Below, one piece after another: positions 1 to 64,000 of a stretch of 64,000 bases of DNA. Position 1 is the stretch's first letter. Each line of letters starts with the position of its first letter. This stretch comes from Candidatus Undinarchaeales archaeon (lineage in GTDB: Archaea; SpSt-1190; JASMDC01). The stretch covers positions 1-64,000 of the forward strand of contig JASMDC010000009.1 of the NCBI GenBank assembly GCA_030753015.1, in the 5' to 3' direction. The notes under the pieces were generated by a model. The model worked only from the letters and a program-made list of their open reading frames with translations. It was not told the DNA's origin and made no database searches. The translations under genes were made by a program, and so were the position numbers.

Positions 1-77
1 GGACCACCCGATGCGCCCGTGGAGCTGGAAACAGCGTCGAAGCGGGAAGCACCTCTACTTGGAGAGGGGTAGTTCAC
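1..77 (+). mobile_element. tnpB: 3' end (right end) of an IS200/IS605-family tnpB element, truncated by the window edge
   Basis: Frame 1 reads GPPDAPVELETASKREAPLLGEG* (stop 70-72), nearly identical to the C-terminus EPPDAPVELETASKREASLLVGG* of the TnpB at 26270-27412. Ends in hairpin CCTCT-N6-AGAGG followed by TAGTTCAC. Confidence 0.9.
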
Positions 78-142
78 CGGTATCGAGTGCGCAAGTGCCG
101 TCCGACGAAACCTTTATGTGTCCTCAGTGTACAGTTATTACT

Positions 143-2569
143 ATGGGACTGCGCCGTCCAGTGGTGCTTGTCGCCCTCCTTCTCCTATTCGCCTCCGCGG
201 GCATCTATACGCCCATCACCATCCCGAAGTACACCAAGCCCCATACGGCCCCGATCCACCTGTGCGGCACCTCGTGCGGCACTACTGACTGGTTTGCGAG
301 CACTCCCTTCTATCGCGGCGCGGTCCCGTTCGTCATCGGCAAGGATAGTGACGGGTACGATATCGTGGCCGCTGGACATGATGCTGCAGATAAGGTGCGT
401 ATCCCGGGGGACGGTCAGACAATCCTAAAGAAAGCGCGGCGCATCCACTTCCTCCTTACGGGCGCTCATAGTGATTGCGAACAGAAGATGACGTTGAGGC
501 TACAGTACGAGGGAGGGACCAGCGCGGATGTCGAGCTCGAGGTCCCCGATAAGGGATTCGGGTGCGAGAACATCGCTATCTACTTCGGCCAGGCATTGGA
601 CTGGTTCATCTACGCCCGCTCCGTGCAGAATCCCGAGCCTGACAAGAATATCGTGGCGCTCGAGTTACTGAACGAGCTAGAGGGATTCGGTCCACAGATA
701 ATCCTCATCGCCATCACCTTCGAGTATGGAGAGGCGGACGATGATAAGGATAGCTGCGATGCCATGGTAGGTAAGGACCACTGGGCCGTGGGCGCTGGCG
801 AACGACAAGCGGCGTATATCTATCTCTACTATGGGAACTCGGGAGCAGAGAGTATTAGCAACCTCACCAAGGTTAGCGAGGGTGTCCTCGTCAATCCTGG
901 GTTCGAGACCACTGACGCGTGCCTGGAGGATGATCCCGAAGGCTGGATCCAGTATGCGGCGGGCGCATCTAACGACTGTTGGGAAGTGGAGACGTCCCGC
1001 GTTAAGAGTGGTTCGAAGGCTTTTGGCAACTCTTTTGGATGCGATGAGGTCTGTAATGACGATGAGGGCGCGGCCGGTGTCTGGCCCAATATCTATGTCC
1101 GTCAGGACATAGCCCTCCCCGCCAAGGGGCAGTACCGGGTGAAAGCGGGATACTGGTTCACAGGTGACACGTTCGATGGCTCGGCGTGTGCCAATTATGC
1201 CCTTGGGGAGGACGATTCCCGTCCCCATCTGTTCGCCCTGGACAGTGGTGGAGGCCAGCTCGACGAGCACAAGGGACCTTCCTTCTCGGACCTTGGGAAG
1301 GTGCTCACTATGGGCACCTGGGCCTACCAGGATATCGAGTGGACCACCCCGAAGAACACCAAGTCCGTGCGGCTCCAAGTGGACGCTCTCGACGGCAATG
1401 ATGCCTGCCAGTCCAGCGACACGTATAACGGGGGGAACGCAGGGGGTTACGTAGATGATGCCCTTGTTTTCGTACGAAAACTACCGGGTGAAGAACCTCT
1501 TGTCGTCCTCGGTGGTGCGGACGCCGCCGCATGGTGGCATGCTGACTGGGAACAGCGTCTCGCAATAGGGATAGTCTCTGACGAAGCCCTTGAGGATTCT
1601 CAGGTGAAGGTCATCCTCGATACCGCTGCCATTATCAAAGCTGATCTGATGAACGAGGACTGCTCCGATATCCGGTTCACAACGGATGACGGTACCTTGC
1701 TCCCCCATTGGATCGAGAAGGGGTGTAACTCCGTAAAGACCTTGGTGTGGGTGAGGGTCCCAACGGTCCCCGAGGCAGACTATATCGACGCCACCTGTTG
1801 CGGTGACGATGGCGGGGAGCACCGAGTGGCCCGACAATGTCAGTCGGGATGCGTGTCCGATCCCGATGAGATTGCCTGTTGCGACGATCCAAACGATTGC
1901 GTGTTCGACGAATGCGTACTCTACACTTCAGAAGGAAAGTGCAAGGCGGACGACTGCACCTGGAATTCGGGTCGCACACCTCCCTGCTACGGAAAATCCC
2001 GGTGCTACGGCATCGCTGACGAGCGGGACCTCATGGGTGATGGCACACGGGAATATTGCGAGTGGGGTGTCTGGAAGGAACGATTCGAGGTCATGTACGA
2101 AGCTGGTGTTATCAACGAGCCGCGTCACGTAGTCCAACACATCACTCGTGGGGGGGGGTCCATCTACCTCAAGGTGCGCAACCAGCTTGGATCTGGTAAG
2201 AAGATCACAAACATGAACTTCTCAGTGACGGGGATGCTCCAGGATATGAATCCCACGTTCTTCACAAGCGAAGGGGACCGCGTATGGAACGAGAGGACCA
2301 ACACCCTTCGTAAGTTCCCTGATCTAGCATCGATCACCGTCACCTTGCGATATGACATCCCGTCCTTCAATGATCTGCTCGTCAACCAGTTCAAAGGAGG
2401 GCTTGTCATCGTTGCAGACGACCTCCCGCCCGTGTACCTTCCCGTGACCATATACGTGAACTATACCAACGTGAGGATCGACGACCTCAATCGGAAGGAC
2501 ATCCATGCTCTCATGAGCTTCTCGATGGGTTCGATAAAGGTCTCCGGTGGCTACCGGACGGATGAATAA
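143..2569 (+). CDS. Secreted modular surface protein (CBM-like NPGFE domain, DUF2341-like segments, Cys-rich CCGDD region)
   Basis: ATG 143 gives signal peptide MGLRRPVVLVALLLLFASAG; TTTAT at 113-117 is a likely TATA box. Motifs: WWHADWEQR..DCSDIRFTTDDGTLLPHWIE..VWVRVP and IYLYYGN (DUF2341-like), VNPGFE, TCCGDD. Confidence 0.8.
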   Translation: MGLRRPVVLVALLLLFASAGIYTPITIPKYTKPHTAPIHLCGTSCGTTDWFASTPFYRGAVPFVIGKDSDGYDIVAAGHDAADKVRIPGDGQTILKKARRIHFLLTGAHSDCEQKMTLRLQYEGGTSADVELEVPDKGFGCENIAIYFGQALDWFIYARSVQNPEPDKNIVALELLNELEGFGPQIILIAITFEYGEADDDKDSCDAMVGKDHWAVGAGERQAAYIYLYYGNSGAESISNLTKVSEGVLVNPGFETTDACLEDDPEGWIQYAAGASNDCWEVETSRVKSGSKAFGNSFGCDEVCNDDEGAAGVWPNIYVRQDIALPAKGQYRVKAGYWFTGDTFDGSACANYALGEDDSRPHLFALDSGGGQLDEHKGPSFSDLGKVLTMGTWAYQDIEWTTPKNTKSVRLQVDALDGNDACQSSDTYNGGNAGGYVDDALVFVRKLPGEEPLVVLGGADAAAWWHADWEQRLAIGIVSDEALEDSQVKVILDTAAIIKADLMNEDCSDIRFTTDDGTLLPHWIEKGCNSVKTLVWVRVPTVPEADYIDATCCGDDGGEHRVARQCQSGCVSDPDEIACCDDPNDCVFDECVLYTSEGKCKADDCTWNSGRTPPCYGKSRCYGIADERDLMGDGTREYCEWGVWKERFEVMYEAGVINEPRHVVQHITRGGGSIYLKVRNQLGSGKKITNMNFSVTGMLQDMNPTFFTSEGDRVWNERTNTLRKFPDLASITVTLRYDIPSFNDLLVNQFKGGLVIVADDLPPVYLPVTIYVNYTNVRIDDLNRKDIHALMSFSMGSIKVSGGYRTDE

Positions 2570-2640
2570 TAATCCTGCACACGCCGTTTGAGCGCGATAA
2601 CACTCTCACTATCCATAGGATGTATTCAGACTAAGGGAAG

Positions 2641-2665
2641 GGACGCCCGGAAGTCCCGGGCGTCC
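2641..2665. terminator. Perfect 10-bp GC-rich hairpin between convergent genes
   Basis: GGACGCCCGG-AAGTC-CCGGGCGTCC; terminator role inferred from position. Confidence 0.45.
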
Positions 2666-2680
2666 TGCTCTATCGACTCT

Positions 2681-3136
2681 CTACTTTTTGCCCTTCTTGG
2701 CGGGCTTCTTCTTGGGAGCTGCTTTCTTCTTAGGAGCTGCTTTCTTCTTAGGCTTCTCCTCTTCCTTTTCTTCTTCCTCTTCGGTCTCCTCTTCTTCCTC
2801 GGCCTCTTCCTTTTCTTCTTCTTCCTCTTCAGTCTCCTCTTCTTCCTCGGCCTCTTCCTTTTCTTCTTCTTCCTCTTCAGTCTCCTCTTCTTCCTCAGCC
2901 TCTTCCTTTTCTTCTTCTTCCTCTTCAGTCTTCTCTTCTTCCTCGGCCTCTTCCTCAAGCTCCTCTTCCTCGCGGAACAGCCTGATCACAACGTAGAACA
3001 GGAGGATGTAGCCGATGACGATCACTGGCTTATTGAGCTTGCTGATGCCGAACAGCACCGTAATAACGCCGAGTATGAACACGAGATAGACGAACGTCAT
3101 GCTCTGGACGAACCCCTGGTTATCATCATCTTCCAT
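2681..3136 (-). CDS. Two-TM membrane protein with Glu-rich repeat and Lys/Ala/Pro-rich basic tail
   Basis: Two hydrophobic helices, then about 4 x EEAEEEEETEEEEEEK, then PKKKAAPKKKAAPKKKPAKKGKK; AT-rich box at 3171-3179 upstream. Confidence 0.8.
   Translation of the reverse strand: MEDDDNQGFVQSMTFVYLVFILGVITVLFGISKLNKPVIVIGYILLFYVVIRLFREEEELEEEAEEEEKTEEEEEEKEEAEEEEETEEEEEEKEEAEEEEETEEEEEEKEEAEEEEETEEEEEKEEEKPKKKAAPKKKAAPKKKPAKKGKK
2760..2955. repeat. Coding tandem repeat, 48-bp period, about 4 copies
   Basis: (G/A)GCCTC recurs at 2801, 2849, 2897 and 2945; encodes the 16-aa Glu-rich unit. An 18-bp KKKAAP repeat lies at about 2708-2752. Confidence 0.9.
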
Positions 3137-3226
3137 TCGTAAGCACCGTAGCAGACTGTAGCCGGTATGGTTTTAAAAATTGTTCCCACAGCGCCGCTGC
3201 TCGGATCCCCGCAACCGCCCGACAGA

Positions 3227-3233
3227 TTTAAAA
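3227..3233 (+). promoter_or_regulatory. Archaeal TATA box for mvk (probably leaderless transcript)
   Basis: TTTAAAA ending 24 bp upstream of ATG 3257. Confidence 0.55.
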
Positions 3234-3256
3234 CGTCTATTAAGGTACCCGCGCCC

Positions 3257-4279
3257 ATGGTCACCGTCTCAGTCCCGGGAAAGGTATACCTCATCGGCGA
3301 GCATGCCGTCGTGTACGGCAAGCCAGCAATAATCGCCGCCGTTGGCCGACGTGTCACCGTCAACGCCGAGCCCGCTGACCGTGTGCAGATCATCGACAAC
3401 CAGATGGGTTCTGAGATGGACTGGTCCGTGGACGAGTGCCTTATCGCAGGCCGTCGAGCGAACGAACTGTGGAAGGCAGGCAATGCTGCAGGTGACTTCA
3501 CCGAGCTCTTCCAGTTCACCAAGGGTGACGCCTTCAAGCGCGCGGCCATCGGTACCTTCATGAACGAGTTCGGAGTGAGTTCGGGCTGTGCGCTAACCAT
3601 CGAGTCTTCCATCCCCCTGGGCTCCGGGCTCGGGTCCTCGTCAGCGCTCTCCGTAGCCCTCGCAGCAGTCGTCGCCGAGCTCAACGGACTGTCCGTACCC
3701 CGCGAAGAGGTCAACCGGCTCGCCTACCTGGCGGAGCGGTACAAGCATGGCCGCCCCTCGGGGGGGGACAACACGGCCTGTTGCTACGGTGGCCTGGTGT
3801 GGTTCCGGAAGGACACACCCGAGAACGTAATCCGCTCGCTCAAGGAGGAGGTGCCCTACAGTCTGGAGGATTTCGTGCTCGTGTACATCAAGGAGCCCGA
3901 ACGGACCACTGGGGAGCTGGTATCACACGTGCGCAGCCTGGACCCGGCCGTGCGCGATCCTTTAGTGGACGACATAAGCGAGGCCACCCACATGATGCGC
4001 ACAGCCCTCAAAGGGCGTGACGTTGGCTCCGTTGCGGGACTCATCGACCGTGCATGGGACGACCTGGCCGGACTGGGACTAAGTGTGCCCGAGGCAGACG
4101 AGCTCGTTGCCCGCATCCGTGCTGCTGGCGGGGCCGCCAAGCTCTGTGGCGCCTGTGGCGGTGGTATCATGCTGGTCCACTCGACCGACCGGGCGCGGCT
4201 CGACCAGGTCATCAAGGACGCAGGATACGAGCCCTGGGAGACCGAGCTGGGTGTCGAGGGGCTCAGGGTCGAGCACTGA
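3257..4279 (+). CDS. mvk: Mevalonate kinase
   Basis: PGKVYLIGEHAVVYG, GHMP motif PLGSGLGSSSA, HGRPSGGD, KLCGACGGG; clustered with MVA genes. Start moved to ATG 3257. Confidence 0.95.
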   Translation: MVTVSVPGKVYLIGEHAVVYGKPAIIAAVGRRVTVNAEPADRVQIIDNQMGSEMDWSVDECLIAGRRANELWKAGNAAGDFTELFQFTKGDAFKRAAIGTFMNEFGVSSGCALTIESSIPLGSGLGSSSALSVALAAVVAELNGLSVPREEVNRLAYLAERYKHGRPSGGDNTACCYGGLVWFRKDTPENVIRSLKEEVPYSLEDFVLVYIKEPERTTGELVSHVRSLDPAVRDPLVDDISEATHMMRTALKGRDVGSVAGLIDRAWDDLAGLGLSVPEADELVARIRAAGGAAKLCGACGGGIMLVHSTDRARLDQVIKDAGYEPWETELGVEGLRVEH

Positions 4280-4305
4280 GGATCGGGACTGCGGACCACA
4301 ACCCT

Positions 4306-4345
4306 GTGAACTACCCCTCTCGGAAGGGGACTTCCCGCCGAAATA
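4306..4345 (-). mobile_element. 40-bp IS200/IS605 mini-element (PATE-like)
   Basis: Minus strand reads TTTAT|TATTTCGGCGGGAAGTCCCCTTCCGAGAGGGGTAGTTCAC: same flanking TTTAT, GGGAAG-hairpin and TAGTTCAC terminus as the tnpB element at 26265-27612. Confidence 0.75.
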
Positions 4346-4387
4346 ATAAAGAGTTAAAGAACTCACCGTCGTACGGAGCGTGTAGCC

Positions 4388-4939
4388 ATGAGGATCGTCG
4401 TGTGCATCACCGGGGCCTCCGGGGCCGTTCTGGGCGTCCGACTCCTTGAGGAACTGCGCGCTCGTGGCGTTGAGACACATGCGGTCGTTTCCGCTGCCGG
4501 GAACAGCATCCTTGCCCACGAGCTGCCTGACGTTACTGTAGAGGCCGACCACGTCCATGATCCCAACGACCTGGCGGCCCCTATCGCGTCTAGCACGTAT
4601 CCCATCGATGCCGTCGTGGTTGCACCATGCTCTGCAAAGACGCTGTCGGCTGTGGCCAACGACTACGAGCACAACCTGGTGGTCCGAGCTGTGTCCTGCT
4701 GCCTCAAGCAGGAGCGGCCTGTCATTCTCTTGCCCCGGGAGACGCCGTACACCCTGGCCTATATCGAGAACCTGCGCAATGCCAAGCTCAACGGGTGCAC
4801 GATCCTGCCCCCGAACGTTGCCTACTACACACGACCAGGGACGGTGGACGATGTCACAGACTTCTTCATCGGCCGGGTTCTAGACCTCCTCGGGCTCGAG
4901 CACACGCTCTACAAACCATGGGAAGGGATGACATCATGA
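4388..4939 (+). CDS. ubiX: Flavin prenyltransferase (prFMN synthase)
   Basis: ITGASG, APIASS, VVAPCSAKTLSAVA, PRETP, ILPP..AYYTRP motifs. Confidence 0.95.
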   Translation: MRIVVCITGASGAVLGVRLLEELRARGVETHAVVSAAGNSILAHELPDVTVEADHVHDPNDLAAPIASSTYPIDAVVVAPCSAKTLSAVANDYEHNLVVRAVSCCLKQERPVILLPRETPYTLAYIENLRNAKLNGCTILPPNVAYYTRPGTVDDVTDFFIGRVLDLLGLEHTLYKPWEGMTS

Positions 4940-6243
4940 GGCTGCGAAGGTTCCTGGACAAGCTCGAGGAAGAAGGCAAGCTCACACGCATCTCGCGTGA
5001 GGTGTCCCATGAGTACGAGGTCGCCAACGTGCTTCACGCCAATGGCGAACGACCGACGCTCTTTGAACGTGTTAGCGGATTCGATATGCCCGTGTTCGGC
5101 GGTATCGTATCCTCGCGCGAGCTCGTGGCGGAGGGCCTGGGCACGACCCGGGAGGACATCCTGCCCCGGCTCGTGTCGGCGTTGCGCGATCCGCGCCCCC
5201 CGTCAACCGTGAATGACGCTCCCTGCCAGGAGGTGGTCGTCAAGGAGCCGGACCTCGATACGTTACCCATCCTCCTTCACCTGCCAGGAGACGGTGGACG
5301 GTACACGACCACCTCTATCTGCATCATCAAGGATCCCGATACCGGGAGGAACGCTAGCTATCATCGACTCATGCAGCGGGACCGGGACCGCTTCACCGCC
5401 CGCCTCATCCCCCAGCGCCAGACGCGCACAACCTGGGAGAAGGCAACGGATGACATCGAGGTCGCCGTGTGCCTTGGCAGTTCCACGGCGATGCTCGTCG
5501 CCGCATCCCTGGGACCGCCCTCGGGAGTTGATGAGCTCTCGGTGGCCAACGCCCTGGAGGAGACGCCGGTCGTGAAGTGCGTTACCAAGGACCTGGATGT
5601 GCCCGCGCACACGGAGATAGTGCTGGAGGGGCGCATCACGCATGACAGGGACGATGAGGGCCCTTTCGTAGACCTCACCGAGACCCGGGACATCCAGCGA
5701 CAGGAACCGGTGCTTGTGGTGGACTGCATCACCCATCGAAGGGATCCCCTCTACCAGTGCCTCCTTCCCGGCAGACTTGAGCACAAAACCCTCATGGGCA
5801 TGCCCAAGGAGCCGACCATCTACGAGTCCGTGTCAAAGGTGACCGACTGCAGGAACGTCTTCGTCACTCCTGGTGGCGGTTCATGGCTCCACGGCGTAGT
5901 GCAGGTCAGCAAGAGGCGCCCGGACGACGGAGTTAAGGCCATCCACGCAGCCTTCGAGGGCCACCGCTCCATGAAGCACGTGCTCGTGGTGGACGCTGAC
6001 GTGGACATCTACGATCCAGATGCCCTTGAGTGGGCCCTGGCCACGCGGTTCCAGGCCCACCGTGATGCGGTCATCCTTCCTGACCAGCCCTCGAGCTCCC
6101 TGGACCCCAGCGCCGAGCACCAGCCTGGGGAGAAGGCGAGGACGACCAAGGTCGGGCTGGACGCCACGATCCCCGAGGGCGTGGACCCGGCCCACTACGA
6201 GCGGGTGCGGTACAAAGACATAGACCTGGCGGACTACCGATGA
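4936..6243 (+). CDS. ubiD: UbiD-family decarboxylase, probably anhydromevalonate phosphate decarboxylase
   Basis: ATGA overlap with ubiX; DGGRY, NASYHR, EIVLEG, EGPFVD, VDADVDI, WALATR, KVGLDAT. Context of mvk/AcnX/ipk supports the AMPD role. Confidence 0.92.
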   Translation: MRLRRFLDKLEEEGKLTRISREVSHEYEVANVLHANGERPTLFERVSGFDMPVFGGIVSSRELVAEGLGTTREDILPRLVSALRDPRPPSTVNDAPCQEVVVKEPDLDTLPILLHLPGDGGRYTTTSICIIKDPDTGRNASYHRLMQRDRDRFTARLIPQRQTRTTWEKATDDIEVAVCLGSSTAMLVAASLGPPSGVDELSVANALEETPVVKCVTKDLDVPAHTEIVLEGRITHDRDDEGPFVDLTETRDIQRQEPVLVVDCITHRRDPLYQCLLPGRLEHKTLMGMPKEPTIYESVSKVTDCRNVFVTPGGGSWLHGVVQVSKRRPDDGVKAIHAAFEGHRSMKHVLVVDADVDIYDPDALEWALATRFQAHRDAVILPDQPSSSLDPSAEHQPGEKARTTKVGLDATIPEGVDPAHYERVRYKDIDLADYR

Positions 6244-6533
6244 CCCTCACCTGGATCGAGAAGCGAGAGATGGGCGACGACCTTCTGCTCCTGCTCGGGG
6301 GCGGTGCGACCCACATAGGGTGCGTGGCCGTGTGCGAGCCGGGCGAGGAGCCACGGACCATCTCTCTCGTGGGCCATAAGGAGGATGTGGTCGCCGCGCC
6401 TCTGGCACAGGCCGTCGCGTCGCGCACGGGACGCCGGGTGGCGGTCGTGGCGGGCATCCACTACGACGAGATAACCACTGAGCAGATCCAGCAGGTCATC
6501 GACGAGTGCAAAGAGTACGAGGTGGGCGCATGA
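6240..6533 (+). CDS. lpdD: LpdD-like prenylated-flavin chaperone
   Basis: MGDDLLLLLGGG.THIG, GHKE, VAVVAGIH motifs typical of the LpdD-like family; ATGA overlaps at both ends inside a ubiX-ubiD operon. Confidence 0.75.
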   Translation: MTLTWIEKREMGDDLLLLLGGGATHIGCVAVCEPGEEPRTISLVGHKEDVVAAPLAQAVASRTGRRVAVVAGIHYDEITTEQIQQVIDECKEYEVGA

Positions 6534-7735
6534 AGCTGACAGACGAGGAGCAGGAGATGCTCGACGGCGAGCAGGGCCCCGGAGTACAGAAGGCAATAGA
6601 GATCGTTGTGGCCCTTGGGACCATCTACGGAGCGGAGCAGCTGGTTCCTGTGTCCAGCGTCCAAGTGTCCGGGGTCTCTTACAAGAACCTCGGCGAGGCG
6701 GGGATCGAGTTCCTCACGGAGTGGGCGGATGCCGGTGCTCGTGTACGGGTGCCCACCACGCTAAACCCCGCGGGCATGGACCTTTTGCGATGGGAGGAGA
6801 TCGGCTTCCCTGAGGACTTCGCACGACGCCAGCAAGAGGTCATCGCGGCCTTCGTCCGCATGGCCATCGAGCCCACCTGTACGTGCACTCCCTACTTGAC
6901 CGGAAATCTCCCCGCGTTCGGTGACCACATAGCCTGGGGGGAGAGCTCGGCCGTGTCTTACGCCAACTCGGTCATCGGTGCCCGGACGAACCGCGAGGGT
7001 GGTCCCTCGGCACTGGCCGCTGCCATATCCGGTAGGACGGCCGTCTTCGGGCTCCACCTGGACAGGAACAGGATGGCCACGCACCGCATCGACGTAGCCT
7101 GTCCCGTTGAGAGCGTGGCCGACTTCGGGGCGCTGGGGTGCATGGTGGGCCGCATTGTCAAGAACCGTGTGCCGTACTTCGTGGGGATTCAATCCAAGGG
7201 AATGGAGGTGCTCAAGGCACTGGGGGCCGCCATGGCAGCCACCGGTGCAGTGGGGCTCTACCACATCGAGGACGTCACTCCAGAGGCCCGCCTCGGCGAC
7301 ATGCAGGGTGACAAAATCGAAGCAGTGACAATCGAGTCACTTGACGAGGGCTATGAAGGCCTGAACGGCGATGACAATACCGTGGACTTCGTGAGCGTCG
7401 GCTGCCCTCATGCTTCGCTTGCAGAAGTGCAAAAGGTGGTCGACCTCATCGGCGAACGCGAGCTCACAGCGACCTTATGGGTAACTACATCGCGCCAGGT
7501 ACGTGCCGAGGCCGAGCGCTTGGGGCTCGTTGCTCGCATCGAGGCCACCGGAGGTCATGTGGTCAGCGACACCTGCCTTGTGGTCGCTCCGGTCGAGCAC
7601 TTCGGCTTCAAGACCCTGGCCACGAACTCTGGGAAGGGGGCCACCTATGCGCCGGGCCACTGTGGGCTCAACGTCCGCTATGGTTCTCTAGAACAGTGCA
7701 TCGAGGCAGCGGTCAACGGGAGGTGGGACGCGTGA
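6530..7735 (+). CDS. Phosphomevalonate dehydratase large subunit (aconitase X catalytic subunit)
   Basis: SGVSYKNLG, TTLNPAGMD, CTCTPY, WGESSA, NREGG, GCPH, DTCLV. Confidence 0.93.
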   Translation: MKLTDEEQEMLDGEQGPGVQKAIEIVVALGTIYGAEQLVPVSSVQVSGVSYKNLGEAGIEFLTEWADAGARVRVPTTLNPAGMDLLRWEEIGFPEDFARRQQEVIAAFVRMAIEPTCTCTPYLTGNLPAFGDHIAWGESSAVSYANSVIGARTNREGGPSALAAAISGRTAVFGLHLDRNRMATHRIDVACPVESVADFGALGCMVGRIVKNRVPYFVGIQSKGMEVLKALGAAMAATGAVGLYHIEDVTPEARLGDMQGDKIEAVTIESLDEGYEGLNGDDNTVDFVSVGCPHASLAEVQKVVDLIGERELTATLWVTTSRQVRAEAERLGLVARIEATGGHVVSDTCLVVAPVEHFGFKTLATNSGKGATYAPGHCGLNVRYGSLEQCIEAAVNGRWDA

Positions 7736-8127
7736 AAGCACGGATCATCAAGGATGGGCGTGCGGAAGGCAAGGCGCTCGTCTCAAGTGAGCCCATCGGG
7801 TTCTTCGGTAACGTGGACCCGGATACGGGCGTGGTCGTGGAGAAGGGACACGAGCTCGAGGGCCAGTGCATCACGGACACAGTGCTCGTGTTCTCCACGG
7901 GCAAGGGGAGCACCGTCGGTTCCTACACCATCTACCGCCTCAAGAAGAACGGTAAAGCGCCAGCGGCCATCATCTGTGCCGAGAGCGAGCCTATCGTGGC
8001 CGTGGGTGCCATCATCGCCGATATCCCCATGGTGGACCGCGTGGACATCTCCGACATCCGCACCGGCGACTACGTCACCGTCGACGGCGACGAGGTGACC
8101 ATCGGGGCCGTGGGATTAAGCCGTTAA
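7732..8127 (+). CDS. Phosphomevalonate dehydratase small subunit (AcnX swivel domain, DUF126)
   Basis: GTGA overlap; GRAEGKALVS, VDPDTG, GKGSTVGSY, APAAII, IPMVD. Confidence 0.93.
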   Translation: MKARIIKDGRAEGKALVSSEPIGFFGNVDPDTGVVVEKGHELEGQCITDTVLVFSTGKGSTVGSYTIYRLKKNGKAPAAIICAESEPIVAVGAIIADIPMVDRVDISDIRTGDYVTVDGDEVTIGAVGLSR

Positions 8128-8166
8128 CATGAACGATTAATAACCTGTGGCCGTTCCCGGCCGGCT

Positions 8167-9330
8167 ATGCCCTCTGCTATCTGTCCAGTCTGTCGTGAGG
8201 TCCATGACATCGGTCCTGAAGGTGTTTGTCCCCACTGTGGGGGCGAGCTAGAATCCTTTGCCAACAGTGATGCCTATCTCAAGGAGATGGCGCCAAAGAT
8301 CGTTGAGGAACGCAAGGTCGCAGGGATTGAGGGGCTCGTGGGCGGACTTGAGGCCGTCATAATCAACACGGAGCAGGACCACCAACGCGCCGCCGTAAAA
8401 GGTCTCCTGCGGACAACGGGACACAGTTTCGCCGGAGCCTTCCTGGACCATAGTCTCCGGACCGTCGTACTCTCCCACAAAAGCTCGGCGGATATCCTGG
8501 TAAGGTCACGGCAGGGAGGGGGCGGCCCATTCACAGCCTACAACGGCGCACTAAAGACACGTCATCTACCCTCGACGAGACTGGAGACATTCGTGTTCCG
8601 GTGCCGCGACCTCGAGCGGTACGTCGGGATACAGCGGGAACGTGGTGTACAGTTCGTTCAAGAGGACTTAGTACACACCGGGACACACTCATTCATCCAG
8701 ACCGTACCGTCCACCTTTACAGGCAACTCCATCGGTTTCGTGGAGTGGCACAGCCCGGCGCGTGAATGGCGACCGGACGGTAGCGATGAGCTCGACTGGG
8801 CCCACGAGAAACCGGACGCACCCCATCTGGCGAACATCGGCATGCTCGACCACACAGCCACGCGGGTGCGGGCACGAGACCGGGACGCAGCGATCATCGA
8901 GTTCATGCATCTTACCGACTACACCTTCCAGTTCGCTGTCTACGTAAAACACCTCAACTCCATCACCAACGTGGCCCGGCTCTTGCCTGATGACTTTGCG
9001 ATGGTGTTCACCTCGGGCATCTCACCCTTCTCGGATGACCATCCGTCCGGACCCACGGAGGGATTCATCAAGAACTATGGGACCCGGGTGCATCACATGG
9101 CCTTTGCGACCGAGCGGATCGAGAACACCTTCGACGCGTTGAAGGCCGACGGCATGGGCTTCCTCCTCGAGCTCGTCGGCTCGCCGGACGAGGGATTGAA
9201 GCAGACGTTCTCCGAGGCATCGCCCGACACCTTGCTGGTCAACGAGTACATCCACCGCTATGGTGACTTCGACGGGTTCTTTTCAAAGAGCAACGTGGGA
9301 CTGCTCACCGCGGCGACGGCCAAACAGTAA
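8167..9330 (+). CDS. VOC/HPPD-like metalloenzyme with N-terminal Zn ribbon
   Basis: CPVC..CPHC at the N-terminus; LDHTA, VHHMAF and NEYIHRYGDFDGFF resemble the 2-His-1-Glu triad region of 4-hydroxyphenylpyruvate dioxygenase-like proteins. Confidence 0.7.
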   Translation: MPSAICPVCREVHDIGPEGVCPHCGGELESFANSDAYLKEMAPKIVEERKVAGIEGLVGGLEAVIINTEQDHQRAAVKGLLRTTGHSFAGAFLDHSLRTVVLSHKSSADILVRSRQGGGGPFTAYNGALKTRHLPSTRLETFVFRCRDLERYVGIQRERGVQFVQEDLVHTGTHSFIQTVPSTFTGNSIGFVEWHSPAREWRPDGSDELDWAHEKPDAPHLANIGMLDHTATRVRARDRDAAIIEFMHLTDYTFQFAVYVKHLNSITNVARLLPDDFAMVFTSGISPFSDDHPSGPTEGFIKNYGTRVHHMAFATERIENTFDALKADGMGFLLELVGSPDEGLKQTFSEASPDTLLVNEYIHRYGDFDGFFSKSNVGLLTAATAKQ

Positions 9331-10380
9331 CTACGTCCGCTGCTCGAGCCACTCCCGGGTCCGTCCCGTGAGAACCAGCGGTCGGTCCATCAGCTCCACC
9401 CGGGAGGACGCCCCGCACAGGAGCATGGCCGCTCGTGTCTCGGCGATGAGCGTTGTCAGGTAACTGCGAGCGCCGTCCACGCCACCGTCCATGTACGCGC
9501 GGAGCACGGGCAGCGCTACGCCGACAGCCGTTGCACCCAAGCGCAGCGACTTAATCACATCGATGCCTGTGCGGACGCCTCCGGTGGCGATGACCGGTAG
9601 GTCGCAGGCCGAGCGCACCTCGGCGACGCTGATGGGCGTGGGTAGGCCCCAACGCCAGAACGTCTCGGCCAGGCGGTTGCCCGTGTCGCGATAGTGCTCG
9701 ACGGCCACCCACGAGGTGCCGCCGACCCCGCCAACGTCGATACCGGCCACACCGGCCTCGGCGAGCCTTGCGGCGGTCTCGCGGGATATCCCGCACCCGG
9801 TCTCTTTAGCGACCACGGGGACTTCAAGATCGGTGCACAACCGTGCCAGCGCGGCCTCGCCGCCCTTGAACGCACGGTCCCCTTCGGGCTGTGTCATCTC
9901 GTGGGCAGGGTTGAGGTGAACGCAAAGCGCGTCGGCGCCTATCCCCTCGACGGCCTTCAGGGCCTCTTTGGCGCCCCAGCCAGCCACGAACTGCACGAGT
10001 CCCAGGTTCCCCAGGAGGAGGATGTCCGGAGCGACGTCCCTGACCTCGAAGGTCCGGGTGGTGTCCGGCTGCTCCACCATGATGCGCTGGCTCCCGAGCC
10101 CCATACCGAGTCCCAGCTCCTGGGCGAGTGCTGCCAGATCACGGTTGATCCGTCGTGCCTCATCGGTCCCGCCGGTCATGGCGGCGATGATGATGGGGGT
10201 GGACAACCGCCGCCCATAGAGCTCCACGGAGCAGTCCACGTTATCGGCGTCCACGTCCGTGAGCGCATCGTGGACTAGGGATATGTCGGCCCATGGATCG
10301 TACCCAGCCTCCACGTCCTCCTTCCAGCACACGCGGATATGGTCCGCCTTCCTCTGCTCGATGATAGTGGGTTCGCTCAT
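9331..10380 (-). CDS. fni: Type 2 isopentenyl-diphosphate delta-isomerase
   Basis: RKADHI, AMTGG, GSQR, HLNPAHE..QPEGD, KETGCG, GGVGGTSW..VE, ATGGVR. Confidence 0.97.
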   Translation of the reverse strand: MSEPTIIEQRKADHIRVCWKEDVEAGYDPWADISLVHDALTDVDADNVDCSVELYGRRLSTPIIIAAMTGGTDEARRINRDLAALAQELGLGMGLGSQRIMVEQPDTTRTFEVRDVAPDILLLGNLGLVQFVAGWGAKEALKAVEGIGADALCVHLNPAHEMTQPEGDRAFKGGEAALARLCTDLEVPVVAKETGCGISRETAARLAEAGVAGIDVGGVGGTSWVAVEHYRDTGNRLAETFWRWGLPTPISVAEVRSACDLPVIATGGVRTGIDVIKSLRLGATAVGVALPVLRAYMDGGVDGARSYLTTLIAETRAAMLLCGASSRVELMDRPLVLTGRTREWLEQRT

Positions 10381-11162
10381 GTGATCACCGGTATGAATGT
10401 TCCTTCGTCGGTGGACCCGCCGAGGGCCCGTTCCAGCGCGCCGGGGGTGTTCGCGTCGATGACCAGCGACTCTACCCCGACCCGTGCCAGTGGGAGCAGC
10501 TCGTCCAGCTTGCCACGCATGCCACCCGTGACGTCGGACGCTGCCGAGCCACCAGCCTCCACAAGGGCCAATGTCTCAGGGGTGAGGATGTCGATGCGAC
10601 GGGCACCCGGGTCCGTGCGTGGGTCAGTGGTGTACACGCCGTCCACGTCGGAGCATAGCACCGCTCGCCCGATGCCGAGGTTGGGTGCGAGGTACGCCAG
10701 CAGCTGGTCACCTGACACGATGGCGAAGCCCTGTGCACGGTCCTGGACGACGTCACCGAAGAGCACAGGTGTCATCCCTCCCTCGACCAGGAAGCGAACG
10801 GGTTCCTCATCGAAAGCTACTATTCGCCCGTTCTCGAGTGTGCACACAGCAGCCGGGGGGACCGCAACGGCAGGGATGCCTGCGTTCAGGAGCCCATCCA
10901 TTACAGCTGCGTTCAGACGTTCCATAGCACGGTGTATGTTGGAGAACGCCTCGCGGGCCTTCGGCCCGTCCAGTGCTCCACTGATCATGCCGTGTTCGGT
11001 CGCAGCAGCGTGCCCGAAGGAGCCGCCACCATGGACCACGAGGCACTGCTCTCCGGACCTGGCGAGTTCCTGGGCGAGCCGGGCGATGACGTCCTCACGA
11101 GCGATGTAAGCTATGTCCTTAGGGGCGATGGCCGAGCCACCCAACTTGACGGCGTACTTCAC
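10377..11162 (-). CDS. ipk: Isopentenyl phosphate kinase
   Basis: KLGGSAI..K, VHGGGSFGH, PVLFGDVV, IVSGD, DVDGVY..DP, DVTGGMRGK; overlaps fni. Confidence 0.95.
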   Translation of the reverse strand: MKYAVKLGGSAIAPKDIAYIAREDVIARLAQELARSGEQCLVVHGGGSFGHAAATEHGMISGALDGPKAREAFSNIHRAMERLNAAVMDGLLNAGIPAVAVPPAAVCTLENGRIVAFDEEPVRFLVEGGMTPVLFGDVVQDRAQGFAIVSGDQLLAYLAPNLGIGRAVLCSDVDGVYTTDPRTDPGARRIDILTPETLALVEAGGSAASDVTGGMRGKLDELLPLARVGVESLVIDANTPGALERALGGSTDEGTFIPVIT

Positions 11163-11734
11163 GCTCGAACCCCCAGGAAGCTCTTGATGTCGCTGAGCGT
11201 CTGCTGGGCGAGCTGGAGCCTGAAGGTCTTTCGCTCCCCCCAGTCGCGGGCCTCGATGACAGCGATATCGGTGTGGATGTTGCGGGTCAGGGCGGTCAGC
11301 CGCTCCAATTGCTCACGCAGAGCGCCCTGTCCTGGATCGTGGACAATCTCCAGGTCCGAGAGCCTCGTTCGTGATGTGCGCAACGAACGGCGGAGCTCGT
11401 CCAGATGCTCCCGGTCTTTGCTGAGCTGGATAAGGATGGACGTCTCCTTGTCAGGCATTTCCTCTGTACCGGTCTCACGCAGTGAGCGGAGCACCTCGTT
11501 CGTCTGTTCCATGCGTTCGCGGCTCTTCCGCTCCTGGCCGGACCGGACATCGATCTCCCGGCGGAGATGCTTCATCTCCCTTTCGAGTGAGCGGAGCCGG
11601 TTCCGCAAATGCTCTGCTTCCTTGATGACGATGTGACATTCGTCGCACGACGACGAGAGGGCGTCCCAGGCTACCTGGGCGGGATCCCCTGGATGGTCGC
11701 GGTCCTCGGTGGACGGGCCGTCCGATACGGCCAT
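11159..11734 (-). CDS. Hypothetical coiled-coil protein
   Basis: Charged heptad-like sequence; stop overlaps the ipk GTG start. Confidence 0.7.
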   Translation of the reverse strand: MAVSDGPSTEDRDHPGDPAQVAWDALSSSCDECHIVIKEAEHLRNRLRSLEREMKHLRREIDVRSGQERKSRERMEQTNEVLRSLRETGTEEMPDKETSILIQLSKDREHLDELRRSLRTSRTRLSDLEIVHDPGQGALREQLERLTALTRNIHTDIAVIEARDWGERKTFRLQLAQQTLSDIKSFLGVRA

Positions 11735-11735
11735 C

Positions 11736-11990
11736 TCACTGTCCCCCTTCGCGCCCGATGTTGAGCTCGACCTTCTTCAGCTCCCCGAGCATGCCGAACA
11801 CGATGACCACGATAAGGATCGTGAAGGGCTCCACGGCCATCGACAGGCCCTTGCCTCCGGCTATATCCTGTATAGCTAGTTCGCGGATGATGAACACGGC
11901 AAAGATCAAGGTCACCGCGATGAGGAAGAGGAACATGATGGACCGGCCGCCGTGCTTGACGACTGCGCCGTTAGCCTTTCCTGACGTCAT
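11736..11990 (-). CDS. Small two-TM membrane protein
   Basis: Two hydrophobic helices; tightly packed in the operon. Confidence 0.75.
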   Translation of the reverse strand: MTSGKANGAVVKHGGRSIMFLFLIAVTLIFAVFIIRELAIQDIAGGKGLSMAVEPFTILIVVIVFGMLGELKKVELNIGREGGQ

Positions 11991-13227
11991 CTAGGATCAC
12001 CCCCATGTCGGCGCGGAAGTTCTCGATGGCATCACCCAGCTCATCGGCCTCGGCAGCTTCCCGGGCGAGCCTTAGTAGGAGGAGCCGGGAGAGCGGTCGC
12101 GCACCGTCCGCAACCGTCACCTTGCCCTCGGATAGCTCGGAGAAGAGGTCGTCGCGGAACCAGTGGAGGGCACCGGTCTCATCGACGAGCCGCTCCCTGA
12201 ACCGTGAGAAGAACTGGTAGTAATTACGTCCCGTGGCAGCGTTGAGCAGCCTGGACATATCATTGAGCCCCGTCTCGAGGCCGGCCAGCGCCAGCACGAT
12301 GCAGGGCACCCGGCTGGGTACCGAGAGCGCCTCGGCCATCAGCTGACCGGAGAGCCGGACCTCTTGTCGAGCAACCTTCTGTGATCCGAACCGGGTGCGC
12401 ATGTAGGCCAGCCGCCGCTCGTCCCGGGCGCGGGCCAGCTCCCGGACTGCCTCGGTGATCTCCTCTCTAGATGGAGCACGACCGGTATCTAGCTGGACCA
12501 AACGTGAAGCTATATCCGAGGTGGGACCCCGCAACCGGCTGCGCTGCCAAGCAACGTCCTCCACGGCGGTGATGGACTCGATACCCTCTGAAGTGGCGCC
12601 CGCGGCCGTCCCCAGTCGCACGAGGACGGCGAGCTCGATGGCCACGTACAAGGCCAATGCTAGGAACCATACGATCATCACGAAGAGGCCAAGGTCCCCG
12701 ATCTGCACAACGGCCAGCTTCCACGCGGTCTCGGTCATGGGCCCTATCTCCATGATCGGTGTAAGGACGCACGCAAGCGTGGCGACAACATGTGGCAGGG
12801 TGACCCCGAGGTACATATCGTCGCGCTCGTCCTCCTCCAGACGGAGGGCGATGTCCAGATTATCGACATAGCGGATGGTGGACAGGGCGGCGTGAGCTGC
12901 CAGCAGGAAGCAGAGGAAGAACCCGAAGAATGACCGGTCGGCGAAGAGCCCGACGAAGGAGAGCAGGCCCACGATAACGTAGAATAGCAGGCTATTGTGC
13001 CCCTCCTCGACCAGGAAGCGGCCCTTGTCCTCGAAGAGGGCGGTGAGGAACCAGGGAACGATGAGCAGGCCCAGTATGCCCCCGCGGAGGGCCGCCAGCA
13101 GGCCCGTGAGCGCCATGGTCCCCTCGGCGAAATCGTGGAGATGGTGCAGGTTGAGAAGGAGGAACGCGGCCGCGCATTGGAGCGTGAGGATCCATAGGGA
13201 GCGCCGCCTAAGGATAAGACCCCTCAT
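11971..13227 (-). CDS. Six-TM membrane protein with C-terminal winged-helix-like domain (putative membrane-tethered regulator)
   Basis: Six hydrophobic helices after basic MRGLILRRR. C-terminal ALSVPSRVPCIVLALAG..GLNDMSRLL..FFSRFRERLVDETGAL..VTVADGARPL resembles ArsR/MarR-type wHTH by eye. The CDS is solid; the wHTH call is tentative. Confidence 0.55.
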   Translation of the reverse strand: MRGLILRRRSLWILTLQCAAAFLLLNLHHLHDFAEGTMALTGLLAALRGGILGLLIVPWFLTALFEDKGRFLVEEGHNSLLFYVIVGLLSFVGLFADRSFFGFFLCFLLAAHAALSTIRYVDNLDIALRLEEDERDDMYLGVTLPHVVATLACVLTPIMEIGPMTETAWKLAVVQIGDLGLFVMIVWFLALALYVAIELAVLVRLGTAAGATSEGIESITAVEDVAWQRSRLRGPTSDIASRLVQLDTGRAPSREEITEAVRELARARDERRLAYMRTRFGSQKVARQEVRLSGQLMAEALSVPSRVPCIVLALAGLETGLNDMSRLLNAATGRNYYQFFSRFRERLVDETGALHWFRDDLFSELSEGKVTVADGARPLSRLLLLRLAREAAEADELGDAIENFRADMGVILDDVRKG

Positions 13228-13247
13228 AACAAGGGCAGCACTAGCAA

Positions 13248-13257
13248 CTAATTTAAT
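13248..13257. promoter_or_regulatory. AT-rich box in a 54-bp divergent intergenic gap (candidate shared TATA)
   Basis: CTAATTTAAT lies about 20-30 bp from both ATG 13227 (minus) and ATG 13282 (plus). Confidence 0.5.
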
Positions 13258-13281
13258 GATGACGTGCCCGTTCTTCCTATC

Positions 13282-13533
13282 ATGACCGTAGATGTGGGCG
13301 CCGCTCTCATCATCGAACGCGGTCTCATCGTCCTTGCTTTCCCTGCGGCCCTCCTCCTCCTTCTGGTGTTGCTCGTGCTAACGATGCCCCCGGCCAATCC
13401 ATCGGGTTCAGGCTGGTCCCAGCAGCAATCCGTCCAGCCCACCCCTGCTCCGCAGGCACAGTCCTATTCCTATCCGCAGCAGGGCTACGGTTATTACTCC
13501 GGAGGTGGTCAGAACGGTGGATACCAGCGATAA
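13282..13533 (+). CDS. Small single-TM protein with Q/Y/G-rich tail
   Basis: TM LIVLAFPAALLLLLVLLVLTM, then low-complexity QSYSYPQQGYGYYSGGGQNGGYQR; overlaps the protease gene. Confidence 0.65.
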   Translation: MTVDVGAALIIERGLIVLAFPAALLLLLVLLVLTMPPANPSGSGWSQQQSVQPTPAPQAQSYSYPQQGYGYYSGGGQNGGYQR

Positions 13534-14533
13534 GGATGAACCCGTCACCAAGAAGGATGACGCTCGGGCACGGCCTGAAGAAAAGAAGACGACCGCGGAC
13601 CAGGAAGATGCTCGTACACGAGACATCCCACCCGCTCCTCGCCAACGCGACATACCGATGACCTGGGAAGAGCGCCAGAACCGGGCACAGATGTTGCTCA
13701 TCATACTCTTCCTCATCGTCCAGATATGCGGTGTGGCCATAGCCTACGCAGTGACCCAGAGCCCATCGATCCAATTGCACCTCGAGCAGACCCGCCCCGC
13801 TTTCATCAGTCCCGACAAGGGCCAGGAGAACACCGTGAACATCGTGGCCATCGGTATCATCGGGACGGTGTTCCTCATCCTCCTCAAGAAGTACCTGCGG
13901 TTCAAGGTCCGGTACGTGGTCATCGTTGCGGTCTTCGGCTCATGCACCTATCTGGCCGACATCCTGGGCTTCAGTGCTCTGGTCTCCACTTTGTTCGGTA
14001 TCGTGGTCACTGTTCTTCGGGAACGCATGGAAAACCTACATATCCTCAACGCATCGGTGTTCGTATCAGTGCTCGGTTTCGGTGCCATCTTCGGCCATTG
14101 GGTGGTTCCCGAGCATGCCGTGCTCCTCCTCATCGTGCTCTCCATCTACGACATCATCGGAGTGCTCATCACCCAGCACATCACCTATCTGTGGTTCGGT
14201 GCCTACAAGTTCGAGAAGATGTGGCGTGATGTCCTGGCCTTCGTCGTGCACGTAGACGAGTCCGAGGTCATACTCGTGGGCGCGGGCGACTTCGGATTTC
14301 CCATGCTCTTCACCTTCTCCGTGACAGAGTTCCTCGTCCAGACCCAGAGCAAGGCGTTCGGGCTGGTCGGTGGGACCATGGTGGCCATCAGCGCCACGCT
14401 GGGCTTCGCCGCCCTGCAGATCTACGCCATGCGCTCCGAACGGAGCAAGGACACCGGCCTCCCGGGGCTCCCGTTCGTAACCGGCGGTGCTATCGCTGGA
14501 TGGCTGCTGGCCCGGCTCGTGCTCGGCGTATAG
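13517..14533 (+). CDS. Presenilin/signal peptide peptidase-like intramembrane aspartyl protease (A22)
   Basis: YD motif (LSIYDIIGV), GxGD (VGAGDFGFP), PAL-like LPGLPF, about 9 TMs; GGAGGTGG RBS before GTG 13517. Confidence 0.88.
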   Translation: MDTSDKDEPVTKKDDARARPEEKKTTADQEDARTRDIPPAPRQRDIPMTWEERQNRAQMLLIILFLIVQICGVAIAYAVTQSPSIQLHLEQTRPAFISPDKGQENTVNIVAIGIIGTVFLILLKKYLRFKVRYVVIVAVFGSCTYLADILGFSALVSTLFGIVVTVLRERMENLHILNASVFVSVLGFGAIFGHWVVPEHAVLLLIVLSIYDIIGVLITQHITYLWFGAYKFEKMWRDVLAFVVHVDESEVILVGAGDFGFPMLFTFSVTEFLVQTQSKAFGLVGGTMVAISATLGFAALQIYAMRSERSKDTGLPGLPFVTGGAIAGWLLARLVLGV

Positions 14534-14588
14534 GGCCGTACCGGCCGAGGCGTTTCTCATTTAAAGTATCACGGTCGGATTGGGTCCG

Positions 14589-15740
14589 ATGGACCAAGGA
14601 GCCTATCCGCAACCTCAGCCCCAAGCTCAATATATCCCGCCGGTCTCGTCGCATCCACCCGAGGTGTCCGCAGCGCCTCCAAAGGAGCACGAGCGGAAGG
14701 ATGGGTTCATCGACAAGCATCTCCCCAAGATCATCGCCGTCCTGCTCTCCATCGCCACCATCTTCTCCGGCGTCGTATCCAACCGGTCGGACCTTCTGGA
14801 GGAGCAGGCCAACGAGATGAAGATCGCGATAGACACGCTCGAGCGCACCGCCAAGGCCGAGGAGACGGCTGCCCGGCAGTACGCATCGTCAATCGACAGC
14901 TATGAGAACCAGGTCGTGCTCCTCGGTATCGAGAACGGGAATATCGAGACGCTCAAGAAAGGATACGAGACGGACATCGGGGGTATCACGACCCGGTACA
15001 ACGAGGAGCTCGAGCAGGTGAACCAGAGCTATGTCACCAAGCTCGCGAACGAGACCGAGACGCTAGCGAAGATCGAGAAGATGGCCGAGACCGCCAAGAA
15101 GCAGGTCAGCACACAGACCCAGAAGGTCAAAAAGACCGTGGAGGACCTTCTTGGCGTCGGAGCGGGCGGCGGGCGAGGGGCTGTCAAGGAGACCCTGGGC
15201 GAGCCGGTCACCATGGAGGCCTTCCTCAAGGTCACTCGCGAGGAGAACGTACTCGACGAGTACAAGGACAAGCAGATCGACCTCCGCCAGGAGACAATCC
15301 GCAAGCGGGAGGAGATCAGGGAGCTCGAGGACGAGCAGCGGTACTCGCTCCGCGAGGTGGAGCGAGAGCGCGATGCCGAGATCATGGAGAAGCGCATCCA
15401 GCAGAAGCGGCTGGATGACGACATAACCATGAACAACGCCCAGATCGCGGAGATCAACAAGCTCATCAACAAGTACCAGGGGATGGACGTCGAATCCACT
15501 CAGAAATCAGAGGCATCCTACACGCAGACCAATGAGAAGGTCCAGGAGGTCGAGGGATTGCGGGAGAAGGCCGACCGTCTGATGCGAGTGCCCATCATCC
15601 TCAACCTCGCACTGTTCCTGTTCGGTTTCGCGGGCAACTCGGACAAGAAGTTCTTCAAGATCGTGTTCACCATAATCGGTATACTGGCCCTGGGTTTCTC
15701 AGGGTTCTACTTCCTGCGCATCATGAGGGTGCCGGTCTGA
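14589..15740 (+). CDS. Membrane protein: one TM, long coiled coil, two C-terminal TMs
   Basis: Pro/Gln-rich N-terminus, TM at IIAVLLSIATIFSGVV, about 270 aa charged helical region, two terminal hydrophobic helices. Confidence 0.8.
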   Translation: MDQGAYPQPQPQAQYIPPVSSHPPEVSAAPPKEHERKDGFIDKHLPKIIAVLLSIATIFSGVVSNRSDLLEEQANEMKIAIDTLERTAKAEETAARQYASSIDSYENQVVLLGIENGNIETLKKGYETDIGGITTRYNEELEQVNQSYVTKLANETETLAKIEKMAETAKKQVSTQTQKVKKTVEDLLGVGAGGGRGAVKETLGEPVTMEAFLKVTREENVLDEYKDKQIDLRQETIRKREEIRELEDEQRYSLREVERERDAEIMEKRIQQKRLDDDITMNNAQIAEINKLINKYQGMDVESTQKSEASYTQTNEKVQEVEGLREKADRLMRVPIILNLALFLFGFAGNSDKKFFKIVFTIIGILALGFSGFYFLRIMRVPV

Positions 15741-15816
15741 TCACGGCGGGAACGACCGGGGCGGGCCGCAGCACCCCACCCCTACATTTATCTCTCTTTA
15801 GGGCCCGTACAGAACC

Positions 15817-16461
15817 GTGGACCTCGCAGCCCTCCCGGCCGCTTTGTACACGATAGTGCTCGCCCTTGCTGCCGGTCAGGACCTGCGCACCGGTGAGATC
15901 GAAGAGCGTTTGCTCCGCGGGCTCGTGCTCGCGGGGGTCGCGGGCGCACTTGTCCACTCCTGGGACAGGACCGCGGTCCAGGTCCCCCTGCTGGTGGGCG
16001 TCGTTGCGCTCCTCCTCAACCGCGGTGGCTGGATGGGTGGGGCCGACCTTACGGCCCTGGTCGCCCTCGCTGTCGCGGCACCGGCCCATCCCATCCCCGG
16101 ATACAGCACTCCTCTGCCGTTCCCCGTGAGCGTGTTCCTGCTGGCACTGCTGCTGGCCACGGGATGGCTGGCCGTGCGGGGGACGACGGGCGTGCTCCGG
16201 TCGGGGCGATGGCAGCGGGCGGTCGCCATCACCGTGGGCGTGGCCGTGGTGCTGTGGTCCTCCTACGGCTCATGGGACCTGCTACTGCTGCTGGACCTGC
16301 TGCTGCTGGCGCTGCTCGTCCAGTACCTGGGGCGACTGGCGGAGCATGGCGGCGCACCGGACCCCTGGTCCGAGGTCAGGTTTTTACCGGTGGTACTAGT
16401 ATCGCTCCTGCTCCACCTGGCCAGCGGTGATCCTCTCGGCTGGTTTTTCGGTGTGATATGA
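15817..16461 (+). CDS. Prepilin/prearchaellin peptidase (A24, FlaK/PibD-like)
   Basis: Catalytic Asp motifs QDLRTGEI and WMGGADL, PFPVSVF, C-terminal FLPVV..GD. Confidence 0.8.
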   Translation: MDLAALPAALYTIVLALAAGQDLRTGEIEERLLRGLVLAGVAGALVHSWDRTAVQVPLLVGVVALLLNRGGWMGGADLTALVALAVAAPAHPIPGYSTPLPFPVSVFLLALLLATGWLAVRGTTGVLRSGRWQRAVAITVGVAVVLWSSYGSWDLLLLLDLLLLALLVQYLGRLAEHGGAPDPWSEVRFLPVVLVSLLLHLASGDPLGWFFGVI

Positions 16462-16477
16462 GCCGGTAGCGGACCCG

Positions 16478-17017
16478 TTACTCCTCTCGCAGTACCTTCT
16501 TCGGAGGTCGAGCGTACGTTGCCGCGAACGCGATGACCATGATGATAATGAGCGGAAGATATGCTACCTTTGAACCGGACGCGGGTGGGACCTCCGTCAC
16601 GGTCACAATGGGACCTTCACTCACCCGGGTCTGTGGGTGGTCCAGCACGGCGCCCAGATAGTACCATTCCCACAGGCGGACACCGCTAAAGCAGGCAGAG
16701 CGTTCCGACGGTGGTAGGTGGGGACAGAGCGCGAGGGTATAGGTATAGTTGAACTCGGAGAGCCTCTTGAAGCAGTACCCCTTCTGAGTGATGGTGAAGT
16801 ACGCCGGACCTTTCACAGGGTCGATGTCAAAGGGACCGTCCTCGGTGAGGGTGATGTTCGAGGGGATCTTGACGGACAGCGGGCTGTCGGGAGGGAATTC
16901 CCGACACGTCCGCAACGTATCATTGTACTGCGAATCGTAATAACCCACTGCTAGGCAGAGGGAGGACAAGATGAGTACCAACGAGATGAGGGTCGCATAC
17001 CACATCACTTGTTTCAT
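16478..17017 (-). CDS. Secreted, C-terminally anchored hypothetical protein
   Basis: N-terminal signal peptide and C-terminal TM followed by basic residues. Confidence 0.7.
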   Translation of the reverse strand: MKQVMWYATLISLVLILSSLCLAVGYYDSQYNDTLRTCREFPPDSPLSVKIPSNITLTEDGPFDIDPVKGPAYFTITQKGYCFKRLSEFNYTYTLALCPHLPPSERSACFSGVRLWEWYYLGAVLDHPQTRVSEGPIVTVTEVPPASGSKVAYLPLIIIMVIAFAATYARPPKKVLREE

Positions 17018-17087
17018 GGTGCAGGATTGGTATCGCGGATTTCCTATTAATACTTGACACCCGTCCTACTCCTGGGGGGGGCCCATA

Positions 17088-19850
17088 TCACGAGCCGGAC
17101 CGGAGCACGCGTATTCGCGCGGCGGGGATGTCACCGGAGCGCATGACGAGTGCCGTACCTTCGTCCAGGAGCGAGTCGAGTGAAATCCGCAGGGCGCTCC
17201 TGCCCTCGAGCGAGACATCGATGTGCCGGACGGACGCGGTCGCCTTGAGCACAACATCCGTCCGGGCTGCGGACGCTGACGCTTCAACCGTGATCGGCGG
17301 GATGACCTCGGGCAGGACGGAAGAACGGGGTTCTGGACGGATGTCCACGAAGATCGTGTCCCTATCGATGTGCAAGGAGGTCCGTATGGCGCCACCTTTG
17401 ATCTTGTTGATGACATCGGATATCAACGAGAAACCGCTTTCCACATCGCTGTCATCCGTGAGCGCATTAAGGAACCAGAAGTCCCTGCCCTTGAACGCCC
17501 GCCGTACGAGAAGTGGCTCACCGTCCTCGTACCGCCAGACGACGGTAGCATCATCATGGAGAACAGGCTGTGACCTCCCGACGATCTTCGGACGTTCCGG
17601 GAGCACTCCTGCCTCGGGCTGGGTGACGACTGCCTCCACGGATCCAGTTGGCAACCGGACTGGGCTCGCCTCCCCGAGCACGCCCGCGGCCATCTCGGGG
17701 CTCGCCGAAACGTCCCCTAGGGTGAAGATGACGGCGACGCGCAGGTCCGTCGCAGGAAGGACCTCCTCGAGCTTCTGGTTCATAACGACCGCTTCCCGCG
17801 AAACGTTCGCCGTGAAGGTATTGGCCATATGGAACAGCGGGGGCATCACGCTCTCGAGAAGGATGAGGTTCGGCGGGATGTTCGAGCTGTCGAACGGAGG
17901 GCTGCCTGGGGAATGCTGTGAGATGCTCAGGTGACCCGTGCCCGGCCAGATCCGGTCCGTGTTCAGGATGAAAGACCATGCGAGACCTTCTGTGGATCCG
18001 TCGAGGGGGAGCGTCAACGAGTGTGGCGCGCTCTGCGAGAGGGAGCCTGACGTGAACATGTTGCAGGGCAGGAGCACCGAGCGGTCGTCGTTGTAGGACC
18101 GGGCGTCCGCAAGGGAGACGTGACGTGGGAACGTGATCGTGTCCCGTCTGGGGCCAACAAGGGCCTCGAAGGGACGGGGCGGGGATGGGAACAGGGGTAT
18201 GGACGTCCACATAGCCCTATCCTCGGGGGGTATGCTGCCAAGGTTGCTCTGCTCGATCGCGTCCGTGTCCCATCGCGCCAGTGTCCCGAGCCCGAGGATG
18301 ACCAGCATACATGTGATTGCGACGATGACAGAAGCTGTGCGCCGGCCTCGCTCCCTGACGACAGCATCCGATCCGATCGCGATGCATGCGGTGGGCACGG
18401 CCAGTACCAGGAACGGATAGGTCACGATCTCCATGTTCCCCCCCCAGGAGGCGAGGAGGCACATGATGATGAGCGGGGGACCCGCCCAGAGCGCAAGGGG
18501 GAGAAGTGTCCTAGGACGTTCCGACGCGAGGGTGATGAGCCCGAGGACGCCTGCCGACACGAGGAGGATACCAAACATCCGTGCCAGTGTCAGCAGCATG
18601 ATGACGCCGCCGGGGAAGGGCAGGTTCATGGGACGGACGATGTCCTCGCGGAAGGGCCAGTTAAGTGGCATGTGAGTCGTGATCTCGGTACCGAGGAGAG
18701 GGAGCCGGTGAACCAGGGGGTCCGAGGCGTACTTAAGCTCGTTGGTGAGGATGTCACCGAATAGGTACTGATGCCCGAAGAGGTAGGGGAAGAGCGCCAT
18801 GACGATGGCCGCGATGAGCGCCATGGACGACAGGGTCCGGGACGCCTTTCCCGGCTGGAAGGCCAGGAACGCAGGCAGTGCAAGAGCCGAGGCCGCCATG
18901 ATGTGGCGCACGCCGACGAGGGCGCCGAATACGAGGCCAGCGGCCATCGAGCGCCGCACAGCCCCCGGGCGCCGGTCGAGCAGGAGCGTGATGACGAGGG
19001 CCGAGAGGAGCAGACCGTACAGGTTCTCGTTGGGGGCCGTCACCGTCATGACGACGGGATTGACCATTGCTACCGTTGCCGTGATGACCGCTGGCCAGTG
19101 GCCCACCGATAACCGTCGTGAGAGGACGTACAGAGCGAGGGCGCAGAGGGCGCGTGTCAGGATAACGAAGAAGTGGACGCCCATGAAGCGCAGCGTCCCG
19201 AGGAAGGGTGTGAGGAGCACCGGGTAGCCCAGCTGAGCGTTGCGGAAGTAGGGTACCCGCATGACCATACCTCCATCGTTGATATTCTCGCGAAGTGTCC
19301 CCGGCAGGTCGACACGGAACCTGCACTGGTGGTCGTCGGGACAGGTCATCGCCATGTCCTGGGGTAGGGAACGGGGGGGTATGAGCTCCGCGATGGTATC
19401 CGCATTGAGGCGACACCGCTCGGGGAGACCGAGGAGGTATCGCACGGCATGGAAGGAACATCGGCTGTACAGCGAGTGGTACGAGGGATCGTACGCGTTC
19501 CAGTGGACGACCGAGACGAGGATGAGCATGGCAACGAGGGAGAGCACGTGGATCCTGCAGGGCATCTCGATCTGCGAGGGCCTCGCCCATCCGAACACGC
19601 GACCGAGGCCAACCGAAGAGATCGTGATGGCAAGGGCTGCCACGAGTAGGGTCCCGGTCCCGACATACCCACCAAGGATGAAGGCGAGCGTCGTCGAGAG
19701 CGTGCCAGTGGAGACGGTCCCAAGAACGAGGGTGAATAGCACGAGCTCCTCCAGACGCCGGGAACCGATCAGGAGGCGCTCGAGGGCCAGACCGGGGGCA
19801 CAAACGACGGCCGTGAGCAGAACGAGCTCGAGGCCAAGGAGGATGAGCAT
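17088..19850 (-). CDS. Large multipass membrane protein, GT-C (ArnT/PMT-like) glycosyltransferase-like
   Basis: About 13 TMs with an extracytoplasmic loop before LGYPVLL, NENLYG, AGLVFG..VRH; soluble C-terminal region. Function tentative. Confidence 0.55.
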   Translation of the reverse strand: MLILLGLELVLLTAVVCAPGLALERLLIGSRRLEELVLFTLVLGTVSTGTLSTTLAFILGGYVGTGTLLVAALAITISSVGLGRVFGWARPSQIEMPCRIHVLSLVAMLILVSVVHWNAYDPSYHSLYSRCSFHAVRYLLGLPERCRLNADTIAELIPPRSLPQDMAMTCPDDHQCRFRVDLPGTLRENINDGGMVMRVPYFRNAQLGYPVLLTPFLGTLRFMGVHFFVILTRALCALALYVLSRRLSVGHWPAVITATVAMVNPVVMTVTAPNENLYGLLLSALVITLLLDRRPGAVRRSMAAGLVFGALVGVRHIMAASALALPAFLAFQPGKASRTLSSMALIAAIVMALFPYLFGHQYLFGDILTNELKYASDPLVHRLPLLGTEITTHMPLNWPFREDIVRPMNLPFPGGVIMLLTLARMFGILLVSAGVLGLITLASERPRTLLPLALWAGPPLIIMCLLASWGGNMEIVTYPFLVLAVPTACIAIGSDAVVRERGRRTASVIVAITCMLVILGLGTLARWDTDAIEQSNLGSIPPEDRAMWTSIPLFPSPPRPFEALVGPRRDTITFPRHVSLADARSYNDDRSVLLPCNMFTSGSLSQSAPHSLTLPLDGSTEGLAWSFILNTDRIWPGTGHLSISQHSPGSPPFDSSNIPPNLILLESVMPPLFHMANTFTANVSREAVVMNQKLEEVLPATDLRVAVIFTLGDVSASPEMAAGVLGEASPVRLPTGSVEAVVTQPEAGVLPERPKIVGRSQPVLHDDATVVWRYEDGEPLLVRRAFKGRDFWFLNALTDDSDVESGFSLISDVINKIKGGAIRTSLHIDRDTIFVDIRPEPRSSVLPEVIPPITVEASASAARTDVVLKATASVRHIDVSLEGRSALRISLDSLLDEGTALVMRSGDIPAARIRVLRSGS

Positions 19851-19852
19851 CT

Positions 19853-21181
19853 CTATTTAGGTCGGCCCCCTTTCTCATCGGGGATCAGGAGGACGTAACC
19901 GAGGGCCACCACGGTGAGGACGCCTATGAGGGCCGCGGTGGTGTCCGTCCCTGATGTCGACGTGGGGGGTAACGGTGTCGGGACGCACTGGCCGTCCACA
20001 CACATGTCCCCCGGAGAGCAGATACCGTCCCCGCAGGACGCTCCGACAGCCCCCGCTACAGGTGAAGCATTGGTAGGCAGTGTGCGCGGGGGCACGGGGA
20101 AGTCGCCGACGACCTCGTCGTAGTTCTCGGCCAGGACGAGCGGCACCCGTCGCTCGACGTGGAAACCCGTCTCAAGACCTCCGCTTATCGTCCCTTCGCC
20201 CAGCGAATGGATTGTGCACTGGAGGCTGTACCGTCCGGCATACCAGACAATGTGGTCGGACGTCAGCACGATGGCCACCTCGACGGCGTCCTCGCCCGTT
20301 GCGGGCTGAGGGTTGCATATATCCGGGACAAGGGTGCCCGTTCCGCAGAGGTCCAGGTTGATAGCGTTGTCCTCGTTCTGCCCAACGATACGGCACTTAG
20401 CGTACCACTCCATGAAGAACGTCGTGACCTCTATGGTCGCGGTGACGCGCTCGATCTCGTCCTCCCACATGGACGGAAGACCGGTGAAAGGTGTCCCCAG
20501 CCGGATCGCCGTCATGATGCTGTTGACCTTGTTGATCTCGCCAGTCACTGGATCAGTCCAGTACACGACCTTCTCGAACGAGATGCACGTCGAGCATGCA
20601 TCGTCCCAGGACGGGCAGGGTGTGTCGTTGACGCAGACAGTGAAGTAATGTTTGCCAGGTCCGAAGAATTGAAGTGGAGCGTCGATCGATGCGCTCGTCC
20701 GCGTTGCGTCCACGGTGGCGGTTCCAAGCACAGGTGCCGTCTCGGGCGTTGAATCAACAGTGTGTCTGAATACGAACATGGTCGCGGGTGCAGTGACCTG
20801 GATGCCGTCGACGCGCAGCGTCACGGGCTCCGTGTTAAACGTAGGATTTACATGCTCCCCCGAGTTCATACCCTCGGGGATCCCCGGTTCCACACTCTCG
20901 GGGGCACAGTACTCCGAGGGGTATCCCTCAGGGCTGACCCCGCGCGGATCATCGAACCATATACAGCCGGGCAGAGACTGGCATTCCTCGGGCGATTTGA
21001 GTTGGTCGCACTGCGCCCTTTCGTTAGGATCGCGGGTAGCGGGGAGGCTCCAGACCGTGGAGATGTCCGGATCGAAGGTGATGCCGCCGGTGATCGAGAT
21101 ATTCTCCACACCCAGCGCAGGGACGGTGATGCTCATGACCATGAACAGGACGACTGCCACGGTAGAGTACGTTCGTGCCAT
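19853..21181 (-). CDS. Secreted Cys-containing surface protein with Thr/Pro linker and C-terminal TM
   Basis: Signal MARTYSTVAVVLFMVMSITVPALG; SCGDGICSPGDMCVDGQC; TM plus basic tail. Confidence 0.75.
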   Translation of the reverse strand: MARTYSTVAVVLFMVMSITVPALGVENISITGGITFDPDISTVWSLPATRDPNERAQCDQLKSPEECQSLPGCIWFDDPRGVSPEGYPSEYCAPESVEPGIPEGMNSGEHVNPTFNTEPVTLRVDGIQVTAPATMFVFRHTVDSTPETAPVLGTATVDATRTSASIDAPLQFFGPGKHYFTVCVNDTPCPSWDDACSTCISFEKVVYWTDPVTGEINKVNSIMTAIRLGTPFTGLPSMWEDEIERVTATIEVTTFFMEWYAKCRIVGQNEDNAINLDLCGTGTLVPDICNPQPATGEDAVEVAIVLTSDHIVWYAGRYSLQCTIHSLGEGTISGGLETGFHVERRVPLVLAENYDEVVGDFPVPPRTLPTNASPVAGAVGASCGDGICSPGDMCVDGQCVPTPLPPTSTSGTDTTAALIGVLTVVALGYVLLIPDEKGGRPK

Positions 21182-21288
21182 GATAAAGGGAATACACTTC
21201 TGAAGTAATAAAGCTCTTCTTTCCAAGGTCCCACTTCGGCGCCACCTTTCACAAACACGTTTAAGGTTATTTGACCCTCTTCATCCCG

Positions 21289-22419
21289 ATGGGCAAGTTC
21301 ATGAACTGTCTGACCATCGGTATCGGGCAGGCAGGGAACCTTGCCGTCAACAACCTCTACTCTTCGGGTGCATCCTCGGACGTGGAGGCGACGGTGAAGA
21401 AGGTCACCGGCGAGCGCTGGGACTACTTCCGCCCCATCCTCGTCAACACCGATGAGACAGACCTGGCCCAGGCCAAGAACATCAGCAAGAACAACAAGAT
21501 ACACGTCTCCGCTCACGGTGCTGGTGGTAAGTTCGAGTGGGGTGTGCGCATCGCTCGGGCCCACGAGGACATACTCTTCCAGCGCATCAGGGCGCTCACC
21601 GTCGAGCAGGGATTCAAGCCCAACTTCGTGTTCCTCATACACTCCCTGGGCGGTGGGACCGGTAGCGGGTTCACACCGATCATCGCCGAGATCGCCGAGC
21701 GCATCCGGTACGAGGCAGGGATGGGGGAGAACGAGTTCTCCATCGTGGACGTGCCCTTCCTCCCATTCCGCTACCAGAAGGGCGATATCGAGGACAACAT
21801 CATCCATTGCCTCAACGAGATGCTCCGCAAGGTCGATGGTGTGCTCATGGTCGACCTGGAGCACTTCTACGATCGTATCCCGCCCCAGTTCAAGCACGAT
21901 CCCAACAATCCGCTCACCGTGGACAAGCTTCTCGAGGCCGTGGACATGGACGCCATGATGGCCATCCGTCTGCTCACCGTGTTCGGCTCGGGGACATCCA
22001 GCGTAATCGAGGGACAGGTGGCGGACGTGGCCGACATCAAGGCCACCATCTCCTCGGGCGCATTCTCCGTCATCGGCGTGAACAGGACCCCTGTGGACGA
22101 CAAGGGCAACCCCTCGGTGGGCATCCCTCACCTGGTGCGCGCCACCATGGTGGAGAAGATGAGCGCCGCCTCGGACTTCAAGAAGGCAAACGGTGCCCTC
22201 CTTCTCATCAAGGGACCCAAGGCGCCCTCCATCAAGGATATGCGTACCGCCATAGACATCATCCACCAGGAGATCGGTGAGAAGACCGTCCGCGAAGCCT
22301 ATGCCATCATCCCTAACGCGGACAAGTACGAAGTGGTGCTGATCCTGGCCGGTGTGACGCTCACCCGTCTTGAGAAGATCCTCGACGATGTCGAGGAGCG
22401 TAAACAGGGGGGTAGTTGA
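21289..22419 (+). CDS. Tubulin/FtsZ-superfamily GTPase (CetZ/FtsZ3-like)
   Basis: GIGQAGN, LVNTD, GAGG, signature HSLGGGTGSG, T7-like DVADI; no FtsZ C-terminal tail; TTTAAG at 21260-21265 upstream. Confidence 0.9.
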   Translation: MGKFMNCLTIGIGQAGNLAVNNLYSSGASSDVEATVKKVTGERWDYFRPILVNTDETDLAQAKNISKNNKIHVSAHGAGGKFEWGVRIARAHEDILFQRIRALTVEQGFKPNFVFLIHSLGGGTGSGFTPIIAEIAERIRYEAGMGENEFSIVDVPFLPFRYQKGDIEDNIIHCLNEMLRKVDGVLMVDLEHFYDRIPPQFKHDPNNPLTVDKLLEAVDMDAMMAIRLLTVFGSGTSSVIEGQVADVADIKATISSGAFSVIGVNRTPVDDKGNPSVGIPHLVRATMVEKMSAASDFKKANGALLLIKGPKAPSIKDMRTAIDIIHQEIGEKTVREAYAIIPNADKYEVVLILAGVTLTRLEKILDDVEERKQGGS

Positions 22420-23697
22420 GTGTTCGACGTGAACCTGGGCGGGATCGATCCCCTGCTGCTCATCCCCGTCGTCACCCTCTCCCTCGCGCTCATCGGTTAC
22501 GTGCTCGTCAAGCTGTTCGGTGGGAAGAAGCCCGCGGTGGGCTCGCAGAGCGCTCCGTCAGGTATCCAGGCATCGGAGCTAATCGACTCCTGGGGCACTA
22601 CAACAGCACCGGACAACGTATACCAAGCGACCGCTCCTGATGAGATCACGGGGAAGAAGGCGGACTTCGGTGACAAGACCCGCCTCAAGCGCGCGCTTCT
22701 CGGACCGCTGGCCGTGATGCTGTACGACCTGCTCTCCAAGGACTTCCTGCGCAGCTACCATAACAAGGTCGAGGTCGGGTACACCAAGGTCTACCCTGGC
22801 GAGAAGGAGATCGAGGTCGTCCCGCCCCGCTTCATCGGCGAGGACTTCCTGATCTTCGCGGTGGTGGGCGGCATTATCGTGTGCGCATTGGCGCTGGGCA
22901 TGGGCTATATGTTCCAGGGCGGGATGCTGGCCATGGGCTTCGCTGCTCTGGTCGGTTTCGGTTTCGGTTTCACCATGGTGTTCCTCATGCCCATCTTCAC
23001 CTTCGAGAGGCGCAAGGACGAGATCGAGGCCCACCTCCCTGACGTGCTCGAGCAGCTGTCGACCATGTCCGGGATGAAGAACATGGACGAGATCATACGG
23101 TACCTCGCCGAGACCCGACTGGGGGCCGTGTCCGAGGAGTTCGCCATCGGAAACCATATCCTCCGCCGCAACCTCAACCTCAACCTCGCTCTCGACCGCA
23201 TACGTGAGCGCTCCGAGTCCAAGACCGTGGGGCGTGTGCTCAACCTCCTCAACGAGGGGGCCAGACGCGGAGTGGACGTCTCCGACGCGGCCAAGAAGAT
23301 GGCCGAGAGCATGCGCAACAAGCATATGATCCTCCGTGAGCGCTCAGCATCACTCTCACTACAGCGCTATACACTGCTGACGGCAGCGGCCATCCTTGTG
23401 CCCCTTATCCTCGGCATCGTGTGGGGCATCTCCCAGTCCCTCTCGGGATTCGGCAGTGGCGATGCCCTGGCGGGCTCGGGTATCAAGTTCGATCCGAAGA
23501 AGGCAGAGCTGGTGCTCATGACCGTGCGTCAGGTGTTCGGTATCTATGTGGTGATCCATGCTGTCGAGGCGTCGTTCTCGGTAGCACGACAGGAGGGCGA
23601 TGTGAAGCGGGCGGTAATCTATCTGGCGCCCCTGGCCGCGATCTCGTACCTCGTGTTCGACAATGTATGCGATCTGGCCGCGACCATGTTCGTGTGA
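22420..23697 (+). CDS. Type II secretion system F-family / archaeal pilus platform protein (PilC/TadC-like)
   Basis: RKDEIEAHLPDVLEQLS, LGAVSEEF, ALDRIRERSES..VGRVL..L.EG.RRG; TM pattern; starts immediately after the tubulin-family stop. Confidence 0.88.
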   Translation: MFDVNLGGIDPLLLIPVVTLSLALIGYVLVKLFGGKKPAVGSQSAPSGIQASELIDSWGTTTAPDNVYQATAPDEITGKKADFGDKTRLKRALLGPLAVMLYDLLSKDFLRSYHNKVEVGYTKVYPGEKEIEVVPPRFIGEDFLIFAVVGGIIVCALALGMGYMFQGGMLAMGFAALVGFGFGFTMVFLMPIFTFERRKDEIEAHLPDVLEQLSTMSGMKNMDEIIRYLAETRLGAVSEEFAIGNHILRRNLNLNLALDRIRERSESKTVGRVLNLLNEGARRGVDVSDAAKKMAESMRNKHMILRERSASLSLQRYTLLTAAAILVPLILGIVWGISQSLSGFGSGDALAGSGIKFDPKKAELVLMTVRQVFGIYVVIHAVEASFSVARQEGDVKRAVIYLAPLAAISYLVFDNVCDLAATMFV

Positions 23698-23749
23698 ACC
23701 GGGGCCCGACCCACGGTTTTATATGCTCTAGCCGCTATATCAATCCTTG

Positions 23750-24916
23750 ATGGCGATGGAGCTCTCCACGCCAGCCCTGCTCGTGCTGGCCGTCACGCCT
23801 GGCCTCTATCTCCTCTGGTACTTTTACAAGAAGGACGAGTATGAGCCCGAGCCCATGAGCCTGGTCATGAAGACCTTCGTGGCAGGTGCCGTGATGGTGT
23901 TCCCCGCCGCCCTGCTCGAATCATGGCTCATGGTGGGACCATTCCTGATCACCGAGGAGGCCGGATGGTGGTTCGTGTTCATCGCCTCATTCTTCATAAT
24001 CGGGCCCGTGGAGGAGTACTTCAAGCTCCGGGCCGTGATGAAGAACGCTTTCGACTCGCCGGAGTTCAACGAGCCAATGGACGGCATCGTGTACTGCTCC
24101 GCGGCCTCTCTGGGTTTCGCCAGCTTGGAGAACATCTTCTACGTCGTGGGCACAGGGGATGCTCTTGTGGGCATTGCCCGGGCCGTGCTCTCGGTCCCGG
24201 GTCACGCCTTCATGGGAGTGCTCATGGGGTACTGGGTCGGCAAGGCAAAGATGGAGCCCGAGAACAAGGACAAGTACATCACGATCGGTTTCCTGCTCGC
24301 GACCGTGCTCCACGGCCTCTATGACTTCCTCATCCTTTCTGGGCCCAATCCCCTGTTACTCATGTTCTTCCTCTACCTCTTCATGGGCACCCTGATCAAG
24401 CAGGGCAAGCAGGCCATCCAGGAGCACAGTGGCAACTCGCCCTTCCGGGCAGAGCTCGGCATCGGTGAGGAGGAGAATGTGCCGAGGGTGACCGACCGAC
24501 AGGCTAGCTACGAGTCCTGGCAGGAGTCGGTGAAGCCTCGCCCTGCCCGTAGGTCGGTCCCGCGCCCCGCAGCGGTCCGTGCCACCGGCCCGGCCCTCGA
24601 TGAGTGGGGTGATCCCCGGTTCTGCACCACCTGCGGACAGAACATCGAAGGCGAACGCGAGTATGTGGTGTGTGACGAGTGCGGGACCGCAGTGTGCGAG
24701 CAATGCGCAATTCTCGCTGATGACAGGGACCTGTGCCAGGCCTGCGCCAACGAGCCCGCGAACTGCGGTCAGTGCCGACGCGATATCCGGAACGACCGCG
24801 AGTACGCGGTCTGCGACTGGTGTTCAAAGTCCTTATGCACTAAATGCGCCGTCTCGGACGGCCACACTGAGCTGTGCCGTGACTGTGCTGGCTCCCTCGG
24901 GTTCGCAGCGGGATAG
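23750..24916 (+). CDS. prsW: PrsW-family intramembrane metalloprotease with two C-terminal 8-Cys Zn fingers
   Basis: DEYEPEP, PVEEYFK, DGIVY, LGFASLEN, HAF, HGLYD; two C-x2-C-x12-C-x2-C-x4-C-x2-C-x9-C-x2-C units. Confidence 0.92.
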   Translation: MAMELSTPALLVLAVTPGLYLLWYFYKKDEYEPEPMSLVMKTFVAGAVMVFPAALLESWLMVGPFLITEEAGWWFVFIASFFIIGPVEEYFKLRAVMKNAFDSPEFNEPMDGIVYCSAASLGFASLENIFYVVGTGDALVGIARAVLSVPGHAFMGVLMGYWVGKAKMEPENKDKYITIGFLLATVLHGLYDFLILSGPNPLLLMFFLYLFMGTLIKQGKQAIQEHSGNSPFRAELGIGEEENVPRVTDRQASYESWQESVKPRPARRSVPRPAAVRATGPALDEWGDPRFCTTCGQNIEGEREYVVCDECGTAVCEQCAILADDRDLCQACANEPANCGQCRRDIRNDREYAVCDWCSKSLCTKCAVSDGHTELCRDCAGSLGFAAG

Positions 24917-25033
24917 ATTTCGATTTCTTAGGGTCGCTTCCCAACCAACTCGTTCCTCTTTAAGAGGCTCCGACGACAGAACAATAGTATCGTCCGGGGA
25001 TGATCCCCCGGAGGACACGTAGGAAAGGTGACC

Positions 25034-25414
25034 ATGATGGAGACACAAGGGAACAACGTACCGGAGCTGGCGACCATGTTCCCCGCTGAAGCCGGTGAAC
25101 TTGCGGCTGCCACGTTGCCGAACCTCGAAACCAAGCGAGACCACTACCACCTCCTGCCTGAGCATAACTGCACTGTATGCGGGCGCCCATTGGAAGAACA
25201 ATGGGAATACCTCCCGTGTGACGCCTGCGGTGCCACCGTGTGCAGCGAGTGCATCGCCAAGGCCGACGGCCATCGTGTGTGCCCGGTGTGCACAAGCGAG
25301 CTCGAACCGTGGACGGGGCTCGATTCAGGCATCACCGGTGTCGAGACCGACGCCACCTGGGAGGACGACCTATCTGAATGGGGCGTGGAGGAAATCCCCG
25401 CCGCCTTCACATAA
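25034..25414 (+). CDS. Small acidic protein with one 8-Cys Zn finger
   Basis: CTVC-x12-CDAC-x4-CSEC-x9-CPVC, same spacing as the PrsW tail units; AGGTG RBS upstream. Confidence 0.75.
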   Translation: MMETQGNNVPELATMFPAEAGELAAATLPNLETKRDHYHLLPEHNCTVCGRPLEEQWEYLPCDACGATVCSECIAKADGHRVCPVCTSELEPWTGLDSGITGVETDATWEDDLSEWGVEEIPAAFT

Positions 25415-25483
25415 CATTTCTCCGAACAACGCCCCATGGGAAGGTTTATGAGGCCCTCCTCGACCCAGCTGATCCAGGATCCC

Positions 25484-26236
25484 ATGGAACGTCTCGTCCT
25501 CGTCGGCAGTGACCATACGACAAACGTCTATAATTCAGTCATGGAGCTGCTGGAACGGGAACGACCCGAAGCTATCACTCTTGAGTACGATGTGGACTCT
25601 GAGTGCCTGGACTCGGTCCTTGACATGACCGATGAGGAGCTCGATATCCTCGACCATATGCAGCAGCTGGACTTCCGCACCCAGACACGCGAAATGGGCG
25701 AGCTATCCCTCCAGCTCCCTTTCGACAACTACGACTCCGGGAGCGAACTGTACGCGGGCATCGTGTACGCACTGCGTACTGGTACGCCCATCTTTCTCAT
25801 CGACTACGGGCCGCGCTGGGAGCTGTCGCATGAGCTCGACCTCACCACTCCTGAGGGCCGGGCCGAGGTGCTCGATCCTACGTTGGAACCACGGCCACCA
25901 CCCATGTACCGCGGTCCGAACAAGGATACGGTGGACGAGGGGCGCTACTACCACGTGTTCGGGATGTACCGAAGCGGTACCCTGGACGACGCTGAGGTGT
26001 TCGCGGATGTCCCTGGCGAGCGCAAGGACGTCTCGGTCCGCAACCACTACATGGCCCGGGCCCTGGAACGCGTGTATGACCGTACCGAAGCGTCAACTAT
26101 CGTCCATATCGGCGGGAGCGGCCACTATGAGCCGACGGTATGCCTGCCCCTCCAGGACATGGTGGCTCCCGAGGAGATGGAGATCAGGACGCTGGCCGCA
26201 GGTGACCTAGTCGTGAACGAGCCCTATTCCGGGTAG
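25484..26236 (+). CDS. TraB/GumN (TIKI)-like protein
   Basis: LVLVGSDH, RPEAITLE, RNHYMA, VHIGGSGH match the H..E..RN..GxGH pattern of the superfamily. Start could be 25436. Confidence 0.6.
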   Translation: MERLVLVGSDHTTNVYNSVMELLERERPEAITLEYDVDSECLDSVLDMTDEELDILDHMQQLDFRTQTREMGELSLQLPFDNYDSGSELYAGIVYALRTGTPIFLIDYGPRWELSHELDLTTPEGRAEVLDPTLEPRPPPMYRGPNKDTVDEGRYYHVFGMYRSGTLDDAEVFADVPGERKDVSVRNHYMARALERVYDRTEASTIVHIGGSGHYEPTVCLPLQDMVAPEEMEIRTLAAGDLVVNEPYSG

Positions 26237-26244
26237 GGGTCGGT

Positions 26245-26420
26245 ACAACCCATACGAAAGGTACGTGAACTACCCCCCTACAAGCAGAGAGGCTTCCCGC
26301 TTCGACGCTGTCTCCAGCTCCACGGGCGCGTCGGGTGGTTCCCACCCTGAACGATCCTGAATGTTGATGGCAGCGTTCAGGTCACGGTCAATGGTAAGAC
26401 CACAGTTCCAGCACTCATGC
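26245..26420 (-). ncRNA. Predicted TnpB omegaRNA (reRNA) with flanking guide GTACCTTTCGTATGGGTTGT
   Basis: Inferred from known TnpB biology: the scaffold overlaps the tnpB 3' end and right end (ends TTCAC at 26265) and the guide is the adjacent flank. The 5' boundary is only approximate. Confidence 0.55.
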
Positions 26421-27612
26421 ACTCGTACCGACAGGGTCTTCTTCACCAGCACACCACAACGGCTGCACATTTGAGAGGTGTTCTTTGGGTCAACCAGTTC
26501 CACGCGCCCACCGGCCCCTTCCGCCTTGTAGGTCGTGAACTGGATGAGTTGGTTCCAGGAAGCATCAATGATCGACTTGGCAAGATGATGGTTCTTCACC
26601 ATGTTCATGATGTTGAGTTTCTCGAAGGTGATGGTGGAATAGCTATCGGCGAGCTTGCGGGAGAGCTTGTGGGCGAAGTCCCTGCGCTGGTTGCGAACCC
26701 TGCGATGGGTCTTCGCAAGGACTCTCTTAGCCTTCTTCCTGCGATTCGAGCCCTTCCTCCTCCGCGACACACGGCGCTGTGCCCTCTTGATCTTCCGCTC
26801 CGACTCCCGGAGGACGCGGGGGTTATCGATGACCGTGCCGTCCGACAGGGTGGCGAACTTCTTGAGGCCGACATCGATACCGACCGAGGGATTGGCATTC
26901 ATCCTCGGTCCCGCCTCGACCTCGCAAGAGAATACCGCATACCATTGGTCAACATCGCGCGTGATGGTAAGGGTCTTGATCGCCCCCTCGACGGGCCTGT
27001 GGAGCTTGATTCTGACGGAGCCTATCTTTGAGAGTGTGACGTGTTCACCGTCCTCGGAGAGGGAGAAACCGCTCTGTGGGTAGGTGAACGAGTCGTATCT
27101 TCCTTTGCCCTTGAAACGGGGGTGTCCGGGCACCTCACCGTTCTTCACCCTGCGGAAGAAGGCGTCGAAAGCCTTCTTGAGTCTACGGAGCACATCCTGA
27201 AGGACCTGGGAGTGGACTTGGAGTTCGTCCTTGCCCGCTGCAAGGGCGTTGGCCTGGTGTGTGTAAGTGACGCTACGCTGTTTCTCCTTCCACGCATCCC
27301 TGCGTTCCGCAAGTGCGTTGTTGTAGAGCCGGCGGCATGTTTCCAGGGTGGCAAGAAGCGTGCGCACCTGGGTCCTGTTCGGATAGATGCGAGATCGGTA
27401 TGATCTCCTCATCCCTTCAACCTCGAGATCATGACCTTCTCCCCAGTCCATTTCTTCGGGACGGACACCACCCTACGATAGTATTTACTTAGGTTCGCAT
27501 CTTAAATATAGTCTTGGGGGGTATGATGCCGGTATTCCGGAAGCGAGAAGCGTGAATGATATGGGCGATCCATCCCCACAACGAGTTTGGGGCTCTTCTA
27601 GCCGATAACTTC
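26265..27612 (-). mobile_element. IS200/IS605-family tnpB-only (IS1341-like) element
   Basis: Left end on the minus strand: TTTAT|GAAGTTATCGGCTAGAAGAGCCCCAAACTCGTTGTGGGGATGGATCGCC (hairpin). Right end: GGGAAGCCTCTCTGCTTGTAGGGGGGTAGTTCAC. No tnpA inside. Confidence 0.82.
26270..27412 (-). CDS. tnpB: RNA-guided endonuclease TnpB
   Basis: YRSRIYPN HTH region, CRRLYN, RuvC I GIDVG, RuvC II FEKL, Zn finger CSRC/CWNC, RuvC III DRDLNAAINI; all catalytic residues present. Start could be 27451. Confidence 0.96.
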   Translation of the reverse strand: MRRSYRSRIYPNRTQVRTLLATLETCRRLYNNALAERRDAWKEKQRSVTYTHQANALAAGKDELQVHSQVLQDVLRRLKKAFDAFFRRVKNGEVPGHPRFKGKGRYDSFTYPQSGFSLSEDGEHVTLSKIGSVRIKLHRPVEGAIKTLTITRDVDQWYAVFSCEVEAGPRMNANPSVGIDVGLKKFATLSDGTVIDNPRVLRESERKIKRAQRRVSRRRKGSNRRKKAKRVLAKTHRRVRNQRRDFAHKLSRKLADSYSTITFEKLNIMNMVKNHHLAKSIIDASWNQLIQFTTYKAEGAGGRVELVDPKNTSQMCSRCGVLVKKTLSVRVHECWNCGLTIDRDLNAAINIQDRSGWEPPDAPVELETASKREASLLVGG

Positions 27613-27814
27613 ATAAATCAACACGACTCAGTTATTAGTAGAGTGCCTATGGAGAATGCATCGCTGCGAACGGTCGTGGCTACGCTCACCTCCAGCTTTG
27701 GCACTACGACTTGGTTCGGCTTCTGAGGGATCCACTCCCGCTCCCGGGTAGTGGTCCCCGACCGTTTACTCAGGAGCGTGACATCCCTGCCGAACGAAGA
27801 CAGAGGTGGAACGC

Positions 27815-29161
27815 ATGGAAGAAGAAAGGACCCAGGACGAGATCGCACAACACGTAGATGTACGAATCCCCGATAGTTGGGACGGGTCCTTTACCACTAC
27901 GGTCGTTCTCAAGATCGGCGGCTCCTGCCTCGCTGACGGACCGTCCATCAGGATGGTCGTCGACCGGATCGCCGAGATCAAGGCCCGGGGTATCACCCCC
28001 GTTATCGTCGTCAGTGCCCTCAAGGGAATGACGGACGCGCTCCTTGACGTGGCCACGAACGCCAACGGTGGGCATGATCCGCGGCTCGTGGACAGGATCG
28101 TGGCCGAGGGTGAGCAGCTGAGCGCTCGCATCCTGCAGACCGCGTGCGAGAGCGCTGGCGTGCAGGCACGTGCCGTGCTCCTGGCGGATCCCGTGTTCCC
28201 CGTGGTCACCGACGACCGACACGGACATGCGAAACCCTTGCTCGATAAGACCATGCAGCGCTCGCAGGCGGTGCTGGAGCCTCTCCTGGCCGACGGCATC
28301 GTGCCAATCGTCCCCGGTTTCGTGGGCATGACCCTGGCGGGCGAGATCACGACCCTGGGGAGGGGCGGCTCGGATACGACCGCGGTGCTCTTGGGTAGGG
28401 CGCTGCACGCTCGCGAGATAGTCCTGGTCAAGGACGTACCCGGTGTCTGCTCCGCTGACGCTCGGACCGTCGATGACGTGAGGACGCTACCGGAGATGAG
28501 CGTCGAGGAGGCCGCAGAGCTCGCTGCATACGGTGGAGAAGTGATCTGTCCCGGCTCTCTGGCCTACAAACCGGCCGATGTACCGGTACGGGTCGTGGGT
28601 CTGGACGCACCCGATCTGTTGGCGGGTGGCACGCTCATCACAGGCGAGCTTCGGAGCGAGGTACGCGTGGAGGTCGTAGGCAAGGAACTGGCCGCTGTGA
28701 CCGTTGTCGGAAAGGGTGTCGGGAACGAGCGTGGACTGCTCGGTCGGTGCACCGGAGCATTGGCGGACATTGGTATCGATGTGGTCGCCGTGTCCACATC
28801 AGGACTGTCGCTGTGCCTCTATCTGGACCTTGACAGCGTGAATGCGGCCACACAGGCCCTGCACCATGTGGTGCTCGACGGTCATCGATTGTCCTCAGTG
28901 ACCGCACGGTCCGGTCTCATGTCACTGTCGGTGACTGGACTGGAGGTCGGCCGGGGTGCGATCAGCGCCATCGATACCGCGCTCGCACGTGAAGGTATCG
29001 AGGTCGTCGATATAGCCACCCGCCCCTCACACGCAACAGTGGTCGTGGATGCCAGGGACGCGGAGCGGGCCCGGGAGTCGCTGGCTGGAGCGTTCGCGGC
29101 CGACGGGCCGCGGACATCTCTGCTCGTGCCCCGTCCCGCGGCAGGACCTATCCCCTCGTGA
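27815..29161 (+). CDS. lysC: Aspartate kinase with ACT domains
   Basis: VLKIGGS, VVSALKGMTD, GEQLSA, TTLGRGGSDTTA, KDVPGV.SADAR; C-terminal ACT repeats; GAGGTG RBS. Confidence 0.93.
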   Translation: MEEERTQDEIAQHVDVRIPDSWDGSFTTTVVLKIGGSCLADGPSIRMVVDRIAEIKARGITPVIVVSALKGMTDALLDVATNANGGHDPRLVDRIVAEGEQLSARILQTACESAGVQARAVLLADPVFPVVTDDRHGHAKPLLDKTMQRSQAVLEPLLADGIVPIVPGFVGMTLAGEITTLGRGGSDTTAVLLGRALHAREIVLVKDVPGVCSADARTVDDVRTLPEMSVEEAAELAAYGGEVICPGSLAYKPADVPVRVVGLDAPDLLAGGTLITGELRSEVRVEVVGKELAAVTVVGKGVGNERGLLGRCTGALADIGIDVVAVSTSGLSLCLYLDLDSVNAATQALHHVVLDGHRLSSVTARSGLMSLSVTGLEVGRGAISAIDTALAREGIEVVDIATRPSHATVVVDARDAERARESLAGAFAADGPRTSLLVPRPAAGPIPS

Positions 29162-29170
29162 GGGGATTGT

Positions 29171-29647
29171 CTAGCACAGGGGGAGGAGGTGCTCTACCTC
29201 TTCCCCCCTTTCCGCGGCCTCGAGAAGGAGCCTTGCGAGCTTGCGTTTCTCACTGAAGTACACCTTAAGGGCAGCGCTCTCACCGTAGAGTCTGTGCAAC
29301 ATCGTATCCCTCCCTGCGGGGCACCCTCTTCTACGCATACAGCAGTAAGAGAGCGATCCGAAGCAGACCTCGTCGCAGTCCCACCCCCGCTCACGTGAGA
29401 ACGCGTCCTTGATGCGGACGAACTCATGCTGCGACAGACCGATGCGAGAGAGGACGGCGTCGCGTCGGCACTTACTGGCAAACACCAGCGGCATGCCTGG
29501 CTTGCAGCAGAAGGTGAGCGCGCGGGCGTCCCCGCCCATGCACACGGGCACGGGCGCTCTCTCCCAGCCGGGCACGTCCCGGAGCTTCGAGGGATCGAGC
29601 TCACCCTTGTCTGCCTCTGTGATAGGATCAATCTTCACAGCCATCAT
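29171..29647 (-). CDS. Cys-rich protein resembling the methanogenesis marker 9 domain
   Basis: W..AP..VC.GGD.R.L.FCC, CFGSL.YCC, C..RD, Y...K.KLA pattern recalled for that domain. Confidence 0.65.
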   Translation of the reverse strand: MMAVKIDPITEADKGELDPSKLRDVPGWERAPVPVCMGGDARALTFCCKPGMPLVFASKCRRDAVLSRIGLSQHEFVRIKDAFSRERGWDCDEVCFGSLSYCCMRRRGCPAGRDTMLHRLYGESAALKVYFSEKRKLARLLLEAAERGEEVEHLLPLC

Positions 29648-29764
29648 CCCGACATCGTCCGATGGACACCCGAAATGGAGGACCTAAACGCTTTTATTAC
29701 GAACCTGGAAGGCCCGTATAACGAAAGGGAAGGTATAAACCCTCATCCCTTGGCATCGAGCGAC

Positions 29765-30657
29765 ATGATGGTCGCGTACGATGTCGCTGCGAACCATGCA
29801 CTGGCCGACGACTATGGCTGCATCGCCTTCGACATCGACGGGACACTAGCAGCCCGGGACGCCACCGGGAGCTACGCACCACTGGAAGGCGTTGTGGACA
29901 CCCTCGAAGCGCTTCGAGAGAAGGGCACGAAGATCGTGTTCATGTCAAATAATCCCATTAGTGACGGCGACTACGCTCAGCGGTTGGAGGCTATCGGGCT
30001 CTACACCGAAAGGGAGGAGATCATCACACCCATCGACGTGCTGGAGCATTTCGTCGGAGGACGGACGCCCGGGTGTACGCAGTGGGTATGGACGACAGGA
30101 CAAAGGAATACGTCACCGGATTCAGCGATGTCGTGAATGACGGTGCTGAGTACGTGGTAGTTGGTTGGCATCCGGCGTTCTTCGATAGTGGGAACGGAGC
30201 CGAGAGAGATGTCCAGTACGCCTCTGCGGCCACGCAGCTCGCTCAGGGCGCACGGCTCGTGATAACGAGCGACGAAGCGGACGTACCCATCGAAGGTGGT
30301 TCCATCCCCGGCACCCACAGCATGGTATCGGCTATCCTGGACAACGTTGAACGACAGTACGGCACCGACGCGAGAGAACGTTCCGAGCGAGGGATCGTTA
30401 ACGTCGGTAAACCTGGTGATATCAGCTATCAGGTGTTAGAGAGCCTCGCTGACGGCGAGAACGTCCTGATGGTGGGCGACTCGCTCAACACGGACATCCT
30501 CGGCGCAGCACGAAACGGGATGGACGCCGCTCTCACCCTAACCGGGAACGCAGCTAGGTATCGGGACGATGCCGACGCGCTGGATGCGGACCTTTCCTCC
30601 TATGGTATCGATCAACGCCCCCACCTACTACGCACCATCGACGAGCTCGTTCGGTAG
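29765..30657 (+). pseudogene. HAD-IIA (NagD-like) hydrolase split by a frameshift near 30050-30072
   Basis: Motif I FDIDGTL and motif II MSNN are in one frame; VYAVG, VGKP and MVGDSLNTDI.GA are in the -1 frame. May be a sequencing error. Confidence 0.8.
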
Positions 30658-30672
30658 GATCGTGCGGCCAGC

Positions 30673-31551
30673 TCAACCGACCACAAGCACTATCCCCGCC
30701 ACGGTAACGATCACACCGGCGAACAGCCGTGCAGTAACGCGCTCACCAAAAATAAGTGTGATGAGGGCGGTGAGAATGGGACTGGCAGCGGTGATGGAGG
30801 AGATGATGGTCCCCCGTTCCAGGGCAAGTCCCTTGTACATGAGCAGCGTGCCCAGGGCCGTGCCGAAGAACCCACCCGCGCTCATGTAGAACACGCTGCT
30901 GCGGTCCAGCCGGGATCCCAGCCCGCGCAACCGACCGGCGGCCGCGTTCATGACCGTAAGGCACAGGAACGCACCGATGAGCTGGCCGAGGTTCAGTAGC
31001 TCGGGAGATACGGACACGACCAACGTCTTGAAGATGGCGATACCGATCCCCCATCCGGCAGCGGTACCGAGGGGGATGAACACGCCACGGCCGTACCACG
31101 GGCCGACCTCGACCTCCGTGATTTCACTGCTTCTGGCGGTCGACACGAGGTACACACCCGCGGTGACCAGAGCGATCCCGGCGATGATGTGCGCAGAGAC
31201 AGGCTCACGCAGGAAGAGCAGGACGAAGATCGGATACACTGAACTGATGGTGGCAGCACGAGCGGGACCGATGACCTGTATTCCCTTGATGAGCAGTGTA
31301 TCGGCCGCGCCGAAATGGAGCCCGCCGACACCGAGCATGATGGCCACCAGCGGGAACGTGAGGGTGCTCAGTCCGTCGGATGCAGGAGAGTACATGACAT
31401 ATCCGGTGAACACCAAGAGCGTAGCCGCCAGCCGTACGAGGTTGGCCAATGAAGGGGGCAGGTCACGAGAGCCACGCTCGTAGAACACCGGGGCCAGCGC
31501 GAAGCACACACAGGCGGCGAATCCGTACATGATACCCTCTGTACCGACCAT
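30673..31551 (-). CDS. DMT/EamA-family transporter
   Basis: About 10 TMs in two repeats; ADTLLIKGI..IGPARA..ISSVYP, ITAASPILT..FGE. Confidence 0.9.
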   Translation of the reverse strand: MVGTEGIMYGFAACVCFALAPVFYERGSRDLPPSLANLVRLAATLLVFTGYVMYSPASDGLSTLTFPLVAIMLGVGGLHFGAADTLLIKGIQVIGPARAATISSVYPIFVLLFLREPVSAHIIAGIALVTAGVYLVSTARSSEITEVEVGPWYGRGVFIPLGTAAGWGIGIAIFKTLVVSVSPELLNLGQLIGAFLCLTVMNAAAGRLRGLGSRLDRSSVFYMSAGGFFGTALGTLLMYKGLALERGTIISSITAASPILTALITLIFGERVTARLFAGVIVTVAGIVLVVG

Positions 31552-31613
31552 TGGGTATGCCTCGACCACTGTAAACTGAGCCCGTTCTCTTAAGAACCTA
31601 AGGGGCTGAGGTT

Positions 31614-33404
31614 CTAGCACTTATCGTCATGCACGGCCACGGGGACGTAGATCTCGCCAATCCGTTCCATGAGAAGGGGTTGTACGATGATGTCGCGGTC
31701 GGGATTCTCCCCAGAACCTATCTCTACCAAAGAGGCGGCCACCTGGACCATGTGCGTGGGAGCGCCTGCTTCGTCCCGCGATGGCCGGGCGATGCGCAGA
31801 TAACGGCCCGGTTCCGCCCTTTTAATAGAGTACCGACCCTCCTCGTCGGCTATGGCGCGTAGCAGTGGCCCCGGTCCCAGGGGCGCGAACAGCACTTCCA
31901 TGTAGCGGTCCGGCGTGCCCTCGACGTATCCGAGGGGCTCACGGTCACGCTCCTCCACCCGCCGATCCGTTGTGCACAGGACGGTGTGGTTGAGGTACAC
32001 GCGCCCGGCCATGCTCCCGAATGACTGCATGGCCACCGTCTCGCTCAGGGTCTCGTGGATGTTACGCTCAAGAGTTGTCCGTGCCAGCCCCGTCGGCTCC
32101 GTCGAGCCGATGGTAATGGTATGCACTCCGCAGGGCACCCCATCCTTAACTAGATGCCCGTCGGTGTAGGGGAAGGAGCAGGCGTCCACGTTCACGCTAC
32201 CCGCCTGCGAGTCCTGGATCGTGATATCGAGGGCACAGGGGCCTGCACAGGGATCGTCGATCTCGGTAGGGAGGCCATGGTCCTCCTTTATCGTGATGTT
32301 CTCTCCAACAAGGAGTGGTCGCATGTAGAGCATGAGCTCGAGAGGTTGTGAGAGGTCCGTGCCCGAGGCACCCACCACTTGCGAAGCCTTGTTCAGGTCC
32401 CTGAGCACAAGGCGCACTGGGAAATCGACATTATATGAGACCGTGTAACGGCCCATGCACTGGTCACTGGCCACGTCTGTCAGGGGCATGGCGGTGGGGA
32501 CGAGAATGATCTCTTTGGTGCTCTCGTAGTCCTCCAGCCCGGCGTTAGCGAACATGGTGAAGTTCACGGCCAGTTCCGTGAGCGAGTGGTCCCACTCCAG
32601 CGACGCGTCGGGGAGCCCGTCGTTGGCCAGTGCCATGGCGCGGGCCACGGCCAGGCGTACGTTGTCGCGCACGGGCCCGATCAGCTGGTCGCGCTCGCGG
32701 AGCACGGTGCGGGAACTGCAGGCCACGGTGCCGGACACCATCCCGGGCGGTGACGGTACACGCTCGTCGTTGATGAGCCCGGTGAGCAGAGTACCCTCCA
32801 TGGTTCTGTTCTGGTCATAGGCGTGGAGGAACGCGCGTGCGGTCTTGATGAGCAGCCCGAGTCTAAGGGAGTAGGCGTGTGACACTGACGCCGTCTCACG
32901 CGCCACCGCCTCCTTCCCGACGACGGTGTAGGGCATGTCCAGGTCGACCTCGAGCTCCTCCGGAGCGATGCGTGCCGTTACCGTGGGCGCCCCCACTTCA
33001 ACACCTGTACCAAGGTCCATCGTGGTCAGGGCGTCGCCTACCAGTGCTTCCACGCGTCGCGCGAGCATGGCCTCGACGGCTTCCACGGTCGGGAGGTTGA
33101 CCACGGCTCCACGGTAGAAGAGATAGGGCACGCCGTTCACGCTCTGTCGCGGCGCCATCCCCGTGGGGAACCCACCATGGGCTGCTATCTCGAGCGCCGA
33201 CTCGGCGACCGCCTCGTCGAGCACACTGGCGACCATGGCCTGGACATCTATGAGGGTGTCACGGGTCACTGCGGTTTCCTGGCGCTCGATCCTTGTGTCC
33301 CGGTCAACTTCCGTCCCCTGTGACATCATGTACATGGTCATGATGATGGCCAGTGCCACCGCCATCAGGCCCAGCATCATGGCCTGGCCCCTTCGACGCC
33401 TCAA
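31614..33404 (-). CDS. Large pilin-like protein with class III signal peptide
   Basis: N-terminus MRRRRG|QAMMLGLMAVALAIIMTMYMM matches the archaeal prepilin cleavage pattern; start overlaps the upstream stop. Confidence 0.75.
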   Translation of the reverse strand: MRRRRGQAMMLGLMAVALAIIMTMYMMSQGTEVDRDTRIERQETAVTRDTLIDVQAMVASVLDEAVAESALEIAAHGGFPTGMAPRQSVNGVPYLFYRGAVVNLPTVEAVEAMLARRVEALVGDALTTMDLGTGVEVGAPTVTARIAPEELEVDLDMPYTVVGKEAVARETASVSHAYSLRLGLLIKTARAFLHAYDQNRTMEGTLLTGLINDERVPSPPGMVSGTVACSSRTVLRERDQLIGPVRDNVRLAVARAMALANDGLPDASLEWDHSLTELAVNFTMFANAGLEDYESTKEIILVPTAMPLTDVASDQCMGRYTVSYNVDFPVRLVLRDLNKASQVVGASGTDLSQPLELMLYMRPLLVGENITIKEDHGLPTEIDDPCAGPCALDITIQDSQAGSVNVDACSFPYTDGHLVKDGVPCGVHTITIGSTEPTGLARTTLERNIHETLSETVAMQSFGSMAGRVYLNHTVLCTTDRRVEERDREPLGYVEGTPDRYMEVLFAPLGPGPLLRAIADEEGRYSIKRAEPGRYLRIARPSRDEAGAPTHMVQVAASLVEIGSGENPDRDIIVQPLLMERIGEIYVPVAVHDDKC

Positions 33405-36142
33405 GGGCCTCCCCCCTGCTCGTTGCTCCAGTTGCCTGGATTCCCTTCCGTCATCACGGGTACGCTGTCTGAGAGGGCGCCCCCTGGACCGTCCATGGTC
33501 ACAACGAGCTCGATGGAGCTTCCTTCTGTCGCCGGACCGGGGGGCAGCCGGGCCCGTGAGAGGTGGAGCTTCACTCCCTCATCGGTGCTGACGATGTGGG
33601 AGAGTGCAGCGGTGATATCGGTACCTCCCATGGTCACGGTGAAGTCGTCCTGGGTGACCATCGCCTGTGAGGTTATTGAGAGGTGGATGTCCATGGAGAA
33701 CCCGACGGACATCAGGAGATGGAACAGTGGTCGGTCGGCGCTCCCCGGACTGATATGGGAGATGTGCATGGCCGCAGGTGCCTCGTCCACCACGTCGAGG
33801 AGTATGCGAGCGGATCCCCTGCGCCCCAGCGAGATGATCTCGAGCAGCAGGTAGTTCGAGCGTGGGAGCGAGGTGCTCTGGAAGGTGGGGACCACGCTCC
33901 ATGTGCCCGCGTCCGGATCGTAGGTGGCCGCCACGGTGTCCGGCCGCAGATCCTCCAGGGAGAGGATGAGGTCCTCGGGTTTTAGGTCACCCACGGGCTC
34001 TCCTGCGCTGTTGCGGATCGCGAGCTCCAGGCGGAGGGACACACCCAAATTTAGGTCGGCGGCATCGATGCGTCCGGGCGAGGCACGCATCACCTCGATG
34101 GTGAGCTCCCGTGAGTCCGATGGGTAGAGCACGGACACGGACCGTCGCACGGCCGCCAGATGCTCTCGATGGTAGACCTCCATCACTGCATCGTACGTGC
34201 CTGGTGGCAGTCGACCTTCCACAGGGAGCGATAGCTGCCAGGTGGTACCTGAAACGTCCACCGATGCGTTCTGTGATGCTAGGAAGCCCACACGTCCCCG
34301 TGCGCCGATTTCGGCAGCGGCAGTGGCGTCCAAGGGATCACCTTCACGACGCAGGATACCGCTCCACACGAGGGGGGTCCCTTCCAGCACAGCGGATGCG
34401 TCCATCTCACGGGGATTCAACTCCCGGACATCGAACTCCAGCACGGTAGCGATACATCCATCAGGAGTACATGTCTGCCCGGGATCGCAGGGGGAGACCG
34501 GTCCTTTATCGTCCAGGCACACGCAGTAGCCGTCGCACACCTCGCCTGGGCCGATGCAGCCGAACACCTCGCTCCCCCGTCGCGCCGTACACGAACCGGG
34601 GACCTGCACGATGATGTACGGTGAGCGGGTGGGCTCGGGCCGGCACCCGTCGGGCGTACACCTGTCCGTGGGCTGGCAGGCGTCCACAGGCTCGCCCCCT
34701 TCGTCGAAGCACAGGCACACAGGGATGGACATCGACGAGGGAGAGCACTGCTGGCCGTTCCCGATGCATGGTATGGGCTCGCCGTCAACAGAGAATGAGC
34801 CGCGGGGACACAAGGACTCCATGGGCGAACGGATGATGGGTTGCCATTCCCGGACCTCGATGGCCCGTGACGCCATACCGGTCAACCTCCCGTGGGCGTA
34901 CACCCGCGTCTGGACCACGTAGGTGCCCGGCTCGATGGTATCGTCCAGCTTGAGCTCCCGTTCCCCGCACCCGTCCTCACGGAGCACCTCGGCCAGCTCG
35001 TCATCCAGTACGACGGTCTCACAGGCCTCGCCGCTGCTCTGGATGTGGACCACGAGCTCCTCGCCCGGCCGGTAGTCCTCCCGGTCGGTCACGATGTCAG
35101 CAGGCTCGGCGGCAAGTCCCTCGAACGTGACGGGCAACGACACCGCAGCGCTCCCCTCTGAGGTCTTCGCGGTGACCTGTAGGAGGTACCGTCCCGGATT
35201 CCATGCCGTGGAGGTCCCCAGGGCGATGCGCGTGCAGTCCTCGAACGCGGCATGTGCCATCTCGCCAGTCCCCGGCAGCACCAGGGACGCGGCGCATGTC
35301 TCCAGCTCGTCCTCGGATGAGACCACGGGCATCACCGGTTCGCCCAGGCGCACGACCGGAGCGTCAAGGGTGACGTTGAAGGGGAACTGAGGCTCGCCGA
35401 CTCTGATGTTCGTCCGTGCAACGCCCGCGTCGCCGCTCCCGAGCACCACCATGGCGACCGTATAGGTGCCGGGTCGGAGCGTGGGTGGGACGCCCAGGAA
35501 GAACGGCTCGCACCCCGGGGCGTCGGCGATGACCAGCGGATCATCACCACGTAGGAGGGCGCCGATGCAAAGCGTGCCCGCCGCTGATGGGAGGGCGACG
35601 GCGTCACCTGCGACAAAGGGACCGTCGGGGATGTCTACGTTCACGGGAATGGTGTCCTTTCGCAATTTGAAACTGCTCGAGACCGGTGCGTCCCGAAGGT
35701 CGGTAACGACCGTCTCATGCGTGGGATAGCGGAGGAGCAGTTCTCTACGGACGGCCGTGATGGCGGGCGATAGTACGAACTGGACGGGTTTGTGCTCGAG
35801 ACCAAAGGACACTGAGACCTTGTCGCGACCGAGCTCGAGGTCATCGATGGAGAGCCCGCTCGCGGACACGACCGTGAACACGACCTGGCGCCGTGGCTCG
35901 TCGATAGCAGCCGTGCACGTGAGGGCCGAGGAAAGGACGCTGCATCGCCTCTCGAGCACGTCCTGCCGGGGGAGGGGTCCCTCATCAGAGAACGAGTACG
36001 TGAGCGTGACGGTCGTGAGGGCCAGCGATGCGACGTCAACCTCCTCCACGAGGGACGGTATGGTGGCGCTTATGGCCGGTAACAGGAGGAGCCCGATGCA
36101 GAGCGCGAGCACGTGCATCGTCAGGGTCGGTTCAGTGTCCAT
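33401..36142 (-). CDS. Secreted protein with Ig-like beta domains and a duplicated Cys-rich module
   Basis: Signal peptide; two CIG.G..C..C.C.D...PV..C.P...CTPDGC units. Confidence 0.8.
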   Translation of the reverse strand: MDTEPTLTMHVLALCIGLLLLPAISATIPSLVEEVDVASLALTTVTLTYSFSDEGPLPRQDVLERRCSVLSSALTCTAAIDEPRRQVVFTVVSASGLSIDDLELGRDKVSVSFGLEHKPVQFVLSPAITAVRRELLLRYPTHETVVTDLRDAPVSSSFKLRKDTIPVNVDIPDGPFVAGDAVALPSAAGTLCIGALLRGDDPLVIADAPGCEPFFLGVPPTLRPGTYTVAMVVLGSGDAGVARTNIRVGEPQFPFNVTLDAPVVRLGEPVMPVVSSEDELETCAASLVLPGTGEMAHAAFEDCTRIALGTSTAWNPGRYLLQVTAKTSEGSAAVSLPVTFEGLAAEPADIVTDREDYRPGEELVVHIQSSGEACETVVLDDELAEVLREDGCGERELKLDDTIEPGTYVVQTRVYAHGRLTGMASRAIEVREWQPIIRSPMESLCPRGSFSVDGEPIPCIGNGQQCSPSSMSIPVCLCFDEGGEPVDACQPTDRCTPDGCRPEPTRSPYIIVQVPGSCTARRGSEVFGCIGPGEVCDGYCVCLDDKGPVSPCDPGQTCTPDGCIATVLEFDVRELNPREMDASAVLEGTPLVWSGILRREGDPLDATAAAEIGARGRVGFLASQNASVDVSGTTWQLSLPVEGRLPPGTYDAVMEVYHREHLAAVRRSVSVLYPSDSRELTIEVMRASPGRIDAADLNLGVSLRLELAIRNSAGEPVGDLKPEDLILSLEDLRPDTVAATYDPDAGTWSVVPTFQSTSLPRSNYLLLEIISLGRRGSARILLDVVDEAPAAMHISHISPGSADRPLFHLLMSVGFSMDIHLSITSQAMVTQDDFTVTMGGTDITAALSHIVSTDEGVKLHLSRARLPPGPATEGSSIELVVTMDGPGGALSDSVPVMTEGNPGNWSNEQGGGP

Positions 36143-36157
36143 CAGCTCTCCCTCCTT

Positions 36158-39100
36158 TTATGTAATCGCGCACCCGCACGCGCAGTTCTCCGGGACCAGT
36201 TCGCAGGTGCGTGGGTTGAGCCGGAACCTGCAGGTGGAAAGGCACTCCTCGCAAATGACCTCACGGGTGCAGTTACCGGTGGTGATTACCGTGGCGATGT
36301 GCCCCTCCTCTCCATCAAGGCTGATCAGGCCCACCTCGAGCTCGGCGAATGGATGCGCAGCAGGATTGACCAGCTCGTCGAGCCAGGGACCGGCGCCGGG
36401 TGGTGTGGCCGATACCAGGAGCCTGTAGTGCTCACCGGCTACCGGTGTGAACGGAGGTGTCTCGAAGAGACTGACCGCTTTAGGATCGAGGGTCATGTCC
36501 GGTTCCTGGACCTGCTCGTCGAGGAAGGACCCGCTGGCGTCCACGGGACGGAGGAGCAGCTCACCTGTAAAGGCCACGGGCTCGGGATTGCCCACTTCCA
36601 CGTGGCCTTTTACCGGTTCGGGACGGTAGAGCCGGCTGGTGCGCACACCCCGGGCGTCGGTGAAGTAGGCGTCCCGGAGGAGCAACGATGGCCGGGCGAC
36701 CTCCAAGTAAGCGTGAGGGTACACGGTGGCCAGGTGCGCCAGGTCCTCCCGGCACCAGGATGTGAGGGAGCGGCCAGCGCATTCGTTGAGCACCTCGCCC
36801 TGTGACTGGAAGGTTGTGATGAGCACGAAACCGTTCACGTCATGGAGCTCGGCACGCAGACCGAGCACGTGTCCCGCCATGTCGTTCGTGATATTGATGA
36901 CGGGGGTCCGGAGGGTGTGGGCACCGGGCTGGTCGATGGTCACCTCGGCCAGCGAACCGTTCACCGGACCGTCGCTGCGCATCACCGTGAGATTGCCCGC
37001 GAGCGGGAACACGGTGGTCACGAGCGTCACCTCACCAAGAGCGGTGGTCCCCGGGTAGGTGCGCGTGGTCCGCTCTCCCTGCGGCGTGACGAAGTGGACA
37101 TTGACGACCGTGAGGTTGTCCATGAGGAACACGGCGTGGATGTCCCCCCTATCGTACCCGAGCAGGGTCCCGTTGTACCGGACCTCGGCGAAAGGGGCGA
37201 GGGTGAGGTTCGTGAAGCGTGCGTCCACGCGGAACGGTAGTATGGGGATCAACCTCTCGGCGTCAGGGAGCAGGGAGCCCAGCCTGAGACCGGCGACCAC
37301 CGGATGTCTGTACTCGTCGCAGGAGCAGGCGCACGTCTCCCCTCGGACGCACGGCGGGCAGGTGCAGTTGACCTGGACCTGGAACGAGAGCGAAACGTTC
37401 CCGGACACGGTCAGGAGCCCTCGGTTGCGCACGCGGACGCTCGCTCGCAGCATCTCTCCCACGTACAGGGCGCGGACCGGCTCCTCGCTGCGGAGGAGGG
37501 CCACCTCCACCTCGAGGTCGGGAGCTAGGGCGTGGCACATACGCTGGCACACCTCAGTGGAGTTCACTGCAAGGCACAGCTCCATGCAGTCCTTGATCGG
37601 CTCCTCCAGCTCCTCTTCTTCGGGATCCTTCTCTTCCTCGTCTTCAGGATCCTCCTCTTCCTCGTCGTCGATGAGAGCGTTCCGACACCTGTCCACGCAC
37701 CGCTCCTGGAGGGTGGCGTTGGTGGGGAACTCCTCGGAGCATGCGATCTCACAGGTAGGACCCTGATCGATGCATTCTGTCGTGACCGGGAGCTCGTCGA
37801 ACCCGTCGAAGCAGCACCAGCCCGTGTCCGAGGAGGCCGTCTGACACCGATCGAAGTACGGTGCAGCGAGGCCTCCGGCGGCAGGGACGCACTCATCGGT
37901 CCCGTTGGCCGACACCCTTGAGGAGTCCAGTGCCATGGTGACGTTGAACATCCGGGCGCAGCAGGCCCGGACGCGGCGTCCCTGCTCGGGATCCTCGGCC
38001 TCGCAGGGAACGTTGGTGGTGTGCCACGTCAGGCCCTCCTCGCATACGCACACGCCGGCCTGGGCTTGGCAGTGGGATGCGGACGCGCCATGGCACCGTC
38101 GGCATACAGAGGCGCAGTCCATCCCCGGGGTCGTGTAGGTGAGGCAGGCACCGTCCTGGATGAACAGGCGTGCCGGGTCCACGGTCGCAAGGACGTCCAC
38201 GACCTTCTTCGCCGCGTTCTGGTAGGCGTCGAGGTTGGCGATCTCGATGTTCAGGGGCAGGGCCGTGGCGCGACACGTACCGCACTTACTTGGCGGGCAT
38301 GCATCGGGATATTCCTCCGGTGTCACCACGATGGGTTCGGTAGGCCCGCCCCCGCCGCATGAGCACGGGCTGTCGGCCACCACGGCAGTCCACCCCTCGT
38401 CGTAGCCGTCCACGTTGCGCTTGCAGTACACCTTGCCCACCATGTACTGTGTCCCCAAGGGCTGTCCGAGGTCGAATCCCTGGCCGGAGTTCCATGCTAT
38501 CGGCTTGTCCTCCGAGATCACCACGCAGGTGCTGGTGTCCTTGGACGCGATGTTGTTCCGCCACGGGCACGGTTCCTTGGACAAGCAGAGCCTGACGACA
38601 CCCTTCCTGCAGTATATCTCCAAGCTGTCGTCGCTACCCCGCGGTCCGCTGTCATGGATGAGGTGTTGGTCGATGAGCCCTACGTAGCCGTCGTCCCGGC
38701 CTGTACAGTTGAGCTCGACAGCGGGTTTGTCGCACGAGCATGGCTGGTCGGTGCCGTTCCCGGCGCCCCTTACTGCCGCGAGGAGCACATGCTTCCCTTC
38801 AGCGGGATCGATGTGGTTGTTCGCGACCGTAAAGACCTTGCCGTCCCAGGCGTAGAACATCACCGTGGTCTTCTTCTTGACACGCCAGACGAACACCACG
38901 ATGTCCCCTTCACCATTGCCGTCGAAGTCACCGACGAGCATATTGAGCGGTGGTCGCTTATCGCACTGTTTCTCGATAGTACCACAATCGGCGTCAAGGT
39001 CATTGGCCATACGGGCAGCTACCTGGCCGATGGCGTTGAGCCGGTCGAACTCGTCAAGGGTGAGATCGGCGTTAAGGTTGTCGGCGTTACGGCGCTCCAC

Positions 39101-41764
39101 GGTGCCGCTCCAACTGTAGAAGACGGCCTCGCCCTTTGCAGAGTGCACGGCCAGCTCTGTCCGCCCGTCACCATTGAAGTCGCCCGCCGCCATCTTTGGG
39201 AAGGTCTTCGGGATGTAGAGAGGGATGAGTCGGCCAAATTCCGCGAATTCTGGTTCATATATTATGGTGTCCCCGGGGCTGGACGGACCCAACGTGCAGG
39301 GGGAGAAGGGCCAAGAGCGTGGGGGGCACGAGCGCGTGGAATAACGTGCGTCCCACACGAGATAGCTGCGTTTGTGCTCCTCCAGCTCCCATCGCTTCCC
39401 GTCGCCGCCCTTGGGTGTGATGATCCCGTTCCACCGATAGAACCGTATGTGGTCCCTCTTTACGACCACGGCCAGTTCGTCTCGGCCGTCCCCATCGAAG
39501 TCCCCAGCAGTCGTACCATGATAGATATCATCCCCTTCGATTTGGAGACGTGGTCCGTCGCGGGCCTTGACCTCACCCTTCCACCGGTAGAAGAACACAT
39601 GGTCGTCGGTGTTGTAGTTGATGGCCAGCTCGTCAGTGCCGTCGCCGTCGAAGTCACCCGCGGCCGTCCATATGATATGGGGGTCGCCCCAGCCCATGCC
39701 GTCCAGATGCTCCCCTGAGCGCTCGTGGAAGGTGCCGTCCCAGCGGTAGAACCAGATGTTGTCATCTGTCTCGAAGTTGATGGCGAGCTCGTCGCGGCCG
39801 TCACCGTCCACGTCGATGGCGGTCATACCGGTGATCCGCGGCGTACCCCAGGTCATCGGATCGAGGTGACCTCCTCTCTTCTCGTGGACAGCCCCTGTGA
39901 ACTTGTAGAACTTGACGTTGTCCGTTTCAAGAGGGATGAGTGCCATGGTGTCGCTCTTGTTATCGCTCTTCTTAGGCTGCTGGAGGTACGCCCGCCTAGG
40001 TCTCAGGAGCGATTGATCGAGGGTATCGAGCCAGGATGGTTCGGTCATCCCGCTCATCTGTAACTGCTTTGGTTTGGGGTCCTTGAACACGGGCTTCCCG
40101 TTCACCTTCCATGTCTCGCAACAGAACTTACAGTCATAGGCAACGCCCGTTTCGCCCCGACCGGCGCAGGCCGTATCCCGACAGCCGAACCCACCATCGT
40201 TGTACCCCTTCGCCACCACGAGCCATGTACCGCAAGAGGGCATACACTTGCCGTTGTCCCAGCTACAGTGGGGCTTACGGCCGTTACACACCTCGGCGGT
40301 CTCGTGCTTGCACACGCCTTTGGTCTTATTACCATCGCCTGGACCGGGTGGCTCTTTCCCCTTACGACCAAAGCACTTCCCCACGGCGAATCCCTCGCAG
40401 TACTCCTTCCATGGGCCGTCACCGGAGAGGAGCACGCCTTCGGCCTTCACACGGAGACCCGCCTTCCCGACGTCCTTGGGGACGGCGGGATCGGCCAGGA
40501 TACCGATCAGCTTCTTCAGGCGGGTCTGGAACTCGGTGATGTTGAGGTCGGCCGACTTGAACGTGGCATTGATCAGGGCCTGGAGTTCCTCAATATCCTC
40601 TTTCAAAGGTTCGGTGGCCGTGCCGTTGGTCGTGCCATTACGCACCTTGCTCACCATCTCGTCCATTGCCTTGACGAGCCCGGGGAGGAGGGTGAGGAGG
40701 TTATCCTCGAGATACGCGCGGAGCGAACCTACTTCCTTGGCGAGCTCGCACACGTTCGCTTTGGAGCCAAGAGTGCAGGCGTCGTTCACTGCACCCACCA
40801 GCCGGGTGCACTCATACACACGAACGGGTAGAGGGAGGCTTGCCCGCTGCAAGGTGCACGACCCGCCGCTCCGGCAAGGGATGCCATCGCAGAGGGGGCA
40901 GGCGCCGAGGGAGCTGTTCTTTACACCGCTCCCGCACTTACCGGGGCATGCGGTCTTGGCCGCCTTCGCGCAGGCCGACGGGTCCAACGTTCCAGGACCC
41001 TTCCCGGGACCCTTTTCAGGACCTTTTCCCGTTCCATTTCCCTTTCCGGTGTCGTTGACCGGATTCGCCAGAGCACCGCCGCACTGGGCGTATCCCTTGG
41101 CATCGAAGGCACCTTTGGTGCGCTCGCACACCTTGCAGTGCGCGTTCAGGGTGTCCTGGATGATCGCAAGATTGGTGACAAGAGCCATGTAGAACTCGTT
41201 GAACTGACCATAGACGTCCCGACTGGCCTCCAGGTATTCGACGATGTTGTCGAAATGCCGTGACTCACACTTGAGCTTAGACATGTCCAGTGGTTCCACC
41301 TTGCCCTCGACGTTCACGCTGCCGGTAAAGGTGAACGGTGGGATGAGCCCGCACATGTCCGGCGAGATACACTTATCGCCGCCCCCCTTTCTCTTCTTGC
41401 AGTTGCAATGGTGCGTGGGCAGCGTCTGGCGCCAATCGTCGTAGTCGCCGTACCGGCACTGTCCCGGCGACACCTGTTTGCCGCAGCACCACCGCTTGCC
41501 ATCGCGAAGTCTGCATCCCCCCTCGAGGTGGTCACCGAACTCTTGCAGCCCTGAACCGTTCTCCACGTTGCACACGTTGCACCGGGGCCCGTCGTATTGT
41601 AATACGGGGCCATTGTACCCGTTGTTCGTGCTGCACACTTGGTTGCAGTCCTCACCGTTGGTGGCGACCCACTCGGTGCCCCCCGCCGCTACGCTCAAGG
41701 ACGTGGAGAGCGCTAGCGCAATAACTATCGCTAGCAGGGCGTGGAGACCTTTCATCGCTGACAC
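36158..41764 (-). CDS. Giant secreted Cys-rich protein with FG-GAP/VCBS-like repeats (putative adhesin)
   Basis: Signal peptide; five (A/V)(G/I)D(F/V)(D/N)G(D/N)G..(E/D)(L/I) repeats at about 38880-39830; many Cys clusters, GKGP linker, acidic tract. Confidence 0.85.
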   Translation of the reverse strand: MSAMKGLHALLAIVIALALSTSLSVAAGGTEWVATNGEDCNQVCSTNNGYNGPVLQYDGPRCNVCNVENGSGLQEFGDHLEGGCRLRDGKRWCCGKQVSPGQCRYGDYDDWRQTLPTHHCNCKKRKGGGDKCISPDMCGLIPPFTFTGSVNVEGKVEPLDMSKLKCESRHFDNIVEYLEASRDVYGQFNEFYMALVTNLAIIQDTLNAHCKVCERTKGAFDAKGYAQCGGALANPVNDTGKGNGTGKGPEKGPGKGPGTLDPSACAKAAKTACPGKCGSGVKNSSLGACPLCDGIPCRSGGSCTLQRASLPLPVRVYECTRLVGAVNDACTLGSKANVCELAKEVGSLRAYLEDNLLTLLPGLVKAMDEMVSKVRNGTTNGTATEPLKEDIEELQALINATFKSADLNITEFQTRLKKLIGILADPAVPKDVGKAGLRVKAEGVLLSGDGPWKEYCEGFAVGKCFGRKGKEPPGPGDGNKTKGVCKHETAEVCNGRKPHCSWDNGKCMPSCGTWLVVAKGYNDGGFGCRDTACAGRGETGVAYDCKFCCETWKVNGKPVFKDPKPKQLQMSGMTEPSWLDTLDQSLLRPRRAYLQQPKKSDNKSDTMALIPLETDNVKFYKFTGAVHEKRGGHLDPMTWGTPRITGMTAIDVDGDGRDELAINFETDDNIWFYRWDGTFHERSGEHLDGMGWGDPHIIWTAAGDFDGDGTDELAINYNTDDHVFFYRWKGEVKARDGPRLQIEGDDIYHGTTAGDFDGDGRDELAVVVKRDHIRFYRWNGIITPKGGDGKRWELEEHKRSYLVWDARYSTRSCPPRSWPFSPCTLGPSSPGDTIIYEPEFAEFGRLIPLYIPKTFPKMAAGDFNGDGRTELAVHSAKGEAVFYSWSGTVERRNADNLNADLTLDEFDRLNAIGQVAARMANDLDADCGTIEKQCDKRPPLNMLVGDFDGNGEGDIVVFVWRVKKKTTVMFYAWDGKVFTVANNHIDPAEGKHVLLAAVRGAGNGTDQPCSCDKPAVELNCTGRDDGYVGLIDQHLIHDSGPRGSDDSLEIYCRKGVVRLCLSKEPCPWRNNIASKDTSTCVVISEDKPIAWNSGQGFDLGQPLGTQYMVGKVYCKRNVDGYDEGWTAVVADSPCSCGGGGPTEPIVVTPEEYPDACPPSKCGTCRATALPLNIEIANLDAYQNAAKKVVDVLATVDPARLFIQDGACLTYTTPGMDCASVCRRCHGASASHCQAQAGVCVCEEGLTWHTTNVPCEAEDPEQGRRVRACCARMFNVTMALDSSRVSANGTDECVPAAGGLAAPYFDRCQTASSDTGWCCFDGFDELPVTTECIDQGPTCEIACSEEFPTNATLQERCVDRCRNALIDDEEEEDPEDEEEKDPEEEELEEPIKDCMELCLAVNSTEVCQRMCHALAPDLEVEVALLRSEEPVRALYVGEMLRASVRVRNRGLLTVSGNVSLSFQVQVNCTCPPCVRGETCACSCDEYRHPVVAGLRLGSLLPDAERLIPILPFRVDARFTNLTLAPFAEVRYNGTLLGYDRGDIHAVFLMDNLTVVNVHFVTPQGERTTRTYPGTTALGEVTLVTTVFPLAGNLTVMRSDGPVNGSLAEVTIDQPGAHTLRTPVINITNDMAGHVLGLRAELHDVNGFVLITTFQSQGEVLNECAGRSLTSWCREDLAHLATVYPHAYLEVARPSLLLRDAYFTDARGVRTSRLYRPEPVKGHVEVGNPEPVAFTGELLLRPVDASGSFLDEQVQEPDMTLDPKAVSLFETPPFTPVAGEHYRLLVSATPPGAGPWLDELVNPAAHPFAELEVGLISLDGEEGHIATVITTGNCTREVICEECLSTCRFRLNPRTCELVPENCACGCAIT

Positions 41765-42162
41765 TGGTGATACGACCCTCCTATGAGTGGTCCCATTTTG
41801 GTTCTGTATCGTCCCAGTTTTATATAATGTTCTTGGAACGCCTGTGGGACGCGTGAAACGCCCGTTGTTCTTTCGAGGCTAGGGAATGGGGGCGCTCCGC
41901 CCTTACTGGTCAGATTGGGCGGTTCTATCGGCAGGATGAACGCTCGGGAGCAGATAACATGGTGTAGTTTTTACAGGAGCAGGGGGTGCGCTCAGCCTAC
42001 GACCAGCACGATACCAATGACCGTGGTCACGACACCGCCGAGCATCCTCAGGCTCGCTGCCTCGCCCAGGGCGATCGATATCAATGCCGTGAGGATGGGG
42101 CTGGATGCTGTGATGGAGGAGATCACGCCACCATCGGCGAGCTCGAGGCCCTTGTACGTGAG

Positions 42163-43735
42163 GTACTTGTTAAGCTGCCCGCATGCATAGCTCCCTGCTG
42201 AGCAGCTCTTTCAGTTCCCCGTACACGTTCTTTCCCTGGAATCTCCACGTAGCGACCAAGGACGCGATGTACTGGTAGTTCTCGGCGCCTTCATCAGAGC
42301 GGAAGCATCCTATGATCTTGCGCCACAGCACACATTCGCGGATGGCCTGCTCGCCGAGATTGTTCGTCGGCTCCATGCCCGGATGGGCGACGCATGTGTA
42401 CCAGCTCCCCAATCCGTTACGGATGTACGTCACCGGGACATGAAGCTCCTTGTACTTTTCGAACTTGCACACGAGCTCCTCCATCTCCTGCTCCCAGACC
42501 GCCTTCTGGCGGAGCCGCTCCTCCATCGGAGGATCCTTGTCCAGGAACCGTCTCAACTTCTTGAACTTCTGATGGATCCGCTTGCTTAGCAACTTTCCCT
42601 GCTTGGATACGCCCTTCACATCATCCACCTTCCGAAGGAGGTGGGCCCAGCATCTCTGTAGTTGGAGGAAGATGTTGTATGACTTCCACCCGTCCGTCAC
42701 GCCGATGCCGTTAGGTATCTTGCCAAGGATCTCCGCAACCACTTTCGCGCCCCGCGAGTCCCTGAGAGCGAAGAGCACATGGCCGTCGGGGTCGCGGAAT
42801 ATCCAGAGCCACCACCTCTTCCCGAGGACCGAGAAGCTGGTCTCGTCGACGTACTTGTACGGCGCTTGGGCGATCAGTTGCCTGGTTCTCTCGTACTCTC
42901 CCTTGCACGCCTCGCCCACCCGGCGCAGGACGTTGTGGACGGTGGTCGCAGTGATCGGGAAGCCGTGGACGGACTGGATGTGCTCTGCCGCCTTGCGCAG
43001 AACCCCGCGCAGTGCGTATGTGAGCATGACGATGTTGAGGATGACGTTCAGGCCAAGCTGCCCCTTCTGCGGGCACTCGGGATGGGCGGCCGTGAACTCG
43101 TGCCCGCAGTCACTGCACTTGTACTTGTTGCACTCGTACGCGGTGACGATGGGCTCCGAGGGCGTCTCGATGTCCTCGCGGACCTTCACCTCACTCTCGC
43201 CTTCAAGTTCTTCGATGTTCCCTGAACCGCAGTGAGTGCAGTGATCCGACTCCACAGGTACGTGCCGGTTCGGCACGGGCGTGGGCCGTGTGGCCCCAGG
43301 ATGGCCCTTGGGTGCCCCCCTCTTCTTGGGACCTTTGGAGCGGTCCACCTCCTTCTTGGGCTTGATCCTCTGCTGGGATGGGGGCGTGTTGGGGTTCTTG
43401 TAGAAACAGAGTTCTCTCTTGAGCTCGGTGATCTGCTTCCTGAGCGCCGGGATCTCAGCGTTCTCTGCCAGAAGGCTCTCAACGGTGAATTCAAGTTCCT
43501 CGATCCGGCTGTCCTTCTTGGCGTCAGACGCTTGAAGGGATTCAACTGTAGACTGAAGCGACTCCACAAGATGGGTCAGCAGTTCAACCTTCGATTCAAG
43601 GTTGGCGGATCCAGTGGCAAGGGGGAGAATGTCCTGTGTGTTGCATGCGCCTGGGGGTGGCACGAAGAAGTGAGAGGACAATCATCGTTTTTCTCAGTTT
43701 GCTACGCGGGAAGTGCCGCCAAGCTTAACAAATAC
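42163..43735 (-). mobile_element. IS66-family insertion sequence (single-ORF, ISBst12-like), 1573 bp
   Basis: Terminal IRs GTACTTGTTAAGCT / GTATTTGTTAAGCT (1 mismatch); 8-bp TSD TACGTGAG at 42155-42162 and 43736-43743. Confidence 0.95.
42170..43681 (-). CDS. IS66-family DDE transposase
   Basis: Coiled coil, NTPPS, GAPKGHPG, CTHCG..CSDCG, VDETSF, TDGW, QRCWAHLLR, PTNNLGEQAIR. Start uncertain. Confidence 0.95.
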   Translation of the reverse strand: MSSHFFVPPPGACNTQDILPLATGSANLESKVELLTHLVESLQSTVESLQASDAKKDSRIEELEFTVESLLAENAEIPALRKQITELKRELCFYKNPNTPPSQQRIKPKKEVDRSKGPKKRGAPKGHPGATRPTPVPNRHVPVESDHCTHCGSGNIEELEGESEVKVREDIETPSEPIVTAYECNKYKCSDCGHEFTAAHPECPQKGQLGLNVILNIVMLTYALRGVLRKAAEHIQSVHGFPITATTVHNVLRRVGEACKGEYERTRQLIAQAPYKYVDETSFSVLGKRWWLWIFRDPDGHVLFALRDSRGAKVVAEILGKIPNGIGVTDGWKSYNIFLQLQRCWAHLLRKVDDVKGVSKQGKLLSKRIHQKFKKLRRFLDKDPPMEERLRQKAVWEQEMEELVCKFEKYKELHVPVTYIRNGLGSWYTCVAHPGMEPTNNLGEQAIRECVLWRKIIGCFRSDEGAENYQYIASLVATWRFQGKNVYGELKELLSRELCMRAA

Positions 43736-44632
43736 TACGTGAGTATCGAACCGAAGACGGAGCCCACGACACCGCCGATGCTGAGCAGGGCAACACGGCG
43801 ACCGCTCAGGAGAGACATGTTCGATCGCATGTTCCTCGTCATGGCATTGATGACCATCATGAAGACGAATCCTCCTGTCAAGCGGTAGAGATTGAGGATC
43901 TCAGGGCGTACCGCGTCAACAACCGTTTTGAAAATGGAGATGCCGACCGCCCAGCATAATGCGGCACCCAGGGAGAGGGCGATGCCCATGCCATAATTTG
44001 AATGCATAAAAGCGTCTTTCGTCAGGACAGAGGTCGTGGCACGCAGGCGTTTGAGCGTGTAGGCTGGACGCAGGGCACGCCCGAGACCGAATCCGTATCG
44101 CTGGTGATCTTCCGAAGGCTTGTAGATGGCCCCCTCCTCGCTGCGGGACGTGGACACCAGGTAGATACCCATCATCACAAGGGTGATCCCAATGAGGGTC
44201 CGCACAACGATGGACTCTCCCAGGATGAGCATGACGAAGAGCGGGTACACTGAGCTGATGCTCACCGCTCTGGACACACCGATGGCGCTGATCGCTCGAA
44301 TGAGGAGGGTGTCGGCGATGGCGAGGTTCACCACACCACCAGCGAGGATGAGGGCTACATGTGTGTCGCTGACGGCCAGCACCTCACTGGCGAACGGTGC
44401 CATTGCAACGATAAGTGTGAGCACAGTGAGGGGGGCAGCCAAACGCACAAGGCTGGCGAAGGGTGATGGTAGGTCCTTTGCACCCCGCTCGAAGAATACA
44501 GGGCACATAGCGAAGCACAGAGCTGCCCCGAACGCGTAGAAGATTCCCTCGTTCAGTGACATTGTCCTGCCTCGCGGGGGATGGCACACATTCCACGCTT
44601 CTTAAGGATTGAGTTGGGGTATAAGGACGGGA

Positions 44633-46288
44633 TTATGCTCCCGAGTAGAGCACATCGCCAGCTTGCTCGCCGAGCTCGTCCCGGCCGTCATGGTTGTCGT
44701 AGGCGACCTTACCGTTGACGAGCACGTAGTCGATGCCCTCGGGATGCTGACACGGATCCTCGAAAGTGGCATTGTCCTTGAGGTCCTGGTAATCGAAGAC
44801 CGTGATGTCGGCGCGTTTGCCCACCTCGATCGAACCGCGCTCGTCGTCGATGCCTAGCGCCTGTGCCGGCCGGTAGGTCATCATCTGGACCGCCTCGGGC
44901 AGGGTGAGAACGCCCTCGTCCCGGGCGTACTTCGCAAGCACCCGGGGGAAGCTACCATAGAGACGCGGGTGGGGCTTGCCCATGACAAGCCCGTCCGTGG
45001 ACACGGTCTGGTAGGGGAGCTGCAGGAATCTCGACTTGTTCTCCTCGCTCATGGAGTGGGCGATCATGGAGACCCCCATCTCCTCGTTCTGGAGGAGGTC
45101 GAACACGTGGTGGAACGCTTTGCGGGACGTGGGATCGATGCCCTTCTCACGGCAGATCTCGGCGATCGACTTGCCCACGTCGCCCTGGTACGGGCTGCCG
45201 TCGCTCACCGAGGAGACGTAGATGCCCTCCCAGCCCCCGTTGGAGAACTTGTAGAAGTTATCCCAGTCGCACGGTCCCTGGGCCAACATGTCATCGATCA
45301 TTTGCTCCCGCTCCAGGGGATTGGCGAGCCGGACCAGGGTGGCATCGGTCCCGCCGTCGTGGACCCATGGTGGCAGGACCGCGCCGAGCATTGTGGAGCC
45401 GGCGGTGTAGGGATACATGTCGCTTGTGACGTTCATCCCTTCATCACGGTAGGAATCGATGAGCTTGATCATCTCGTCGGCCTTGGCCCAGTTGTCGCTG
45501 CCTGCAGCCTTGAGATGGGAGATGTGTACGTGGACGCCGGTCTTCTTACCGACCTCCAGCACTTCCTTGAGCGATTCCACAACGTAATCGCTCTCGTTGC
45601 GGATGTGGACCATGAAGATGCCGTCGTGCTCGGCCACGGTGGAGCACAGTGCCTCCACCTCGGGGGAGTCTGCATAGCACGCAGGCGGATAGATGAGACC
45701 CGAGGATAGCCCATAGGCCCCCTCCTCCATGGACGATTCGAGCACATCCTTCATTCGGACGAGCTCGGCGTCGGTGGGGGCATGGTCTCCTGCGCCCATC
45801 ACGTGCTCACGCAGGGTGGAGTGACCCACCAGGGAGGCCACGTTGGTAGCGGTGTGGGCGTCGACCCTGTCGAGGTACTCCCCCATGGTATTCCAGTCCC
45901 AATCTGCGGGATCGAGGGCGCCGTCCACTCCGCCGAGCTTGCGGGCGAGTTCCTCCTTGTCTGCATCTCGTACGGGTACTACGGAGAGGCCGTCCTGGCC
46001 GGTTACCTGGGTCGTGACGCCCTGCTTGATCTTGGGTACATCGCCGCGGTTCAGCCCTTCGGGAGTAGGCTCGAACACCGCGAGGTCCGCGTGTGCGTGC
46101 ATGTCGATGAACCCGGGGGCGACGTATTCCCCGTCGAGCTGGATCACCCGGTCCGCGGACTGGCCGTCCAGGTCGCCGATGGCGGTGATGACGCCGTCCT
46201 TGACAGCGATGTCAGCACTATAAGGATCGCCGCCGCGCCCGTCAACGACGGTACCGTCGCGAATGATCAGGTCGTAATCAGGATCCAT
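44633..46288 (-). CDS. N-acyl-D-amino-acid deacylase (D-aminoacylase) family amidohydrolase
   Basis: APGFIDMHAHAD, QGVTT, GLSSGLIYPP, HIRNE, HISHLK, YPYTAGST, HPRLYGSFPR, G.RADI. Confidence 0.92.
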   Translation of the reverse strand: MDPDYDLIIRDGTVVDGRGGDPYSADIAVKDGVITAIGDLDGQSADRVIQLDGEYVAPGFIDMHAHADLAVFEPTPEGLNRGDVPKIKQGVTTQVTGQDGLSVVPVRDADKEELARKLGGVDGALDPADWDWNTMGEYLDRVDAHTATNVASLVGHSTLREHVMGAGDHAPTDAELVRMKDVLESSMEEGAYGLSSGLIYPPACYADSPEVEALCSTVAEHDGIFMVHIRNESDYVVESLKEVLEVGKKTGVHVHISHLKAAGSDNWAKADEMIKLIDSYRDEGMNVTSDMYPYTAGSTMLGAVLPPWVHDGGTDATLVRLANPLEREQMIDDMLAQGPCDWDNFYKFSNGGWEGIYVSSVSDGSPYQGDVGKSIAEICREKGIDPTSRKAFHHVFDLLQNEEMGVSMIAHSMSEENKSRFLQLPYQTVSTDGLVMGKPHPRLYGSFPRVLAKYARDEGVLTLPEAVQMMTYRPAQALGIDDERGSIEVGKRADITVFDYQDLKDNATFEDPCQHPEGIDYVLVNGKVAYDNHDGRDELGEQAGDVLYSGA

Positions 46289-46340
46289 CCTATTGTCCTG
46301 GGATATTATGGGGGGAGCGGTATATAAACCTTCCCTTTTT

Positions 46341-46370
46341 GTTACCACTCTGGAGGAGTAACATATATAT
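46341..46370 (+). promoter_or_regulatory. Palindromic operator GTTAC-N12-GTAAC followed by a TATA-like box (copy 1)
   Basis: GTTACCACTCTGGAGGAGTAAC ATATATAT; near-identical to 47419-47450. Confidence 0.7.
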
Positions 46371-46394
46371 ATGAGTTCTGACTACTATACTCCG

Positions 46395-47216
46395 TTGGTC
46401 TATACCGATGCCGTACAGTACGTAAAACCCAGTGAGGTATACGGCTGGGAGCACGGTGATACCTACGACGCTCTTGTCGATGTCGCTAAAGAGGGCAAGT
46501 GGGAGGAGTACAACATCCCTCCCGCCGAGGTGGTGCACTTCCCCAACGGTGTCACTAAGGACCTGCCCAACGTACATTACGTCATCGTCAACGGCCATCA
46601 CCGCCATAACGCCGCCCACCAGGCCGGAGAGAAGTTCCCGGTGCTGCCCGTGGACGTGGGGAAGAAGGGGCGAGATGGCTATGCTGAGAGCGCCATGCGC
46701 TATCATGGTGGTGGAACGTACGATTCTAAGTTCAATCCATACAAATCCATGAAGGACAAGAGCCCGGAATGGAACGCGGACGGAGTTCCTACCAAGCACA
46801 TCCTAAAGGAGTCGACCACGATCAGCGACTACTGGGATGACATGTTCAAGGTGGAGGCCCTGCGCGATCCGGGGATCCTGGAGAGCTCAATCTACGATCT
46901 CCTGCACGACAAGGCATACAAGCTTGGGCGAAAGAAGGTGGACAAAATCGACCTCCAGATAGGTAGCTCAGTGTACGACCATGCCGCCAGCGGTAAGTCG
47001 ACATCCTTCGACTACGTGACGATCTCGTACTCGGGCGACAAGGAGCACCCCGACAACATCGATGATCTACTCGAGCATGGCCGAGTGAAGGTGGGCAGCC
47101 GCTCTTTCAAAGCGAAGGACGTGGCGAACAAGCCCATCTACGATCTTCTGCCAAAGAAGGCTAGACGCGAGACACCGCATGAGATAGAGCTGGGGATCAA
47201 CGTGGATCTCTATTGA
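46395..47216 (+). CDS. ParB/sulfiredoxin-like domain protein (paralog 1)
   Basis: IPPAEV..YVIVNGHHRHNAA..G..FPV. TTG 46395 is preferred over ATG 46371 because it aligns with the paralog's start and with promoter spacing. Confidence 0.7.
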   Translation: MVYTDAVQYVKPSEVYGWEHGDTYDALVDVAKEGKWEEYNIPPAEVVHFPNGVTKDLPNVHYVIVNGHHRHNAAHQAGEKFPVLPVDVGKKGRDGYAESAMRYHGGGTYDSKFNPYKSMKDKSPEWNADGVPTKHILKESTTISDYWDDMFKVEALRDPGILESSIYDLLHDKAYKLGRKKVDKIDLQIGSSVYDHAASGKSTSFDYVTISYSGDKEHPDNIDDLLEHGRVKVGSRSFKAKDVANKPIYDLLPKKARRETPHEIELGINVDLY

Positions 47217-47371
47217 GGCCAACTTCTTCATGAATAATCGTACTAGCGGATATGCCCTACTCTCGATACCTTGAGATGGGGAAATTAGTTAATCTCGGAA
47301 CACTCATACCTGATCACGTTCTATTGATGGTTCAATGGGCCTTCGTATGCTGATTACAGGGATGAATAACC

Positions 47372-47395
47372 ATGGTTTCAGTGAGGTGAAACCAT
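47372..47395. repeat. Perfect 9-bp inverted repeat
   Basis: ATGGTTTCA-GTGAGG-TGAAACCAT in an AT-richer intergenic region. Confidence 0.6.
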
Positions 47396-47418
47396 CCGGA
47401 ACAGTGGATGTGCTACTC

Positions 47419-47450
47419 GTTACCACTCAACAGAGGTAACATTTATATAT
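47419..47450 (+). promoter_or_regulatory. Palindromic operator GTTAC-N12-GTAAC followed by a TATA box (copy 2)
   Basis: GTTACCACTCAACAGAGGTAAC ATTTATATAT; ATG 47473 is 33 bp after the palindrome end, as TTG 46395 is for copy 1. Confidence 0.7.
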
Positions 47451-47472
47451 AGGACGAACTATCGTCGCTTGT

Positions 47473-47877
47473 ATGATCTACGCGGAAGCCATTGAACATG
47501 GTGATCCACTCCTCCTCGAGAATAACATCGCGGACCTCAAGGTCACCGCACAAGAGTCCTATTCCATCGGTGGTAGGACCTATGTGCAAGCGGGTGCCGA
47601 GTTCTCTTATGCGTCATTGCAGCGATTCTGCCACATGCAGGGTATTGACATACTGGACTTCGACGATATGCACGCCGTGGACAAGGCAGGCAATGACCTC
47701 TACACTGTCAAGGACCGTGTGTTCGACAAGAACTACGAACTGTGCTCACAGCCCCTTCACGTAAAGGACGGGCATGCCTACGGGACTGCCGTCACCAAGG
47801 ACATGATCGAGGCCAATCTCGACCAGGTAGGTGGATGGGAAAACGTAGAGCGTGTCGAGAACTATTTCATGTACTAG
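47473..47877 (+). CDS. Hypothetical acidic protein
   Basis: 134-aa ORF with its own promoter, 9 bp upstream of ParB-like paralog 2. Confidence 0.7.
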   Translation: MIYAEAIEHGDPLLLENNIADLKVTAQESYSIGGRTYVQAGAEFSYASLQRFCHMQGIDILDFDDMHAVDKAGNDLYTVKDRVFDKNYELCSQPLHVKDGHAYGTAVTKDMIEANLDQVGGWENVERVENYFMY

Positions 47878-47886
47878 GCTGTAACC

Positions 47887-48711
47887 ATGACCTACACCGA
47901 CGCTGTTGTATACGCGAATCCCCGGGAGGTACTGGGGTGGGAGCATGATAACACCTACGATGCCCTGGTCGACGTGGCCAAGGAGGAGCGATGGGAGGAG
48001 CTGAACATCCCCCCTGCCGAGGTCGTGTACTTCCCCAATGGCGTATCCGAGCGTCTCTCTGACGTGCACTATGTCATAGTCAACGGCCACCACCGCCATA
48101 ATGCTGCAAAGGAGGCGGGCAAGCCCTTCCCCGTGCTCCCTATCGATGTAGGGGAGGACGGGATGGAACGGTACGCATCCCTCGCCCGCGTTGGCGGTTA
48201 TGATCCTGAACGCAATACCTACACCCTCATGGACCCGAAGGTCCCTGATTGGAACGCCGACGGCATCCCCACAACCCACTACCTCAAGGAGACCACGGAA
48301 GTAAATACGCCCACGGACTGGACGCCATGGTTCAAGATCAAGGCCATGCGCGGGGCCCGGGTGCTGGATGGCACTGTGGACGAACTGCTGCGCGATCCCG
48401 CCTACACACTGGACACCCATCAGGTAGACGCCCTCAAGTTCCAGCTCGGGCGCACGACCTACGACCATGCCAAGAGCTCGGAGTCCACCGGCTATGACTA
48501 CTTCACCGTCGCCTACGCGGGTGATAAAGAGCACCCGGGCTCGTACGAGGAACTCCTGGCCGACGGAGAGATACGATTCAGCGGTTCCGACGAGGAGCGC
48601 ACCTACAAGCTCAGTGAGGTTCGCGACACGCCCGTGCGTGAGCTCCTGAAGGCCAGCCGGCACGATACGGTCCATGAGGTGACCCTGGCAATCGACGTGG
48701 ACACCTACTGA
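47887..48711 (+). CDS. ParB/sulfiredoxin-like domain protein (paralog 2)
   Basis: Full-length similarity to 46395-47216 (GWEH..TYDALVDVAKE, NGHHRHNAA, WNADG.PT.H.LKE, GDKEHP). Confidence 0.75.
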   Translation: MTYTDAVVYANPREVLGWEHDNTYDALVDVAKEERWEELNIPPAEVVYFPNGVSERLSDVHYVIVNGHHRHNAAKEAGKPFPVLPIDVGEDGMERYASLARVGGYDPERNTYTLMDPKVPDWNADGIPTTHYLKETTEVNTPTDWTPWFKIKAMRGARVLDGTVDELLRDPAYTLDTHQVDALKFQLGRTTYDHAKSSESTGYDYFTVAYAGDKEHPGSYEELLADGEIRFSGSDEERTYKLSEVRDTPVRELLKASRHDTVHEVTLAIDVDTY

Positions 48712-48759
48712 AGGCCCCAAAGACTAGATATAAAAACCGACTCTCGGGCGGGCCGCTCC

Positions 48760-49668
48760 ATGACAGAGATTGCGGTCGACGAGCTCTATTCACAGTTCAA
48801 CGCCGGCTACGAGAAGCTGGCTCACGAAATCGAGGTGAAGGGACATCCCGTTCCCGATCATACAGAGCGCCAGTTCCGGTTGTGCCTGTACAACGGGGAC
48901 GTCGCCATAGCAGCGACATTGGGCGCCGACGGCCCTCATCACATCGACATCATGACCCGTGCCGAGAACATGGCCCGGACGGGCATCCAGCGGCTCTTCC
49001 AGGTCTACGCCAATCACAACGCCTTCGAGAAGAGCGATTATGTCCGTGAGCCCTCCCTGGCGCTCTTCGCCAAGAACCGGGATGCTGGAGACGAACGGTT
49101 CTACATCGGGCAGGAATCCCCTCAGCTCAAGCACCACCTCGAGCAGGTCCACATGGCCTGGCAGGGCCATGAGGGGGACGTACCCTATGGCATGATCCCG
49201 AGCACGGCCGCGGCCTTCGATGCAGCGCTCAAGGCCGTCGATGTCGATCCTGCGCGCCTCGAGAACGAGGAGCGGGACGAGCGGTGGGGTGCTCGGTACA
49301 ACCTCCAGCGTGGGGATTTCATTCACATCAACAACTTCCTCGACGCACAGGAGAGCGTCGTTTCCACCGCTCCCGACCTGTACACGCAGCTTATGGGAGA
49401 GGACGTGCGTGGTACGTCATCCGTGAAGCTCGTCCAGAGCGACGGCCTGCGGGGAGTTCACATCGAGCTCTACCGGCCCCGGGATGACGAGGACCAGGTC
49501 GTCGGCCGCGAGGCCTTCGAACGGACCGTTGCTGAGCTGGAACGGCTCGACATAGACCTCTCGGGTGACTGGGAGGTCACTGTCAGCCCTGACCATTTCG
49601 CCTTCAACCAGGAGATCAACCGGTACTTCGAGGGTGCGGATATCCTCAAGGACAGGGGGGCGGCCTGA
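48760..49668 (+). CDS. Hypothetical acidic protein
   Basis: 302-aa ORF with TATAAAAA about 30 bp upstream; no recognised family. Confidence 0.75.
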   Translation: MTEIAVDELYSQFNAGYEKLAHEIEVKGHPVPDHTERQFRLCLYNGDVAIAATLGADGPHHIDIMTRAENMARTGIQRLFQVYANHNAFEKSDYVREPSLALFAKNRDAGDERFYIGQESPQLKHHLEQVHMAWQGHEGDVPYGMIPSTAAAFDAALKAVDVDPARLENEERDERWGARYNLQRGDFIHINNFLDAQESVVSTAPDLYTQLMGEDVRGTSSVKLVQSDGLRGVHIELYRPRDDEDQVVGREAFERTVAELERLDIDLSGDWEVTVSPDHFAFNQEINRYFEGADILKDRGAA

Positions 49669-49669
49669 G

Positions 49670-50173
49670 ATGGTGCTCGAACTCTCAATGTCGGATTATA
49701 CCGATCTCACGAACGAGAACGTCTACACTGCGATCGAGGCGTCCTACCGCCTGGCTGGAGACGAGCGTGTGATGGTGAAGCTCCCCTACGAGCTCAAGGA
49801 CGTCGAAGGCGAGCAGGATGTGCTCGATGCTGTGCACGAGCACTTCAGCGAGCGGTACGACACCTGGTCGACATTCCTCGAGGAGGAGACGAAGGGTGAG
49901 CGGTTCAAGCGCTACGTCACCCACGATATGTGGGTGAAAGAGGACGGTGACTACACAAAGGGCCTCAGCGCGGGCATGCTCGGGCTCATCACCGTAGCCA
50001 CCGCCGCGACCCTGCCCTTCAGTCTCGAACTGCTGCCCGCGACGTTGTTCGCCGGATTGTTCACCGGCACGGGCGTCTTCAGCTGTTACCAGGGCGCCGC
50101 TCAACGGGACCAGAACAAGATGGACTCTTATCATGAGCTTGCTGAGCTGAATATCGAATTCGTCTACGGTTAG
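49670..50173 (+). CDS. Hypothetical membrane protein (two TMs)
   Basis: ATG 1 bp after the previous stop; hydrophobic hairpin near the C-terminus. Confidence 0.7.
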   Translation: MVLELSMSDYTDLTNENVYTAIEASYRLAGDERVMVKLPYELKDVEGEQDVLDAVHEHFSERYDTWSTFLEEETKGERFKRYVTHDMWVKEDGDYTKGLSAGMLGLITVATAATLPFSLELLPATLFAGLFTGTGVFSCYQGAAQRDQNKMDSYHELAELNIEFVYG

Positions 50174-50176
50174 GTA

Positions 50177-51928
50177 CTAGTGCCCCCGGGGGAACCATAC
50201 GTCACCGATGACATGATGACCCAGGTATCGTCGGACGATGTTGTCAGGACCGAACCGACGGACGATGCAGCGTATGAGGTCGCGGGTCGTACGTGTGGCC
50301 CTGGCATGCTCCATTACCAGGAACGAGCATCGGTTACCGGGTGAGATCGAGACATCGCGGCCGAGCACCTTACCGCCGCTCACGGTGGCCATGTGTAGCG
50401 CTTCCCTGTCGGTGAGCCTGCAGCCCCTGGCAAGGAGCTCCATCTCGCGGAACAGGTTGGGAGAGGACACGAAGCTGTTGTCGGTCCCAAGCCCGACCTG
50501 GAGCCCGGCGTCGAGGAGGTCCCTCACGGGTGGGAGCCTATCGGTGAGGGTGAGGTTGGAGCGTGGGCACACGATGACGGACATCACTGCGTTGGCCGCG
50601 CACGTAGCGTGCTTCGGCAGCGCGTGCGTCATATGAACAGCGATGTCGACCCCGAGCTCAAGGGCATTATCCAGCTGCTCGGGTCGGGGGGCCTCGAGCA
50701 CGTGGGCGGCCACGGGTTTGTGAGCGCGGTGAGCGGCCGACACCATGTCTGCGTCCAAGCTGCTCGGGCTCGCGGCTCCCAGACCGTCCGCCTCCATGAC
50801 GACCGATGCGAGCTCCTCCGGATTGTCGGCACGCCCCAGAAGGATCATATCAAGCGGTGCATAGGCAATCGCTTCTCGGGCGAGACGGACACCTACCAGC
50901 CCGCCCTCGCGGAAGTCCGATGCGACACCGATACCCATCCGGACCATCTCCCATGTGGTCTGGCGCATGGCGCTTGCAAGCATCCCTGGCGGGGTTTGTG
51001 CGAGCAGGCGGTGCTTGAGCCCATTCGGCGGCGCCACGAGCTCCTGGAGCGGGACGCTCTGGCCGATGTCTAGGAAGGCGCTGTCCCCCAGATGGACGTG
51101 GGCGTTGACCATGGACGGGATGATGATGCGGTTCCGCCGGTCACCGGCCACGGGACCCTCCTCGATCGATTTGATGACACCATCGCGAACCACAACGGCA
51201 CCCTCCACGGGCTCAAGCTCGGGCCCTACGAGGGCGACACCCTCCTCGATAAGGTCCTGGGCAGGGACCTGTGCACAGAGGCCCTCGACCATGGATGAGA
51301 ACCATGCCTCACCCTTGGCAAAAGTGGCATGACGTGGATCCCCCATGACGCCTGTGTTGGACCGGGCGAGGTTCAGACCCCCGTGCGGGCGAGGGCCCGT
51401 GGTAAATGTGTCCCACTGGGGCGGTGCTGGTTCCACGACCACGGTGCTCGGGTCCGAGCCGAAAAGGAAGGCGGCCAGTGATCCCTCGAACTCACCGGCG
51501 TGGCAGCACCCGCCCGGCGAGGAGTCCCGCATCGAGTTCACCAGGTCGCGGTCCACTAGGTGCCATGTGTGGAGGACCGTCACCCCTTGAAGCCCCTCCA
51601 CTGCCTGTTTGTTCCCCCCGTGTCCGTTGATGACGAATATCTGGCCTTCCAGTGAGCCCACAAGGTCCTGAATATAGGTGTGAAGCGACTCCGCCGATAC
51701 TGAGACAGTCCCCGGCCTGGCACTATGCTCGTGGCTGTCGCCCACTCCCACCAATGGAAGGACCAGCGCTCCTGTGCGGTCGGCTACAGCCGCCACTAGG
51801 CGCTGGGCCACCATCGCGTCCGTGCCCAAGGGGAGATCGGGGCCATGGCCCTCCAGCGAACCCACAGGGACCAGGATAGGGCGGACCACGTATCCAGCGC
51901 GGGGTGATGCCTCCTCCGAGGCGTACAT
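50177..51928 (-). CDS. Fusion: creatininase/ArfB-like deformylase + archaeal chlorohydrolase-type amidohydrolase
   Basis: N-half: PVGSLEGHGPDLPLGTD, NGHGGN, HAGEFE. C-half: NAHVHLGDS, VAPPNGLKH, DFREGG, HVLE, VHMTH, CPRSN, GTDN. Confidence 0.88.
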   Translation of the reverse strand: MYASEEASPRAGYVVRPILVPVGSLEGHGPDLPLGTDAMVAQRLVAAVADRTGALVLPLVGVGDSHEHSARPGTVSVSAESLHTYIQDLVGSLEGQIFVINGHGGNKQAVEGLQGVTVLHTWHLVDRDLVNSMRDSSPGGCCHAGEFEGSLAAFLFGSDPSTVVVEPAPPQWDTFTTGPRPHGGLNLARSNTGVMGDPRHATFAKGEAWFSSMVEGLCAQVPAQDLIEEGVALVGPELEPVEGAVVVRDGVIKSIEEGPVAGDRRNRIIIPSMVNAHVHLGDSAFLDIGQSVPLQELVAPPNGLKHRLLAQTPPGMLASAMRQTTWEMVRMGIGVASDFREGGLVGVRLAREAIAYAPLDMILLGRADNPEELASVVMEADGLGAASPSSLDADMVSAAHRAHKPVAAHVLEAPRPEQLDNALELGVDIAVHMTHALPKHATCAANAVMSVIVCPRSNLTLTDRLPPVRDLLDAGLQVGLGTDNSFVSSPNLFREMELLARGCRLTDREALHMATVSGGKVLGRDVSISPGNRCSFLVMEHARATRTTRDLIRCIVRRFGPDNIVRRYLGHHVIGDVWFPRGH

Positions 51929-51956
51929 GACTAGTGTATACCCGTCTTTGTTCCAT

Positions 51957-52020
51957 TATAAAGCTTGCATGGCCGGGACCGCGTTCGACGGGGGCACATC
52001 TCTATATAAAGCTTGCATGG
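51957..52020. promoter_or_regulatory. 16-bp direct repeat containing TATA boxes of a divergent promoter
   Basis: TATAAAGCTTGCATGG at 51957-51972 and 52005-52020. Confidence 0.65.
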
Positions 52021-52039
52021 AAGGCCAACGCGGGGCTTT

Positions 52040-54310
52040 ATGGACTCAGTTAAGGCGCGGGCGATGGGGATATTCCTCTATTCTTTCGGCGCCCTTGTGT
52101 ACGAGATCGCTCTGATCATGCTCCTACCCCTCTTTACTGGATTCCTGTTCTTCGACCGGTCCGCCTCGCTCATGGCGGTGGCCTGCTTCTTCATCGGCTC
52201 CGGTATCGGGGCCGTCATGGCCGCGCGACTGGGCGACCGTTACCTCGATACTGCCGTCTATGCACAGATCTCCTGCGTGCTCCTCCTTCCACTCCTGGTC
52301 CCTTTCTTTATTTCGAGCGTCCCTGGTCCCTCCTGCCTCCTTTCAAGCGAATGCATTGGTTTGTGGGTAACGCACGTGAGCGGGGACGCGCGGATATCCA
52401 ACGCCATTTGGGGCGAGGCTCCTCCGAGCACATCGGGCCCGTTCACGAATGTTATATTTGGGATGGATTGGGTGCTGGTCCTGGTCGCGCTCCCCTTCAT
52501 CAGTGTCGGCTATGTGATATCCCGCGTATTGGGGAGAGCGTTGGGCGACGGGGAACTTACGAGCGTGTACGCCTGGGACCTGGCAGGTGCCTGTTTCGGG
52601 GCCGCCCTGTGCGGCTACCTGATGATCCCCAAGCTCGGGATGGAGCTCACCCTCCTGGTGAGCCTTGCTGCGACCCTGGCCGGCGCCGCTCTCCTGGGGA
52701 TCGTACGACCTCGCCCCCTACCCGCCCTGATATGCCTCCTGCTGACCGCTAACCTCATTAACATCGGCATCGAGCCAGGTATTGCTCGAGGATGCCTCGA
52801 TGAGGGGGACGAGCTCCTCTTCCGTGGCTGGTCCCCCCTCCAGCGGATATCCCTCATCCGTTCGCAGAACACGCACTGGTTCTGCTTCAATGGCGTCCGC
52901 TACAGCCTTGTGGCACGCGCGGGGCCCGATAATTCCACGCTCACCGAGCTCGGGCGGCTCGTCTTCAAGGATCTGCGTCCGCGCACCGTACTGGTGGTAG
53001 GTCCCGGCGGGGGGTACAAGGACGTATACCAGGCCACGCTCGCGCATGCAGCGGACCCTGACGTGGCCGCTGCAGTGACCGCGGTCGAGGTGGAGCCGCT
53101 CATGGTATCAACCCTCACGGGCGCGTTCTCCCATGTCAATGATGGACTCTATCTCTCCCCTGGTGTCACCGCGATCAATGATGACGGTCGTTCTTTCCTG
53201 GAACGACCGGGGGACACCTATGACCTTGTCCTGTTCTCCAAGGTCACGGACCTGGCCACGTTCCGTTCCTATGTGCTCTCCGAGAACCGCATGTTCTCTT
53301 TCGAAGGCATCCGCAGTACACTGGGCAGGCTCGCTCCTGACGGGTCCGTCGTGGTAGTTCTCACCTCTCGGCACGAAGCCCAGGCAAGGCGGCTCGTCGC
53401 CACGGGCAGGGAACTGACAAGCGAGCTTTTCCCCGGCGGGCGCTGGCAGGACCACGTCAGGCTCCTGCGGCTCCCGAGCGGGGACACACTAGGTGATGAC
53501 CTTATTATCGTCATATCCATGAGCCCCACCGCTCTGGGCGTCCTGGACGAAGTTGCAGTGCCCGAGACGGAGATGGTCGCATGGACCGCCGACACCCTGC
53601 CCCTGTCCATGGACCGGCCATTCGCCTACAACGATCCCGTGGACAACATCCCATCGGGGCTCCAGAAGCTTTCGGCCGGCGCAGTTGCTGTGATCCTGCT
53701 CTTCTTGGTAGCAGCGGGACATCTACTGGCCCCGCGGACTAGACGACGGGGCCGTGCGTTACGAGCGCTTTTGGTATTCCTCCTGATGGGATGCTGGTCC
53801 ATGACCTTCCAGGGCCTCTATCTCGCGAAAGCGGGAGAGGTCGTCGGTGTATCGCTGGCAGCAAAGACCACCGTCATCACTGCGTTCCTCCTCTTCGGAG
53901 GCATTGGGAGCCTGCTGGTATCTCGTACCCTCCCGTACCTGCACCTCCTTATCGCCCTTATGCCCATCGTGAACGTCCTTGTACAGTCCCTACTCCCGTA
54001 TGCAATCACTCCGCTCATGGGACTTCCGTCCCAACTGGCCACATTGGCACTGTTCATCCTTCCACTTGCCCTGGTCAACGGGATGGTGTTCCCCGGAGCT
54101 CTCCTGCTCGCGCGTCGGCTCGAGCCCGAGGTGGATGCTCCGTGGGGGTACGCTGCGGATGTCGCCGGTGCCGTCCTGGGTGTGTTCATGGCCGTCGTGC
54201 TGCCCATAACCTACGGCTACGGCGCCACCCTGCGCTGGTTCCCATTCGTGGCCCTGGTCCCCGCAGCGCTCCTCTACGGACTGGATGTCGGGAAAACAGG
54301 GAGAGAATAA
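52040..54310 (+). CDS. Membrane-fused spermidine synthase-like (class I SAM-dependent) protein
   Basis: N- and C-terminal TM bundles (YA.DLAGA, YAADVAGAVLG) around VLVVGPGGG, AVEVEP, DDGRSFL, YDLV. Confidence 0.82.
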   Translation: MDSVKARAMGIFLYSFGALVYEIALIMLLPLFTGFLFFDRSASLMAVACFFIGSGIGAVMAARLGDRYLDTAVYAQISCVLLLPLLVPFFISSVPGPSCLLSSECIGLWVTHVSGDARISNAIWGEAPPSTSGPFTNVIFGMDWVLVLVALPFISVGYVISRVLGRALGDGELTSVYAWDLAGACFGAALCGYLMIPKLGMELTLLVSLAATLAGAALLGIVRPRPLPALICLLLTANLINIGIEPGIARGCLDEGDELLFRGWSPLQRISLIRSQNTHWFCFNGVRYSLVARAGPDNSTLTELGRLVFKDLRPRTVLVVGPGGGYKDVYQATLAHAADPDVAAAVTAVEVEPLMVSTLTGAFSHVNDGLYLSPGVTAINDDGRSFLERPGDTYDLVLFSKVTDLATFRSYVLSENRMFSFEGIRSTLGRLAPDGSVVVVLTSRHEAQARRLVATGRELTSELFPGGRWQDHVRLLRLPSGDTLGDDLIIVISMSPTALGVLDEVAVPETEMVAWTADTLPLSMDRPFAYNDPVDNIPSGLQKLSAGAVAVILLFLVAAGHLLAPRTRRRGRALRALLVFLLMGCWSMTFQGLYLAKAGEVVGVSLAAKTTVITAFLLFGGIGSLLVSRTLPYLHLLIALMPIVNVLVQSLLPYAITPLMGLPSQLATLALFILPLALVNGMVFPGALLLARRLEPEVDAPWGYAADVAGAVLGVFMAVVLPITYGYGATLRWFPFVALVPAALLYGLDVGKTGRE

Positions 54311-54314
54311 TTAC

Positions 54315-57300
54315 CTACCACACGGTTATCTCGACGCTGACGAGCTCCTCCTCGTCCTCGTTGACCTCCATGATGGCGAAACGCTTGACCAGCTCCACGT
54401 CCCGCCCCAGGGCCGGCAGGCGCACGTAGTAGTCGAGGATCTCGAGCAGCTGGATGCGGCGGATGATCACCGGGATCTCCAGTGCCTTGACCTTGCCCCC
54501 GATCGTGCACCGGTCATCGTTCTGGTCCCGCACGTAGATCTCCAGCTTGGACGTATGGGTGCTCTGGAGCCCCGGTGGGTTGAGGATGATGTTGAAGGTG
54601 ACCTCCTGGAGCGCATCGAGCGTGGGTGGTGGGACGGGGTAGAGCTGTGCCCAGTGTCGAAGGGACGGGCCGGTCTTGATCGTCAGGCTCGTGAGCCCGC
54701 CGAGGTTCTTGATGCGGAGGTCGACAGAGCAGGGCGTGGCATCGATGGATACGCACTCCAGCACCGATGGATGGTACTCGAGCTTCGACTTGCCCTTCAT
54801 GCGCACGAGCACCGTATTGTTAGCATGCTTCACACCGGACGCGACCGAGGCGCGCAGGGACCATGCCTTCCGCGAGTCCTCACAGCGGTCGGTGTCAGTG
54901 CCCTTGTTGTACAGCGGCTTGCAGTTCTTGTCCTTGGTGAGGTTGAAGTGACCCGTGGCGTTGGTGTTCACCTTGCAGTTGTTGGAGGACTGTACGATGT
55001 TCCCGAACTCGTCGAGCACCGAGATCTTGACCTCACTGAGCGGGAAGTTGCTCTCGCCCCAGATCTCCATGGCGGCCTGCCCGTCAATGACCTCGCCGTT
55101 CTTATGCGAAGTGATGAGGACGCGGGGCGTCTCCCCCACCGTGAAGGTGTGGAGCGCGAGGTAGGACTGGCCGTTGGGCATGACCTTGCCCTCGTTGGGA
55201 TCACCTTCGGGGAACACGTCCTCGGCCCAAAGCTCGACGTGGTAGTCTCCGTAGGCCAGGGTAGTATTGATACCGAAGGAGCGCTTGAACGTACGTCCGA
55301 CCTTGACGATGTTGTCCCTGTCGTACACGACAACGGGATCGTTGCCCTTGGCCTTGAGTCCGATGGAGCCCTTGCCCGGGACGACCATGGTGACGTCGGC
55401 GCCCGACCGGGTGAAGGTTATCCCCGTCCCGGAGCTATTGGCCACCGTGAGCTTGGAATCATCACCGTTCTTGACGAACGTTACGATGTCGAGGACCTTC
55501 TCGTCGTCGTTCACCTCGAGCTTCCAGTCGTTTACGACTGTCGTGGCACCGAGGGAGATGTCCATGAGGATATCGTCCCCGCTGCGCGTGAGGGTGGCCT
55601 TGTTCCCTGCGTGGGTTAGAGTGACGACGTTCCCGTTGACCGTGATGGGCCCCACGCCCACCCAGTCCCTTTGCTCATGCCAGTACCGCAGATACTCACG
55701 CAGCCCCCACTGGTCGTCGCTGTTGATCTCGCCCAGCTTGCCCCAACCGAAGAGAACCCGCCGCTGGATCCATTCGACCCCGCGAAAGATGACGAGGTAC
55801 CTGCGAAGGTCGAGCTCGTCCTCACCGGGCACCTCCGACCACCTGAACAGCTCAGAACCCACGTTCAGGGAGTAGCGGATGGTATCGTTGTCCAAGTTGT
55901 CGCACCTCCAAGTGAGGTCAGGGTTGAGCTCGGTGGTGACGTTGGGAGCGATGTTATAGGGTGTGCCGGGCGCATCGTTGGCGCACTTGAAGATGGCGTC
56001 GGTGACCGTCGAGATGCCGCCGTGCGGGTCCTCGCTGTAGAGCCGGACGAAGTAGTCCGTGTCGAAGGTGAGGGTGGACGTGATGTCATAGGATGTGCCG
56101 GTGGTCTTCTTGTCGTTGACGACGTCCGATCCGTATAGAGCGGATCCGACGAAGACGTGGTACGTGAGGGCGTCACCGTCATAGTCGAAACCCTTGGTCC
56201 ATTCGATGGTGGTCGAGGTGTCATGGGTGAGCTCCGGCTTCAGGTTCGTGGGAGCGTGAGGATTGGCGTTCACGCACCCATCGATCATCACGGCATCGAT
56301 GCTGCTCCAAGCCTGGTCGGCCTCGTCGCTCACGGCCTTCAGATCGATGCGGACCTTATCGACCTTGGACTGCGTGCGCGATATGCTGGGGCTCCAGTAC
56401 GGGCGCTGCTTGGTGTTGTCCTTGCAGTAATCGACGTGGTCCTTGTCCGAGAACCGTTCCCACTTGTCGTCCCCCCAGGCAGCGTCCCACACCTTGTTGG
56501 CGCTGTCGGCATACCACTTGGGATCGGTGCTATCTATGGGATGGACGGTGATGTTCGAGATGCGACCCGGCTCGTAGTCGAGCACGAGCACGATGCGGTC
56601 CAGGTACACGGGGATGGTGTAGGTGAGCTCGAGCCAATCATGGTCCTTGCGGGTCGAGGGGCGCCACTCCATGTTCGCCTTGGGATCGCAGTTTGACGGA
56701 TCTGGTGGGGAGGAATCCCATTCAAGTGGTTCCCCTGAGGCCGCCGACGCCTTGTGGCTGGCCTTGTTGGTGGACGACGTGGCGCTCGCTGCCCACTGAT
56801 CCGTGGTCGCCGAGCACCAAGGGACACCCTCGTACATGCAGGTGTGATCGAAGGTAAGGCCTTTTGCGTTGCGATTCGCACCGGCGTTCTTACAGTCACC
56901 CGTCTCGACCTGGTATCGTAACCGCTGGGTCTTCTCAGGCAGGTCCCACGTCTCCTTGAGGAACACCTGACCGGTCCCCGAGAGGCTCGCCCACTCGCCC
57001 GTGTGCTTGCCAAGTGTGCTCCCTCCACCGTCGTACGCGAACAGTACGAGGCGAGCATCGTCATCAGCGCAGTCCTTGTCCGCGGGCTTTACGGTGATAC
57101 CGTTGACCCACAGCTGGGCGATGGCCTGGTAGCCCTCGATGGTGGAGGGTACAGCCACGTCCTGATGGAAGAGGTCCGCGTATATCCCGTCGGCCTTCTG
57201 CTGGACGCACTTGGAGCCATCATAGCACACAGAACCGCTCGCGGTCTGGACGACGGTGCCAGCGGCGCTCCAGTTGTCAGTTCCCTTCTCGAAGTCGGCG

Positions 57301-57386
57301 TTCTTGACGTCGTTGTTGTCGTCGCACTCGTCACCGGCCGACATAGTCAGCAGGAGCATGAGGACGAGGACCGCGGCCCGGACCAT
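54315..57386 (-). CDS. Large secreted modular protein (CBM-like, discoidin-like, FN3-like domains)
   Basis: Signal MVRAAVLVLMLLLTMSAG after an AGGAG RBS; NADFE domain, QWAASATSS..WLELTY, APTNL..IEW..DGDALTYHV. Confidence 0.8.
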   Translation of the reverse strand: MVRAAVLVLMLLLTMSAGDECDDNNDVKNADFEKGTDNWSAAGTVVQTASGSVCYDGSKCVQQKADGIYADLFHQDVAVPSTIEGYQAIAQLWVNGITVKPADKDCADDDARLVLFAYDGGGSTLGKHTGEWASLSGTGQVFLKETWDLPEKTQRLRYQVETGDCKNAGANRNAKGLTFDHTCMYEGVPWCSATTDQWAASATSSTNKASHKASAASGEPLEWDSSPPDPSNCDPKANMEWRPSTRKDHDWLELTYTIPVYLDRIVLVLDYEPGRISNITVHPIDSTDPKWYADSANKVWDAAWGDDKWERFSDKDHVDYCKDNTKQRPYWSPSISRTQSKVDKVRIDLKAVSDEADQAWSSIDAVMIDGCVNANPHAPTNLKPELTHDTSTTIEWTKGFDYDGDALTYHVFVGSALYGSDVVNDKKTTGTSYDITSTLTFDTDYFVRLYSEDPHGGISTVTDAIFKCANDAPGTPYNIAPNVTTELNPDLTWRCDNLDNDTIRYSLNVGSELFRWSEVPGEDELDLRRYLVIFRGVEWIQRRVLFGWGKLGEINSDDQWGLREYLRYWHEQRDWVGVGPITVNGNVVTLTHAGNKATLTRSGDDILMDISLGATTVVNDWKLEVNDDEKVLDIVTFVKNGDDSKLTVANSSGTGITFTRSGADVTMVVPGKGSIGLKAKGNDPVVVYDRDNIVKVGRTFKRSFGINTTLAYGDYHVELWAEDVFPEGDPNEGKVMPNGQSYLALHTFTVGETPRVLITSHKNGEVIDGQAAMEIWGESNFPLSEVKISVLDEFGNIVQSSNNCKVNTNATGHFNLTKDKNCKPLYNKGTDTDRCEDSRKAWSLRASVASGVKHANNTVLVRMKGKSKLEYHPSVLECVSIDATPCSVDLRIKNLGGLTSLTIKTGPSLRHWAQLYPVPPPTLDALQEVTFNIILNPPGLQSTHTSKLEIYVRDQNDDRCTIGGKVKALEIPVIIRRIQLLEILDYYVRLPALGRDVELVKRFAIMEVNEDEEELVSVEITVW

Positions 57387-57432
57387 CTCCTTGGCGTGTC
57401 GCCCGTTCCTATTTCCTCGTCGTCCCACGGGC

Positions 57433-60400
57433 TCAACCCTCACGTCCGTTCGCGGTGACGGTGCGCCGGCGCGTCCTCCGTGCCAGGAACAGACCTGCCA
57501 GGGCGAGCAGGAGCGCGACATCCACCGCGCCCACGCCGGGAGCTGTTGCCATGAAGGCACTACCGCTGGCGTACACGACACGCACGTAGAACTTCTTCTC
57601 GTTGAGTCGCTCAAGCGAGTCCGCGTCCACGACGTAGATCTCGATGAGACCTGCAGAGGTGAGCTTGTAGGGATTGATCTCCACCGGTATGGTCTTCGAC
57701 TCGCCGGGGAAGAGGGTGAACGCCTCTTCCTTGAAGGTGGACCACATCTCCTCCTTGTGGAGCTTGAGCACGAGGTTCATAGGCTGGGTCCAGTAGTTCG
57801 TGACGTGGGCTCCGAGGAGGAACGTCTCACCTACGAAGGTCGACATGGTGTTCTCGACGACATCGGCCTTCCCGGACATCTTACGCACCTCCAGCTTGAC
57901 GAACTTCTCGAAGGAGAACACCGTCTGGTAGTGGGCGTCGGTGTAGAGCATGCAGATGCCCGTCTCAGGTGCTGGCGTGCCCTCATACTCGCACTGGTCC
58001 GGCGCTGCCTCCTGGGTGCAGAAGTGGCACATGGGCAGGGTGGCGGTGATTGTCATCACCGGTCGCGGTTCGTTGGTGACCAGACCGGAGACGTCGCACA
58101 GGAACACGCCGGAGCCCTGATGAGTACAGGTCTTCTCGATGTTCTTGTAGGAGAGGGTTGCCTGGCACATATTGCACCGCTCCGGCGCGCCGCCGTGTTG
58201 CTGGAGGTAGGATGACACGACCACGTGGAAGGCGATCTTGACGTCCTTCTTACCGCCGGGCAGCGTCTGCTTGCGCACCTTGATGTCCTTGACCGAGATG
58301 GCGGGGATGGGGCCGTCCCTGGGGTGGCACAGCTCGCGCTCGTAGCCGAGAGTTGAGGATAGCACCTGACACCCGGTCTTGGAACAGGTGTAGTATCCAC
58401 CGTCGATGTAGTCGATCTGACCCTCGGTCTCGTTGAAGAGGGCTTTCTCGTGGTAGTAGCAGTTGAGGGTCGTGACATTCACGGTACCGGGGTACGGGCA
58501 GTTGCCTTTGAACACGTCATCGGACCAGTCGAATCCGTCGTAGGCGTCATCCCCGTCGTCCTTGCAGATGTCCCCGTACTTCTTCTCGTCCTTGTCGAAG
58601 GCGTGGTAGCATGTGTGGGTGGCGTTGTCCAGGCACCAGCCCTCGGTGGCGACGTCGATGCTGATTGGCTTCTTGTTCTTCAGCTCCTGGTTGAGGCGGA
58701 AGCGCGAGTTGTCTGCGGCGTTCGCCTTGTCGAGCTCGAGCCAGGTGCACCGCTGGCGGTGGCTGGCGTCCTGCGGTTCCACGGGCGCCTGGTGGCAGCC
58801 CTGGGAGTCGCAGTCGGTGGCCTTGGACCAGTCAGATCCGGTCTCCGAGTCCTTATCGTCCCAGAAGTAGCAGGTGAGCTGGTAGTTCTGCTTGTTGCTG
58901 ACGAGGTTGTAGATATGGCCGACGATCTCCACGTCACCCGCGCCGTCGCAGTCCCTGGTCTCCTGGCTGTCCACACCGAAGAAGTCGTTGTAGTTCGTCG
59001 AATCGATACCATTGTAGAGCTTGTTGTCCACTTGGCTCGTCTTGTTGACACCCTTCTCGCAGTAGTGGCAGTAGTCACGGCTGTCCGAGTAGTAGTAGAA
59101 GTTATCGTTATCCCCGTCGTCACCACAGCACGGTGCCTCGGCGTTTGTACCCGCTTCGTCGTGGAGGCCGCCGTCGCCGATGTCGGGGTGGTCGTCGGGC
59201 TCGAACCAGGCGTGTTTGTTGTACTTGTCCACATCATAGCTGCGGGCACGCCAGGACAGGCAGTGGCACGCATTGGCGCTGACGTCGCCGCCCTTCTTGC
59301 CGCCGGTCTCTGTCGAGTCGTAGCAGGTACCGTTGGACACGCAGTCCATCTCCCGCGGGCAGCAGGCGAGGTAGTAGTTGTACGTCTTACCGCTGGCGAA
59401 GTTGGGCGCGTCCGAATCCTGCCATGAGCGCACACCTATGTTGTCGGCCGGCACGCGGTGGAGCGAGCCTGTGCCCGTCCCCTCCGAGCGCAGGGACCAC
59501 TCGCTGCTGTCGTCACCGCAACATGCGCCCTTTGAGTCCGAACCGCCGTTGTTGACCGAGGTGCCGTACTTGACGTCCCACCAGAGGCCTTGGTCCTTGT
59601 TCTGGCTGCCGGTCGAGGTGTCGGAGAAGCATCGGGTATCGCAGTACCTCCAGGCGATGGACGCATCATCGGCCTTGCTCTGGCCGGCCACATCCCGGTT
59701 ATTGTTGTTGAGGTTGTCGTAGTCGACGTAATACATCTGAGAGTATGCCTTCTCGTTGGAGTTGGGGAGTCCCGTCGGATCGTCGCTCGTCGGCGTGTCG
59801 TCGAAGTAGCGGTTGCGGTTGCTCTTGCCGGAGTAGCTCGAACCGCCCATGGCACGGTTCTCGCCGTAGTACTGCCACAGCATCTTGTACTGATAGCTCC
59901 CCTCCTGGGTGCACATCTCGAGCGGGTCGGTGGTGCGCTTGATTGGATCGTGGTTGGTGGGTGTCGTCGTGATGGTGTTCACTGATATCTTGTTGTCCGA
60001 GGTGCCATCGTTGAGCACGTAGGTGAAGGTGTAGCTGCACGTCTCCTTGCCGTACTCGCTCGTGCCGATGCGCCAGGTTGTGGGACCTCCACCCTCGTTG
60101 ACGCAGGTCATGGCAATGTCCTTACGGTACTCGATCCCGTCTGGCTTCTTGAACGAGTAGGTGCCGTCCGTGTCGTAGCCGCAGTAGTAGTAGCTCTGGC
60201 ATGTACCGGTGCGGCAGCCTTTGCGGTCGCCGGTCTTCTGGTCGTCGCAGGAGTTGGGGCAGTTGGAGATCTTGCTGGCCCCGATTTCGACGGCGTTGTT
60301 GTCACAGCAGTAGGTGTTCACGGGCGTCTTGCCGGGAATCGAATACTGGAACTTGACATAACCGTAGTACCAGCTGCTGACGGTGCAGGCTGTGAACTCC

Positions 60401-63400
60401 TTCGAACAGTGGGCATAACACCAGTCGGAGTCGGACGTGCCACTGGCGCGGGAGTAGAAGTCACACTCGATCTGTTTCATGTTGTCGTTATACCTGCATG
60501 TCGTCTTCTTGTTCTTGTACGTGGCACCGCACTTCAACTCCCCGCAGTTCAGGGATACCTTGGGGCTGCTGGCGTCGCCGTTGTAGAGCTGCTCGTCCTG
60601 ATCCCAGAGGAAGAGGAAGGGGGCGACGGAGGCTATATCGACCCACTCGCCAGCCCGGCAGAACTCCTTCGGATTGTCGTTGTCCACGTTCGCGAGGTAC
60701 TCGTGGTGGTAGCACTTGTTATTGTACACACAGTCCGTGGCCGTCGGACAGCACGCGATGTCGTCCGCGGACGCGTCGCATGCGTTGTCGGTCTCGGTCT
60801 CGTCGCTGTGACACTTCAGGTAGAACTCGTTGGCATCGTCGCCGCAGCACGTATCAGCGCTCGCTGTCGATCCACCGTCGTTAAGGGCGATCTTGTACCA
60901 CGATCCGTCGTTCTTCTTGGTCTTCGTGCCTCCGCCGAGGTTCCAGCCGACGCCCTGGTCGTTCGCATGCACCGTTGTGTCGTCGAAACAGGTGGCCGAG
61001 CAGTAGCGGTCGGCGTCAACTGTCGCGGAGGCGTAGGTGCCGGGATCGCCCGGTGGTGCCTTGTTGACATTGCCGTGGTTATCGAAGTTGACCTTGTAGA
61101 TGGTCGTCCAGTCGTACTCCTCAACAGTTGTCTTTGAGCTCGCACCGCCACACTCGCCATTGAAGTAGAACTTGGATTTAGCTTCGTACGTGCCCTCGCG
61201 CTCGCAGTGAGCTCGCTCGAGGTCCTTCCACTCCATCTTGCATTTATCGGAAAGAATCTCATTGTTGCCCTGGCAGCTGGACTTGGGGCAGGTCAACACC
61301 TTCCATCCGCCAGAGAGGTCGACCTTCGAGTCCTTGTGGCGTATCTTGTAGTACCCCGGCGAGCACCAGTAAGCGTTGATAGGCCCTTGCCACTCCGGGG
61401 TAACGATAGGTAGGTCGTCGCAGGTCTTCCCATTGAAGATAAACTCCGACTTCACAGTGTACCGTCCCGCGATCTTGCACGAACCATAGCTCCACGTGGG
61501 ACAGTCATTGGTAGTGATCTTCATGACCCTGTTCCCGCTACCGTCCTCCTGGCAGAACTTGTTCGCACCCTTACCGGGGCAGTCGAGGATTCCGGAGTTG
61601 GCCTCCTCGGTGCCGACACCGTTGTAGATGCGGTGGCGGATCTGGACCGGAGGTTTGGACGCCCAACATCTGAAGATCTTGTTGTTCTTGAACGTCTCCG
61701 CCGTGGTGCGGAAGGCCGTCTGTTTGCAGTTCTTGCCGTTGTAGGTGAAGTCGACCTGGGCCCGGTACCAACCGTCCTCGGTGCACGTGTCGGGGAAGGA
61801 GAACGTCTCACACGTCTCTACGCGTGCCTCGCCGCTGCACGAGGTCAGGCAGCTTGCGGTCTTGTCGAACACGACCTTGTTGCTGGGCGAGTAGATACGG
61901 ATGCGGGCATTGTCCCGGCGCAGCTTCCACACGCCGTTCTCGCACAATTCATTATATCCGTCGCCGTCGGCGTCCAGGTCGTACCCGTTGTCGAAGCACT
62001 TCCCGTTGCTGACACAGTCGTAGCGTGACGAACAGCATGCCTTGTTGTCGCTGTGGCGACAGGCCGATGGGGTCGCTGACTTCTCATCATCGCTGGTCTC
62101 GCACGTGCGGTACCACTCGTTGTTGTCATCACCGCAGCATGAAGAGGAAGCGGTCTCCCCACCAAGGTTCCAGGCGATACCGTTGTCGTGGGCGCCCGTG
62201 GTCTTGTCGCCGAAACAGGTGAGCGAACAGAAGATGCCGCTATGGGCGTCCCAGTTCACGTTGTACTTGACTTCGTCGATGTCCTGGTACGTGGCCGCCA
62301 GCGCCCTCCCGTCCCAGTTCTTTCCCGAATAGGACATCCGGCTCACGAAGTGCATGTCCCCCTCGTAGTCGCAGCGTTTGTTCATGCTACTATGGGTGAT
62401 ATAGGGCGAGGGGTCCCAGGTGTACGAGCACGGGATCACGAGCGATTTGTGCGTGGGATCGTGGGAGAACTGGTCGGCTGTGTCGGTACAGGACATGTCC
62501 TTCCAGTTGAGGAGCGTCGTACCACCGACATAGATCTTGATCTTGGCAGTGGTGTCGAGAGCGCACGAGAACACCTTCATCTTGCTGTCCTCGACCCAGC
62601 TGCTCGTGTGGGGGAGGGCTGCTCCGTTGACGCACGAGTTGCCCTTGTGGGTGACCTTGGCGCGGACGGTGTAGTACCCGTTGGTCTGCGAGCAGATCGC
62701 CTTCTCCGGGACGGTGTACGTCTCGCAGTCCGACATGTAGGTCCCCCCGTCGCACGACGTGTCGCACTTCTTCTTGGGGCTGGTGTGAGCGAGATTTCCG
62801 TTGGGATGGTAGACGTAGTAGTAGACCTCGTCATCGATGTCACAGAAGTAGAGGTTCGTCTTGCTCAGTCTCGATTTCACGTTCGATGTGGGGCGGTTCT
62901 GGCATTCGGGCCGGTTATGCAGTATGTCCACCTCGGCCTGGTAGTAGCCTGGGATCTTGCACTCGCTAAAGTCCATCGTGCACTCGTGGTATGTCTGCGC
63001 CTCATTGCCAGTGCCCGAGGGGCAGCTGGTGGCACAAGTGACGTCGTAGGACTTGATCTGGCCAGCGGTGTAATGGAAGATGCGGTACTTGGCCTTCTCG
63101 GGCAGATCCTGCCATACGCCGTTGACGCACTTCTCCTCGGCGTTATCGCCATCGATGTCACCGATGTGGTTGTTGTTGTAGCAGTTACCGAAAGCCACAC
63201 AGTCGTACTGGGCGTTGCAGCATGCACTGTTGTCACCCTTACAGGCGTTCTTTACCAGCTCGTCGGTCTCGCACTTGCGGTACCATTCACTGCCATCGTC
63301 ACCGCAACAGGTGGTCGATGCGGTCTCGCCTCCGATGCTCCAGGCGATGCCGAAGTCGTGGGCACCGGTCGTCTTGTCATTGAAACAAGTGGGCGCAGAG

Positions 63401-64000
63401 CAGTAGGTACCGGAGTGGCCGTCCCAGTTGACGTTGTACGCCGTGATTTGCAGGTCCTGTGAGGCGTCCTCGAGGGCCGTGCCGTCCCAGTTCTTGCCGC
63501 CGTAGTGGACACGGACCTTTATCTTGTGGTCGCCCTCACGGTCGCACTGGTGCTTGTTCCCACTGACGGTGACATAGTGGCCGGCAGTGGGCGACCATCC
63601 GGAGTAGCTGCACGCGACGACTGCGCTGTTGTCAGTGGGATCGTGTGAGAACTGGTTAGCAGGACAGTCGATCCACGCACCGTTGACATAGTAATGGCCG
63701 CCGACCCAGTACCACATCTGCATGGTCGTGTCAAGGCCGCAGGAGAACACCTTCTTCTTGCTGTCATCTACCCAGCTGCTCGTGAATCGGAGGGCGTTAC
63801 CATCGGTCACGCACGAGCTGCCTGAGTGGGTGACCTTGGCACGGACACTGTAGAAACCGTTCTGCGTGCAGAGGCCGGCCTCGTCAATGGTGTAGCTTTC
63901 GCAGTTGGACATGTACGTGCCGCCGTCGCAGGAGATCGTGCAGCTCTTCTCGGCGCTGGTATGGGCGGCGGCCCCGTTGGGGTGGTAGACGTAGTAGGTC
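57433..64000 (-). CDS. Giant Cys-rich repetitive surface protein with C-terminal membrane anchor (5' end outside the window)
   Basis: The frame stays open to the window edge (TYYVYHPNG.., matching an internal repeat); five CCGDD motifs; C-terminal APG + TM + RRTRRR. Confidence 0.9.
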   Translation of the reverse strand, partial: TYYVYHPNGAAAHTSAEKSCTISCDGGTYMSNCESYTIDEAGLCTQNGFYSVRAKVTHSGSSCVTDGNALRFTSSWVDDSKKKVFSCGLDTTMQMWYWVGGHYYVNGAWIDCPANQFSHDPTDNSAVVACSYSGWSPTAGHYVTVSGNKHQCDREGDHKIKVRVHYGGKNWDGTALEDASQDLQITAYNVNWDGHSGTYCSAPTCFNDKTTGAHDFGIAWSIGGETASTTCCGDDGSEWYRKCETDELVKNACKGDNSACCNAQYDCVAFGNCYNNNHIGDIDGDNAEEKCVNGVWQDLPEKAKYRIFHYTAGQIKSYDVTCATSCPSGTGNEAQTYHECTMDFSECKIPGYYQAEVDILHNRPECQNRPTSNVKSRLSKTNLYFCDIDDEVYYYVYHPNGNLAHTSPKKKCDTSCDGGTYMSDCETYTVPEKAICSQTNGYYTVRAKVTHKGNSCVNGAALPHTSSWVEDSKMKVFSCALDTTAKIKIYVGGTTLLNWKDMSCTDTADQFSHDPTHKSLVIPCSYTWDPSPYITHSSMNKRCDYEGDMHFVSRMSYSGKNWDGRALAATYQDIDEVKYNVNWDAHSGIFCSLTCFGDKTTGAHDNGIAWNLGGETASSSCCGDDNNEWYRTCETSDDEKSATPSACRHSDNKACCSSRYDCVSNGKCFDNGYDLDADGDGYNELCENGVWKLRRDNARIRIYSPSNKVVFDKTASCLTSCSGEARVETCETFSFPDTCTEDGWYRAQVDFTYNGKNCKQTAFRTTAETFKNNKIFRCWASKPPVQIRHRIYNGVGTEEANSGILDCPGKGANKFCQEDGSGNRVMKITTNDCPTWSYGSCKIAGRYTVKSEFIFNGKTCDDLPIVTPEWQGPINAYWCSPGYYKIRHKDSKVDLSGGWKVLTCPKSSCQGNNEILSDKCKMEWKDLERAHCEREGTYEAKSKFYFNGECGGASSKTTVEEYDWTTIYKVNFDNHGNVNKAPPGDPGTYASATVDADRYCSATCFDDTTVHANDQGVGWNLGGGTKTKKNDGSWYKIALNDGGSTASADTCCGDDANEFYLKCHSDETETDNACDASADDIACCPTATDCVYNNKCYHHEYLANVDNDNPKEFCRAGEWVDIASVAPFLFLWDQDEQLYNGDASSPKVSLNCGELKCGATYKNKKTTCRYNDNMKQIECDFYSRASGTSDSDWCYAHCSKEFTACTVSSWYYGYVKFQYSIPGKTPVNTYCCDNNAVEIGASKISNCPNSCDDQKTGDRKGCRTGTCQSYYYCGYDTDGTYSFKKPDGIEYRKDIAMTCVNEGGGPTTWRIGTSEYGKETCSYTFTYVLNDGTSDNKISVNTITTTPTNHDPIKRTTDPLEMCTQEGSYQYKMLWQYYGENRAMGGSSYSGKSNRNRYFDDTPTSDDPTGLPNSNEKAYSQMYYVDYDNLNNNNRDVAGQSKADDASIAWRYCDTRCFSDTSTGSQNKDQGLWWDVKYGTSVNNGGSDSKGACCGDDSSEWSLRSEGTGTGSLHRVPADNIGVRSWQDSDAPNFASGKTYNYYLACCPREMDCVSNGTCYDSTETGGKKGGDVSANACHCLSWRARSYDVDKYNKHAWFEPDDHPDIGDGGLHDEAGTNAEAPCCGDDGDNDNFYYYSDSRDYCHYCEKGVNKTSQVDNKLYNGIDSTNYNDFFGVDSQETRDCDGAGDVEIVGHIYNLVSNKQNYQLTCYFWDDKDSETGSDWSKATDCDSQGCHQAPVEPQDASHRQRCTWLELDKANAADNSRFRLNQELKNKKPISIDVATEGWCLDNATHTCYHAFDKDEKKYGDICKDDGDDAYDGFDWSDDVFKGNCPYPGTVNVTTLNCYYHEKALFNETEGQIDYIDGGYYTCSKTGCQVLSSTLGYERELCHPRDGPIPAISVKDIKVRKQTLPGGKKDVKIAFHVVVSSYLQQHGGAPERCNMCQATLSYKNIEKTCTHQGSGVFLCDVSGLVTNEPRPVMTITATLPMCHFCTQEAAPDQCEYEGTPAPETGICMLYTDAHYQTVFSFEKFVKLEVRKMSGKADVVENTMSTFVGETFLLGAHVTNYWTQPMNLVLKLHKEEMWSTFKEEAFTLFPGESKTIPVEINPYKLTSAGLIEIYVVDADSLERLNEKKFYVRVVYASGSAFMATAPGVGAVDVALLLALAGLFLARRTRRRTVTANGREG
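61900..64000 (-). repeat. Long coding tandem repeat with 1176-bp (392-aa) period
   Basis: DGGTYMSNCE (ATG at 63912) recurs as DGGTYMSDCE (ATG at 62736); downstream motifs are collinear. Boundaries approximate. Confidence 0.85.

Follow-up and report, generated by a model that had tools for sequence, protein, structure and literature searches.

In a 64,000-nt stretch of DNA (here, the window) from a marine archaeon, one locus may carry a lineage-restricted membrane module centred on the sole presenilin-type protease of the organism. We tentatively propose that a six-transmembrane (6-TM) protein encoded next to the enzyme is its dedicated partner or client; no transcription-factor circuit could be demonstrated. 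As listed in Table 1, five minus-strand ORFs, encoding the 6-TM protein, a 2-TM protein, a coiled-coil-like protein, Ipk and Fni, overlap or abut one another (overlaps of 4, 4, and 20 nt and a single gap of 1 nt), and the genes for a small TM protein and a presenilin/SPP homologue lie opposite across a gap of 54 bp. The ORF coordinates, together with family matches and dN/dS values, bore out the five tightly packed genes of the original prediction.

Table 1. Features of the locus and its downstream region, with positions in the window.
Feature	Position	Strand	Evidence and remarks
fni, type 2 isopentenyl-diphosphate isomerase	9331..10380	-	TIGR02151, 381.9 bits (cut-off, 281.3); dN/dS 0.059; last gene of the operon
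ipk, isopentenyl phosphate kinase	10377..11162	-	NF040647, 222.8 bits (cut-off, 120); dN/dS 0.096; 4-nt overlap with each neighbour
191-aa soluble coiled-coil-like protein, no family	11159..11734	-	without hydrophobic segment; 93% identity in sister species; dN/dS 0.085
84-aa two-TM protein, no family match	11736..11990	-	two hydrophobic segments; dN/dS 0.074; first 20 nt shared with the 3' end of the 6-TM gene
418-aa orphan, six TM helices (aa 10-205, N-in/C-in) and 213-aa cytoplasmic helical domain	11971..13227	-	hydropathy, loop charges; dN/dS 0.068
Most conserved part of the cytoplasmic domain (~aa 291-386), with three helices spaced as in an HTH (putative)	12070..12357	-	dense invariant alignment columns
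Divergent promoter region (putative), one AT-rich box at ~13249-13257	13228..13281	.	box at distances of 26 nt and 29 nt to the two start codons
83-aa single-TM protein, Q/G/Y/S/P-rich tail	13282..13533	+	hydropathy; end overlaps the protease gene; dN/dS 0.195
Divergent presenilin/SPP-type (A22) intramembrane aspartyl protease, 342 aa	13505..14533	+	PF06550, 48.7 bits (cut-off, 23.9), profile positions 3-283 of 283
386-aa membrane protein, no family; one N-terminal TM, long charged helical stretch, two C-terminal TMs	14580..15740	+	hydropathy; 88% identity in sister species
214-aa A24-like (prepilin-peptidase type) polytopic aspartyl peptidase	15817..16461	+	PF01478, 31 bits (cut-off, 26.5); dN/dS 0.21
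CetZ-like tubulin, 425-aa membrane protein, PrsW-family protease	21271..24916	+	PF00091, 81 bits, and PF21011; PF13367, 122 bits

Both ipk and fni, essential genes for lipid precursors, passed the cut-offs of their equivalog families, and searches of the organism's own genome returned one match for ipk, which is single copy, and one above-cut-off match for fni, which is the sole full copy. The 191-aa protein gave weak, sub-threshold matches only, to the coiled-coil arms of SMC/Rad50, and no Pfam or NCBIfam family was found for the 6-TM protein. In comparison with the sister species, all ORFs of the locus exhibit dN/dS values of 0.06 to 0.21 at a pS of 0.28 to 0.37, indicating that they are real genes under purifying selection, and the values for the three orphan genes of the operon (0.06 to 0.09) are as low as those for ipk and fni. 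Two RNA libraries yielded contigs of ≥99% identity, possibly including DNA carry-over, that cover fni, ipk, the coiled-coil gene, the junction of the 2-TM and 6-TM genes, and the 3' part of the 6-TM gene. None of these contigs mapped to the protease side, which is no proof of silence.

Counting boundary residues, we found ~13 K+R in the N-terminus, loops 2-3 and 4-5, and the C-side of the 418-aa protein, versus 1 in the other three loops, and the same loop sets of a 34%-identical homologue hold ~12 versus 1. By the positive-inside rule in these two homologues, the 213-aa C-terminal domain is cytoplasmic, in agreement with the location predicted earlier from six TMs and a basic N-terminus. Hydropathy and loop charges also give the last TM helix a type-I orientation with a short outer loop. 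Since the protein is placed N-in/C-in, this helix would run N-out/C-in, the orientation that is cut by presenilin-type enzymes.

The protease on the other side of the gap is the sole A22 member encoded in the genome (one PF06550 match), and it scores below the cut-off of the archaeal PSH equivalog NF041679 (53.3 versus 125 bits). Its YD and GAGD motifs align with YD162 and GxGD220 of the PSH structure 4hyc and are kept in 4/4 members of a narrow subfamily that comprises four clusters of search matches. Thus, the YD/GxGD/PAL-type protease and single-TM neighbour that had been predicted are present as far as YD, GAGD, the PF06550 match and the single-TM ORF are concerned, but a literal PAL is not; the enzyme has GLPGLPF instead, which falls on the PPL region in an alignment with the archaeal PSH of known structure. 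That PSH is itself without PAL in the excerpted text of PMC2947513. Over its first 67 aa, the neighbouring 83-aa protein has 85% identity to its sister-species counterpart.

The 54-bp gap carries the single AT-rich box that had been predicted for it, and it contains no substitution relative to the sister species: 53 of the 55 aligned columns are identical, and two 1-nt indels were found, versus 79 to 88% identity for three other intergenic regions. No motif common to this gap and the sequences preceding mvk, ubiX, or acnX was found, and genome-wide scans for the flanking half-sites of the gap yielded chance-level matches only, with no shared operator elsewhere.

On the plus strand, the protease heads a longer array of envelope genes and therefore need not be dedicated to its 6-TM neighbour. 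The same array includes the PrsW-family protease (23747-24916) and the 425-aa membrane protein, for which a weak T2SSF match of 22.8 bits lies under the cut-off of 25.2. Gene content near the locus is plastic: two blocks present here are absent from the sister species, in which the CetZ-like, 425-aa and PrsW genes directly follow the A24-like gene.

Among 1.84 billion representatives, the 6-TM family has two relatives only, one at 95% identity in the own genus and the other, P0002, at 34%. P0002 is a singleton on a Logan contig of 8,624 bp, and so is P0016, a relative of the protease at 47% identity. Judged from this equal size, the two probably share one contig, and the tie between the 6-TM protein and the protease is thus probably not unique to the genus. 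No 6-TM partner was seen for P0017, a second out-of-genus relative of the protease on a contig of 3,821 bp. The link of the 6-TM gene to ipk was seen within the genus only, and there was no IPK on an 8,624-bp contig among the 120 matches listed of 4,722. Of the linkage that the original prediction proposed to check in other genomes, the part joining the 6-TM gene to the protease thus probably extends past the genus, and the part joining it to ipk-fni was seen within the genus only. The two families, the 6-TM protein and the protease subfamily, share a matching narrow distribution.

The original prediction had further read a winged-helix pattern in the segment at 12070-12335 of the cytoplasmic domain. 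Helix spacing compatible with an HTH was indeed found there, but the sequence, profile and fold tests gave no statistical or structural support. In searches with the domain, Pfam gave no family at an E value of ≤10, NCBIfam and PDB profiles gave no match, and the organism's own 33,437 ORFs contained no paralogue (best E value, 1.9). The hhalign probabilities against the ArsR/HTH_5, TrmB, and HTH_24 profiles were 2.3%, 0.8%, and 0.3%, respectively, with a thin query profile (Neff, 1.46), whereas these three profiles detect one another at 96 to 98%. The scores were reached by 4/150 column shuffles for ArsR, 16/150 for TrmB, and 33/100 for HTH_24; the ArsR signal, which places aa 297-345 on helices 1 to 3 of that profile, is nominal and is lost after correction for three families, and there is no signal for the core with the other two. 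AlphaFold2 models of the domain were all-helical at a pLDDT of 46 to 49. The model at 49, too low to trust, shows three correctly spaced helices (aa 307-314, 321-332, and 337-347) with no strand and no wing, and ~10 predicted helices in all, far beyond an HTH; a Foldseek search with the domain model returned nothing at an E value of ≤0.001 (best, 1.7). The highest conservation of the domain coincides with putative helices 1 and 3. Together, the Pfam, NCBIfam, PDB, own-proteome, hhalign, AlphaFold2, and Foldseek results gave no support to a wHTH identity of this domain.

For the module that we tentatively favour, a single compact bidirectional promoter would drive two units, one transcript with the 6-TM, 2-TM, and coiled-coil genes and then the single ipk and fni of the cell, and the other with the small single-TM gene and the protease, running on into the envelope gene array. 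The 6-TM protein with its two small partners would be the dedicated partner or client of the protease, which would set the abundance or state of the 6-TM complex; the conserved 213-aa helical domain would serve as the output on the cytoplasmic side, and co-transcription with ipk-fni would tie the level of the complex to isoprenoid-lipid supply. We counted towards the module the narrow 6-TM and protease families, the P0002/P0016 contig, the substitution-free gap, and the overlaps within both units, as well as the low dN/dS, the loop charges, the YD/GxGD alignment, the single PF06550 gene, and the RNA-library contigs. P0017, the plastic surroundings, and the lack of RNA-library contigs on the protease side were counted against it. 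The sole A22 enzyme may also be a housekeeping signal-peptide peptidase, and, to our knowledge, polytopic proteins are not typical substrates of presenilin or SPP.

Gene order could also have arisen without any functional link, the three orphan genes then encoding an unrelated membrane complex that by chance lies between a housekeeping protease and ipk-fni in one narrow lineage. A 6-TM family known from two lineages only, an ipk tie seen within the genus only, the long co-directional array of the protease with the A24-like peptidase, CetZ, and PrsW, and the local insertions or deletions between sister species would all fit such an arrangement. We nevertheless consider it unlikely, given the 4-nt and 20-nt overlaps that chain the genes into one unit, the invariant shared gap, and the probable presence of the protease and the 6-TM protein on one 8.6-kb contig at 34 to 47% identity, a distance at which chance synteny has usually decayed. 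Alternatively, the 6-TM protein could be a transmembrane transcription regulator (TTR) that controls its own divergent promoter while staying in the membrane, with the 2-TM protein as a co-component like ToxS or TcpH and the protease at most as a degradative controller. Such proteins are widespread in archaea, at ~4 per genome, and some are protected from proteolysis by partner proteins, according to excerpts of PMC10269533 and PMC11323476; the small membrane protein translationally coupled to the 6-TM gene through the 20-nt overlap, the HTH-compatible pattern, and the promoter conservation would be in keeping with this. Yet the class, as defined in the excerpted part of PMC10269533, has at least one TM region, of which there are six here, and a recognisable DNA-binding domain, which is absent here. 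The 213-aa domain is much larger than an HTH, and every failed test for a DNA-binding domain listed above counts here too, making this reading distinctly unlikely.

The circuit first predicted, in which a membrane-held winged-helix factor is freed by the presenilin homologue upon a change in membrane state and controls ipk-fni and other mevalonate genes, appears very improbable to us. It faces the missing family, PDB match, and paralogue, the low hhalign probabilities, the wingless model, and the absence of a motif shared with mvk, ubiX, acnX, or other regions, and, in excerpts of PMC10269533, prokaryotic membrane regulators reach DNA without release. These points stand against a cytoplasmic C-terminus, a type-I last helix with a short outer loop, HTH-like spacing with its ArsR alignment, conservation peaking on two putative helices, an invariant promoter, and a protease link probably retained in a distant lineage; moreover, native substrates or partners of archaeal presenilin homologues are given as not known in excerpts of PMC2947513 and PMC9263693. 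The proposed control of mevalonate genes found no support beyond ipk-fni co-transcription in one genus, and no shared operator was found. Equally remote is a reading in which the 6-TM protein provides archaeal presenilin homologues with their first natural client and cleavage of its last, type-I-oriented helix frees the 213-aa domain as a very divergent HTH; that domain would act on the invariant 54-bp bidirectional promoter and would therefore set the level of the cell's single ipk and fni. If true, archaea would have their own counterpart of SREBP signalling, run by an aspartyl protease.

In literature searches, we found no described regulator of the archaeal mevalonate pathway. The locus provides a tangible, low-cost pair for experiments: a divergent presenilin-type protease and, under the same promoter, three membrane proteins that are small or orphan. 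At least one of these, the 6-TM protein, also matches the narrow distribution of the enzyme. If the coupling is real, the archaeal presenilin field would gain a native client, and DNA binding by the cytoplasmic domain would, if confirmed, connect membrane proteolysis in archaea with the supply of lipid precursors; otherwise, this is an ordinary lineage-specific membrane operon.

Among known systems, SREBP-SCAP resembles the locus in idea only, as a membrane-held protein with a cytoplasmic domain near an intramembrane protease and mevalonate-pathway genes. In that system, SREBP, a bHLH-zip factor anchored through a two-helix hairpin, is processed first by a serine protease and next by the metalloprotease S2P, and a sterol-sensing escort takes part. 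The locus has six helices and an aspartyl protease instead, with no escort and no DNA-binding domain that could be recognised, and no part of it is homologous to SREBP-SCAP. PrsW acts as the first-cut enzyme in the RsiW-PrsW-RasP cascade of Bacillus subtilis, and the PrsW-family protease in the array with the intramembrane protease could do likewise; however, the second protease of that cascade is an S2P metalloprotease, its substrate is a single-pass anti-sigma factor, and archaea are without sigma factors. Gamma-secretase consists of presenilin with APH-1, PEN-2, and nicastrin, and here a presenilin-type protease gene likewise lies beside genes for multi-TM, small two-TM, and single-TM proteins, whose sizes and topologies resemble those of APH-1, PEN-2, and a pared-down third subunit. 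No Aph-1 or PEN-2 family match in Pfam was reported for the locus proteins, and archaeal PSH is active alone in vitro in the excerpted text of PMC2947513. As excerpts of PMC10269533 and PMC11323476 describe them, ToxR/ToxS and TcpP/TcpH of Vibrio share with the locus a membrane-anchored protein with cytoplasmic output, an adjacent small membrane partner, and control by proteolysis. In ToxR and TcpP, an OmpR-type DNA-binding domain at the N-terminus is combined with one TM and a periplasmic sensor; the 6-TM protein shows the opposite order, with six TMs, and DNA binding by it is putative. The protease itself resembles the Methanoculleus marisnigri PSH, MCMJR1 (4hyc, 4hyg), in its PF06550 match, its aligned YD and GxGD motifs, and a Pro-containing motif before the last helix instead of PAL (excerpts of PMC2947513), but the match is weak (phmmer E value, 0.019), and the protease here has an extra charged N-terminal stretch of ~55 aa.

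ORF listing and family scans of the stretch, which comes from a metagenome-assembled marine archaeal genome of 3.85 Mb, bore out the gene anatomy of the original prediction: five minus-strand genes, a 54-bp gap, and beyond it a small transmembrane (TM) protein and a protease. Along the minus strand the genes overlap by 4, 4, and 20 nt at three junctions and stand 1 nt apart at the fourth, and thus the five genes form a single tightly packed unit, in which ipk and fni are each the genome's only copy above cut-off in an own-genome search. dN/dS was measured per gene against the corresponding locus of a sister species (L003), whose DNA is 88% identical across 9331-16443 and 85% identical across 2500-8099 (pS, 0.28 to 0.37); gene 14580-15740 was omitted for a 6-nt length difference between the two species. 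The resulting ratios show that the family-less ORFs of the locus are real genes.

Features of the window, with family matches and dN/dS against the sister species
Feature	Position	Strand	Match or remark	dN/dS
mvk, ubiX, UbiD-type decarboxylase, both AcnX subunits	3167-8127	+	upstream of, and converging on, ipk-fni	
387-aa protein	8167-9330		zinc-ribbon-like N-terminal start	
fni	9331-10380	-	TIGR02151, 382 bits	0.059
ipk	10377-11162	-	NF040647, 223 bits	0.096
191-aa soluble coiled-coil-like protein	11159-11734	-		0.085
84-aa two-TM protein	11736-11990	-		0.074
418-aa 6-TM protein	11971-13227	-		0.068
54-bp gap	13228-13281		AT-rich box centred at ~13253	
83-aa single-TM protein	13282-13533		faces minus-strand operon across the gap	0.195
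342-aa presenilin/SPP homologue (protease)	13505-14533	+	PF06550, 48.7 bits (cut-off 23.9); overlaps end of 83-aa gene	0.138
A24-like peptidase			GGAD motif	0.21
Protease-headed array	13505-24916		11.4 kb, one strand	
Block of three genes	16478-21226	-	4.7 kb	
IS605 OrfB/TnpB-type gene	26270-27451		Cas12f-like TNB domain	
Giant ORF, 1,868 aa	36158-41764		FG-GAP repeats	
IS66-family transposase	42170-43681			
Giant ORF, 2,159 aa	57433-63912		no family at E≤1e-5	

Contigs at least 99% alike, from two RNA libraries of separate studies, lie on fni, ipk, and the coiled-coil gene, as well as on the 2-TM/6-TM junction at 11821-12082 and the 6-TM gene toward its 3′ end; such libraries may contain DNA, and a contig spanning two genes does not equal a single transcript. 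No contig from an RNA library lies on the protease side, which does not imply silence. The gene for the 387-aa protein separates that of the AcnX small subunit from fni; the protein has weak glyoxalase/HPPD-like matches, all under cut-offs, and tblastn found no counterpart in the 21-kb L003 locus, where those two neighbours abut.

When the 54-bp gap was aligned with that of the sister species, 53 of 55 columns were identical, with no substitution and two compensating 1-nt indels; three other nearby intergenic regions are 79 to 88% identical. The lone AT-rich box foreseen in the gap was found, its centre lying 26 nt away from the ATG on the minus strand and 29 nt away from that on the plus strand. 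Archaeal TATA boxes obey a placement rule for leaderless transcripts, and these distances would suit one such box serving two leaderless transcripts. Constraint covers the entire gap, beyond the box alone, which fits two interlocked promoters, an operator, or both. The box is flanked by an inverted repeat, GGGCA...TGCCC, which we rejected as a shared operator: GGGCA-N22-30-TGCCC occurs 69 times in the genome versus roughly 100 estimated from base composition, a chance-level count, the scan revealed neither over-representation nor any marking of related genes, and the two other AT-rich instances adjoin unrelated genes.

Hydropathy places the helices of the 6-TM protein at residues ~10-30, 38-64, 79-96, 99-119, 138-160, and 168-205. 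The last hydrophobic stretch is long in this protein and a single helix of 26 to 29 aa in its distant homologue P0002, for which reason six helices were favoured and a seven-helix reading was disfavoured. Lysines and arginines, boundary residues included, number ~13 in the N-terminus, loops 2-3 and 4-5, and the C-side versus 1 in the other three loops, and 12 versus 1 in the same compartments of P0002. By the established positive-inside rule, the protein is predicted to be N-in/C-in with its 213-aa C-terminal domain in the cytoplasm, in agreement with the location first proposed. The cytoplasmic loop between TM4 and TM5 (aa 118-136) is conserved and acidic, and its D-x-x-D and E-R-D motifs do not vary between the two homologues of 34% identity; it could bind a metal or a ligand, but no prenyltransferase family matches it.

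The original prediction had also read a winged helix (wHTH) into the C-terminal domain, and here most sequence, profile, and structure tests argue against a recognisable one. Pfam returned zero families for aa 206-418 at E≤10 and NCBIfam none for the domain; profile searching turned up a single chance match (E 0.42) across all PDB sequences and, across the protein's own genome (33,437 ORFs, all filters off), the protein itself alone, with the next best at E 1.9. Structural modelling of the C-terminus likewise lent the call no support. AlphaFold2 models of the whole protein (pLDDT 45.8) and of the domain (6-row alignment, pLDDT 49.0, ten helices, no strand) were too poor for use, and Foldseek against the PDB listed 107 rows at E≤10, none of them at E≤0.001 and HTH not enriched. 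In the ESM Atlas, the C-terminal part had no usable match, and the TM part scored 0.76 to 0.77, which is chance level.

The conserved core of the domain (aa 290-390), where the winged helix was supposed to lie, was aligned by hhalign with three wHTH profiles built from relatives' genomes, namely, ArsR/HTH_5 (n = 30 sequences), TrmB (n = 30), and HTH_24 (n = 27), with column shuffles as a control; a MarR profile was left out, with just 4 sequences found. The three profiles detect one another at 96 to 98% probability. For the core, the probabilities were 2.3% (ArsR/HTH_5), 0.8% (TrmB), and 0.3% (HTH_24), and the observed scores were reached by 4/150, 16/150, and 33/100 shuffles, respectively. 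The ArsR alignment spans 47 columns in the canonical register of helices 1, 2, and 3, which coincides with three helices of the weak AlphaFold2 model; the HTH_24 alignment puts helix 2 at the same place, and columns that stay the same in both 34%-identical homologues crowd most densely on putative helices 1 and 3. With so thin a query profile (Neff 1.46), the domain could yet be a very divergent HTH, an idea that we consider doubtful rather than far-fetched.

The protease had been assigned to the YD/GxGD/PAL type. Its YD and GAGD motifs indeed line up with the catalytic aspartates in the PSH structure (4hyc), but at the PAL position it has GLPGLPF, which aligns with the PPL region of PSH (PMC2947513). 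It is encoded by the sole PF06550 gene in the genome, so that it may also serve general housekeeping. Downstream follow a gene for a 386-aa three-TM coiled-coil protein and then the A24-like peptidase gene. In the sister species, genes for CetZ, a weak T2SSF-like membrane protein, and a PrsW-family protease come directly after the A24-like gene, which abuts CetZ; in the window genome, a 4.7-kb block absent from the sister species sits between the two. The block encodes three proteins, none matching a family: one of 179 aa with a signal-like start and a C-terminal TM, a multi-TM one of 920 aa, and one of 457 aa. The protease thus stands at the head of an envelope-related array that holds three different polytopic protease families (presenilin/SPP, A24-like, and PrsW) along with the CetZ-like tubulin and the T2SSF-like protein, which makes its dedication to the mevalonate operon less likely. 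The 83-aa protein starts with a 14-aa leader, followed by Arg-Gly and a long hydrophobic run, an arrangement that we take to resemble a class III (type IV pilin-like) signal peptide. Its processing could fall to the A24-like peptidase encoded 2.3 kb downstream and not to the presenilin homologue.

Among 1.84 billion representatives, an exhaustive HMMER search found two relatives of the 6-TM protein, P0001 (95%, own genus) and P0002 (395 aa, 34% identity); a word-based search found its own-genus cluster and nothing else. The family occurs in 2/41 related genomes and 2/17 genomes of the phylum, in its own genus only in both sets. A collection of 185,579 species held one locus, that of the sister species (1 relative among 157 pattern stretches), and two metagenome contig scans held none (0/361 and 0/174 stretches). 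The protease subfamily is as narrow in distribution, with four clusters: two from the genus, P0016 (47% identity), and P0017 (51% over 83%). P0002 and P0016 are both Logan singletons, each on one contig of 8,624 bp, which we take to be one and the same. P0017, on a contig of 3,821 bp, showed no 6-TM partner, which 50%-identity clustering or the short contig could conceal, and among the 120 listed of 4,722 IPK matches none is on a contig 8,624 bp long. The expected linkage therefore held in part: the 6-TM protein and the protease are probably tied past the genus, as P0002 and P0016 each lie on an 8,624-bp contig, but the tie to ipk-fni is documented within the genus only. As for the genomes, G000 and G001 are 3.6 to 3.8 Mb in size (99% complete, 5% contamination) versus 0.6 to 1.2 Mb for the other 15 genomes of the phylum in the collection, and the taxonomic labels read Undinarchaeota on one record and Methanopyri on a protein record; their placement, or the purity of the bins, merits scrutiny.

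Taken together, we tentatively favour a protease-coupled membrane module, a reading that we would not yet call probable. The 6-TM, 2-TM, and coiled-coil proteins would partner the protease or serve as its client, with some cytoplasmic output, the shared promoter would lock their expression to the protease, and co-transcription with ipk-fni would tie it to lipid-precursor supply. Gene order without function is unlikely but a serious contender. A membrane-resident TTR-type regulator acting without release seems improbable to us; TTRs are common in archaea (PMC10269533). The SREBP-like circuit originally envisaged, in which a membrane-tethered wHTH protein and the presenilin-type protease control isoprenoid genes, is very improbable in full, as a recognisable winged helix is disfavoured by most tests and the place of the protease at the head of an envelope array weakens its dedication to the mevalonate operon. 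The module we favour would supply a candidate client for an archaeal presenilin homologue, and since the native substrates of such homologues are still unknown (PMC2947513, PMC9263693), it is worth a bench test even at low odds.
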